NCBI GenBank assembly: GCA_964057225.1 | Contig: OZ059895.1 | Location: forward strand, 11,408,001-11,472,000 | Reading direction: 5' to 3' | Source: Auanema rhodensis | Taxonomy: Eukaryota > Animalia > Nematoda | DNA length: 64,000 nt | In this document: positions 1-64,000 of the stretch, piece after piece | Layout of the letters: the number at the start of each line of letters is the position of its first letter | Position numbering within the stretch: the first letter of the stretch is position 1 | Translations under genes and position numbers: made by a program | The notes under the pieces: generated by a model | What the model was told of the DNA's origin: nothing | Seen by the model: the letters and a program-made list of their open reading frames with translations, nothing else | The model's database searches: none

Positions 1-3000
1 TACATAACTAACATGAAATTGGGAAAAAATTATAACGAGGATAAGTATGTGAAACATTGAATATCAGATATTTTCGCTTAGGACCATACCACGTTGAAAG
101 TACGGCATGCGGCTGATTTTCAATTTTAACTCTTCTGTAACAAATGTTTGAATTTTCAAGCAGTTTTACTTAGATAGCTCAACCCAAGGCAGCAAATTAT
201 CTTCAATCTTATTTCTATCTTACAGTTATAAACCATTAGTTAATGAATCATCATCTTACCTTCACTGTTTCTATCTATTTTCTATCAAAAGAAACATTGT
301 TTAAACACTATACAACTGTGAAACCTTTTTTAATTTCTTGTATTTGGAACTCATAAGATTTGATATCATCGAGGGATCCAGATAGAACGTGGAAAATTAC
401 ATAACTAACATGAAATTGGGAAAAAATTATAACGAGGATAAGTATGTGAAACATTGAATATCAGATATTTTCGCTTAGGACCATACCACGTTGAAAGTAC
501 GGCATGCGGCTGATTTTCAATTTTAACTCTTCTGTAACAAATGTTTTCAATTTTCAAGCAGTTTTACTTAGATAGCTCAACCCAAGGCAGCAAATTATCT
601 TCAATCTTATTTCTATCTTACAGTTATAAACCATTAGTTAATGAACCATCATCTTACCTTTACTATTTCTATCTATTTCCTATCAAAACCAACTTTGTTC
701 AAACACTATACAACTGAGAAGCCTTTTTTAATTTCTTGTATTTGGAGCTCATAAGATTTGATATCATTGAGGGATCCAGATAGAACGTGGAAAATTACGT
801 AACTAACATGAAATTGGAAAAAACTATAACGAGGATAAGTATGTGAATCATTGAATATCAGATAGTTTCGCTTAGGACCATACCACGTTCAAAGTACGCC
901 ATGCCGCTGATTTTCAATTTTAACTCTTCTGTATTAAATGTTTTCAATTTTCAAGCAGTTTTACTCAGATAGCTTAACCCTAGGCAGCAAATTATCTTCA
1001 ATATTATTTCTATCTTACAGTTATAAACCAATAGTTAATGAACCATCATCTTACCTTTACTGTTTCTATCTATTTCCTATCGAAAGCAACTTTGTTCAAA
1101 CACTATACAACTGTGAAACCTTTTTTAATTTCTTGTATTTGGAGCTCATAAGATTTGATATCATTAAGGGATCCAGATAGAACGTGGAAAATTACATAAC
1201 TAACATGAAATTGGGAAAAAATTATAACGAAGATAAGTATGTAAATCATTGAATATCAGATATTTTTGCTTACAACTATACCACGTTGTAAGTACGCCAT
1301 GCCGCTGATTTTCAATTTCAACTCTTTTGTAACAAATGTTTTCAATTTTCAAGCAGTTTTACTCAGATAGCTCAACCCAAGGCAGCAATTCATCTTCAAT
1401 ATTATTTCTATCTTACAGTTATAAACCAATAGTTAATGAACCATCATCTTACCCTTACCGTTTCTATCTATTTCATATCAAAACCAACTTTGTTCAAAAA
1501 CTATACAACTGTGAAACCTTTTTTAATTTCTTGTATTTGGAGCTCATAAGATTTGATATCATTAAGGGATCCAGATAAAACGTGGAAAATTACATAACTA
1601 ACATGAAATTGGGAAAAAATTATAACGAGGATAAGTATGTGAAACATTGAATATCAGATATTTTCGCTTAGGACCATACCACGTTGAAAGTACGGCATGC
1701 GGCTGATTTTCAATTTTAACTCTTCTGTAACAAATGTTTGAATTTTCAAGCAGTTTTACTTAGATAGCTCAACCCAAGGCAGCAATTCATCTTCAATATT
1801 ATTTCTATCTTACAGTTATAAACCAATAGTTAATGAACCATCATCTTACCCTTACCGTTTCTATCTATTTCATATCAAAACCAACTTTGTTCAAAAACTA
1901 TACAACTGTGAAACCTTTTTTAATTTCTTGTATTTGAAGCTCATAAGATTTGATATCATTAAGGGATCCAGATAGAACGTGGAAAATTACATAACTAACA
2001 TGAAATTGGGAAAAAATTATAACGAGGATAAGTATGTGAAACATTGAATATCAGATATTTTCGCTTAGGACCATACCACGTTGAAAGTACGGCATGCGGC
2101 TGATTTTCAATTTTAACTCTTCTGTAACAAATGTTTGAATTTTCAAGCAGTTTTACTTAGATAGCTCAACCCAAGGCAGCAAATTATCTTCAATCTTATT
2201 TCTATCTTACAGTTATAAACCATTAGTTAATGAATCATCATCTTACCTTCACTGTTTCTATCTATTTTCTATCAAAAGAAACATTGTTTAAACACTATAC
2301 AACTGTGAAACCTTTTTTAATTTCTTGTATTTGGAACTCATAAGATTTGATATCATCGAGGGATCCAGATAGAACGTGGAAAATTACATAACTAACATGA
2401 AATTGGGAAAAAATTATAACGAGGATAAGTATGTGAAACATTGAATATCAGATATTTTCGCTTAGGACCATACCACGTTGAAAGTACGGCATGCGGCTGA
2501 TTTTCAATTTTAACTCTTCTGTAACAAATGTTTTCAATTTTCAAGCAGTTTTACTTAGATAGCTCAACCCAAGGCAGCAAATTATCTTCAATCTTATTTC
2601 TATCTTACAGTTATAAACCATTAGTTAATGAACCATCATCTTACCTTTACTATTTCTATCTATTTCCTATCAAAACCAACTTTGTTCAAACACTATACAA
2701 CTGAGAAGCCTTTTTTAATTTCTTGTATTTGGAGCTCATAAGATTTGATATCATTGAGGGATCCAGATAGAACGTGGAAAATTACGTAACTAACATGAAA
2801 TTGGAAAAAACTATAACGAGGATAAGTATGTGAATCATTGAATATCAGATAGTTTCGCTTAGGACCATACCACGTTCAAAGTACGCCATGCCGCTGATTT
2901 TCAATTTTAACTCTTCTGTATTAAATGTTTTCAATTTTCAAGCAGTTTTACTCAGATAGCTTAACCCTAGGCAGCAAATTATCTTCAATATTATTTCTAT

Positions 3001-6000
3001 CTTACAGTTATAAACCAATAGTTAATGAACCATCATCTTACCTTTACTGTTTCTATCTATTTCCTATCGAAAGCAACTTTGTTCAAACACTATACAACTG
3101 TGAAACCTTTTTTAATTTCTTGTATTTGGAGCTCATAAGATTTGATATCATTAAGGGATCCAGATAGAACGTGGAAAATTACATAACTAACATGAAATTG
3201 GGAAAAAATTATAACGAAGATAAGTATGTAAATCATTGAATATCAGATATTTTTGCTTACAACTATACCACGTTGTAAGTACGCCATGCCGCTGATTTTC
3301 AATTTCAACTCTTTTGTAACAAATGTTTTCAATTTTCAAGCAGTTTTACTTAGATAGCTCAACCCAAGGCAGCAATTCATCTTCAATATTATTTCTATCT
3401 TACAGTTATAAACCAATAGTTAATGAACCATCATCTTACCCTTACCGTTTCTATCTATTTCATATCAAAACCAACTTTGTTCAAAAACTATACAACTGTG
3501 AAACCTTTTTTAATTTCTTGTATTTGGAGCTCATAAGATTTGATATCATTAAGGGATCCAGATAAAACGTGGAAAATTACATAACTAACATGAAATTGGG
3601 AAAAAATTATAACGAGGATAAGTATGTGAAACATTGAATATCAGATATTTTCGCTTAGGACCATACCACGTTGAAAGTACGGCATGCGGCTGATTTTCAA
3701 TTTTAACTCTTCTGTAACAAATGTTTGAATTTTCAAGCAGTTTTACTTAGATAGCTCAACCCAAGGCAGCAAATTATCTTCAATCTTATTTCTATCTTAC
3801 AGTTATAAACCATTAGTTAATGAACCATCATCTTACCTTCACTGTTTCTATCTATTTTCTATCAAAAGAAACATTGTTTAAACACTATACAACTGTGAAA
3901 CCTTTTTTAATTTTTTGTATTTGGAACTCATAAGATTTGATATCATCGAGGGATCCAGATAGAACGTGGAAAATTACGTAACTAACATGAAATTGGAAAA
4001 AACTATAACGAGGATAAGTATGTGAATCATTGAATATCAGATAGTTTCGCTTAGGACCATACCACGTTCAAAGTACGCCATGCCGCTGATTTTCAATTTT
4101 AACTCTTCTGTATTAAATGTTTTCAATTTTCAAGCAGTTTTACTCAGATAGCTTAACCCTAGGCAGCAAATTATCTTCAATATTATTTCTATCTTACAGT
4201 TATAAACCAATAGTTAATGAACCATCATCTTACCTTTACTGTTTCTATCTATTTCCTATCGAAAGCAACTTTGTTCAAACACTATACAACTGTGAAACCT
4301 TTTTTAATTTCTTGTATTTGGAGCTCATAAGATTTGATATCATTAAGGGATCCAGATAGAACGTGGAAAATTACATAACTAACATGAAATTGGGAAAAAA
4401 TTATAACGAAGATAAGTATGTAAATCATTGAATATCAGATATTTTTGCTTACAACTATACCACGTTGTAAGTACGCCATGCCGCTGATTTTCAATTTCAA
4501 CTCTTTTGTAACAAATGTTTTCAATTTTCAAGCAGTTTTACTTAGATAGCTCAACCCAAGGCAGCAATTCATCTTCAATATTATTTCTATCTTACAGTTA
4601 TAAACCAATAGTTAATGAACCATCATCTTACCCTTACCGTTTCTATCTATTTCATATCAAAACCAACTTTGTTCAAAAACTATACAACTGTGAAACCTTT
4701 TTTAATTTCTTGTATTTGGAGCTCATAAGATTTGATATCATTAAGGGATCCAGATAAAACGTGGAAAATTACATAACTAACATGAAATTGGGAAAAAATT
4801 ATAACGAGGATAAGTATGTGAAACATTGAATATCAGATATTTTCGCTTAGGACCATACCACGTTGAAAGTACGGCATGCGGCTGATTTTCAATTTTAACT
4901 CTTCTGTAACAAATGTTTGAATTTTCAAGCAGTTTTACTTAGATAGCTCAACCCAAGGCAGCAAATTATCTTCAATCTTATTTCTATCTTACAGTTATAA
5001 ACCATTAGTTAATGAACCATCATCTTACCTTCACTGTTTCTATCTATTTTCTATCAAAAGAAACATTGTTTAAACACTATACAACTGTGAAACCTTTTTT
5101 AATTTTTTGTATTTGGAACTCATAAGATTTGATATCATCGAGGGATCCAGATAGAACGTGGAAAATTACATAACTAACATGAAATTGGGAAAAAATTATA
5201 ACGAGGATAAGTATGTGAAACATTGAATATCAGATATTTTCGCTTAGGACCATACCACGTTGAAAGTACGGCATGCGGCTGATTTTCAATTTTAACTCTT
5301 CTGTAACAAATGTTTTCAATTTTCAAGCAGTTTTACTTAGATAGCTCAACCCAAGGCAGCAAATTATCTTCAATCTTATTTCTATCTTACAGTTATAAAC
5401 CATTAGTTAATGAACCATCATCTTACCTTTACTATTTCTATCTATTTCCTATCAAAACCAACTTTGTTCAAACACTATACAACTGAGAAGCCTTTTTTAA
5501 TTTCTTGTATTTGGAGCTCATAAGATTTGATATCATTGAGGGATCCAGATAGAACGTGGAAAATTACGTAACTAACATGAAATTGGAAAAAACTATAACG
5601 AGGATAAGTATGTGAATCATTGAATATCAGATATTTTCGCTTAGGACCATACCACGTTGAAAGTACGCCATGCCGCTGATTTTCAATTTTAACTCTTCTG
5701 TATTAAATGTTTTCAATTTTCAAGCAGTTTTACTCAGATAGCTTAACCCTAGGCAGCAAATTATCTTCAATATTATTTCTATCTTACAGTTATAAACCAA
5801 TAGTTAATGAACCATCATCTTACCTTTACTGTTTCTATCTATTTCCTATCGAGAGCAACTTTGTTCAAACACTATACAACTGTGAAACCTTTTTTAATTT
5901 CTTGTATTTGGAGCTCATAAGATTTGATATCATTGAGGGATCCAGATAGAATGTGGAAAATTACATAACTAACATGAAATTGGGAAAAAATTATGACGAG

Positions 6001-9000
6001 GATAAGTATGTGAAACATTGAATATCAGATATTTTCGCTTAGGACCATACCACGTTGAAAGTACGGCATGCGGCTGATTTTCAATTTCAACTCTTCTGTA
6101 ACAAATGTTTGAATTTTCAAGCAGTTTTACTTAGATAGCTCAACCCAAGGCAGCAAATTATCTTCAATCTTATTTCTATCTTACAGTTATAAACCATTAG
6201 TTAATGAACCATCATCTTACCTTCACTGTTTCTATCTATTTTCTATCAAAAGAAACATTGTTTAAACACTATACAACTGTGAAACCTTTTTTAATTTCTT
6301 GTATTTGGAACTCATAAGATTTGATATCAACGAGGGATCCAGATAGAACGTGGAAAATTACGTAACTAACATGAAATTGGAAAAAACTATAACGAGGATA
6401 AGTATGTGAATCATTGAATATCAGATATTTTCGCTTAGGACCATACCACGTTGAAAGTACGCCATGCCGCTGATTTTCAATTTTAACTCTTTTGTAACAA
6501 ATGTTTTCAATTTTCAAGCAGTTTTACTCAGATAGCTTAACCCAAGGCAGCAAATTATCTTCAATATTATTTCTATCTTACAGTTATAAACCAATAGTTA
6601 ATGAACCATCATCTTACCTTTACTGTTTCTATCTATTTCCTATCGAAACCAACTTTGTTCAAAAACTATACAACTGTGAAACCTTTTTTAATTTCTTGTA
6701 TTTGAAGCTCATAAGATTTGATATCATTAAGGGATCCAGATAGAACGTGGAAAATTACGTAACTAACATGAAATTGGAAAAAACTATAACGAGGATAAGT
6801 ATGTCAATCATTGAATATCAGATATTTTCGCTTAGGACCATACCACGTTGAAAGTACGCCATGCCGCTGATTTTCGATTTTAACTCTTTTGTAACAAATG
6901 TTTGAATTTTCAAGCAGTTTTACTTAGATAGCTCAACCCAAGGCAGCAATTTATCTTCAATATTATTTCTATCTTACAGTTATAAACCAATAGTTAATGA
7001 ACCATCATCTTACCCTTACCGTTTCTATCTATTTCCTATCGAAACCAACTTTGTTCAAAAACTATACAACTGTGAAACCTTTTTTAATTTCTTGTATTTG
7101 AAGCTCATAAGATTTGATATCATTAAGGGATCCAGATAGAACGTGGAAAATTACATAACTAACATGAAATTGGGAAAACATTATAACGAGGATAAGTATG
7201 TAAATCATTGAATATCAGATATTTTTGCTTACAACTATACCACGTTGTAAGTACGCCATGCCGCTGATTTTCAATTTTAACTCTTTTGTAACATATGTTT
7301 TCAATTTTCAAGCAGTTTTACTTAGATAGCTCAACCCAAGGCAGCAATTCATCTTCAATATTATTTCTATCTTACAGTTATAAACCAATAGTTAATGAAC
7401 CATCATCTTACCCTTACCGTTTCTATCTATTTCATATCGAAACCAACTTTGTTCAAAAACTATACAACTGTGAAACCTTTTTTAATTTCTTGTATTTGGA
7501 GCTCATAAGATTTGATATCATTAAGGGATCCAGATAGAACGTGGAAAATTACATAACTAACATGAAATTGGGAAAAAATTATAACGAGGATAAGTATGTA
7601 TATCATTGAATATCAGATATTTTTGCTTACAACTATACCACGTTGTAAGTACGCCATGCCGCTGATTTTCAATTTTAACTCTTTTGTAACAAATGTTTTC
7701 AATTTTCAAGCAGTTTTACTTAGATAGCTCAACCCAAGGCAGCAATTCATCTTCAATATTATTTCTATCTTACAGTTATAAACCAATAGTTAATGAACCA
7801 TCATCTTACCCTTACCGTTTCTATCTATTTCATATCAAAACCAACTTTGTTCAAAAACTATACAACTGTGAAACCTTTTTTAATTTCTTGTATTTGGAGC
7901 TCATAAGATTTGATATCATTAAGGGATCCAGATAAAACGTGGAAAATTACATAACTAACATGAAATTGGGAAAAAATTATAACGAGGATAAGTATGTGAA
8001 ACATTGAATATCAGATATTTTCGCTTAGGACCATACCACGTTGAAAGTACGGCATGCGGCTGATTTTCAATTTTAACTCTTCTGTAACAAATGTTTGAAT
8101 TTTCAAGCAGTTTTACTTAGATAGCTCAACCCAAGGCAGCAAATTATCTTCAATCTTATTTCTATCTTACAGTTAAAAACCATTAGTTAATGAACCATCA
8201 TCTTACCTTCACTGTTTCTATCTATTTTCTATCAAAAGAAACATTGTTTAAACACTATACAACTGTGAAACCTTTTTTAATTTTTTGTATTTGGAACTCA
8301 TAAGATTTGATATCATCGAGGGATCCAGATAGAACGTGGAAAATTACATAACTAACATGAAATTGGGAAAAAATTATAACGAGGATAAGTATGTGAAACA
8401 TTGAATATCAGATATTTTCGCTTAGGACCATACCACGTTGAAAGTACGGCATGCGGCTGATTTTCAATTTTAACTCTTCTGTAACAAATGTTTTCAATTT
8501 TCAAGCAGTTTTACTTAGATAGCTCAACCCAAGGCAGCAAATTATCTTCAATCTTATTTCTATCTTACAGTTATAAACCATTAGTTAATGAACCATCATC
8601 TTACCTTTACTATTTCTATCTATTTCCTATCAAAACCAACTTTGTTCAAACACTATACAACTGTGAAACCTTTTTTAATTTCTTGTATTTGGAGCTCATA
8701 AGATTTGATATCATTGAAGGATCCAGATAGAACGTGGAAAATTACGTAACTAACATGAAATTGGAAAAAACTATAACGAGGATAAGTATGTGAATCATTG
8801 AATATCAGATATTTTCGCTTAGGACCATACCACGTTGAAAGTACGGCATGCGGCTGATTTTCAATTTTAACTCTTCTGTAACAAATGTTTGAATTTTCAA
8901 GCAGTTTTACTTAGATAGCTCAACCCAAGGCAGCAAATTATCTTCAATCTTATTTCTATCTTACAGTTATAAACCATTAGTTAATGAACCATCATCTTAC

Positions 9001-9679
9001 CTTCACTGTTTCTATCTATTTTCTATCAAAAGAAACATTGTTTAAACACTATACAACTGTGAAACCTTTTTTAATTTCTTGTATTTGGAACTCATAAGAT
9101 TTGATATCATCGAGGGATCCAGATAGAACGTGGAAAATTACGTAACTAACATGAAATTGGAAAAAACTATAACGAGGATAAGTATGTGAATCATTGAATA
9201 TCAGATATTTTCGCTTAGGACCATACCACGTTGAAAGTACGCCATGCCGCTGATTTTCAATTTTAACTCTTTTGTAACAAATGTTTTCAATTTTCAAGCA
9301 GTTTTACTCAGATAGCTTAACCCAAGGCAGCAAATTATCTTCAATATTATTTCTATCTTACAGTTATAAACCAATAGTTAATGAACCATCATCTTACCTT
9401 TACTGTTTCTATCTATTTCCTATCGAAACCAACTTTGTTCAAAAACTATACAACTGTGAAACCTTTTTTAATTTCTTGTATTTGAAGCTCATAAGATTTG
9501 ATATCATTAAGGGATCCAGATAGAACGTGGAAAATTACGTAACTAACATGAAATTGGAAAAAACTATAACGAGGATAAGTATGTCAATCATTGAATATCA
9601 GATATTTTCGCTTAGGACCATACCACGTTGAAAGTACGCCATGCCGCTGATTTTCGATTTTAACTCTTTTGTAACAAAT

Positions 9680-12600
9680 GTTTTCAATTTTCAAGCAGTT
9701 TTACTTAGATAGCTCAACCCAAGGCAGCAAATTATCTTCAATCTTATTTCTATCTTACAGTTATAAACCATTAGTTAATGAACCATCATCTTACCTTTAC
9801 TATTTCTATCTATTTCCTATCAAAACCAACTTTGTTCAAACACTATACAACTGAGAAGCCTTTTTTAATTTCTTGTATTTGGAGCTCATAAGATTTGATA
9901 TCATTGAGGGATCCAGATAGAACGTGGAAAATTACGTAACTAACATGAAATTGGAAAAAACTATAACGAGGATAAGTATGTGAATCATTGAATATCAGAT
10001 ATTTTCGCTTAGGACCATACCACGTTGAAAGTACGCCATGCCGCTGATTTTCAATTTTAACTCTTCTGTATTAAATGTTTTCAATTTTCAAGCAGTTTTA
10101 CTCAGATAGCTTAACCCTAGGCAGCAAATTATCTTCAATATTATTTCTATCTTACAGTTATAAACCAATAGTTAATGAACCATCATCTTACCTTTACTGT
10201 TTCTATCTATTTCCTATCGAGAGCAACTTTGTTCAAACACTATACAACTGTGAAACCTTTTTTAATTTCTTGTATTTGGAGCTCATAAGATTTGATATCA
10301 TTGAGGGATCCAGATAGAATGTGGAAAATTACATAACTAACATGAAATTGGGAAAAAATTATGACGAGGATAAGTATGTGAAACATTGAATATCAGATAT
10401 TTTCGCTTAGGACCATACCACGTTGAAAGTACGGCATGCGGCTGATTTTCAATTTTAACTCTTCTGTAACAAATGTTTGAATTTTCAAGCAGTTTTACTT
10501 AGATAGCTCAACCCAAGGCAGCAAATTATCTTCAATCTTATTTCTATCTTACAGTTATAAACCATTAGTTAATGAACCATCATCTTACCTTCACTGTTTC
10601 TATCTATTTTCTATCAAAAGAAACATTGTTTAAACACTATACAACTGTGAAACCTTTTTTAATTTCTTGTATTTGGAACTCATAAGATTTGATATCATCG
10701 AGGGATCCAGATAGAACGTGGAAAATTACGTAACTAACATGAAATTGGAAAAAACTATAACGAGGATAAGTATGTGAATCATTGAATATCAGATATTTTC
10801 GCTTAGGACCATACCACGTTGAAAGTACGCCATGCTGCTGATTTTCAATTTTAACTCTTTTGTAACAAATGTTTTCAATTTTCAAGCAGTTTTACTCAGA
10901 TAGCTTAACCCAAGGCAGCAAATTATCTTCAATATTATTTCTATCTTACAGTTATAAACCAATAGTTAATGAACCATCATCTTACCTTTACTGTTTCTAT
11001 CTATTTCCTATCGAAACCAACTTTGTTCAAAAACTATACAACTGTGAAACCTTTTTTAATTTCTTGTATTTGAAGCTCATAAGATTTGATATCATCGAGG
11101 GATCCAGATAGAACGTGGAAAATTACATAACTAACATGAAATTGGAAAAAACTATAACGAGGATAAGTATGTCAATCATTGAATATCAGATGTTTTCGCT
11201 TAGGACCATACCACGTTGAAAGTACGCCATGCCGCTGATTTTCGATTTTAACTCTTTTGTAACAAATGTTTTCAATTTTCAAGCAGTTTTACTTAGATAG
11301 CTCAACCCAAGGCAGCAAATTATCTTCAATCTTATTTCTATCTTACAGTTATAAACCATTAGTTAATGAACCATCATCTTACCTTTACTATTTCTATCTA
11401 TTTCCTATCAAAACCAACTTTGTTCAAACACTATACAACTGAGAAGCCTTTTTTAATTTCTTGTATTTGGAGCTCATAAGATTTGATATCATTGAGGGAT
11501 CCAGATAGAACGTGGAAAATTACGTAACTAACATGAAATTGGAAAAAACTATAACGAGGATAAGTATGTGAATCATTGAATATCAGATATTTTCGCTTAG
11601 GACCATACCACGTTGAAAGTACGCCATGCCGCTGATTTTCAATTTTAACTCTTCTGTATTAAATGTTTTCAATTTTCAAGCAGTTTTACTCAGATAGCTT
11701 AACCCTAGGCAGCAAATTATCTTCAATATTATTTCTATCTTACAGTTATAAACCAATAGTTAATGAACCATCATCTTACCTTTACTGTTTCTATCTATTT
11801 CCTATCGAGAGCAACTTTGTTCAAACACTATACAACTGTGAAACCTTTTTTAATTTCTTGTATTTGGAGCTCATAAGATTTGATATCATTGAGGGATCCA
11901 GATAGAATGTGGAAAATTACATAACTAACATGAAATTGGGAAAAAATTATGACGAGGATAAGTATGTGAAACATTGAATATCAGATATTTTCGCTTAGGA
12001 CCATACCACGTTGAAAGTACGGCATGCGGCTGATTTTCAATTTTAACTCTTCTGTAACAAATGTTTGAATTTTCAAGCAGTTTTACTTAGATAGCTCAAC
12101 CCAAGGCAGCAAATTATCTTCAATCTTATTTCTATCTCACAGTTATAAACCATTAGTTAATGAACCATCATCTTACCTTCACTGTTTCTATCTATTTTCT
12201 ATCAAAAGAAACATTGTTTAAACACTATACAACTGTGAAACCTTTTTTAATTTCTTGTATTTGGAACTCATAAGATTTGATATCATCGAGGGATCCAGAT
12301 AGAACGTGGAAAATTACGTAACTAACATGAAATTGGAAAAAACTATAACGAGGATAAGTATGTCAATCATTGAATATCAGATATTTTCGCTTAGGACCAT
12401 ACCACGTTGAAAGTACGGCATGCGGCTGATTTTCAATTTTAACTCTTCTGTAACAAATGTTTGAATTTTCAAGCAGTTTTACTTAGATAGCTCAACCCAA
12501 GGCAGCAAATTATCTTCAATCTTATTTCTATCTTACAGTTATAAACCATTAGTTAATGAACCATCATCTTACCTTCACTGTTTCTATCTATTTTCTATCA

Positions 12601-15600
12601 AAAGAAACATTGTTTAAACACTATACAACTGTGAAACCTTTTTTAATTTCTTGTATTTGGAACTCATAAGATTTGATATCATCGAGGGATCCAGATAGAA
12701 CGTGGAAAATTACGTAACTAACATGAAATTGGAAAAAACTATAACGAGGATAAGTATGTGAATCATTGAATATCAGATATTTTCGCTTAGGACCATACCA
12801 CGTTGAAAGTACGCCATGCTGCTGATTTTCAATTTTAACTCTTTTGTAACAAATGTTTTCAATTTTCAAGCAGTTTTACTCAGATAGCTTAACCCAAGGC
12901 AGCAAATTATCTTCAATATTATTTCTATCTTACAGTTATAAACCAATAGTTAATGAACCATCATCTTACCTTTACTGTTTCTATCTATTTCCTATCGAAA
13001 CCAACTTTGTTCAAAAACTATACAACTGTGAAACCTTTTTTAATTTCTTGTATTTGAAGCTCATAAGATTTGATATCATCGAGGGATCCAGATAGAACGT
13101 GGAAAATTACATAACTAACATGAAATTGGAAAAAACTATAACGAGGATAAGTATGTCAATCATTGAATATCAGATGTTTTCGCTTAGGACCATACCACGT
13201 TGAAAGTACGCCATGCCGCTGATTTTCGATTTTAACTCTTTTGTAACAAATGTTTTCAATTTTCAAGCAGTTTTACTTAGATAGCTCAACCCAAGGCAGC
13301 AAATTATCTTCAATCTTATTTCTATCTTACAGTTATAAACCATTAGTTAATGAACCATCATCTTACCTTTACTATTTCTATCTATTTCCTATCAAAACCA
13401 ACTTTGTTCAAACACTATACAACTGAGAAGCCTTTTTTAATTTCTTGTATTTGGAGCTCATAAGATTTGATATCATTGAGGGATCCAGATAGAACGTGGA
13501 AAATTACGTAACTAACATGAAATTGGAAAAAACTATAACGAGGATAAGTATGTGAATCATTGAATATCAGATATTTTCGCTTAGGACCATACCACGTTGA
13601 AAGTACGCCATGCCGCTGATTTTCAATTTTAACTCTTCTGTATTAAATGTTTTCAATTTTCAAGCAGTTTTACTCAGATAGCTTAACCCTAGGCAGCAAA
13701 TTATCTTCAATATTATTTCTATCTTACAGTTATAAACCAATAGTTAATGAACCATCATCTTACCTTTACTGTTTCTATCTATTTCCTATCGAGAGCAACT
13801 TTGTTCAAACACTATACAACTGTGAAACCTTTTTTAATTTCTTGTATTTGGAGCTCATAAGATTTGATATCATTGAGGGATCCAGATAGAATGTGGAAAA
13901 TTACATAACTAACATGAAATTGGGAAAAAATTATGACGAGGATAAGTATGTGAAACATTGAATATCAGATATTTTCGCTTAGGACCATACCACGTTGAAA
14001 GTACGGCATGCGGCTGATTTTCAATTTTAACTCTTCTGTAACAAATGTTTGAATTTTCAAGCAGTTTTACTTAGATAGCTCAACCCAAGGCAGCAAATTA
14101 TCTTCAATCTTATTTCTATCTCACAGTTATAAACCATTAGTTAATGAACCATCATCTTACCTTCACTGTTTCTATCTATTTTCTATCAAAAGAAACATTG
14201 TTTAAACACTATACAACTGTGAAACCTTTTTTAATTTCTTGTATTTGGAACTCATAAGATTTGATATCATCGAGGGATCCAGATAGAACGTGGAAAATTA
14301 CGTAACTAACATGAAATTGGAAAAAACTATAACGAGGATAAGTATGTGAATCATTGAATATCAGATATTTTCGCTTAGGACCATACCACGTTGAAAGTAC
14401 GCCATGCCGCTGATTTTCAATTTTAACTCTTTTGTAACAAATGTTTTCAATTTTCAAGCAGTTTTACTCAGATAGCTTAACCCAAGGCAGCAAATTATCT
14501 TCAATATTATTTCTATCTTACAGTTATAAACCAATAGTTAATGAACCATCATCTTACCTTTACTGTTTCTATCTATTTCCTATCGAAACCAACTTTGTTC
14601 AAAAACTATACAACTGTGAAACCTTTTTTAATTTCTTGTATTTGAAGCTCATAAGATTTGATATCATCGAGGGATCCAGATAGAACGTGGAAAATTACAT
14701 AACTAACATGAAATTGGAAAAAACTATAACGAGGATAAGTATGTCAATCATTGAATATCAGATATTTTCGCTTAGGACCATACCACGTTGAAAGTACGCC
14801 ATGCCGCTGATTTTCGATTTTAACTCTTTTGTAACAAATGTTTTCAATTTTCAAGCAGTTTTACTTAGATAGCTCAACCCAAGGCAGCAATTTATCTTCA
14901 ATATTATTTCTATCTTACAGTTATAAACCAATAGTTAATGAACCATCATCTTACCCTTACCGTTTCTATCTATTTCCTATCGAAACCAACTTTGTTCAAA
15001 AACTATACAACTGTGAAACCTTTTTTAATTTCTTGTATTTGAAGCTCATAAGATTTGATATCATTAAGGGATCCAGATAGAACGTGGAAAATTACATAAC
15101 TAACATGAAATTGGGAAAACATTATAACGAGGATAAGTATGTAAATCATTGAATATCAGATATTTTTGCTTACAACTATACCACGTTGTAAGTACGCCAT
15201 GCCGCTGATTTTCAATTTTAACTCTTTTGTAACATATGTTTTCAATTTTCAAGCAGTTTTACTTAGATAGCTCAACCCAAGGCAGCAAATTATCTTCAAT
15301 CTTATTTCTATCTTACAGTTATAAACCATTAGTTAATGAACCATCATCTTACCTTTACTATTTCTATCTATTTCCTATCAAAACCAACTTTGTTCAAACA
15401 CTATACAACTGAGAAGCCTTTTTTAATTTCTTGTATTTGGAGCTCATAAGATTTGATATCATTGAGGGATCCAGATAGAACGTGGAAAATTACGTAACTA
15501 ACATGAAATTGGAAAAAACTATAACGAGGATAAGTATGTGAATCATTGAATATCAGATATTTTCGCTTAGGACCATACCACGTTGAAAGTACGCCATGCC

Positions 15601-16400
15601 GCTGATTTTCAATTTTAACTCTTCTGTATTAAATGTTTTCAATTTTCAAGCAGTTTTACTCAGATAGCTTAACCCTAGGCAGCAAATTATCTTCAATATT
15701 ATTTCTATCTTACAGTTATAAACCAATAGTTAATGAACCATCATCTTACCTTTACTGTTTCTATCTATTTCCTATCGAGAGCAACTTTGTTCAAACACTA
15801 TACAACTGTGAAACCTTTTTTAATTTCTTGTATTTGGAGCTCATAAGATTTGATATCATTGAGGGATCCAGATAGAATGTGGAAAATTACATAACTAACA
15901 TGAAATTGGGAAAAAATTATGACGAGGATAAGTATGTGAAACATTGAATATCAGATATTTTCGCTTAGGACCATACCACGTTGAAAGTACGGCATGCGGC
16001 TGATTTTCAATTTTAACTCTTCTGTAACAAATGTTTGAATTTTCAAGCAGTTTTACTTAGATAGCTCAACCCAAGGCAGCAAATTATCTTCAATCTTATT
16101 TCTATCTTACAGTTATAAACCATTAGTTAATGAACCATCATCTTACCTTCACTGTTTCTATCTATTTTCTATCAAAAGAAACATTGTTTAAACACTATAC
16201 AACTGTGAAACCTTTTTTAATTTCTTGTATTTGAAGCTCATAAGATTTGATATCATTAAGGGATCCAGATAGAACGTGGAAAATTACGTAACTAACATGA
16301 AATTGGAAAAAACTATAACGAGGATAAGTATGTCAATCATTGAATATCAGATATTTTCGCTTAGGACCATACCACGTTGAAAGTACGCCATGCCGCTGAT
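9680..16400 (+). repeat. Local 4-mer/5-mer higher-order repeat (1588/1984/1986 bp)
   Basis: The monomer type with TGTATTAAATG/CCCTAGG/GAGAGC recurs at 10075, 11663, 13647 and 15633, each time with similar neighbours. Private variants are duplicated at about 1984 bp. Confidence 0.85.
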
Positions 16401-19400
16401 TCTCGATTTTAACTCTTTTGTAACAAATGTTTTCAATTTTCAAGCAGTTTTACTTAGATAGCTCAACCCAAGGCAGCAATTTATCTTCAATATTATTTCT
16501 ATCTTACAGTTATAAACCAATAGTTAATGAACCATCATCTTACCCTTACCGTTTCTATCTATTTCCTATCGAAACCAACTTTGTTCAAAAACTATACAAC
16601 TGTGAAACCTTTTTTAATTTCTTGTATTTGAAGCTCATAAGATTTGATATCATTAAGGGATCCAGATAGAACGTGGAAAATTACATAACTAACATGAAAT
16701 TGGGGAAACATTATAACGAGGATAAGTATGTAAATCATTGAATATCAGATATTTTTGCTTACAACTATACCACGTTGTAAGTACGCCATGCCGCTGATTT
16801 TCAATTTTAACTCTTTTGTAACATATGTTTTCAATTTTCAAGCAGTTTTACTTAGATAGCTCAACCCAAGGCAGCAATTCATCTTCAATATTATTTCTAT
16901 CTTACAGTTATAAACCAATAGTTAATGAACCATCATCTTACCCTTACCGTTTCTATCTATTTCATATCGAAACCAACTTTGTTCAAAAACTATACAACTG
17001 TGAAACCTTTTTTAATTTCTTGTATTTGGAGCTCATAAGATTTGATATCATTAAGGGATCCAGATAGAACGTGGAAAATTACATAACTAACATGAAATTG
17101 GGAAAAAATTATAACGAGGATAAGTATGTATATCATTGAATATCAGATATTTTTGCTTACAACTATACCACGTTGTAAGTACGCCATGCCGCTGATTTTC
17201 AATTTTAACTCTTTTGTAACAAATGTTTTCAATTTTCAAGCAGTTTTACTTAGATAGCTCAACCCAAGGCAGCAATTCATCTTCAATATTATTTCTATCT
17301 TACAGTTATAAACCAATAGTTAATGAACCATCATCTTACCCTTACCGTTTCTATCTATTTCATATCGAAACCAACTTTGTTCAAAAACTATACAACTGTG
17401 AAACCTTTTTTAATTTCTTGTATTTGGAGCTCATAAGATTTGATATCATTAAGGGATCCAGATAGAACGTGGAAAATTACATAACTAACATGAAATTGGG
17501 AAAAAATTATAACGAGGATAAGTATGTGAAACATTGAATATCAGATATTTTTGCTTAGGACCATACCACGTTGAAAGTACGGCATGCGGCTGATTTTCAA
17601 TTTTAACTCTTCTGTAACAAATGTTTTCAATTTTCAACAGTTTTACTTAGATAGCTCAACCCAAGGCAGCAAATTATCTTCAATCTTATTTCTATCTTAC
17701 AGTTATAAACCATTAGTTAATGAACCATCATCTTACCTTTACTATTTCTATCTATTTCCTATCAAAACCAACTTTGTTCAAACACTATACAACTGAGAAG
17801 CCTTTTTTAATTTCTTGTATTTGGAGCTCATAAGATTTGATATCATTGAGGGATCCTGATAGAACGTGGAAAATTACGTAACTAACATGAAATTGGAAAA
17901 AACTATAACGAGGATAAGTATGTGAATCATTGAATATCAGATATTTTCGCTTAGGACCATACCACGTTCAAAGTACGCCATGCCGCTGATTTTCAATTTT
18001 AACTCTTCTGTATTAAATGTTTTCAATTTTCAAGCAGTTTTACTCAGATAGCTTAACCCTAGGCAGCAAATTATCTTCAATATTATTTCTATCTTACAGT
18101 TATAAACCAATAGTTAATGAACCATCATCTTACCTTTACTGTTTCTATCTATTTCCTATCGAAAGCAACTTTGTTCAAACACTATACAACTGTGAAACCT
18201 TTTTTAATTTCTTGTATTTGGAGCTCATAAGATTTGATATCATTAAGGGATCCAGATAGAACGTGGAAAATTACATAACTAACAAGAAATTGGGAAAAAA
18301 TTATAACGAGGATAAGTATGTAAATCATTGAATATCAGATATTTTTGCTTACAACTATACCACGTTGTAAGTACGCCATGCCGCTGATTTTCAATTTCAA
18401 CTCTTTTGTAACAAATGTTTTCAATTTTCAAGCAGTTTTACTTAGATAGCTCAACCCAAGGCAGCAATTCATCTTCAATATTATTTCTATCTTACAGTTA
18501 TAAACCAATAGTTAATGAACCATCATCTTACCCTTACCGTTTCTATCTATTTCATATCAAAACCAACTTTGTTCAAAAACTATACAACTGTGAAACCTTT
18601 TTTAATTTCTTGTATTTGGAGCTCATAAGATTTGATATCATTAAGGGATCCAGATAAAACGTGGAAAATTACATAACTAACATGAAATTGGGAAAAAATT
18701 ATAACGAGGATAAGTATGTGAAACATTGAATATCAGATATTTTCGCTTAGGACCATACCACGTTGAAAGTACGGCATGCGGCTGATTTTCAATTTTAACT
18801 CTTCTGTAACAAATGTTTGAATTTTCAAGCAGTTTTACTTAGATAGCTCAACCCAAGGCAGCAAATTATCTTCAATCTTATTTCTATCTTACAGTTATAA
18901 ACCATTAGTTAATGAACCATCATCTTACCTTCACTGTTTCTATCTATTTTCTATCAAAAGAAACATTGTTTAAACACTATACAACTGTGAAACCTTTTTT
19001 AATTTTTTGTATTTGGAACTCATAAGATTTGATATCATCGAGGGATCCAGATAGAACGTGGAAAATTACATAACTAACATGAAATTGGGAAAAAATTATA
19101 ACGAGGATAAGTATGTGAAACATTGAATATCAGATATTTTCGCTTAGGACCATACCACGTTGAAAGTACGGCATGCGGCTGATTTTCAATTTTAACTCTT
19201 CTGTAACAAATGTTTTCAATTTTCAAGCAGTTTTACTTAGATAGCTCAACCCAAGGCAGCAAATTATCTTCAATCTTATTTCTATCTTACAGTTATAAAC
19301 CATTAGTTAATGAACCATCATCTTACCTTTACTATTTCTATCTATTTCCTATCAAAACCAACTTTGTTCAAACACTATACAACTGAGAAGCCTTTTTTAA

Positions 19401-22400
19401 TTTCTTGTATTTGGAGCTCATAAGATTTGATATCATTGAGGGATCCAGATAGAACGTGGAAAATTACGTAACTAACATGAAATTGGAAAAAACTATAACG
19501 AGGATAAGTATGTGAATCATTGAATATCAGATATTTTCGCTTAGGACCATACCACGTTGAAAGTACGCCATGCCGCTGATTTTCAATTTTAACTCTTCTG
19601 TATTAAATGTTTTCAATTTTCAAGCAGTTTTACTCAGATAGCTTAACCCTAGGCAGCAAATTATCTTCAATATTATTTCTATCTTACAGTTATAAACCAA
19701 TAGTTAATGAACCATCATCTTACCTTTACTGTTTCTATCTATTTCCTATCGAGAGCAACTTTGTTCAAACACTATACAACTGTGAAACCTTTTTTAATTT
19801 CTTGTATTTGGAGCTCATAAGATTTGATATCATTGAGGGATCCAGATAGAATGTGGAAAATTACATAACTAACATGAAATTGGGAAAAAATTATGACGAG
19901 GATAAGTATGTGAAACATTGAATATCAGATATTTTCGCTTAGGACCATACCACGTTGAAAGTACGGCATGCGGCTGATTTTCAATTTTAACTCTTCTGTA
20001 ACAAATGTTTGAATTTTCAAGCAGTTTTACTTAGATAGCTCAACCCAAGGCAGCAAAATATCTTCAATCTTATTTCTATCTTACAGTTATAAACCATTAG
20101 TTAATGAACCATCATCTTACCTTCACTGTTTCTATCTATTTTCTATCAAAAGAAACATTGTTTAAACACTATACAACTGTGAAACCTTTTTTAATTTCTT
20201 GTATTTGGAACTCATAAGATTTGATATCATCGAGGGATCCAGATAGAACGTGGAAAATTACGTAACTAACATGAAATTGGAAAAAACTATAACGAGGATA
20301 AGTATGTGAATCATTGAATATCAGATATTTTCGCTTAGGACCATACCACGTTGAAAGTACGCCATGCCGCTGATTTTCAATTTTAACTCTTTTGTAACAA
20401 ATGTTTTCAATTTTCAAGCAGTTTTACTCAGATAGCTTAACCCAAGGCAGCAAATTATCTTCAATATTATTTCTATCTTACAGTTATAAACCAATAGTTA
20501 ATGAACCATCATCTTACCTTTACTGTTTCTATCTATTTCCTATCGAAACCAACTTTGTTCAAAAACTATACAACTGTGAAACCTTTTTTAATTTCTTGTA
20601 TTTGGAACTCATAAGATTTGATATCATCGAGGGATCCAGATAGAACGTGGAAAATTACGTAACTAACATGAAATTGGAAAAAACTATAACGAGGATAAGT
20701 ATGTGAATCATTGAATATCAGATATTTTCGCTTAGGACCATACCACGTTGAAAGTACGCCATGCCGCTGATTTTCAATTTTAACTCTTTTGTAACAAATG
20801 TTTTCAATTTTCAAGCAGTTTTACTCAGATAGCTTAACCCAAGGCAGCAAATTATCTTCAATATTATTTCTATCTTACAGTTATAAACCAATAGTTAATG
20901 AACCATCATCTTACCTTTACTGTTTCTATCTATTTCCTATCGAAACCAACTTTGTTCAAAAACTATACAACTGTGAAACCTTTTTTAATTTCTTGTATTT
21001 GAAGCTCATAAGATTTGATATCATTAAGGGATCCAGATAGAACGTGGAAAATTACGTAACTAACATGAAATTGGAAAAAACTATAACGAGGATAAGTATG
21101 TCAATCATTGAATATCAGATATTTTCGCTTAGGACCATACCACGTTGAAAGTACGCCATGCCGCTGATTTTCGATTTTAACTCTTTTGTAACAAATGTTT
21201 TCAATTTTCAAGCAGTTTTACTTAGATAGCTCAACCCAAGGCAGCAATTTATCTTCAATATTATTTCTATCTTACAGTTATAAACCAATAGTTAATGAAC
21301 CATCATCTTACCCTTACCGTTTCTATCTCTTTCCTATCGAAACCAACTTTGTTCAAAAACTATACAACTGTGAAACCTTTTTTAATTTCTTGTATTTGAA
21401 GCTCATAAGATTTGATATCATTAAGGGATCCAGATAGAACGTGGAAAATTACATAACTAACATGAAATTGGGAAAAAATTATAACGAGGATAAGTATGTA
21501 AATCATTGAATATCAGATATTTTTGCTTACAACTATACCACGTTGTAAGTACGCCATGCCGCTGATTTTCAATTTTAACTCTTTTGTAACATATGTTTTC
21601 AATTTTCAAGCAGTTTTACTTAGATAGCTCAACCCAAGGCAGCAATTCATCTTCAATATTATTTCTATTTTACAGTTATAAACCAATAGTTAATGAACCA
21701 TCATCTTACCCTTACCGTTTCTATCTATTTCATATCGAAACCAACTTTGTTCAAAAACTATACAACTGTGAAACCTTTTTTAATTTCTTGTATTTGGAGC
21801 TCATAAGATTTGATATCATTAAGGGATCCAGATAGAACGTGGAAAATTACATAACTAACATGAAATTGGGAAAAAATTATAACGAGGATAAGTATGTAAA
21901 TCATTGAATATCAGATATTTTTGCTTACAACTATACCACGTTGTAAGTACGCCATGCCGCTGATTTTCAATTTTAACTCTTTTGTAACAAATGTTTTCAA
22001 TTTTCAAGCAGTTTTACTTAGATAGCTCAACCCAAGGCAGCAATTCATCTTCAATATTATTTCTATCTTACAGTTATAAACCAATAGTTAATGAACCATC
22101 ATCTTACCCTTACCGTTTCTATCTATTTCATATCAAAACCAACTTTGTTCAAAAACTATACAACTGTGAAACCTTTTTTAATTTCTTGTATTTGGAGCTC
22201 ATAAGATTTGATATCATTAAGGGATCCAGATAGAACGTGGAAAATTACATAACTAACATGAAATTGGGAAAAAATTATAACGAGGATAAGTATGTGAAAC
22301 ATTGAATATCAGATATTTTCGCTTAGGACCATACCACGTTGAAAGTACGGCATGCGGCTGATTTTCAATTTTAACTCTTCTGTAACAAATGTTTTCAATT

Positions 22401-25400
22401 TTCAAGCAGTTTTACTTAGATAGCTTAACCCAAGGCAGCAAATTATCTTCAATCTTATTTCTATCTTACAGTTATAAACCATTAGTTAATGAACCATCAT
22501 CTTACCTTTACTATTTCTATCTATTTCCTATCAAAACCAACTTTGTTCAAACACTATACAACTGAGAAGCCTTTTTTAATTTCTTGTATTTGGAGCTCAT
22601 AAGATTTGATATCATTGAGGGATCCAGATAGAACGTGGAAAATTACGTAACTAACATGAAATTGGAAAAAACTATAACGAGGATAAGTATGTGAATCATT
22701 GAATATCAGATATTTTCGCTTAGGACCATACCACGTTGAAAGTACGCCATGCCGCTGATTTTCAATTTTAACTCTTTTGTAACAAATGTTTTCAATTTTC
22801 AAGCAGTTTTACTCAGATAGCTTAACCCAAGGCAGCAAATTATCTTCAATATTATTTCTATCTTACAGTTATAAACCAATAGTTAATGAACCATCATCTT
22901 ACCTTCACTGTTTCTATCTATTTTCTATCAAAAGAAACATTGTTTAAACACTATACAACTGTGAAACCTTTTTTAATTTCTTGTATTTGGAACTCATAAG
23001 ATTTGATATCATCGAGGGATCCAGATAGAACGTGGAAAATTAGGTAACTAACATGAAATTGGAAAAAACTATAACGAGGATAAGTATGTGAATCATTGAA
23101 TATCAGATATTTTCGCTTAGGACCATACCACGTTGAAAGTACGCCATGCCGCTGATTTTCAATTTTAACCCTTTTGTAACAAATGTTTTCAATTTTCAAG
23201 CAGTTTTACTCAGATAGCTTAACCCAAGGCAGCAAATTATCTTCAATATTATTTCTATCTTACAGTTATAAACCAATAGTTAATGAACCATCATCTTACC
23301 TTTACTGTTTCTATCTATTTCCTATCGAAACCAACTTTGTTCAAAAACTATACAACTGTGAAACCTTTTTTAATTTCTTGTATTTGAAGCTCATAAGATT
23401 TGATATCATTAAGGGATCCAGATAGAACGTGGAAAATTACGTAACTAACATGAAATTGGAAAAAACTATAACGAGGATAAGTATGTCAATCATTGAATAT
23501 CAGATATTTTCGCTTAGGACCATACCACGTTGAAAGTACGCCATGCCGCTGATTTTCGATTTTAACTCTTTTGTAACAAATGTTTTCAATTTTCAAGCAG
23601 TTTTACTTAGATAGCTCAACCCAAGGCAGCAATTTATCTTCAATATTATTTCTATCTTACAGTTATAAACCAATAGTTAATGAACCATCATCTTACCCTT
23701 ACCGTTTCTATCTATTTCCTATCGAAACCAACTTTGTTCAAAAACTATACAACTGTGAAACCTTTTTTAATTTCTTGTATTTGAAGCTCATAAGATTTGA
23801 TATCATTAAGGGATCCAGATAGAACGTGGAAAATTACATAACTAACATGAAATTGGGAAAAACTATAACGAGGATAAGTATGTCAATCATTGAATATCAG
23901 ATATTTTCGCTTAGGACCATACCACGTTGAAAGTACGCCATGCCGCTGATTTTCGATTTTAACTCTTTTGTAACAAATGTTTTCAATTTTCAAGCAGTTT
24001 TACTTAGATAGCTCAACCCAAGGCAGCAATTTATCTTCAATATTATTTCTATCTTACAGTTATAAACCAATAGTTAATGAACCATCATCTTACCCTTACC
24101 GTTTCTATCTATTTCCTATCGAAACCAACTTTGTTCAAAAACTATACAACTGTGAAACCTTTTTTAATTTCTTGTATTTGAAGCTCATAAGATTTGATAT
24201 CATTAAGGGATCCAGATAGAACGTGGAAAATTACATAACTAACATGAAATTGGGAAAAAATTATAACGAGGATAAGTATGTAAATCATTGAATATCAGAT
24301 ATTTTTGCTTACAACTATACCACGTTGTAAGTACGCCATGCCGCTGATTTTCAATTTTAACTCTTTTGTAACATATGTTTTCAATTTTCAAGCAGTTTTA
24401 CTTAGATAGCTCAACCCAAGGCAGCAATTCATCTTCAATATTATTTCTATCTTACAGTTATAAACCAATAGTTAATGAACCATCATCTTACCCTTACCGT
24501 TTCTATCTATTTCATATCGAAACCAACTTTGTTCAAAAACTATACAACTGTGAAACCTTTTTTAATTTCTTGTATTTGGAGCTCATAAGATTTGATATCA
24601 TTAAGGGATCCAGATAGAACGTGGAAAATTACATAACTAACATGAAATTGGGAAAAAATTATAACGAGGATAAGTATGTAAATCATTGAATATCAGATAT
24701 TTTTGCTTACAACTATACCACGTTGTAAGTACGCCATGCCGCTGATTTTCGATTTTAACTCTTTTGTAACAAATGTTTTCAATTTTCAAGCAGTTTTACT
24801 TAGATAGCTCAACCCAAGGCAGCAATTTATCTTCAATATTATTTCTATCTTACAGTTATAAACCAATAGTTAATGAACCATCATCTTACCCTTACCGTTT
24901 CTATCTATTTCCTATCGAAACCAACTTTGTTCAAAAACTATACAACTGTGAAACCTTTTTTAATTTCTTGTATTTGAAGCTCATAAGATTTGATATCATT
25001 AAGGGATCCAGATAGAACGTGGAAAATTACATAACTAACATGAAATTGGGAAAAAATTATAACGAGGATAAGTATGTAAATCATTGAATATCAGATATTT
25101 TTGCTTACAACTATACCACGTTGTAAGTACGCCATGCCGCTGATTTTCAATTTTAACTCTTTTGTAACATATGTTTTCAATTTTCAAGCAGTTTTACTTA
25201 GATAGCTCAACCCAAGGCAGCAATTCATCTTCAATATTATTTCTATCTTACAGTTATAAACCAATAGTTAATGAACCATCATCTTACCCTTACCGTTTCT
25301 ATCTATTTCATATCGAAACCAACTTTGTTCAAAAACTATACAACTGTGAAACCTTTTTTAATTTCTTGTATTTGGAGCTCATAAGATTTGATATCATTAA

Positions 25401-28400
25401 GGGATCCAGATAGAACGTGGAAAATTACATAACTAACATGAAATTGGGAAAAAATTATAACGAGGATAAGTATGTATATCATTGAATATCAGATATTTTT
25501 GCTTACAACTATACCACGTTGTAAGTACGCCATGCCGCTGATTTTCAATTTTAACTCTTTTGTAACAAATGTTTTCAATTTTCAAGCAGTTTTACTTAGA
25601 TAGCTCAACCCAAGGCAGCAATTCATCTTCAATATTATTTCTATCTTACAGTTATAAACCAATAGTTAATGAACCATCATCTTACCCTTACCGTTTCTAT
25701 CTATTTCATATCAAAACCAACTTTGTTCAAAAACTATACAACTGTGAAACCTTTTTTAATTTCTTGTATTTGGAGCTCATAAGATTTGATATCATTAAGG
25801 GATCCAGATAGAACGTGGAAAATTACATAACTAACATGAAATTGGGAAAAAATTATAACGAGGATAAGTATGTGAAACATTGAATATCAGATATTTTCGC
25901 TTAGGACCATACCACGTTGTAAGTACGCCATGCCGCTGATTTTCAATTTTAACTCTTTTGTAACAAATGTTTTCAATTTTCAAGCAGTTTTACTTAGATA
26001 GCTCAACCCAAGGCAGCAATTCATCTTCAATATTATTTCTATCTTACAGTTATAAACCATTAGTTAATGAACCATCATCTTACCTTTACTATTTCTATCT
26101 GTTTCCTATCAAAACCAACTTTGTTCAAACACTATACAACTGAGAAGCCTTTTTTAATTTCTTGTATTTGGAGCTCATAAGATTTGATATCATCGAGGGA
26201 TCCAGATAGAACGTGGAAAATTACGTAACTAACATGAAATTGGAAAAAACTATAACGAGGATAAGTATGTAAATCATTGAATATCAGATATTTTCGCTTA
26301 CGACCATACCACGTTTAAAGTACGCCATGCCGCTGATTTTCAATTTTAACTCTTCTGTAACAAATGTTTTCAATTTTCAAGCAGTTTTACTTAGATAGCT
26401 TAACCCAAGGCAGCAAATTATCTTCAATATTATTTCTATCTTACAGTTATAAACCATTAGTTAATGAACCATCATCTTACCTTTACTATTTCTATCTGTT
26501 TCCTATCAAAACCAACTTTGTTCAAACACTATACAACTGAGAAGCCTTTTTTAATTTCTTGTATTTGGAGCTCATAAGATTTGATATCATTGAGGGATCC
26601 AGATAGAACGTAGAAAATTACATAACTAACATGAAATTGGGAAAAAATTATAACCAGGATAAGTATGTGAAACATTGAATATCAGATATTTTCGCTTAGG
26701 ACCATACCACGTTGAAAGTACGGCATGCGGCTGATTTTCAATTTTAACTCTTCTGTAACAAATGTTTTCAATTTTCAAGCAGTTTTACTTAGATAGCTCA
26801 ACCCAAGGCAGCAATTCATCTTCAATATTATTTCTATCTTACAGTTATAAACCAATAGTTAATGAACCATCATCTTACCCTTACCGTTTCTATCTATTTC
26901 ATATCAAAACCAACTTTGTTCAAAAACTATACAACTGTGAAACCTTTTTTAATTTCTTGTATTTGGAGCTCATAAGATTTGATATCATCGAGGGATCCAG
27001 ATAGAACGTGGAAAATTACGTAACTAACATGAAATTGGAAAAAACTATAACGAGGATAAGTATGTGAAACATTGAATATCAGATATTTTCGCTTAGGACC
27101 ATACCACGTTGAAAGTACGGCATGCGGCTGATTTTCAATTTTAACTCTTTTGTAACAAATGTTTTCAATTTTCAAGCAGTTTTACTCAGATAGCTTAACC
27201 CAAGGCAGCAAATTATCTTCAATATTATTTCTATCTTACAGTTATAAACCAATAGTTAATGAACCATCATCTTACCTTTACTGTTTCTATCTATTTCCTA
27301 TCGAAAGCAACTTTGTTCAAACACTATACAACTGTGAAACCTTTTTTAATTTCTTGTATTTGGAGCTCATAAGATTTGATATCATCGAGGGATCCAGATA
27401 GAACGTGGAAAATTACATAACTAATATGAAATTGGGAAAAAATTATAACGAGGATAAGTATGTGAAACATTGAATTTCAGATATTTTCGCTTAGGACCAT
27501 ACCACGTTGAAAGTACGCCATGCCGCTGATTTTCAATTTTAACTCTTTTGTAACAAATGTTTTCAATTTTTAAGCAGTTTTACTTAGATAGCTCAACCCA
27601 AGGCAGCAAATTATCTTCAATCTTATTTCTATCTTACAGTTATAAACCAGTAGTGAATGAACCATCATCTTACCCTTACCGTTTCTATCTATTTCCTATC
27701 GAAACCAATTTTGTTCAAAAACTATACAACTGTGAAACCTTTTTTAATTTCTTGTATTTGTAGCTCATAAGATTTGATATCATTGAGGGATCCAGATAGA
27801 ACGTGGAAAATTACGTAACTAACATGAAATTGGAAAAAACTATAAAGAGGATAAGTATGTAAATCATTGAATATCAGATATTTTTGCTTACAACTATACT
27901 ACGTTGTAAGTACGCCATGCCGCTGATTTTCAATTTTAACTCTTTTGTAACAAATGTTTTCAATTTTCAAGCAGTTTTACTTAGATAGCTCAACCCAAGG
28001 CAGCAATTCATCTTCAATATTATTTCTATCTTACAGTTATAAACCAATAGTTAATGAACCATCATCTTACCCTTACCGTTTCTATCTATTTCATATCGAA
28101 ACCAACTTTGTTCAAAAACTATACAACTGTGAAACCTTTTTTAATTTCTTGTATTTGGAGCTCATAAGATTTGATATCATTAAGGGATCCAGATAGAACG
28201 TGGAAAATTACATAACTAACATGAAATTGGGAAAAAATTGTAACGAGGATAAGTATGTAAATCATTGAATATCAGATGTTTTTGCTTACAACTATACCAC
28301 GTTGTAAGTACGCCATGCCGCTGATTTTCAATTTTAACTCTTTTGTAACAAATGTTTTCAATTTTCAAGCAGTTTTACTTAGATAGCTCAACCCAAGGCA

Positions 28401-29943
28401 GCAATTCATCTTCAATATTATTTCTATCTTACAGTTATAAACCAATAGTTAATGAACCATCATCTTACCCTTACCGTTTCTATCTATTTCATATCAAAAC
28501 CAACTTTGTTCAAAAACTATACAACTGTGAAACCTTTTTTAATTTCTTGTATTTGGAGCTCATAAGATTTGATATCATTAAGGGATCCAGATAGAACGTG
28601 GAAAATTACATAACTAACATGAAATTGGGAAAAAATTATAACGAGGATAAGTATGTGAAACATTGAATATCAGATATTTTCGCTTAGGACCATACCACGT
28701 TGAAAGTACGGCATGCGGCTGATTTTCAATTTTAACTCTTCTGTAACAAATGTTTTCAATTTTCAAGCAGTTTTACTTAGATAGCTCAACCCAAGGCAGC
28801 AAATTATCTTCAATCTTATTTCTATCTTACAGTTATAAACCAATAGTTAATGAACCATCATCTTACCCTTACCGTTTCTATCTATTTCATATCAAAACCA
28901 ACTTTGTTCAAAAACTATACAACTGTGAAACCTTTTTTAATTTCTTGTATTTGGAGCTCATAAGATTTGATATCATTAAGGGATCCAGATAGAACGTGGA
29001 AAATTACATAACTAACATGAAATTGGGAAAAAATTGTAACGAGGATAAGTATGTAAATCATTGAATATCAGATGTTTTTGCTTACAACTATACCACGTTG
29101 TAAGTACGCCATGCCGCTGATTTTCAATTTTAACTCTTTTGTAACATATGTTTTCAATTTTCAAGCAGTTTTACTTAGATAGCTCAACCCAAGGCAGCAA
29201 TTCATCTTCAATATTATTTCTATCTTACAGTTATAAACCAATAGTTAATGAACCATCATCTTACCCTTACCGTTTCTATCTATTTCATATCGAAACCAAC
29301 TTTGTTCAAAAACTATACAACTGTGAAACCTTTTTTAATTTCTTGTATTTGGAGCTCATAAGATTTGATATCATTAAGGGATCCAGATAGAACGTGGAAA
29401 ATTACATAACTAACATGAAATTGGGAAAAAATTATAACGAGGATAAGTATGTATATCATTGAATATCAGATATTTTTGCTTACAACTATACCACGTTGTA
29501 AGTACGCCATGCCGCTGATTTTCAATTTTAACTCTTTTGTAACAAATGTTTTCAATTTTCAAGCAGTTTTACTTAGATAGCTCAACCCAAGGCAGCAATT
29601 CATCTTCAATATTATTTCTATCTTACAGTTATAAACCAATAGTTAATGAACCATCATCTTACCCTTACCGTTTCTATCTATTTCATATCAAAACCAACTT
29701 TGTTCAAAAACTATACAACTGTGAAACCTTTTTTAATTTCTTGTATTTGGAGCTCATAAGATTTGATATCATTAAGGGATCCAGATAGAACGTGGAAAAT
29801 TACATAACTAACATGAAATTGGGAAAAAATTATAACGAGGATAAGTATGTGAAACATTGAATATCAGATATTTTCGCTTAGGACCATACCACGTTGAAAG
29901 TACGGCATGCGGCTGATTTTCAATTTTAACTCTTCTGTAACAA

Positions 29944-30081
29944 ATGTTTTCAATTTTCAAGCAGTTTTACTTAGATAGCTCAACCCAAGGCAGCAAATTA
30001 TCTTCAATCTTATTTCTATCTTACAGTTATAAACCATTAGTTAATTGCCGCTGATTTTCAATTTTAACTCTTCTGTAACAA
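29944..30081 (+). repeat. Truncated 138-bp monomer (~260 bp missing), junction at 30045/30046
   Basis: The junction reads CCATTAGTTAAT|TGCCGCTGATTTTC. Equivalent ATGTTTTC positions at 29944 and 30082 are 138 bp apart. Confidence 0.93.
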
Positions 30082-31734
30082 ATGTTTTCAATTTTCAAGC
30101 AGTTTTACTTAGATAGCTCAACCCAAGGCAGCAAATTATCTTCAATCTTATTTCTATCTTACAGTTATAAACCATTAGTTAATAAACCATCATCTTACCT
30201 TCACTATTTCTATCTATTTCCTAACAAAACCAACTTTGTTCAAACACTATACAACTGAGAAGCCTTTTTTAATTTCTTGTATTTGGAGCTCAATAGATTT
30301 GATATCATTGAGGGATTCAGATAGAATGTGGAAAATTACATAACTAACATGAAATTGGGAAAAAATTATAACGAGGATAAGTATGTGAAACATTGAATAT
30401 CAGATATTTTCGCTTAGGACCATACCACGTTGAAAGTACGGCATGCGGCTGATTTTCAATTTTAACTCTTCTGTAACAAATGTTTTCAATTTTCAAGCAG
30501 TTTTACTTAGATAGCTCAACCCAAGGCAGCAAATTATCTTCAATCTTTTTTCTATCTTACAGTTATAAACCATTAGTTAATAAACCATCATCTTACCCTT
30601 ACCGTTTCTATCTATTTCCTATCGAAACCAACTTTGTTCAAAAACTATACAACTGTGAAACCTTTTTTAATTTCTTGTATTTGGAGCTCATAAGATTTGA
30701 TATCATCGAGGGATCCAGATAGAACGTGGAAAATTACGTAACTAACATGAAATTGGAAAAAACTATAACGAGGATAAGTATGTGAATCATTGAATATCAG
30801 ATATTTTCGCTTAGGACCATACCACGTTGAAAGTACGGCATGCGGCTGATTTTCAATTTTAACTCTTCTGTAACAAATGTTTTCAATTTTCAAGCAGTTT
30901 TACTTAGATAGCTCAACCCAAGGCAGCAAATTATCTTCAATCTTATTTCTATCTTACAGTTATAAACCATTAGTTAATAAACCATCATCTTACCCTTACC
31001 GTTTCTATCTATTTCCTATCGAAACCAACTTTGTTCAAAAACTATACAACTGTGAAACCTTTTTTAATTTCTTGTATTTGGAGCTCATAAGATTTGATAT
31101 CATCGAGGGATCCAGATAGAACGTGGAAAATTACGTAACTAATATGAAATTGGAAAAAACTATAACGAGGATAAGTATGTGAATCATTGAATATCAGATA
31201 TTTTCGCTTAGGACCATACCACGTTGAAAGTACGCCATGCCGCTGATTTTCAATTTTAACTCTTTTGTAACAAATGTTTTCAATTTTCAAGCAGTTTTAC
31301 TCAGATAGCTCAACCCAAGGCAGCAAATTATCTTCAATATTATTTCTATCTTACAGTTATAAACCAATAGTTAATGAACCATCATCTTACCTTTACTGTT
31401 TCTATCTATTTCCTATCGAAAGCAACTTTGTTCAAACAGTATACAACTGTGAAACCTTTTTTAATTTCTTGTATTCGGAGCTCATAAGATTTGATATCAT
31501 CGAGGGATCCAGATAGAACGTGGAAAATTACATAACTAACATGAAATTGGGAAAATTATAACGAGGATAAGTATGTGAAACATTGAATATCAGATATTTT
31601 CGCTTAGGACCATACCACGTTGAAAGTACGCCATGCCGCTGATTTTCAATTTTAACTCTTTTGTAACAAATGTTTTCAATTTTCAAGCAGTTTTACTTAG
31701 ATAGCTCAACCCAAGGCAGCAATTCATCTTCAAT

Positions 31735-31765
31735 ATTATTTCTAATATCTGATATCTGATATTCA
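31735..31765. other. Orientation switch (+ to -) with a 7-bp duplication ATATCTG
   Basis: The junction reads ...TATTTCTA|ATATCTG ATATCTG ATATTCAATG. The normal reverse monomer is AAAATATCTGATATTCAATG, with one ATATCTG. Confidence 0.93.
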
Positions 31766-34700
31766 ATGATTCACATACTTATCCTCGTTATAGTTTTTTC
31801 CAATTTCATGTTAGTTACGTAATTTTCCACGTTCTATCTGGATCCCTCAATGATATCAAATCTTATGAGCTCCAAATACAAGAAATTAAAAAAGGTTTCA
31901 CAGTTGTATAGTTTTGGAACAAAGTTGGTTTCGATAGGAAATAGATAGAAACGGTAAGGGTAAGATGATGGTTCATTCACTACTGGTTTATAACTGTAAG
32001 ATAGAAATAAGATTGAAGATAATTTGCTGCCTTGGGTTGAGCTATCTAAGTAAAACTGCTTGAAAATTGAAAACATTTGTTACAAAAGAGTTAAAATTGA
32101 AAATCAGCGGCATGGCGTACTTTCAACGTGGTATGGTCCTAAGCGAAAATATCTGATATTCAATGTTTCACATACTTATCCTTGTTATAATTTTTTCCCA
32201 ATTTCATGTTAGTTATGTAATTTTCCACGTTCTATCTGGATCCCTCGATGATATCAAATCTTATGAGCTCCAAATACAAGAAATTAAAAAAAGTTTCACA
32301 GTTGTATAGTTTTTGAACAAAGTTGGTATCGATAGGAAATAGATAGAAACGGTAAGGGTAAGATGATGGTTTATTAACTAATGGTTTATAACTGTAAGAT
32401 AGAAATAAGATTGAAGATAATTTGCTGCCTTGGGTTGAGCTATCTAAGTAAAACTGCTTGAAAATTGAAAACATTTGTTACAGAAGAGTTAAAATTGAAA
32501 ATCAGCCGCATGCCGTACTTTCAACGTGGTATGGTCCTAAGCGAAAATATCTGATATTCAATGTTTCACATACTTATCCTCGTTATAATTTTTTCCCAAT
32601 TTCATGTTAGTTATGTAATTTTCCACATTCTATCTGAATCCCTCGATGATATCAAATCTTATGAGCTCCAAATACAAGAAATTAAAAAAGGTTTCACAGT
32701 TGTATAGTGTTTGAACAAAGTTGGTTTTGATAGGAAATAGATAGAAATAGTGAAGGTAAGATGATGGTTTATTAACTAATGGTTTATAACTGTAAGATAG
32801 AAATAAGATTGAAGATAATTTGCTGCCTTGGGTTCAGCTATCTAAGTAAAACTGCTTGAAAATTGAAAACATTTGTTACAGAAGAGTTAAAATTGAAAAT
32901 CAGCCGCATGCCGTACTTTCAACGTGGTATGGTCCTAAGCAAAAATATCTGATATTCAATGTTTCACATACTTATCCTCGTTATAATTTTTTCCCAATTT
33001 CATGTTAGTTATGTAATTTTCCACGTTCTATCTGGATCCCTTAATGATATCAAATCTTATGAGCTCCAAATACAAGAAATTAAAAAAGGTTTCACAGTTG
33101 TATAGTTTTTGAACAAAGTTGGTTTTGATATGAAATAGATAGAAACGGTAAGGGTAAGATGATGGTTCATTAACTATTGGTTTATAACTGTAAGATAGAA
33201 ATAATATTGAAGATGAATTGCTGCCTTGGGTTGAGCTATCTAAGTAAAACTGCTTGAAATTTGAAAACATTTGTTACAAAAGAGTTAAAATTGAAAATCA
33301 GCGGCATGGCGTACTTACAACGTGGTATAGTTGTAAGCAAAAACATCTGATATTCAATGATTTACATACTTATCCTCGTTACAATTTTTTCCCAATTTCA
33401 TGTTAGTTATGTAATTTTCCACGTTCTATCTGGATCCCTTAATGATATCAAATCTTATGAGCTCCAAATACAAGAAATTAAAAAAGGTTTCACAGTTGTA
33501 TAGTTTTTGAACAAAGTTGGTTTCGATATGAAATAGATAGAAACGGTAAGGGTAAGATGATGGTTCATTAACTATTGGTTTATAACTGTAAGATAGAAAT
33601 AATATTGAAGATGAATTGCTGCATTGGGTTGAGCTATCTAAGTAAAACTGCTTGAAAATTGAAAACATTTGTTACAAAAGAGTTAAAATTGAAAATCAGC
33701 GGCATAGCGTACTTACAACGTAGTATAGTTGTAAGCAAAAATATCTGATATTCAATGATTTACATACTTATCCTCTTTATAGTTTTTTCCAATTTCATGT
33801 TAGTTACGTAATTTTCCACGTTCTATCTGGATCCCTCAATGATATCAAATCTTATGAGCTCCAAATACAAGAAATTAAAAAAGGTTTCACAGTTGTATAG
33901 TTTTTGAACAAAGTTGGTTTCGATAGGAAATAGATAGAAACGGTAAAGGTAAGATGATGGTTCATTCACTACTGGTTTATAACTGTAAGATAGAAATAAG
34001 ATTGAAGATAATTTGCTGCCTTGGGTTGAGCTATCTAAGTAAAACTGCTTAAAAATTGAAAACATTTGTTACAAAAGAGTTAAAATTGAAAATCAGCGGC
34101 ATGGCGTACTTTCAACGTGGTATGGTCCTAAGCGAAAATATCTGATATTCAATGTTTCACATACTTATCCTCGTTATAATTTTTTCCCAATTTCATGTTA
34201 GTTATGTAATTTTCCACGTTCTATCTGGATCCCTCGATGATATCAAATCTTATGAGCTCCATATACAAGAAATTAAAAAAGGTTTCACAGTTGTATAGTG
34301 TTTGAACAAAGTTGCTTTCGATAGGAAATAGATAGAAACAGTAAAGGTAAGATGATGGTTCATTAACTATTAGTTTATAACTGTAAGATAGAAATAATAT
34401 TAAAGATAATTTGCTGCCTTGGGTTAAGCTATCTGAGTAAAACTGCTTGAAAATTGAAAACATTTGTTACAAAAGAGTTAAAATTGAAAATCAGCGGCAT
34501 GGCGTACTTTCAACGTGGTATGGTCCTAAGCGAAAATATCTGATATTCAATGATTCACATACTTATCCTCGTTATAGGTTTTTCCAATTTCATGTTAGTT
34601 ACGTAATTTTCCACGTTCTATCTGGATCCCTCAATGATATCAAATCTTATGAGCTCCAAATACAAGAAATTAAAAAAGGTTTCACAGTTGTATAGTTTTT

Positions 34701-37700
34701 GAACAAAGTTGCTTTCGATAGGAAATAGATAGAAACAGTAAAGGTAAGATGATGGTTCATTAACTATTAGTTTATAACTGTAAGATAGAAATAATATTGA
34801 AGATGAATTGCTGCCTTGGGTTGAGCTATCTAAGTAAAACTGCTTGAAAATTGAAAACATTTGTTACAAAAGAGTTAAAATTGAAAATCAGCGGCATGGC
34901 GTACTTACAACGTAGTATAGTTGTAAGCAAAAATATCTGATATTCAATGATTTACATACTTATCCTCTTTATAGTTTTTTCCAATTTCATGTTAGTTACG
35001 TAATTTTCCACGTTCTATCTGGATCCCTCAATGTTATAAAATCTTATGAGCTCCAAATACAAGAAATTAAAAAAGGTTTCACAGTTGTATAGTTTTTGAA
35101 CAAAGTTGGTTTCGATAGGAAATAGATAGAAACGGTAAGGGTAAGATGATGGTTCATTCACTACTGGTTTATAACTGTAAGATAGAAATAAGATTGAAGA
35201 TAATTTGCTGCCTTGGGTTGAGCTATCTAAGTAAAACTGCTTAAAAATTGAAAACATTTGTTACAAAAGAGTTAAACTTGAAAATCAGCGGCATGGCGTA
35301 CTTTCAACGTGGTATGCTCGTAAGCGAAAATATCTGATATTCAATGATTTACATACTTATCCTCGTTATAGGTTTTTCCAATTTCATGTTAGTTACGTAA
35401 TTTTCCACGTTCTATCTGGATCCCTCAATGATATCAAATCTTATGAGCTCCAAATACAAGAAATTAAAAAAGGCTTCTCAGTTGTATAGTGTTTGAACAA
35501 AGTTGGTTTTGATAGGAAATAGATAGAAATAGTAAAGGTAAGATGATGGTTCATTAACTATTGGTTTATAACTGTAAGATAGAAATAATATTGAAGATGA
35601 ATTGCTGCCTTGGGTTGAGCTATCTAAGTAAAACTGCTTGAAAATTGAAAACATATGTTACAAAAGAGTTAAAATTGAAAATCAGCGGCATGGCGTACTT
35701 ACAACGTGGTATAGTTGTAAGCAAAAATATCTGATATTCAATGATTTACATACTTATCCTCGTTATAATTTTTTCCCAATTTCATGTTAGTTATGTAATT
35801 TTCCACGTTCTATCTGGATCCCTTAATGATATCAAATCTTATGAGCTCCAAATACAAGAAATTAAAAAAGGTTTCACAGTTGTATAGTTTTTGAACAAAG
35901 TTGGTTTCGATATGAAATAGATAGAAACGGTAAGGGTAAGATGATGGTTTATTAACTATTGTTTTATAACTGTAAGATAGAAATAATATTGAAGATGAAT
36001 TGCTGCCTTGGGTTGAGCTATCTAAGTAAAACTGCTTGAAAATTGAAAACATATGTTACAAAAGAGTTAAAATTGAAAATCAGCGGCATGGCGTACTTAC
36101 AACGTGGTATAGTTGAAAGCAAAAATATCTGATATTCAATGATTTACATACTTATCCTCGTTATAATTTTTTCCCAATTTCATGTTAGTTATGTAATTTT
36201 CCACGTTCTATCTGGATCCCTTAATGATATCAAATCTTATGAGCTTCAAATACAAGAAATTAAAAAAGGTTTCACAGTTGTATAGTTTTTGAACAAAGTT
36301 GGTTTCGATAGGAAATAGAAAGAAACGGTAAGGGTAAGATGATGGTTCATTAACTATTGGTTTATAACTGTAAGATAGAAATAATATTGAAGATAATTTG
36401 CTGCCTTGGGTTAAGCTATCTGAGTAAAACTGCTTGAAAATTGAAAACATTTGTTACAAAAGAGTTAAAATTGAAAATCAGCGGCATGGCGTACTTTCAA
36501 CGTGGTATGGTCCTAAGCGAAAATATCTGATATTCAATGATTCACATACTTATCCTCGTTATAGTTTTTTCCAATTTCATGTTAGTTACGTAATTTTCCA
36601 CGTTCTATCTGGATCCCTCGATGATATCAAATCTTATGAGTTCCAAATACAAGAAATTAAAAAAGGGTTCACAGTTGTATAGTGTTTAAACAATGTTTCT
36701 TTTGATAGAAAATAGATAGAAACAGTGAAGGTAAGATGATGGTTCATTAAGTAATGGTTTATAACTGTAAGATAGAAATAAGATTGAAGATAATTTGCTG
36801 CCTTGGGTTGAGCTATCTAAGTAAAACTGCTTGAAAATTCAAACATTTGTTACAGAAGAGTTAAAATTGAAAATCAGCCGCATGCCGTACTTTCAACGTG
36901 GTATGGTCCTGAGCGAAAATATCTGATATTCAATGTTTCACATACTTATCCTCGTCATAATTTTTTCCCAATTTCATGTTAGTTATGTAATTTTCCACAT
37001 TCTATCTGGATCCCTCAATGATATCAAATCTTATGAGCTCCAAATACAAGAAATTAAAAAAGGTTTCACAGTTGTATAGTGTTTGAACAAAGTTGCTTTT
37101 GATAGGAAATAGATAGAAACAGTAAAGGTAAGATGATGGTTCATTAACTATTGGTTTATAACTGTAAGATAGAAATAATATTGAAGATAATTTGCTGCCT
37201 AGGGTTAAGCTATCTGAGTAAAACTGCTTGAAAATTGAAAACATTTAATACAGAAGAGTTAAAATTGAAAATCAGCGGCATGGCGTACTTTCAACGTGGT
37301 ATGGTCCTAAGCGAAAATATCTGATATTCAATGATTCACATACTTATCCTCGTTATAGTTTTTTCCAATTTCATGTTAGTTACGTAATTTTCCACGTTCT
37401 ATCTGGATCCCTCAATGATATCAAATCTTATGAGCTCCAAATACAAGAAATTAAAAAAGGCTTCTCAGTTGTATAGTGTTTGAACAAAGTTGGTTTTGAT
37501 AGGAAATAGATAGCAATAGTAAAGGTAAGATGATGGTTCATTAACTAATGGTTTATAACTGTAAGATAGAAATAAGATTGAAGATAATTTGCTGCCTAGG
37601 GTTAAGCTATCTGAGTAAAACTGCTTGAAAATTGAAAACATTTAATACAGAAGAGTTAAAATTGAAAATCAGCGGCATGGCGTACTTTCAACGTGGTTTG

Positions 37701-40700
37701 GTCCTAAGCGAAAATATCTGATATTCAATGTTTCACATACTTATCCTCGTCATAATTTTTTCCCAATTTCATGTTAGTTATGTAATTTTCCACATTCTAT
37801 CTGGATCCCTCAATGATATCAAATCTTATGAGCTCCAAATACAAGAAATTAAAAAAGGTTTCACAGTTGTATAGTGTTTGAACAAAGTTGCTTTCGATAG
37901 GAAATAGATAGAAACAGTAAAGGTAAGATGATGGTTCATTAACTATTGGTTTATAACTGTAAGATAGAAATAATATTGAAGATAAATTGCTGCCTAGGGT
38001 TAAGCTATCTGAGTAAAACTGCTTGAAAATTGAAAACATTTAATACAGAAGAGTTAAAATTGAAAATCAGCGGCATGGCGTACTTTCAACGTGGTATGGT
38101 CCTAAGCGAAAATATCTGATATTCAATGTTTCACATACTTATCCTCGTCATAATTTTTTCCCAATTTCATGTTAGTTATGTAATTTTCCACATTCTATCT
38201 GGATCCCTCAATGATATCAAATCTTATGAGCTCCAAATACAAGAAATTAAAAAAGGTTTCACAGTTGTATAGTGTTTGAACAAAGTTGCTTTCGATAGGA
38301 AATAGATAGAAACAGTAAAGGTAAGATGATGGTTCATTAACTATTGGTTTATAACTGTAAGATAGAAATAATATTGAAGATAATTTGCTGCCTAGGGTTA
38401 AGCTATCTGAGTAAAACTGCTTGAAAATTGAAAACATTTAATACAGAAGAGTTAAAATTGAAAATCAGCGGCATGGCGTACTTTCAACGTGGTATGGTCC
38501 TAAGCGAAAATATCTGATATTCAATGATTCACATACTTATCCTCGTTATAGTTTTTTCCAATTTCATGTTAGTTACGTAATTTTCCACGTTCTATCTGGA
38601 TCCCTCAATGATATCAAATCTTATGAGCTCCAAATACAAGAAATTAAAAAAGGCTTCTCAGTTGTATAGTGTTTGAACAAAGTTGGTTTTGATAGGAAAT
38701 AGATAGCAATAGTAAAGGTAAGATGATGGTTCATTAACTAATGGTTTATAACTGTAAGATAGAAATAATATTGAAGATGAATTGCTGCCTTGGGTTGAGC
38801 TATCTAAGTAAAACTGCTTGAAAATTGAAAACATTTGTTACAAAAGAGTTAAAATTGAAAATCAGCGGCATGGCGTACTTACAACGTGGTATAGTTGTAA
38901 GCAAAAATATCTGATATCCAATGATTTACATACTTATCCTCGTTATAATTTTTTCCCAATTTCATGTTAGTTATGTAATTTTCCACGTTCTATCTGGATC
39001 CCTTAATGATATCAAATCTTATGAGCTTCAAATACAAGAAATTAAAAAAGGTTTCACAGTTGTATAGTTTTTGAACAAAGTTGGTTTCGATAGGAAATAG
39101 ATAGAAACAGTAAAGGTAAGATGATGGTTCATTAACTATTGGTTTATAACTGTAAGATAGAAATAATATTGAAGATAATTTGCTGCCTTGGGTTAAGCTA
39201 TCTGAGTAAAACTGCTTGAAAATTGAAAACATTTGTTACAAAAGAGTTAAAATTGAAAATCAGCGGCATGGCGTACTTTCAACGTGGTATGGTCCTAAGC
39301 AAAAATATCTGATATTCAATGATTCACATACTTATCCTCGTTATAATTTTTTCCCAATTTCATGTTAGTTACGTAATTTTCCACGTTCTATCTGGATCCC
39401 TCAATGATATCAAATCTTATGAGCTCCAAATACAAGAAATTAAAAAAGGCTTCTCAGTTGTATAGTGTTTGAACAAAGTTGGTTTTGATAGGAAATAGAT
39501 AGAAATAGTAAAGGTAAGATGATGGTTCATTAACTAATGGTTTATAACTGTAAGATAGAAATAAGATTGAAGATAATTTGCTGCCTTGGGTTGAGCTATC
39601 TAAGTAAAACTGCTTGAAAATTGAAAACATTTGTTACAGAAGAGTTAAAATTGAAAATCAGCCGCATGCCGTACTTTCAACGTGGTATGGTCCTAAGCGA
39701 AAATAGCTGATATTCAATGTTTCACATACTTATCCTCGTTATAATTTTTTCCCAATTTCATGTTAGTTATGTAATTTTCCACGTTCTATCTGGATCCCTT
39801 AATGATATCAAATCTTATGAGCTCCAAATACAAGAAATTAAAAAAGGTTTCACAGTTGTATAGTTTTTGAACAAAGTTGGTTTCGATATGAAATAGATAG
39901 AAACGGTAAGGGTAAGATGATGGTTCATTAACTATTGGTTTATAACTGTAAGATAGAAATAATATTGAAGATGAATTGCTGCCTTGGGTTGAGCTATCTA
40001 AGTAAAACTGCTTGAAAATTGAAAACATATGTTACAAAAGAGTTAAAATTAAAAATCAGCGGCATGGCGTACTTACAACGTGGTATAGTTGTAAGCAAAA
40101 ATATCTGATATTCAATGATTTATATAATTATCCTCGTTATAATTTTTTCCCAATTTCATGTTAGTTATGTAATTTTCCACGTTCTATCTGGATCCCTTAA
40201 TGATATTTAATCTTATGAGCTTCAAATACAAGAAATTAAAAAAGGTTTCACAGTTGTATAGTTTTTGAACAAAGTTGGTTTCGATAGGAAATAGATAGAA
40301 ACGGTAAGGGTAAGATGATGGTTCATTAACTATTGGTTTATAACTGTAAGATAGAAATAATATTGAAGATAAATTGCTGCCTTGGGTTGAGCTATCTAAG
40401 TAAAACTGCTTGAAAATTGAAAACATTTGTTACAAAAGAGTTAAAATCGAAAATCAGCGGCATGGCGTACTTTCAACGTGGTATGGTCCTAAGCGAAAAT
40501 ATCTGATATTCAATGATTGACATACTTATCCTCGTTATAGTTTTTTCCAATTTCATGTTAGTTACGTAATTTTCCACGTTCTATCTGGATCCCTTAATGA
40601 TATCAAATCTTATGAGCTTCAAATACAAGAAATTAAAAAAGGTTTCACAGTTGTATAGTTTTTGAACAAAGTTGGTTTCGATAGGAAATAGATAGAAACA

Positions 40701-43700
40701 GTAAAGGTAAGATGATGGTTCATTAACTATTGGTTTATAACTGTAAGATAGAAATAATATTGAAGATAATTTGCTGCCTTGGGTTAAGCTATCTGAGTAA
40801 AACTGCTTGAAAATTGAAAACATTTGTTACAAAAGAGTTAAAATTGAAAATCAGCGGCATGGCGTACTTTCAACGTGGTATGGTCCTAAACGAAAATATC
40901 TGATATTCAATGATTCACATACTTATCCTCGTTATAGTTTTTTCCAATTTCATGTTAGTTACGTAATTTTCCACGTTCTATCTGGATCCCTCGATGATAT
41001 CAAATCTTATGAGTTCCAAATACAAGAAATTAAAAAAGGTTTCACAGTTGTATAGTGTTTAAACAATGTTTCTTTTGATAGAACATAGATAGAAACAGTG
41101 AAGGTAAGATGATGGTTCATTAACTAATGGTTTATAACTGTAAGATAGAAATAAGATTGAAGATAATTTGCTGCCTTGGGTTGAGCTATCTAAGTAAAAC
41201 TGTTTGAAAATTCAAACATTTGTTACAGAAGAGTTAAAATTGAAAATCAGCCGCATGCCGTACTTTCAACGTGGTATGGTCCTAAGCGAAAATATCTGAT
41301 ATTCAATGTTTCACATACTTATCCTCGTCATAATTTTTTCCCAATTTCATGTTAGTTATGTAATTTTCCACATTCTATCTGGAACCCTCAATGATATCAA
41401 ATCTTATGAGCTCCAAATACAAGAAATTAAAAAAGGTTTCACAGTTGTATAGTGTTTGAACAAAGTTGCTTTCGATAGGAAATAGATAGAAACAGTAAAG
41501 GTAAGATGATGGTTCATTAACTAATGGTTTATAACTGTAAGATAGAAATAAGATTGAAGATAATTTGCTGCCTTGGGTTGAGCTATCTAAGTAAAACTGC
41601 TTGAAAATTGAAAACATTTGTTACAGAAGAGTTAAAATTGAAAATCAGCCGCATGCCGTACTTTCAACGTGGTATGGTCCTAAGCGAAAATATCTGATAT
41701 TCAATGTTTCACATACTTATCCTCGTTATAATTTTTTCCCAATTTCATGTTAGTTATGTAATTTTCCACGTTCTATCTGGATCCCTTAATGATATCAAAT
41801 CTTATGAGCTCCAAATACAAGAAATTTAAAAAGGTTTCACAGTTGTATAGTTTTTGAACAAAGTTGGTTTTGATATGAAATAGATAGAAACGGTAAGGGT
41901 AAGATGATGGTTCATTAACTATTGGTTTATAACTGTAAGATAGAAATAATATTGAAGATGAATTGCTGCCTTGGGTTGAGCTATCTAAGTAAAACTGCTT
42001 GAAAATTGAAGACATTTGTTACAAAAGAGTTAAAATTGAAAATCAGCGGCATGGCGTACTTACAACGTGGTATAGTTGTAAGCAAAAATATCTGATATTC
42101 AATGATTTACATACTTATCCTCGTTATAATTTTTTCCCAATTTCATGTTAGTTATGTAATTTTCCACGTTCTATCTGGATCCCTTAATGATATCAAATCT
42201 TATGAGCTCCAAATACAAGAAATTAAAAAAGGTTTCACAGTTGTATAGTTTTTGAACAAAGTTGGTTTCGATATGAAATAGATAGAAACGGTAAGGGTAA
42301 GATGATGGTTCATTAACTATTGGTTTATAACTGTAAGATAGAAATAATATTGAAGATGAATTGCTGCCTTGGGTTGAGCTATCTAAGTAAAACTGCTTGA
42401 AAATTGAAAACATATGTTACAAAAGAGTTAAAATTGAAAATCAGCGGCATGGCGTACTTACAACGTGGTATAGTTGTAAGCAAAAATATCTGATATTCAA
42501 TGATTTACATACTTATCCTCGTTATAATTTTTTCCCAATTTCATGTTAGTTATGTAATTTTCCACGTTCTATCTGGATCCCTTAATGATATCAAATCTTA
42601 TGAGCTTCAAATACAAGAAATTAAAAAAGGTTTCACAGTTGTATAGTTTTTGAACAAAGTTGGTTTCGATAGGAAATAGATAGAAACAGTAAAGGTAAGA
42701 TGATGGTTCATTAACTATTGGTTTATAACTGTAAGATAGAAATAATATTGAAGATAATTTGCTGCCTTGGGTTAAGCTATCTGAGTAAAACTGCTTGAAA
42801 ATTGAAAACATTTGTTACAAAAGAGTTAAAATTGAAAATCAGCGGCATGGCGTACTTTCAACGTGGTATGGTCCTAAGCAAAAATATCTGATATTCAATG
42901 ATTCACATACTTATCCTCGTTATAGTTTTTTCCAATTTCATGTTAGTTACGTAATTTTCCACGTTCTATCTGGATCCCTCAATGATATCAAATCTTATGA
43001 GCTCCAAATACAAGAAATTAAAAAAGGCTTCTCAGTTGTATAGTGTTTGAACAAAGTTGGTTTTGATAGGAAATAGATAGAAATAGTAAAGGTAAGATGA
43101 TGGTTCATTAACTAATGGTTTATAACTGTAAGATAGAAATAAGATTGAAGATAATTTGCTGCCTTGGGTTGAGCTATCTAAGTAAAACTGCTTGAAAATT
43201 GAAAACATTTGTTACAGAAGAGTTAAAATTGAAAATCAGCCGCATGCCGTACTTTCAACGTGGTATGGTCCTAAGCGAAAATATCTGATATTCAATGTTT
43301 CACATACTTATCCTCGTTATAATTTTTTCCCAATTTCATGTTAGTTATGTAATTTTCCACGTTCTATCTGGATCCCTTAATGATATCAAATCTTATGAGC
43401 TCCAAATACAAGAAATTAAAAAAGGTTTCACAGTTGTATAGTTTTTGAACAAAGTTGGTTTTGATATGAAATAGATAGAAACGGTAAGGGTAAGATGATG
43501 GTTCATTAACTATTGGTTTATAACTGTAAGATAGAAATAATATTGAAGATGAATTGCTGCCTTGGGTTGAGCTATCTAAGTAAAACTGCTTGAAAATTGA
43601 AAACATTTGTTACAAAAGAGTTAAAATTGAAAATCAGCGGCATGGCGTACTTACAACGTGGTATAGTTGTAAGCAAAAATATCTGATATTCAATGATTTA

Positions 43701-45959
43701 CATACTTATCCTCGTTATAATTTTTTCCCAATTTCATGTTAGTTATGTAATTTTCCACGTTCTATCTGGATCCCTTAATGATATCAAATCTTATGAGCTC
43801 CAAATACAAGAAATTAAAAAAGGTTTCACAGTTGTATAGTTTTTGAACAAAGTTGGTTTCGATATGAAATAGATAGAAACGGTAAGGGTAAGATGATGGT
43901 TCATTAACTATTGGTTTATAACTGTAAGATAGAAATAATATTGAAGATGAATTGCTGCCTTGGGTTGAGCTATCTAAGTAAAACTGCTTGAAAATTGAAA
44001 ACATATGTTACAAAAGAGTTAAAATTGAAAATCAGCGGCATGGCGTACTTACAACGTGGTATAGTTGTAAGCAAAAATATCTGATATTCAATGATTTATA
44101 TAATTATCCTCGTTATAATTTTTTCCCAATTTCATGTTAGTTATGTAATTTTCCACGTTCTATCTGGATCCCTTAATGATATCAAATCTTATGAGCTTCA
44201 AATACAAGAAATTAAAAAAGGTTTCACAGTTGTATAGTTTTTGAACAAAGTTGGTTTCGATAGGAAATAGATAGAAACGGTAAGGGTAAGATGATGGTTC
44301 ATTAACTATTGGTTTATAACTGTAAGATAGAAATAATATTGAAGATAAATTGCTGCCTTGGGTTGAGCTATCTAAGTAAAACTGCTTGAAAATTGAAAAC
44401 ATTTGTTACAAAAGAGTTAAAATCGAAAATCAGCGGCATGGCGTACTTTCAACGTGGTATGGTCCTAAGCGAAAATATCTGATATTCAATGATTGACATA
44501 CTTATCCTCGTTATAGTTTTTTCCAATTTCATGTTAGTTACGTAATTTTCCACGTTCTATCTGGATCCCTTAATGATATCAAATCTTATGAGCTTCAAAT
44601 ACAAGAAATTAAAAAAGGTTTCACAGTTGTATAGTTTTTGAACAAAGTTGGTTTCGATAGGAAATAGATAGAAACAGTAAAGGTAAGATGATGGTTCATT
44701 AACTATTGGTTTATAACTGTAAGATAGAAATAATATTGAAGATAATTTGCTGCCTTGGGTTAAGCTATCTGAGTAAAACTGCTTGAAAATTGAAAACATT
44801 TGTTACAAAAGAGTTAAAATTGAAAATCAGCGGCATGGCGTTCTTTCAACGTGGTATGGTCCTAAGCGAAAATATCTGATATTCAATGATTCACATACTT
44901 ATCCTCGTTATAGTTTTTTCCAATTTCATGTTAGCTACGTAATTTTCCACGTTCTATCTGGATCCCTCGATGATATCAAATCTTATGAGTTCCAAATACA
45001 AGAAATTAAAAAAGGTTTCACAGTTGTATAGTGTTTAAACAATGTTTCTTTTGATAGAAAATAGATAGAAACAGTGAAGGTAAGATGATGGTTCATTAAC
45101 TAATGGTTTATAACTGTAAGATAGAAATAAGATTGAAGATAATTTGCTGCCTTGGGTTGAGCTATCTAAGTAAAACTGTTTGAAAATTCAAACATTTGTT
45201 ACAGAAGAGTTAAAATTGAAAATCAGCCGCATGCCGTACTTTCAACGTGGTATGGTCCTAAGCGAAAATATCTGATATTCAATGTTTCACATACTTATCC
45301 TCGTCATAATTTTTTCCCAATTTCATGTTAGTTATGTAATTTTCCACATTCTATCTGGATCCCTCAATGATATCAAATCTTATGAGCTCCAAATACAAGA
45401 AATTAAAAAAGGTTTCACAGTTGTATAGTGTTTGAACAAAGTTGCTTTCGATAGGAAATAGATAGAAACAGTGAAGGTAAGATGATGGTTCATTAACTAT
45501 TGGTTTATAACTGTAAGATAGAAATAATATTGAAGATAATTTGCGGCCTTGGGTTGAGCTTTCTAAGTAAAACTGCTTGAAAATTGAAAACATTTGTTAC
45601 AGAAGAGTTAAAATTGAAAATCAGCCGCATGCCGTACTTTCAACGTGGTATGGTCCTAAGCGAAAATATCTGATATTCAATGTTTCACATACTTATCCTC
45701 GTTATAATTTTTTCCCAATTTCATGTTAGTTATGTAATTTTCCACGTTCTATCTGGATCCCTCGATGATATCAAATCTTATGAGTTCCAAATAAAAAAAA
45801 TTAAAAAAGGTTCCACAGTTGTATAGTGTTTAAACAATGTTTCTTTTGATAGAAAATAGATAGAAACAGTGAAGGTAAGATGATGGTTCATTAACTAATG
45901 GTTTATAACTGTAAGATAGAAATAAGATTGAAGATAATTTGCTGCCTTGGGTTGAGCTA
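31745..45959 (-). repeat. Satellite block 2, inverted orientation (~14.2 kb, ~36 monomers), subfamily A
   Basis: The sequence is the reverse complement of the monomer (CTATCTGGATCC..., GAAAATTGAAAACAT). The 80-aa ORFs switch to the - strand from 31834 to 45593. Confidence 0.97.
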
Positions 45960-45975
45960 ACTAAAACTATACAAC
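45950..45975. other. Orientation switch (- to +)
   Basis: The junction reads GGTTGAGCTA-ACT-AAAACTATACAACTG. The reverse monomer normally continues GAGCTATCTAAGTAAAACTGC, and the forward monomer normally reads GTTCAAAAACTATACAACTG. Confidence 0.92.
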
Positions 45976-46632
45976 TGTGAAACCTTCTTTAATTTCTTGT
46001 ATTTGGAGCTCATAAGCTTTGATATCATTGAGGAATCCAGATAGAACGTGGAAAATTACGTAACTAACATGAAATTGGAAGAAACTATAACGAGGATAAG
46101 TATGTGAAACATTGAATATCAGATATTTTCGCTTAGGACCATACCACGTTGAAAGTACGCCATGCCGCTGATTTTCAATTTTAACTCTTTTGTAACAAAT
46201 GTTTTCAATTTTTAAGCAGTTTTACTCAGATAGCTCAACCGAAGGCAGCAAATTATCTTCAATCTTATTTCTATCTTACAGTTATAAACCATTAGTTAAT
46301 GAACCATCATCTTACCTTTACTATTTCTATCTATTTCCTATCAAAACCAACTTTGTTCAAACACTATACAACTGTGAAACCTTTTTTAATTACTTGTATT
46401 TGGAGCTCATAAGATTTGATATCATTGAGGGATCCAGATAGAACGTGGAAAATTACATAACTACCATGAAATTGGGAAAAAATTGTAACGAGGATAAGTA
46501 TGTAAATCATTGAATATCAGATATTTTTGCTTAGGACCATACCACGTTGAAAGTACGCCATGCCGCTGATTTTCAATTTAAACTCTTTTGTAACAAATGT
46601 TTTCAATTTTCAAGCAGTTTTACTCAGATAGC

Positions 46633-46748
46633 TTAACCCAAGGCAGCAAATTATCTTCAATATTATTTCTATCTTACAGTTATAAACCAATAGTTAATGA
46701 ACCATCATCTTACCTTTACTGTTTCTATCTATTTCCTATCGAAACCAA
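46633..46748 (+). repeat. Truncated ~116-bp monomer (~282 bp missing), junction at 46748/46749
   Basis: The junction reads CCTATCGAAACCAA|TCAACCCAAGGC. ORF starts 46597 and 47111 are 514 = 398+116 bp apart. Confidence 0.93.
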
Positions 46749-49700
46749 TCAACCCAAGGCAGCAATTCATCTTCAATATTATTTCTATCTTACAGTTATA
46801 AACCAATAGTTAATGAATCATCATCTTGCCCTTACCGTTTCTATCTCTTTCCTATCGAAACCAACTTTGTTCAAAAACTATACAACTGTGAAACCTTTTT
46901 TAATTTCTTGTATTTGGAGCTCATAAGATTTGATATCATTGAGGGATCCAGATAGAACGTGGAAAATTACATAACTACCATGAAATTGGGAACAAATTGT
47001 AACGAGGATAAGTATGTAAATCATTGAATATCAGATATTTTCGCTTACGACCATACCACGTTAAAAGTACGCCATGCCGCTGATTTTCAATTTTAACTCT
47101 TCTGTAACGAATGTTTTCAATTTTCAAGCAGTTTTACTTAGAAAGCTCAACCCAAAGCAGCAAATTATCTTCAATATTATTTCTATCTTACAGTTATAAA
47201 CCAGTAGTGAATGAACCATCATCTTACCCTTACCGTTTCTATCTATTTCCTATCGAAACCAACTTTGTTCAAAAACTATACAACTGTGAAACCTTTTTTA
47301 ATTTCTTGTATTTGGAGCTCATAAGATTTGATATCATTGAGGGATCCAGATAGAACGTGGAAAATTACATAACTACCATGAAATTGGGAAAAAATTGTAA
47401 CGAGGATAAGTATGTAAATCATTGAATATCAGATATTTTCGCTTAGGACCATACCACGTTGAAAGTACGCCATGCCGCTGATTTTCAATTTTAACTCTTT
47501 TGTAACAAATGTTTTCAATTTTCAAGCAGTTTTACTCAGATAGCTCAACCCAAGGCAGCAAATTATCTTCAATATTATTTCTATCTTACAGTTATAAACC
47601 AATAGTTAATGAACCATCATCTTACCCTTACCGTTTCTATCTATTTCCTATCGAAACCAACTTTGTTCAAAAACTATACAACAGTGAAACCTTTTTTAAT
47701 TTCTTGTATTTGGAGCTCATAAGATTTGATATCATTGAGGGATCCAGATAGAACGTGGAAAATTACATAACTACCATGAAATTGGAAAAAAAAATTGTAA
47801 CGAGGATAAGTATGTAAATCATTGAATATCAGATATTTTCGCTTAGGACCATACCACGTTGAAAGTACGCCATGCCGCTGATTTTCAATTTTAACTCTTT
47901 TGTAACAAATGTTTTCAATTTTTAAGCAGTTTTACTTAGATAGCTCAACCCAAGGCAGCAAATTATCTTCAATCTTTTTTCTATCTTACAGTTATAAACC
48001 AGTAGTGAATAAACCATCATCTTACCCGTACCGTTTCTATCTATTTCCTATCGAAAGCAACTTTGTTCAAAAACTATACAACTGTGAAACCTTTTTTAAT
48101 TTCTTGTATTTGGAGCTCATAAGCTTTGATATCATTGAGGAATCCAGATAGAACGTGGAAAATTACGTAACTAACATGAAATTGGAAGAAACTATAACGA
48201 GGATAAGTATGTGAAACATTGAATATCAGATATTTTCGCTTAGGACCATACCACGTTGAAAGTACGCCATGCCGCTGATTTTCAATTTTAACTCTTTTGT
48301 AACAAATGTTTTCAATTTTTAAGCAGTTTTACTTAGATAGCTCAACCCAAGGCAGCAAATTATCTTCAATATTATTTCTATCTTACAGTTATAAACCAAT
48401 AGTTAATGAACCATCATCTTACTCTCACTGTTTCTATCTATTTCGTATCAAAAGAAACATTGTTTAAACACTATACAACTGTGAAACCTTTTTTAATTTC
48501 TTGTATTTGGAGCTCATAAGATTTGATATCATTGAGGGATCCAGATAGAACGTGGAAAATTACATAACTACCATGAAATTGGGAAAAAATTGTAACGAGG
48601 ATAAGTATGTAAATCATTGAATATCAGATATTTTTGCTTAGGACCATACCACGTTGAAAGTACGCCATGCCGCTGATTTTCAATTTTAACTCTTCTGTAA
48701 CAAATGTTTTCAATTTTCAAGCAGTTTTACTCAGATAGCTTAACCCAAGGCAGCAAATTATCTTCAATATTATTTCTATCTTACAGTTATAAACCAATAG
48801 TTAATGAACCATCATCTTACCCTTACCGTTTCTATCTATTTCCTATCGAAAGCAACTTTGTTCAAAAACTATACAACTGTGAAACCTTTTTCAATTTCTT
48901 GTATTTGGAGCTCATAAGCTTTGATATCATTGAGGAATCCAGATAGAACGTGGAAAATTACGTAACTAACATGAAATTGGAAGAAACTATAACGAGGATA
49001 AGTATGTGAAACATTGAATATCAGATATTTTCGCTTAGGACCATACCACGTTGAAAGTACGCCATGCCGCTGATTTTCAATTTTAACTTTTTTGTAACAA
49101 ATGTTTTCAATTTTTAAGCAGTTTTACTTAGGTAGCTCAACCCAAGGCAGCAAATTATCTTCAATATTATTTCTATCTTACAGTTATAAACCAATAGTTT
49201 ATGAATCATCATCTTACCCTTACCGTTTCTATCTATTTCCTATCGAAACCAACTTTGTTCAAAAACTATACAACTGTGAAACCTTTTTTAATTTATTGTA
49301 TTTGGAGCTCATAAGATTTGATATCATTGAGGGATCCAGATAGAACGTGGAAAATTACATAACTACCATGAAATTGGGAAAAATTGTAACGAGGATAAGT
49401 ATGTAAATAATTGAATATCAGATATTTTCGCTTACGACCATACCACGTTAAAAGTACGCCATGCCGCTGATTTTCAATTTTAACTCTTCTGTAACGAATG
49501 TTTTCAATTTTCAAGCAGTTTTACTTAGAAAGCTCAACCCAAGGCCGCAAATTATCTTCAATATTATTTCTATCTTACAGTTATAAACCAATAGTTAATG
49601 AACCATCATCTTACCTTTACTGTTTCTATCTATTTCCTATCGAAAGCAACTTTGTTCAAACACTATACAACTGTGAAACCTTTTTTAATTTCTTGTATTT

Positions 49701-52700
49701 GGAGCTCATAAGATTTGATATCATTGAGGGATCCAGATAGAACGTGGAAAATTACATAACTACCATGAAATTGAGAAAAAATTGTAACGAGGATAAGTAT
49801 GTAAATCATTGAATATCAGATATTTTCGCTTAGGACCATACCACGTTGAAAGTACGCCATGCCGCTGATTTTCAATTTTAACTCTTTTGTAACAAATGTT
49901 CTCAATTTTCAAGCAGTTTTACTTAGATAGCTCAACCCAAGGCAGCAAATTATCTTCAATCTTTTTTCTATCTTACAGTTATAAACCAGTAGTGAATGAA
50001 CCATCATCTTACCCTTACCGTTTCTATCTATTTCCTATCGAAACCAACTTTGTTCAAAAACTATACAACTGTGAAACCTTTTTTAATTTCTTGTATTTGG
50101 AGCTCATAAGATTTGATATCATTGAGGGATCCAGATAGAACGTGGAAAATTACGTAACTAACATGAAATTGGAAAAAACTATAACGAGGATAAGTATGTA
50201 AATCATTGAATATCAGATATTTTCGCTTACGACCATACCACGTTGAAAGTACGCCATGCCGCTGATTTTCAATTTTAACTCTTCTGTAACAAATGTTTTC
50301 AATTTTCAAGCAGGTTTACTTAGATAGCTCAACCCAAGGCAGCAATTTATCTTCAATATTATTTCTGTCTTACAGTTATAAACCAATAGTTTATGAATCA
50401 TCATCTTACCCTTACCGTTTCTATCTATTTCCTATCGAAACCAACTTTGTTCAAAAACTATACAACTGTGAAACCTTTTTTAATTTCTTGTATTTGGAGC
50501 TCATAAGATTTGATATCATTGAGGGATCCAGATAGAACGTGGAAAATTACATAACTAACATGAAATTGGGAAAAAATTGTAACGAGGATAAGTATGTAAA
50601 TCATTGAATATCAGATATTTTCGCTTAGGACCATACCACGTTGAAAGTACGCCATGCCGCTGATTTTCAATTTTAACTCTTTTGTAACAAATGTTTTCAA
50701 TTTTTAAGCAGTTTTACTTAGATAGCTCAACCCAAGGCAGCAAATTATCTTCAATCTTTTTTCTATCTTACAGTTATAAACCAGTAGTGAATGAACCATC
50801 ATCTTACCCGTACCGTTTCTATCTATTTCCTATCGAAAGCAACTTTGTTCAAAAACTATACAACTGTTAAACCTTTTTTTAATTTCTTGTATTTGGAGCT
50901 CATAAGCTTTGATATCATTGAGGAATCCAGATAGAACGTGGAAAATTACGTAACTAACATGAAATTGGAAGAAACTATAACGAGGATAAGTATGTGAAAC
51001 ATTGAATATCAGATATTTTCGCTTAGGACCATACCACGTTGAAAGTACGCCATGCCGCTGATTTTCAATTTTAACTCTTTTGTAACAAATGTTTTCAATT
51101 TTTAAGCAGTTTTACTTAGATAGCTCAACCCAAGGCAGCAAATTATCTTCAATCTTTTTTCTATCTTACAGTTATAAACCAGTAGTGAATGAACCATCAT
51201 CTTACCCGTACCGTTTCTATCTATTTCCTATCGAAAGCAACTTTGTTCAAAAACTATACAACTGTGAAACCTTCTTTAATTTCTTGTATTTGGAGCTCAT
51301 AAGCTTTGATATCATTGAGGAATCCAGATAGAACGTGGAAAATTACGTAACTAACATGAAATTGGAAGAAACTATAACGAGGATAAGTATGTGAAACATT
51401 GAATATCAGATATATTCGCTTAGGACCATACCACGTTGAAAGTACGCCATGCCGCTGATTTTCAATTTTAACTCTTTTGTAACAAATGTTTTCAATTTTT
51501 AAGCAGTTTTACTCAGATAGCTCAACCCAAGGCAGCAAATTATCTTCAATATTATTTCTATCTCACAGTTATAAACCAATAGTTAATGAACCATCATCTT
51601 ACCTTTACTGTTTCTATCTATTTCCTATCAAAAGCAACTTTGTTCAAACACTATACAACTGTGAAACCTTTTTTAATTTCTTGTATTTGGAGCTCATAAG
51701 ATTTGATATCATTGAGGGATCCAGATAGAACGTGGAAAATTACATAACTACCATGAAATTGGGAAAAAATTGTAACGAGGATAAGTATGTAAATCATTGA
51801 ATATCAGATATTTTCGCTTAGGACCATACCACGTTGAAAGTACGCCATGCCGCTGATTTTCAATTTTAACTCTTTTGTAACAAATGTTTTCAATTTTTAA
51901 GCAGTTTTACTTAGATAGCTCAACCCAAGGCAGCAAATTATCTTCAATCTTTTTTCTATCTTACAGTTATAAACCAGTAGTGAATGAACCATCATCTTAC
52001 CCGTACCGTTTCTATCTATTTCCTATCGAAAGCAACTTTGTTCAAAAACTATACAACTGTGAAACCTTTTTTAATTTCTTGTATTTGGAGCTCATAAGCT
52101 TTGATATCATTGAGGAATCCAGATAGAACGTGGAAAATTACGTAACTAACATGAAATTGGAAGAAACTATAACGAGGATAAGTATGTGAAACATTGAATA
52201 TCAGATATTTTCGCTTAGGACCATACCACGTTGAAAGTACGCCATGCCGCTGATTTTCAATTTTAACTCTTTTGTAACAAATGTTTTCAATTTTTAAGCA
52301 GTTTTACTTAGATAGCTCAAACCTAGGCAGCAAATTATCTTCAATATTATTTCTATCTTACAGTTATAAACCAATAGTTAATGAACCATCATCTTACCCT
52401 TACCGTTTCTATCTATTTCCTATCGAAACCAACTCTGTTCAAAAACTATACAACTGTGAAACCTTTTTTAATTTCTTGTATTTGGAGCTCATAAGATTTG
52501 ATATCATTGAGGGATCCAGATAGAACGTGGGAAATTACGTAACTAACATGAAATTGGGAAAAAATTATAACGAGGATAAGTATGTAAATCATTGAATATC
52601 AGATATTTTCGCTTACGACCATACCACGTTAAAAGTACGCCATGCCGCTGATTTTCAATTTTAACTCTTCTGTAACAAATGTTTTCAATTTTCAAGCAGT

Positions 52701-55700
52701 TTTACTTAGATAGCTCAACCCAAGGCAGCAATTTATCTTCAATATTATTTCTATCTTACAGTTATAAACCAATAGTTAATGAACCATCATCTTACCTTTA
52801 CTGTTTCTATCTATTTCCTATCGAAACCAACTTTGTTCAAAAACTATACAACTGTGAAACCTTTTTTAATTTCTTGTATTTGGAGCTCATAAGATTTGAT
52901 ATCATTGAGGGATCCAGATAGAACGTGGAAAATTACATAACTACCATGAAATTGGGAAAAAATTGTAACGAGGATAAGTATGTAAATCATTGAATATCAG
53001 ATATTTTCGCTTACGACCATACCACGTTAAAAGTACGCCATGCCGCTGATTTTCAATTTTAACTCTTCTGTAACGAATGTTTTCAATTTTCAAGCAGTTT
53101 TACTTAGAAAGCTCAACCCAAGGCAGCAAATTATCTTCAATATTATTTCTATCTTACAGTTATAAACCAGTAGTGAATGAACCATCATCTTACCTTCACT
53201 GTTTCTATCAATTTCGTATCAAAAGAAACATTGTTTAAACACTATACAACTGTGAAACCTTTTTTAATTTCTTGTATTTGAAGCTCATAAGATTTGATAT
53301 CATTGAGGGATCCAGATAGAACGTGGAAAATTACATAACTACCATGAAATTGGGAAAAAATTGTAACGAGGATAAGTATGTAAATCATTGAATATCAGAT
53401 ATTTTTGCTTAGGAGCATACCACGTTGAAAGTACGCCATGCCGCTGATTTTCAATTTTAACTCTTTTGTAACAAATGTTTTCAATTTTCAAGCAGTTTTA
53501 CTCAGATAGCTTAACCCAAGGCAGCAAATTATCTTCAATATTATTTCTATCTTACAGTTATAAACCAATAGTTAATGAACCATCATCTTACCTTTACTGT
53601 TTCTATCTATTTCCTATCGAAACCAACTTTGTTCAAAAACTATACAACTGTGAAACTTTTTTTAATTTCTTGTATTTGGAGCTCATAAGATTTGATATCA
53701 TTGAGGGATCCAGATAGAACGTGGAAAATTACATAACTACCATGAAATTGGGAAAAAATTGTAACGAGGATAAGTATGTAAATCATTGAATATCAGATAT
53801 TTTCGCTTAGGACCATACCACGTTGAAAGTACGCCATGCCGCTGATTTTCAATTTTAACTCTTTTGTAACAAATGTTTTCATTTTTCAAGCAGTTTTACT
53901 CAGATAGCTTAACCCAAGGCAGCAAATTATCTTCAATATTATTTCTATCTTACAGTTATAAACCAATAGTTAATGAACCATCATCTTACCTTTACTGTTT
54001 CTATCTATTTCCTATCGAAACCAACTTTGTTCAAAAACTATACAACTGTGAAACCTTTTTTAATTTATTGTATTTGGAGCTCATAAGATTTGATATCATT
54101 GAGGGATCCAGATAGAACGTGGAAAATTACATAACTACCATGAAATTGGGAAAAAATTATAACGAGGATAAGTATGTAAATCATTGAATATCAGATATTT
54201 TCGCTTACGACCATACCACGTTGAAAGTACGCCATGCCGCTGATTATCAATTTTAACTCTTCTGTAACAAATGTTTTCAATTTTCAAGCAGTTTTACTTA
54301 GATAGCTCAACCCAAGGCAGCAATTTATCTTCAATATTATTTCTATCTTACAGTTATAAACCAATAGTTTATGAATCATCATCTTACCCTTACCGTTTCT
54401 ATCTATTTCCTATTGAAACCAACTTTGTTCAAAAACTATACAACTGTGAAACCTTTTTTAATTTATTGTATTTGGAGCTCATAAGATTTGATATCATTGA
54501 GGGATCCAGATAGAACGTGGAAAATTACATAACTACCATGAAATTGAGAAAAAATTGTAACGAGGATAAGTATGTAAATCATTGAATATCAGATATTTTC
54601 GCTTAGGACCATACCACGTTGAAAGTACGCCATGCCGCTGATTTTCAATTTTAACTCTTTTGTAACAAATGTTTTCAATTTTTAAGCAGTTTTACTTAGA
54701 TAGCTCAACCCAAGGCAGCAATTTATCTTCAATATTATTTCTATCTTACAGTTATAAACCAATAGTTAATGAATCATCATCTTACCCTTACCGTTTCTAT
54801 CTATTTCCTATCGAAACCAACTTTGTTCAAAAACTATACAACTGTGAAACCTTTTTTAATTTCTTGTATTTGGAGCTCATAAGATTTGATATCATTGAGG
54901 GATCCAGATAGAACGTGGAAAATTACATAACTACCATGAAATTGGGAAAAAATTATAACGAGGATAAGTATGTAAATCATTGAATATCAGATATTTTCGC
55001 TTACGACCATACCACGTTGAAAGTACGCCATGCCGCTGATTTTCAATTTTAACTCTTCTGTAACGAATGTTTTCAATTTTCAAGCAGTTTTACTTAGAAA
55101 GCTTAACCCAAGGCAGCAAATTATCTTCAATATTATTTCTATCTTACAGTTATAAACCAGTAGTGAATGAACCATCATCTTACCCGTACCGTTTCTATCT
55201 ATTTCCTATCGAAAGCAACTTTGTTCAAAAACTATACAACTGTGAAACATTTTTTAATTTCTTGTATTTGAAGCTCATAAGCTTTGATATCATTGAGGAA
55301 TCCAGATAGAACGTGGAAAATTACGTAACTTACATAAAATTGGAAGAAACTATAACGAGGATAAGTATGTGAAACATTGAATATCAGATATTTTCGCTTA
55401 CGACCATACCACGTTAAAAGTACGCCATGCCGCTGATTTTCAATTTTAACTCTTCTGTAACAAATGTTTTCAATTTTTAAGCAGTTTTACTCAGATAGCT
55501 CAACCCAAGGCAGCAATTTATCTTCAATATTATTTCTATCTTACAGTTATAAACCAATAGTTAATGAATCATCATCTTGCCCTTACCGTTTCTATCTATT
55601 TCCTATCGAAACCAACTTTGTTCAAAAACTATACAACTGTGAAACCTTTTTTAATTTCTTGTATTTGGAGCTCATAAGATTTGATATCATTATGGGATCC

Positions 55701-56657
55701 AGATAGAACGTGGAAAATTACATAACTACCATGAAATTGGGAAAAAATTGTAACGAGGATAAGTATGTAAATCATTGAATATCAGATATTTTCGCTTACG
55801 ACCATACCACGTTAAAAGTACGCCATGCCGCTGATTTTCAATTTTAACTCTTCTGTAACGAATGTTTTCAATTTTCAAGCAGTTTTACTTAGAAAGCTCA
55901 ACCCAAGGCAGCAAATTATCTTCAATATTATTTCTATCTTACAGTTATAAACCAGTAGTGAATGAACCATCATCTTACCCTTACCGTTTCTATCTATTTC
56001 CTATCGAAACCAACTTTGTTCAAAAACTATACAACTGTGAAACCTTTTTTAATTTCTTGTATTTGGAGCTCATAAGATTTGATATCATTGAGGGATCCAG
56101 ATAGAACGTGGAAAATTACATAACTACCATGAAATTGGGAAAAAATTATAACGAGGATAAGTATGTAAATCATTGAATATCAGATATTTTCGCTTACGAC
56201 CATACCACGTTGAAAGTACGCCATGCCGCTGATTTTCAATTTTAACTCTTCTGTAACGAATGTTTTCAATTTTCAAGCAGTTTTACTTAGAAAGCTTAAC
56301 CCAAGGCAGCAAATTATCTTCAATATTATTTCTATCTTACAGTTATAAACAAATAGTTAATGAACCATCATCTTACCTTTACTGTTTCTATCTATTTCCT
56401 ATCGAAAGCAACTTTGTTCAAACACTATACAACTGTGAAACCTTTTTTAATTTCTTGTATTTGGAGCTCATAAGATTTGATATCATTGAGGGATCCAGAT
56501 AGAACGTGGAAAATTACATAACTACCATGAAATTGGGAAAAAATTGTAACGAGGATAAGTATGTAAATCATTGAATATCAGATATTTTCGCTTACGACCA
56601 TACCACGTTGAAAGTACGCCATGCCGCTGATTTTCAATTTTAACTCTTCTGTAACAA

Positions 56658-59600
56658 ATGTTTTCAATTTTCAAGCAGTTTTACTTAGATAGCTCAACCC
56701 AAGGCAGCAATTTATCTTCAATATTATTTCTATCTTACAGTTATAAACCAATAGTTAATGAATCATCATCTTGCCCTTACCGTTTCTATCTCTTTCCTAT
56801 CGAAACCAACTTTGTTCAAAAACTATACAACTGTGAAACCTTTTTTAATTTCTTGTATTTGGAGCTCATAAGATTTGATATCATTGAAGGATCCAGATAG
56901 AACGTGGAAAATTACATAACTATCATGAAATTGAGAACAAATTGTAACGAGGATAAGTATGTAAATCATTGAATATCAGATATTTTCGCTTACGACCATA
57001 CCACGTTAAAAGTACGCCATGCCGCTGATTTTCAATTTTAACTCTTCTGTAACGAATGTTTTCAATTTTCAAGCAGTTTTACTTAGAAAGCTCAACCCAA
57101 GGCAGCAAATTATCTTCAATATTATTTCTATCTTACAGTTATAAACCAGTAGTGAATGAACCATCATCTTACCCTTACCGTTTCTATCTATTTCCTATCG
57201 AAACCAACTTTGTTCAAAAACTATACAACTGTGAAACCTTTTTTAATTTCTTGTATTTGGAGCTCATAAGATTTGATATCATTGAGGGATCCAGATAGAA
57301 CGTGGAAAATTACATAACTACCATGAAATTGGGAAAAAATTGTAACGAGGATAAGTATGTAAATCATTGAATATCAGATATTTTCGCTTAGGACCATACC
57401 ACGTTGAAAGTACGCCATGCCGCTGATTTTCAATTTTAACTCTTTTGTAACAAATGTTTTCAATTTTTAAGCAGTTTTACTTAGATAGCTCAACCCAAGG
57501 CAGCAAATTATCTTCAATATTATTTCTATCTTACAGTTATAAACCAGTAGTGAATGAACCATCATCTTACCCGTACCGTTTCTATCTATTTCCTATCGAA
57601 AGCAACTTTGTTCAAAAACTATACAACTGTGAAACATTTTTTAATTTCTTGTATTTGAAGCTCATAAGCTTTGATATCATTGAGGAATCCAGATAGAACG
57701 TGGAAAATTACGTAACTTACATAAAATTGGAAGAAACTATAACGAGGATAAGTATGTGAAACATTGAATATCAGATATTTTCGCTTAGGACCATACCACG
57801 TTGAAAGTACGCCATGCCGCTGATTTTCAATTTTAACTCTTTTGTAACAAATGTTTTCAATTTTTAAGCAGTTTTACTTAGATAGCTCAACCCAAGGCAG
57901 CAAATTATCTTCAATATTATTTCTATCTTACAGTTATAAACCAATAGTTAATGAATCATCATCTTGCCCTTACCGTTTCTATCTCTTTCCTATCGAAACC
58001 AACTTTGTTCAAAAACTATACAACTGTGAAACCTTTTTTAATTTCTTGTATTTGGAGCTCATAAGATTTGATATCATTGAAGGATCCAGATAGAACGTGG
58101 AAAATTACATAACTATCATGAAATTGAGAACAAATTGTAACGAGGATAAGTATGTAAATCATTGAATATCAGATATTTTCGCTTACGACCATACCACGTT
58201 AAAAGTACGCCATGCCGCTGATTTTCAATTTTAACTCTTCTGTAACGAATGTTTTCAATTTTCAAGCAGTTTTACTTAGAAAGCTCAACCCAAGGCAGCA
58301 AATTATCTTCAATATTATTTCTATCTTACAGTTATAAACCAGTAGTGAATGAACCATCATCTTACCCTTACCGTTTCTATCTATTTCCTATCGAAACCAA
58401 CTTTGTTCAAAAACTATACAACTGTGAAACCTTTTTTAATTTCTTGTATTTGGAGCTCATAAGATTTGATATCATTGAGGGATCCAGATAGAACGTGGAA
58501 AATTACATAACTACCATGAAATTGGGAAAAAATTGTAACGAGGATAAGTATGTAAATCATTGAATATCAGATATTTTCGCTTAGGACCATACCACGTTGA
58601 AAGTACGCCATGCCGCTGATTTTCAATTTTAACTCTTTTGTAACAAATGTTTTCAATTTTTAAGCAGTTTTACTTAGATAGCTCAACCCAAGGCAGCAAA
58701 TTATCTTCAATATTATTTCTATCTTACAGTTATAAACCAGTAGTGAATGAACCATCATCTTACCCGTACCGTTTCTATCTATTTCCTATCGAAAGCAACT
58801 TTGTTCAAAAACTATACAACTGTGAAACATTTTTTAATTTCTTGTATTTGAAGCTCATAAGCTTTGATATCATTGAGGAATCCAGATAGAACGTGGAAAA
58901 TTACGTAACTTACATAAAATTGGAAGAAACTATAACGAGGATAAGTATGTGAAACATTGAATATCAGATATTTTCGCTTAGGACCATACCACGTTGAAAG
59001 TACGCCATGCCGCTGATTTTCAATTTTAACTCTTTTGTAACAAATGTTTTCAATTTTTAAGCAGTTTTACTTAGATAGCTCAACCCAAGGCAGCAAATTA
59101 TCTTCAATATTATTTCTATCTTACAGTTATAAACCAATAGTGAATGAACCATCATCTTACCCTTACCGTTTCTATCTATTTCCTATCGAAACCAACTTTG
59201 TTCAAAAACTATACAACTGTGAAACCTTTTTTAATTTCTTGTATTTGGAGCTCATAAGATTTGATATCATTGAGAGATCCAGATAGAACGTGGAAAATTA
59301 CGTAACTAACATGAAATTGGGAAAAAATTATAACGAGGATAAGTATGTAAATCATTGAATATCAGATATTTTCGCTTACGACCATACCACGTTAAAAGTA
59401 CGCCATGCCGCTGATTTTCAATTTTAACTCTTCTGTAACAAATGTTTTCAATTTTCAAGCAGTTTTACTTAGATAGCTCAACCCAAGGCAGCAATTTATC
59501 TTCAATATTATTTCTATCTTACAGTTATAAACCAATAGTTAATGAATCATCATCTTACCCTTACCGTTTCTATCTATTTCCTATCAAAACCAACTTTGTT

Positions 59601-61700
59601 CAAAAACTATACAACTGTGAAACCTTTTTTAATTTCTTGTATTTGGAGCTCATAAGATTTGATATCATTGAGGGATCCAGATAGAACGTGGAAAATTACG
59701 TAACTAACATGAAATTGGGAAAAAATTATAACGAGGATAAGTATGTAAATCATTGAATATCAGATATTTTCGCTTACGACCATACCACGTTAAAAGTACG
59801 CCATGCCGCTGATTTTCAATTTTAACTCTTCTGTAACAAATGTTTTCAATTTTCAAGCAGTTTTACTTAGAAAGCTCAACCCAAGGCAGCAAATTATCTT
59901 CAATATTATTTCTATCTTACAGTTATAAACCAGTAGTGAATGAACCATCATCTTACCCTTACCGTTTCTATCTATTTCCTATCGAAACCAACTTTGTTCA
60001 AAAACTATACAACTGTGAAACCTTTTTTAATTTCTTGTATTTGGAGCTCATAAGATTTGATATCATTGAGGGATCCAGATAGAACGTGGAAAATTACATA
60101 ACTACCATGAAATTGGGAAAAAATTGTAACGAGGATAAGTATGTAAATCATTGAATATCAGATATTTTCGCTTAGGACCATACCACGTTGAAAGTACGCC
60201 ATGCCGCTGATTTTCAATTTTAACTCTTTTGTAACAAATGTTTTCAATTTTTAAGCAGTTTTACTTAGATAGCTCAACCCAAGGCAGCAAATTATCTTCA
60301 ATATTATTTCTATCTTACAGTTATAAACCAGTAGTGAATGAACCATCATCTTACCCGTACCGTTTCTATCTATTTCCTATCGAAAGCAACTTTGTTCAAA
60401 AACTATACAACTGTGAAACATTTTTTAATTTCTTGTATTTGAAGCTCATAAGCTTTGATATCATTGAGGAATCCAGATAGAACGTGGAAAATTACGTAAC
60501 TTACATAAAATTGGAAGAAACTATAACGAGGATAAGTATGTGAAACATTGAATATCAGATATTTTCGCTTAGGACCATACCACGTTGAAAGTACGCCATG
60601 CCGCTGATTTTCAATTTTAACTCTTTTGTAACAAATGTTTTCAATTTTTAAGCAGTTTTACTTAGATAGCTCAACCCAAGGCAGCAAATTATCTTCAATA
60701 TTATTTCTATCTTACAGTTATAAACCAATAGTGAATGAACCATCATCTTACCCTTACCGTTTCTATCTATTTCCTATCGAAACCAACTTTGTTCAAAAAC
60801 TATACAACTGTGAAACCTTTTTTAATTTCTTGTATTTGGAGCTCATAAGATTTGATATCATTGAGAGATCCAGATAGAACGTGGAAAATTACGTAACTAA
60901 CATGAAATTGGGAAAAAATTATAACGAGGATAAGTATGTAAATCATTGAATATCAGATATTTTCGCTTACGACCATACCACGTTAAAAGTACGCCATGCC
61001 GCTGATTTTCAATTTTAACTCTTCTGTAACAAATGTTTTCAATTTTCAAGCAGTTTTACTTAGATAGCTCAACCCAAGGCAGCAATTTATCTTCAATATT
61101 ATTTCTATCTTACAGTTATAAACCAATAGTTAATGAATCATCATCTTACCCTTACCGTTTCTATCTATTTCCTATCAAAACCAACTTTGTTCAAAAACTA
61201 TACAACTGTGAAACCTTTTTTAATTTCTTGTATTTGGAGCTCATAAGATTTGATATCATTGAGGGATCCAGATAGAACGTGGAAAATTACGTAACTAACA
61301 TGAAATTGGGAAAAAATTATAACGAGGATAAGTATGTAAATCATTGAATATCAGATATTTTCGCTTACGACCATACCACGTTAAAAGTACGCCATGCCGC
61401 TGATTTTCAATTTTAACTCTTCTGTAACAAATGTTTTCAATTTTCAAGCAGTTTTACTTAGAAAGCTCAACCCAAGGCAGCAAATTATCTTCAATATTAT
61501 TTCTATCTTACAGTTATAAACCAGTAGTGAATGAACCATCATCTTACCCTTACCGTTTCTATCTATTTCCTATCGAAACCAACTTTGTTCAAAAACTATA
61601 CAACTGTGAAACCTTTTTTAATTTCTTGTATTTGGAGCTCATAAGATTTGATATCATTGAGGGATCCAGATAGAACGTGGAAAATTACATAACTACCATG
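56658..61700 (+). repeat. Local 3-mer (1193 bp) then 4-mer (1591 bp) higher-order repeats in subfamily B
   Basis: 57056/58249 and 57454/58647 match at 1193 bp. 58647/60238, 59044/60635, 59442/61033 and 59840/61431 match at 1591 bp, with identical ORF translations. Confidence 0.88.
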
Positions 61701-61712
61701 AAACAGTTATAA
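61695..61712 (+). other. Internal deletion junction (~205 bp missing) at 61703/61704
   Basis: The junction reads ACTACCATGAAA|CAGTTATAAACC. ORF starts 61431 and 62021 are 590 bp apart instead of ~795. Confidence 0.93.
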
Positions 61713-64000
61713 ACCAGTAGTGAATGAACCATCATCTTACCCTTACCGTTTCTATCTATTTCCTATCAAAAGAAACATTGTTTAAACACTATACAACTGT
61801 GAAACCTTTTTTAATTTCTTGTATTTGGAGATCATAAGATTTGATATCATTGAGGGATCCAGATAGAACGTGGAAAATTACGTAACTAACATGAAATTGG
61901 AAAAAATTATAACGAGGATAAGTATGTAAATCATTGAATATCAGATATTTTCGCTTAGGACCATACCACGTTAAAAGTACGGCATGCGGCTGATTTTCAA
62001 TTTTAACTCTTCTGTAACAAATGTTTTCAATTTTCAAGCAGTTTTACTTAGATAGCTCAACCCAAGGCAGCAATTTATCTTCAATATTTTTTCTATCTTA
62101 CAGTTATAAACCAATAGTTAATAAACCATCATCTTACCCTTACCGTTTCTATCTATCTCCTATCGAAACCAACTTTGTTCAAAAACTATACAACTGTGAA
62201 ACCTTTTTTAATTTCTTGTATTTGGAGCTCATAAGATTTGATATCATTGAGGGATCCAGATAGAACGTGGAAAATTACATAACTACCATGAAATTGGGAA
62301 AAAATTATAACGAGGATAAGTATGTAAATCATTGAATATCAGATATTTTCGCTTACGACCATACCACGTTGAAAGTACGCCATGCCGCTGATTTTCAATT
62401 TTAACTCTTCTGTAACGAATGTTTTCAATTTTCAAGCAGTTTTACTTAGAAAGCTTAACCCAAGGCAGCAAATTATCTTCAATATTATTTCTATCTTACA
62501 GTTATAAACAAATAGTTAATGAACCATCATCTTACCTTTACTGTTTCTATCTATTTCCTATCGAAAGCAACTTTGTTCAAACACTATACAACTGTGAAAC
62601 CTTTTTTAATTTCTTGTATTTGGAGCTCATAAGATTTGATATCATTGAGGGATCCAGATAGAACGTGGAAAATTACATAACTACCATGAAATTGGGAAAA
62701 AATTGTAACGAGGATAAGTATGTAAATCATTGAATATCAGATATTTTCGCTTACGACCATACCACGTTGAAAGTACGCCATGCCGCTGATTTTCAATTTT
62801 AACTCTTCTGTAACAAATGTTTTCAATTTTCAAGCAGTTTTACTTAGATAGCTCAACCCAAGGCAGCAATTTATCTTCAATATTATTTCTATCTTACAGT
62901 TATAAACCAATAGTTAATGAATCATCATCTTGCCCTTACCGTTTCTATCTCTTTCCTATCGAAACCAACTTTGTTCAAAAACTATACAACTGTGAAACCT
63001 TTTTTAATTTCTTGTATTTGGAGCTCATAAGATTTGATATCATTGAAGGATCCAGATAGAACGTGGAAAATTACATAACTATCATGAAATTGAGAACAAA
63101 TTGTAACGAGGATAAGTATGTAAATCATTGAATATCAGATATTTTCGCTTACGACCATACCACGTTAAAAGTACGCCATGCCGCTGATTTTCAATTTTAA
63201 CTCTTCTGTAACGAATGTTTTCAATTTTCAAGCAGTTTTACTTAGAAAGCTCAACCCAAGGCAGCAAATTATCTTCAATATTATTTCTATCTTACAGTTA
63301 TAAACCAGTAGTGAATGAACCATCATCTTACCCTTACCGTTTCTATCTATTTCCTATCGAAACCAACTTTGTTCAAAAACTATACAACTGTGAAACCTTT
63401 TTTAATTTCTTGTATTTGGAGCTCATAAGATTTGATATCATTGAGGGATCCAGATAGAACGTGGAAAATTACATAACTACCATGAAATTGGGAAAAAATT
63501 GTAACGAGGATAAGTATGTAAATCATTGAATATCAGATATTTTCGCTTAGGACCATACCACGTTGAAAGTACGCCATGCCGCTGATTTTCAATTTTAACT
63601 CTTTTGTAACAAATGTTTTCAATTTTTAAGCAGTTTTACTTAGATAGCTCAACCCAAGGCAGCAAATTATCTTCAATATTATTTCTATCTTACAGTTATA
63701 AACCAGTAGTGAATGAACCATCATCTTACCCGTACCGTTTCTATCTATTTCCTATCGAAAGCAACTTTGTTCAAAAACTATACAACTGTGAAACATTTTT
63801 TAATTTCTTGTATTTGAAGCTCATAAGCTTTGATATCATTGAGGAATCCAGATAGAACGTGGAAAATTACGTAACTTACATAAAATTGGAAGAAACTATA
63901 ACGAGGATAAGTATGTGAAACATTGAATATCAGATATTTTCGCTTAGGACCATACCACGTTGAAAGTACGCCATGCCGCTGATTTTCAATTTTAACTCTT

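Follow-up and report, generated by a model that had tools for sequence, protein, structure and literature searches.

The 64-kb window (the whole stretch of DNA that was analysed, itself part of a much larger satellite array) consists of one 397/398-bp satellite throughout, as seen from both TRF and GC skew. The satellite lies on the + strand at positions 1–31744, on the − strand at 31752–45964, and then on the + strand again, where it belongs to a different subfamily. By the same two measures, minus orientation in the window is confined to 31752–45964. This inverted block is ∼14 kb long and comprises 35.75 monomers (counted as 36), while 158 monomers were compared in the window as a whole. A literature search yielded no match for a nematode satellite of 398 bp or for four conserved 19–22-mers of the monomer.

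The array has a higher-order repeat structure, with monomer types recurring in a fixed order such as A-G-H-D-D-B. The mean distance between monomers is ∼19 differences per 398 nt, and 0–2 within one type. Within the 64 kb, types N, Q/S, and R are restricted to the two sides of the first orientation switch (junction 1). The layers are arranged as mirror images: common repeat types, private types, the junction, private types, and again common repeat types.

In the preliminary description, the inverted block was reported to repeat the array on its left in mirror order. This observation is real and is seen in best hits, in the chain of consecutive monomers, in the BLAST register, and in the monomer tree. 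Across the entire window, six consecutive inverted monomers at 32166–34552 (− strand, monomers 80–85, types R-S-D-D-O-N in window order) match best to 27070–31184 (+ strand, monomers 68–77, types N-O-D-D-[P-D-D]-Q-R-R), in strict mirror order. The two stretches form adjacent arms in opposite orientation, colinear when monomers 68–77 are read against 85–80. Going inward to 32166, the reciprocal best hits are 34155–34552 with 27070–27467 (six differences), 33758 with 27468 (four), 33360 with 27865 (two), 32962 with 28263 (one), 32564 with 29855 (nine), and 32166 with 30391 or 30788 (seven or eight), which bears out the mirrored monomer order reported earlier.

The margins of the individual best hits are small, 1–5 differences. 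The chain of six monomers accumulates 30 differences in ∼2387 nt (1.26%), while the best placement not starting at 27070 has ∼60 (first percentile 68, mean 120, SD 19). When 31752–36000 was compared by BLAST with the opposite strand, the mirror register (coordinate sum 61623) was the best of ∼120 registers, with 129 mismatches; the next 24 listed had 171–201. In a FastTree tree of the monomers in the window, an analysis that had been suggested at the outset, all six mirror pairs formed sister or exclusive clades with support 0.75–0.97. Within the 64 kb, the sequences flanking the 31.75-kb junction are more closely related to one another than to any others, and they correspond in mirror order.

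Most of the individual variants first listed as mirrored are placed as described. The BamHI-loss variant GGATTCAGATAGAATG is present in a single copy at 30313, and its reverse complement in a single copy at 32626; likewise, CTTCACTATTTC has one copy at 30199 and one, as the reverse complement, at 32744. The word CAGATGTTTTTG is found at 28273 and 29069 and, as the reverse complement, at 33338. For ATAAAGAGG the positions are 27842 and, in reverse complement, 33772 and 34964, and for ACTATACTACG they are 27893 and, in reverse complement, 33719 and 34911. The exclusivity of GTTAATAAACC was overstated, as it has a further copy at 62117 and a reverse complement at 35946. Similarly, AATTGTAACG has 23 copies in the right-hand block, where it is common, and is rare in the left (two copies) and inverted (one copy) blocks only.

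Rare alleles at single sites are few: 33 have 2–4 copies among the 158 monomers, and no mirror pair has more than one of them in common. The rare variants of the preliminary description are mostly rare combinations of commoner alleles. As the signal resides in allele combinations, we used whole-monomer distances, the comparison of registers, and the tree. Unique k-mers were rejected as stand-alone proof, since single shared changes also tie the inverted block to distant sites on the right (32279 with 53642, and 37085 with 51620). The variant-rich + stretch at 30309–30495 has a word depth of ∼2 in run X1 and of zero in three other runs, as compared with 10^4–10^5 for consensus-like stretches; hence, its variant combinations are not common elsewhere in the array.

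The differences between the arms comprise ∼16 private point changes (∼0.7%) and four to five linked patches resembling gene conversion. The + arm also contains three additional monomers, an R monomer in duplicate, and a 138-bp duplication of recent origin. The three extra monomers, P-D-D at 28661–29854, identified from the distance matrix and k-mer register sums, are missing from the − arm, and their insertion moves the mirror register from a coordinate sum of 62954 to 61622. The 138-bp partial-monomer tandem duplication at 29908–30183, found by TRF and copy comparison, consists of two copies with one mismatch and is specific to the + arm; the anchor spacing there is 536 bp, while the mirror partner at 32564–32961 is a normal 398-bp monomer. 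Because of these indels the symmetry axis is at ∼31.48–31.68 kb for the inner pairs and at 30.81 kb for the outer ones. The position of ∼31.75 kb, initially taken for the centre of symmetry, is the place where the orientation switches.

The innermost ∼1 kb (31185–32165) has no mirror relation, as seen from monomer distances and consensus alignment. Its + side, 31185–31744, is formed by monomer 78 (type N) and the opening 164 nt of the monomer after it, and its − side, 31752–32165, by 17 nt and monomer 79 (type O). Monomers 78 and 79 differ at 15–17 positions, so that ∼560 nt in + and 414 nt in − orientation are left unmatched at the centre. The nearest relative of monomer 79 (31769–32165) is not in the + arm but at 49807–50203 in the right-hand block, with four differences. 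We considered monomer 79 as an R/O hybrid and rejected this, as its site pattern is that of a plain O type. The partial monomer at 31581–31744 is near-consensus and not assignable to a type.

On the outer side, the mirror register breaks beyond 34552/27070. Monomer 86 differs from monomer 67 at 18 positions, the in-register match is lost for monomers 86–98 in the anti-diagonal table, and by this table and monomer distances the middle of the inverted block (34553–42900, − strand) is out of register with the + arm. Location-specific variant evidence spans six of the 36 inverted monomers, and the giant palindrome proposed earlier is not continuous. The − block also contains an internal duplication, the segment at 39.0–41.7 kb being a second copy of a 10-monomer unit at 42.1–45.7 kb (offsets of 9 and 10 monomers). 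In monomer-level local alignment, the outer higher-order repeat copy at 42901–45284 (− strand, monomers 107–112) best matched the + copy at 19916–22696 (monomers 50–56), with nine differences as compared with 15 for two other + copies of the same unit. The best match is also the + copy of this unit nearest to the junction. The divergence is therefore uneven, with 30 differences in the inner six monomers and nine in the outer six. The − partial monomer at the distal boundary of the block (junction 2) is of type A, like + monomer 47. Together with the match of the outer end to the nearest + copy, this suggests that the − block, with its 35.75 monomers, roughly corresponds in length to + 18840–31744, with ∼32. 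Beyond 34.55 kb, only the order of repeat types, the mirrored layering, and the one outer repeat copy suggest that the block may have been copied as a whole.

At junction 1, the + array ends at monomer phase 164 and the − array begins at phase 17, within an 11-nt palindromic motif, ATATCTGATAT. Between them, at 31745–31751, lie seven nucleotides, ATATCTG, that consensus alignment assigns to neither side. They copy 31752–31758 and are a templated insertion. Words at junction 1 are unique in the window. At junction 2 (45963–45966), consensus alignment revealed a 2-nt microhomology, AA fitting both sides. Here the − array ends at phase ∼117, and + orientation resumes at 45965, at phase ∼251, with a partial monomer of the right-hand subfamily, and runs on for at least 18 kb. 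We found no palindrome at junction 2, the best monomer-level scores being 3–6 against the right-hand block as compared with 29–80 against the left. The + array thus leaves at phase 164 and resumes at ∼251; a gap as small as these ∼86 nt has a chance expectation of ∼22% within the 398-nt phase.

Taken together, these data make it probable that the inverted block arose long ago, when the end of the left-hand array was duplicated in inverse orientation right next to its source, at the boundary to the second subfamily. An inverted duplication, as inferred in the preliminary description, is the most economical origin, with the qualification that the palindrome is interrupted at its centre, and events of this kind are on record for other arrays of repeats. 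A 3′ end that had broken or stalled at 31744 could have primed on a nearby complementary strand and made seven nucleotides (ATATCTG); re-priming at the same spot would leave these as the templated insertion. Synthesis would then have run backwards along the array for ∼30–36 monomers, until a second switch at the 2-nt microhomology returned it to a forward template, ∼86 nt further in monomer phase. Such an event would be of the two-template-switch or fold-back priming type, although the 414 nt of − sequence with no mirror partner, whose nearest relative is in the right-hand block, argue against a clean fold-back. A single event would fit the uneven divergence only with later conversion or homogenisation. 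The breakage-fusion-bridge cycle suggested earlier is unneeded and hard to reconcile with the return of the array to + orientation at 45965.

The strongest alternative, which we still consider unlikely, has two steps. A direct segmental duplication would have put a second N-O-D-D-S-R unit ∼14.76 kb downstream, and a two-break inversion would have flipped exactly this second copy, bringing its far end beside the first. A direct repeat with one copy in an inverted segment does turn into a mirrored pair whose coordinates add up to the same value throughout (62954 = 31752 + 45964 − 14762), the end structure is formally equal to that of an inverted duplication, and large direct duplications exist in the array, such as the 10-monomer one inside the − block. 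Hence, the earlier statement that a simple inversion is excluded was too strong, as inversion of the second of two direct copies at this distance yields the same pattern. However, both copies must then end within one or two monomers of the two inversion breakpoints, and this coincidence makes the two-step origin less economical than an inverted duplication. Moreover, the monomer phases at the two breakpoints (164/17 and 117/251) are not reciprocal, and in the 49-nt overlap expected from staggered cuts the private changes at phases 143 and 145 are not shared. The absence of these shared changes from the would-be duplicated 49 nt also led us to reject a staggered-cut inversion, and a balanced two-break inversion was rejected because of the non-reciprocal breakpoint phases and because the inverted block holds a second copy of the flank.

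An assembly artefact, that is, a misoriented 14-kb stretch or joins derived from chimeric long reads, seems improbable. No region is harder to assemble than a satellite array, and the reads are represented by contigs of just 60–110 nt, none of those listed bridging 31744/31752 or 45964/45965. Had a chimeric read or the assembler made the palindrome, however, its arms would be identical, with no spacer, while here the arms differ by 30 of 2387 nt and by indels of three monomers and 138 bp; this rules out a fold-back read chimera, in agreement with the preliminary description. In addition, an overlap-based join would not generate the templated 7 nt and the 2 nt of microhomology seen at the junctions.

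Finally, that the arms have no specific relation and that the mirror order is simply an ordered higher-order repeat viewed from the opposite strand is very improbable and already contradicted within the window: ordered monomer types make any inverted copy look mirrored, their order is all that can be demonstrated beyond 34.55 kb, and single rare sites tie the block to distant places as well, but types N, Q/S, and R occur beside junction 1 only, the mirror placement has half the differences of the best unrelated one or fewer, the mirror register is an outlier in BLAST, and the pairs are sister clades.

Reversed blocks of satellites are usually recorded as plain inversions. Here, at least one orientation switch holds a second, mirrored copy of its flank, and this pattern of variants points to a duplicative origin by replication or repair rather than to cut-and-flip. 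The inverted arrangement would probably act as a local barrier to unequal exchange between the two orientations and could give rise to hairpins or double-stranded RNA. Taken alone, the element is an unremarkable structural scar that shows no sign of function. If other arrays prove similar, this genome would be suited to measuring the rate of growth by inverted duplication and the form of the junctions. A broader proposition, that the satellite arrays of this genome switch orientation chiefly through inverted duplication, by fold-back or template switching and with templated insertions, is speculative and, on present data, doubtful. Under it, such palindromes would persist as the chromosomes tolerate them, for instance if these are holocentric, and palindromes at subfamily borders would be a main way of making new array layers.

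Among known systems, inverted duplications of the DUP-INV type arise by two replicative template switches (FoSTeS/MMBIR). The locus resembles them in having the inverted copy beside its source and junctions with a templated insertion and microhomology. The resumption of the + array ∼86 nt in monomer phase from where it was left would fit a return near the point of departure, but this distance is not significant against chance. A triplicated segment is not visible here, and one old allele is insufficient to prove a two-template-switch mechanism. The TR-1 tandem repeat of maize knobs is reportedly able to form fold-back DNA segments, and would thus be, like this locus, a tandem-repeat array with inverted segments able to fold back.

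Human constitutional fold-back inverted duplications have junctions with 2–8 bp of microhomology or insertions and reported single-copy spacers of 766–70,466 bp, and after terminal deletion their inverted arm is capped by a healed telomere, a translocation, or a ring (Hermetz et al., 2014; PMC3907307). The locus shares with them the succession of an arm, a short unduplicated centre, and an inverted arm, as well as a short insertion at the junction. The unduplicated + stretch of ∼560 nt is just below the shortest human spacer (766 bp), yet the 414 nt of − sequence lack a partner as well. Unlike the human de novo cases, the duplication here is old and diverged, it lies inside a tandem array where the register is ambiguous, and it is followed by array in + orientation instead of a telomere, translocation, or ring.

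A similar setting is that of the human CHM13 satellite arrays, where reversed blocks are described inside otherwise uniform arrays, strand switches are commoner in older, divergent layers and at subfamily borders, and more than 200 breakpoints in HSat3B5 and beta-satellite arrays are called inversions (Altemose et al., bioRxiv 10.1101/2021.07.12.452052). Set against those breakpoint counts, the present analysis shows the mirror relation of the flanks for one junction.

The whole 64 kb is filled by an AT-rich satellite (31% G+C) with a 397/398-bp unit. A conserved 15-mer anchor identifies 125 + and 36 − monomers, the − anchors spanning 31754–45682, and the sign of the GC skew is reversed only at ∼32 to 46 kb of the window. 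Three monomers are of irregular length (536, 514, and 590 bp). We cut 158 oriented monomers from the window and compared all versus all. The mean distance was ∼19/398, while monomers of one type (types are denoted by letters) differed at 0–2 positions, and hence the array has a higher-order structure. The right-hand + block (45965–64000) is a different subfamily, as it shares hardly any types with the left block or the inverted block; the border between the subfamilies coincides exactly with the position of the inverted block. In particular, the AATTGTAACG variant, considered rare in the preliminary description, is common here, being carried by 23 of ∼44 right-hand monomers compared with two in the left block.

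The switch points were placed by aligning the array to the monomer consensus. The first + array ends at 31744 (phase 164, that is, position within the 398-bp monomer) and is followed by ATATCTG at 31745–31751, seven nucleotides that are identical to the seven after them. From 31752 (phase 17) to 45964 (phase ∼117) the array runs on the − strand, and the second + array begins at 45963/45965 (phase ∼251), where 2 nt fit either side. Thus, a 7-nt templated insertion marks junction 1 (31744/31752), and junction 2 (45964/45965) shows 2 nt of microhomology. Words of 12–30 nt across either junction are unique within the window. The first nucleotide of the inverted array falls within one copy of the 11-nt palindromic motif ATATCTGATAT (ATATC-A/T-GATAT), which could have aided the strand switch. 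The motif occupies phase 6–16 (e.g., 31752–31762) in 152 of ∼161 monomers.

Six consecutive − monomers next to junction 1 have their window-wide best matches on the + side, reciprocally and in mirror order. Monomers 85 (34155), 84 (33758), 83 (33360), and 82 (32962) are paired with + monomers 68 (27070), 69 (27468), 70 (27865), and 71 (28263), with 6, 4, 2, and 1 differences, respectively; monomer 81 (32564) is paired with 75 (29855, 9 differences), and monomer 80 (32166) with 76 or 77 (30391 or 30788, 7–8 differences). In the BLAST comparison of 31752–36000 with the opposite strand, the mirror register, defined by a constant sum of + and − positions (61623), had 129 mismatches in 4251 nt, and the next 24 registers listed had 171–201. 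In the FastTree tree, the mirror pairs all form sister or exclusive clades, with support of 0.97 for (75,81), 0.96 for (76,77,80), 0.93 for (71,82), 0.86 for (69,84,87), 0.76 for (70,83), and 0.75 for (68,85). Monomer distances, the BLAST register, and the tree therefore all confirm the earlier observation that variants lie in mirror order around ∼31.75 kb. The strings from which it had been made are located correctly within a few bases, and two pairs (30313/32626 and 30199/32744) are strictly unique. Three other strings have three occurrences each in total, and GTTAATAAACC, present at the sites reported for it, is also found at 62117 and 35946.

The symmetry is incomplete. Monomer 79 (31769–32165, − strand), adjoining junction 1, is an ordinary O-type monomer. 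It is most closely related to a monomer of the right-hand subfamily at a distance of 18 kb (49807–50203, 4 differences), as opposed to 9 and 15 differences from + monomers 77 and 78. Therefore, the unmirrored centre comprises ∼560 nt of the + array and 414 nt of the − array. The likeness of monomer 79 to the right-hand block may be due to conversion or a different template. Only the + arm (27070–31184) contains three monomers at 28661–29854, which have no counterpart in the − arm (32166–34552), and a young 138-bp duplication (29908–30183, 1 mismatch), so that the coordinate sum shifts from 62954 to 61622. Outward from the arms, monomers 86 and 67 have 18 differences, and monomers 86–98 are out of register. 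In addition to the 138-bp duplication, two partial-monomer tandem duplications were found, at 46635–46864 (116 bp, 9 mismatches) and 61510–61896 (193 bp, 9 mismatches). Two of these three lie less than 2 kb from an orientation switch (chance estimated at ∼4%), and slippage on a small scale may be concentrated around the junctions.

Several observations suggest, without more force than that, that the entire 14.2-kb inverted block (31752–45964) is a copy of the left block. Neighbourhood-private types N, O, P, Q/S, R, L, M, T, and U are found to either side of junction 1, in 14 + monomers and 9 − monomers, and are bordered outward, in both directions, by common types A, B, D, F, G, and H; hence, the layering is mirrored. 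The outermost − repeat copy (monomers 107–112) is closest to the + copy nearest to the junction (50–56), with 9 differences compared to 15 and 15 for the two other + copies. The incomplete − monomer that ends the block at junction 2 belongs to type A, as does + monomer 47 (3 differences; monomer 12 ties), which yields 35.75 monomers in the − block versus ∼32 in + 18840–31744. In the exact mirror register, monomers 99–101 meet 54–52 with 4, 5, and 1 differences, a coincidence whose odds we estimate at 5–10%, given the frequent recurrence of the G-H-D triplet. The inverted block also contains a direct duplication of ten monomers (38924–41706 and 42503–45682), with 2, 2, 2, and 6 differences between monomers 100–103 and 110–113, and 0, 3, and 3 between 97–99 and 106–108. 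This means that the block went on expanding by itself.

The arms have diverged by 1.26% plus indels. Across the inverted block, the differences from the + partners are uneven, with 30 sites in the inner six monomers and 9 in the outer six, which counts against a single clean event. About 16 of the 30 inner differences are new mutations, with alleles occurring once or twice in the window; the remaining ones form 4–5 linked patches of common alleles and look like the result of conversion. The left array (1–25877) has many identical copies and is nearly free of private mutations. The number of singletons per monomer is 0.17 in the left common-type array, 0.86 and 1.33 in the + and − private zones, respectively, 0.73 in the rest of the − block, and 0.59 in the right-hand block. 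This pattern suggests recent homogenisation of the left array, in which the inverted block took no part and which seemingly did not cross the orientation switch.

We consider a real, old inverted duplication to be the probable origin of this structure. It would have arisen through two switches of template, or else by a fold-back priming step after which synthesis went back to the forward template; both are favoured by the resumption of the + orientation at junction 2, as well as by the templated insertion and the microhomology. A breakage-fusion-bridge cycle, which was also proposed initially, predicts terminal deletion and fits less well, since the + orientation resumes. The original interpretation as a fold-back palindrome is thus supported in part: an inverted duplication is the most economical explanation, but an inversion had been dismissed as unable to create mirror symmetry, and a direct duplicate with one copy inside an inverted segment is mirrored as well. 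Such a direct duplication followed by inversion also yields a constant coordinate sum (62954 = 31752 + 45964 − 14762). Still, it is unlikely, as it needs two events, with both copies ending at the two breakpoints, and is less economical than a single inverted duplication. Moreover, the breakpoint phases are non-reciprocal (164/17 and 117/251), and if a staggered cut had duplicated 49 nt, private changes at phases 143 and 145 should be common to both copies, which they are not.

A wrong join in the assembly is unlikely. Three coded organisms contribute the 11 DNA runs in which the stretch is found, all as short contigs; among the pieces listed for four runs at 29000–34600, which are only 60–110 nt long, none is shown across 31744/31752. 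A fold-back read chimera would have identical arms, and the present ones are 1.26% divergent and have indels. Word depth at the variant-rich 30309–30495 was ∼2 in run X1 and 0 in three other runs (X4, X7, and X8), compared to 10^4–10^5 at consensus-like stretches; hence, crude as contig depths are, these combinations of variants exist in few copies across the genome and are not frequent in the rest of the array. This bears on a refuting condition named in the preliminary description, frequent occurrence of the shared variants outside the two arms. The consensus-like word depth at 29000–34600 was ∼1.5×10^5 in X1 (228 Mb) and 6–8×10^3 in X4 and X7 (459–650 Mb). The satellite share thus differs ∼40-fold between runs, X1 and X4 bearing the same organism label; tissue (germline versus soma), a satellite-enriched library, or strain could account for this. 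Mere coincidence of repeat order is very improbable: the six-monomer mirror chain has a summed distance of 30, the best unrelated placements are near 60 (mean 120, SD 19, 1st percentile 68), and the remaining top placements are variants of the mirror location.

Inverted duplication through template switching (FoSTeS/MMBIR) is well described. Reversed blocks are common in satellite arrays of complete assemblies. In CHM13, for example, over 200 strand switches were reported for the HSat3B5 and beta-satellite arrays and an inversion of 1.7 Mb for an active array of alpha satellite, with older, divergent satellite layers accumulating inversions (10.1101/2021.07.12.452052). Fold-back inverted duplication is also well described already; the sequenced human fold-back junctions all have a single-copy spacer of 766–70,466 bp and 2–8 bp of microhomology or insertions (PMC3907307). 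The centre of the structure in A. rhodensis resembles these spacer junctions, except for the extra − monomer. The type of event is therefore already known, and the present case is an additional example.
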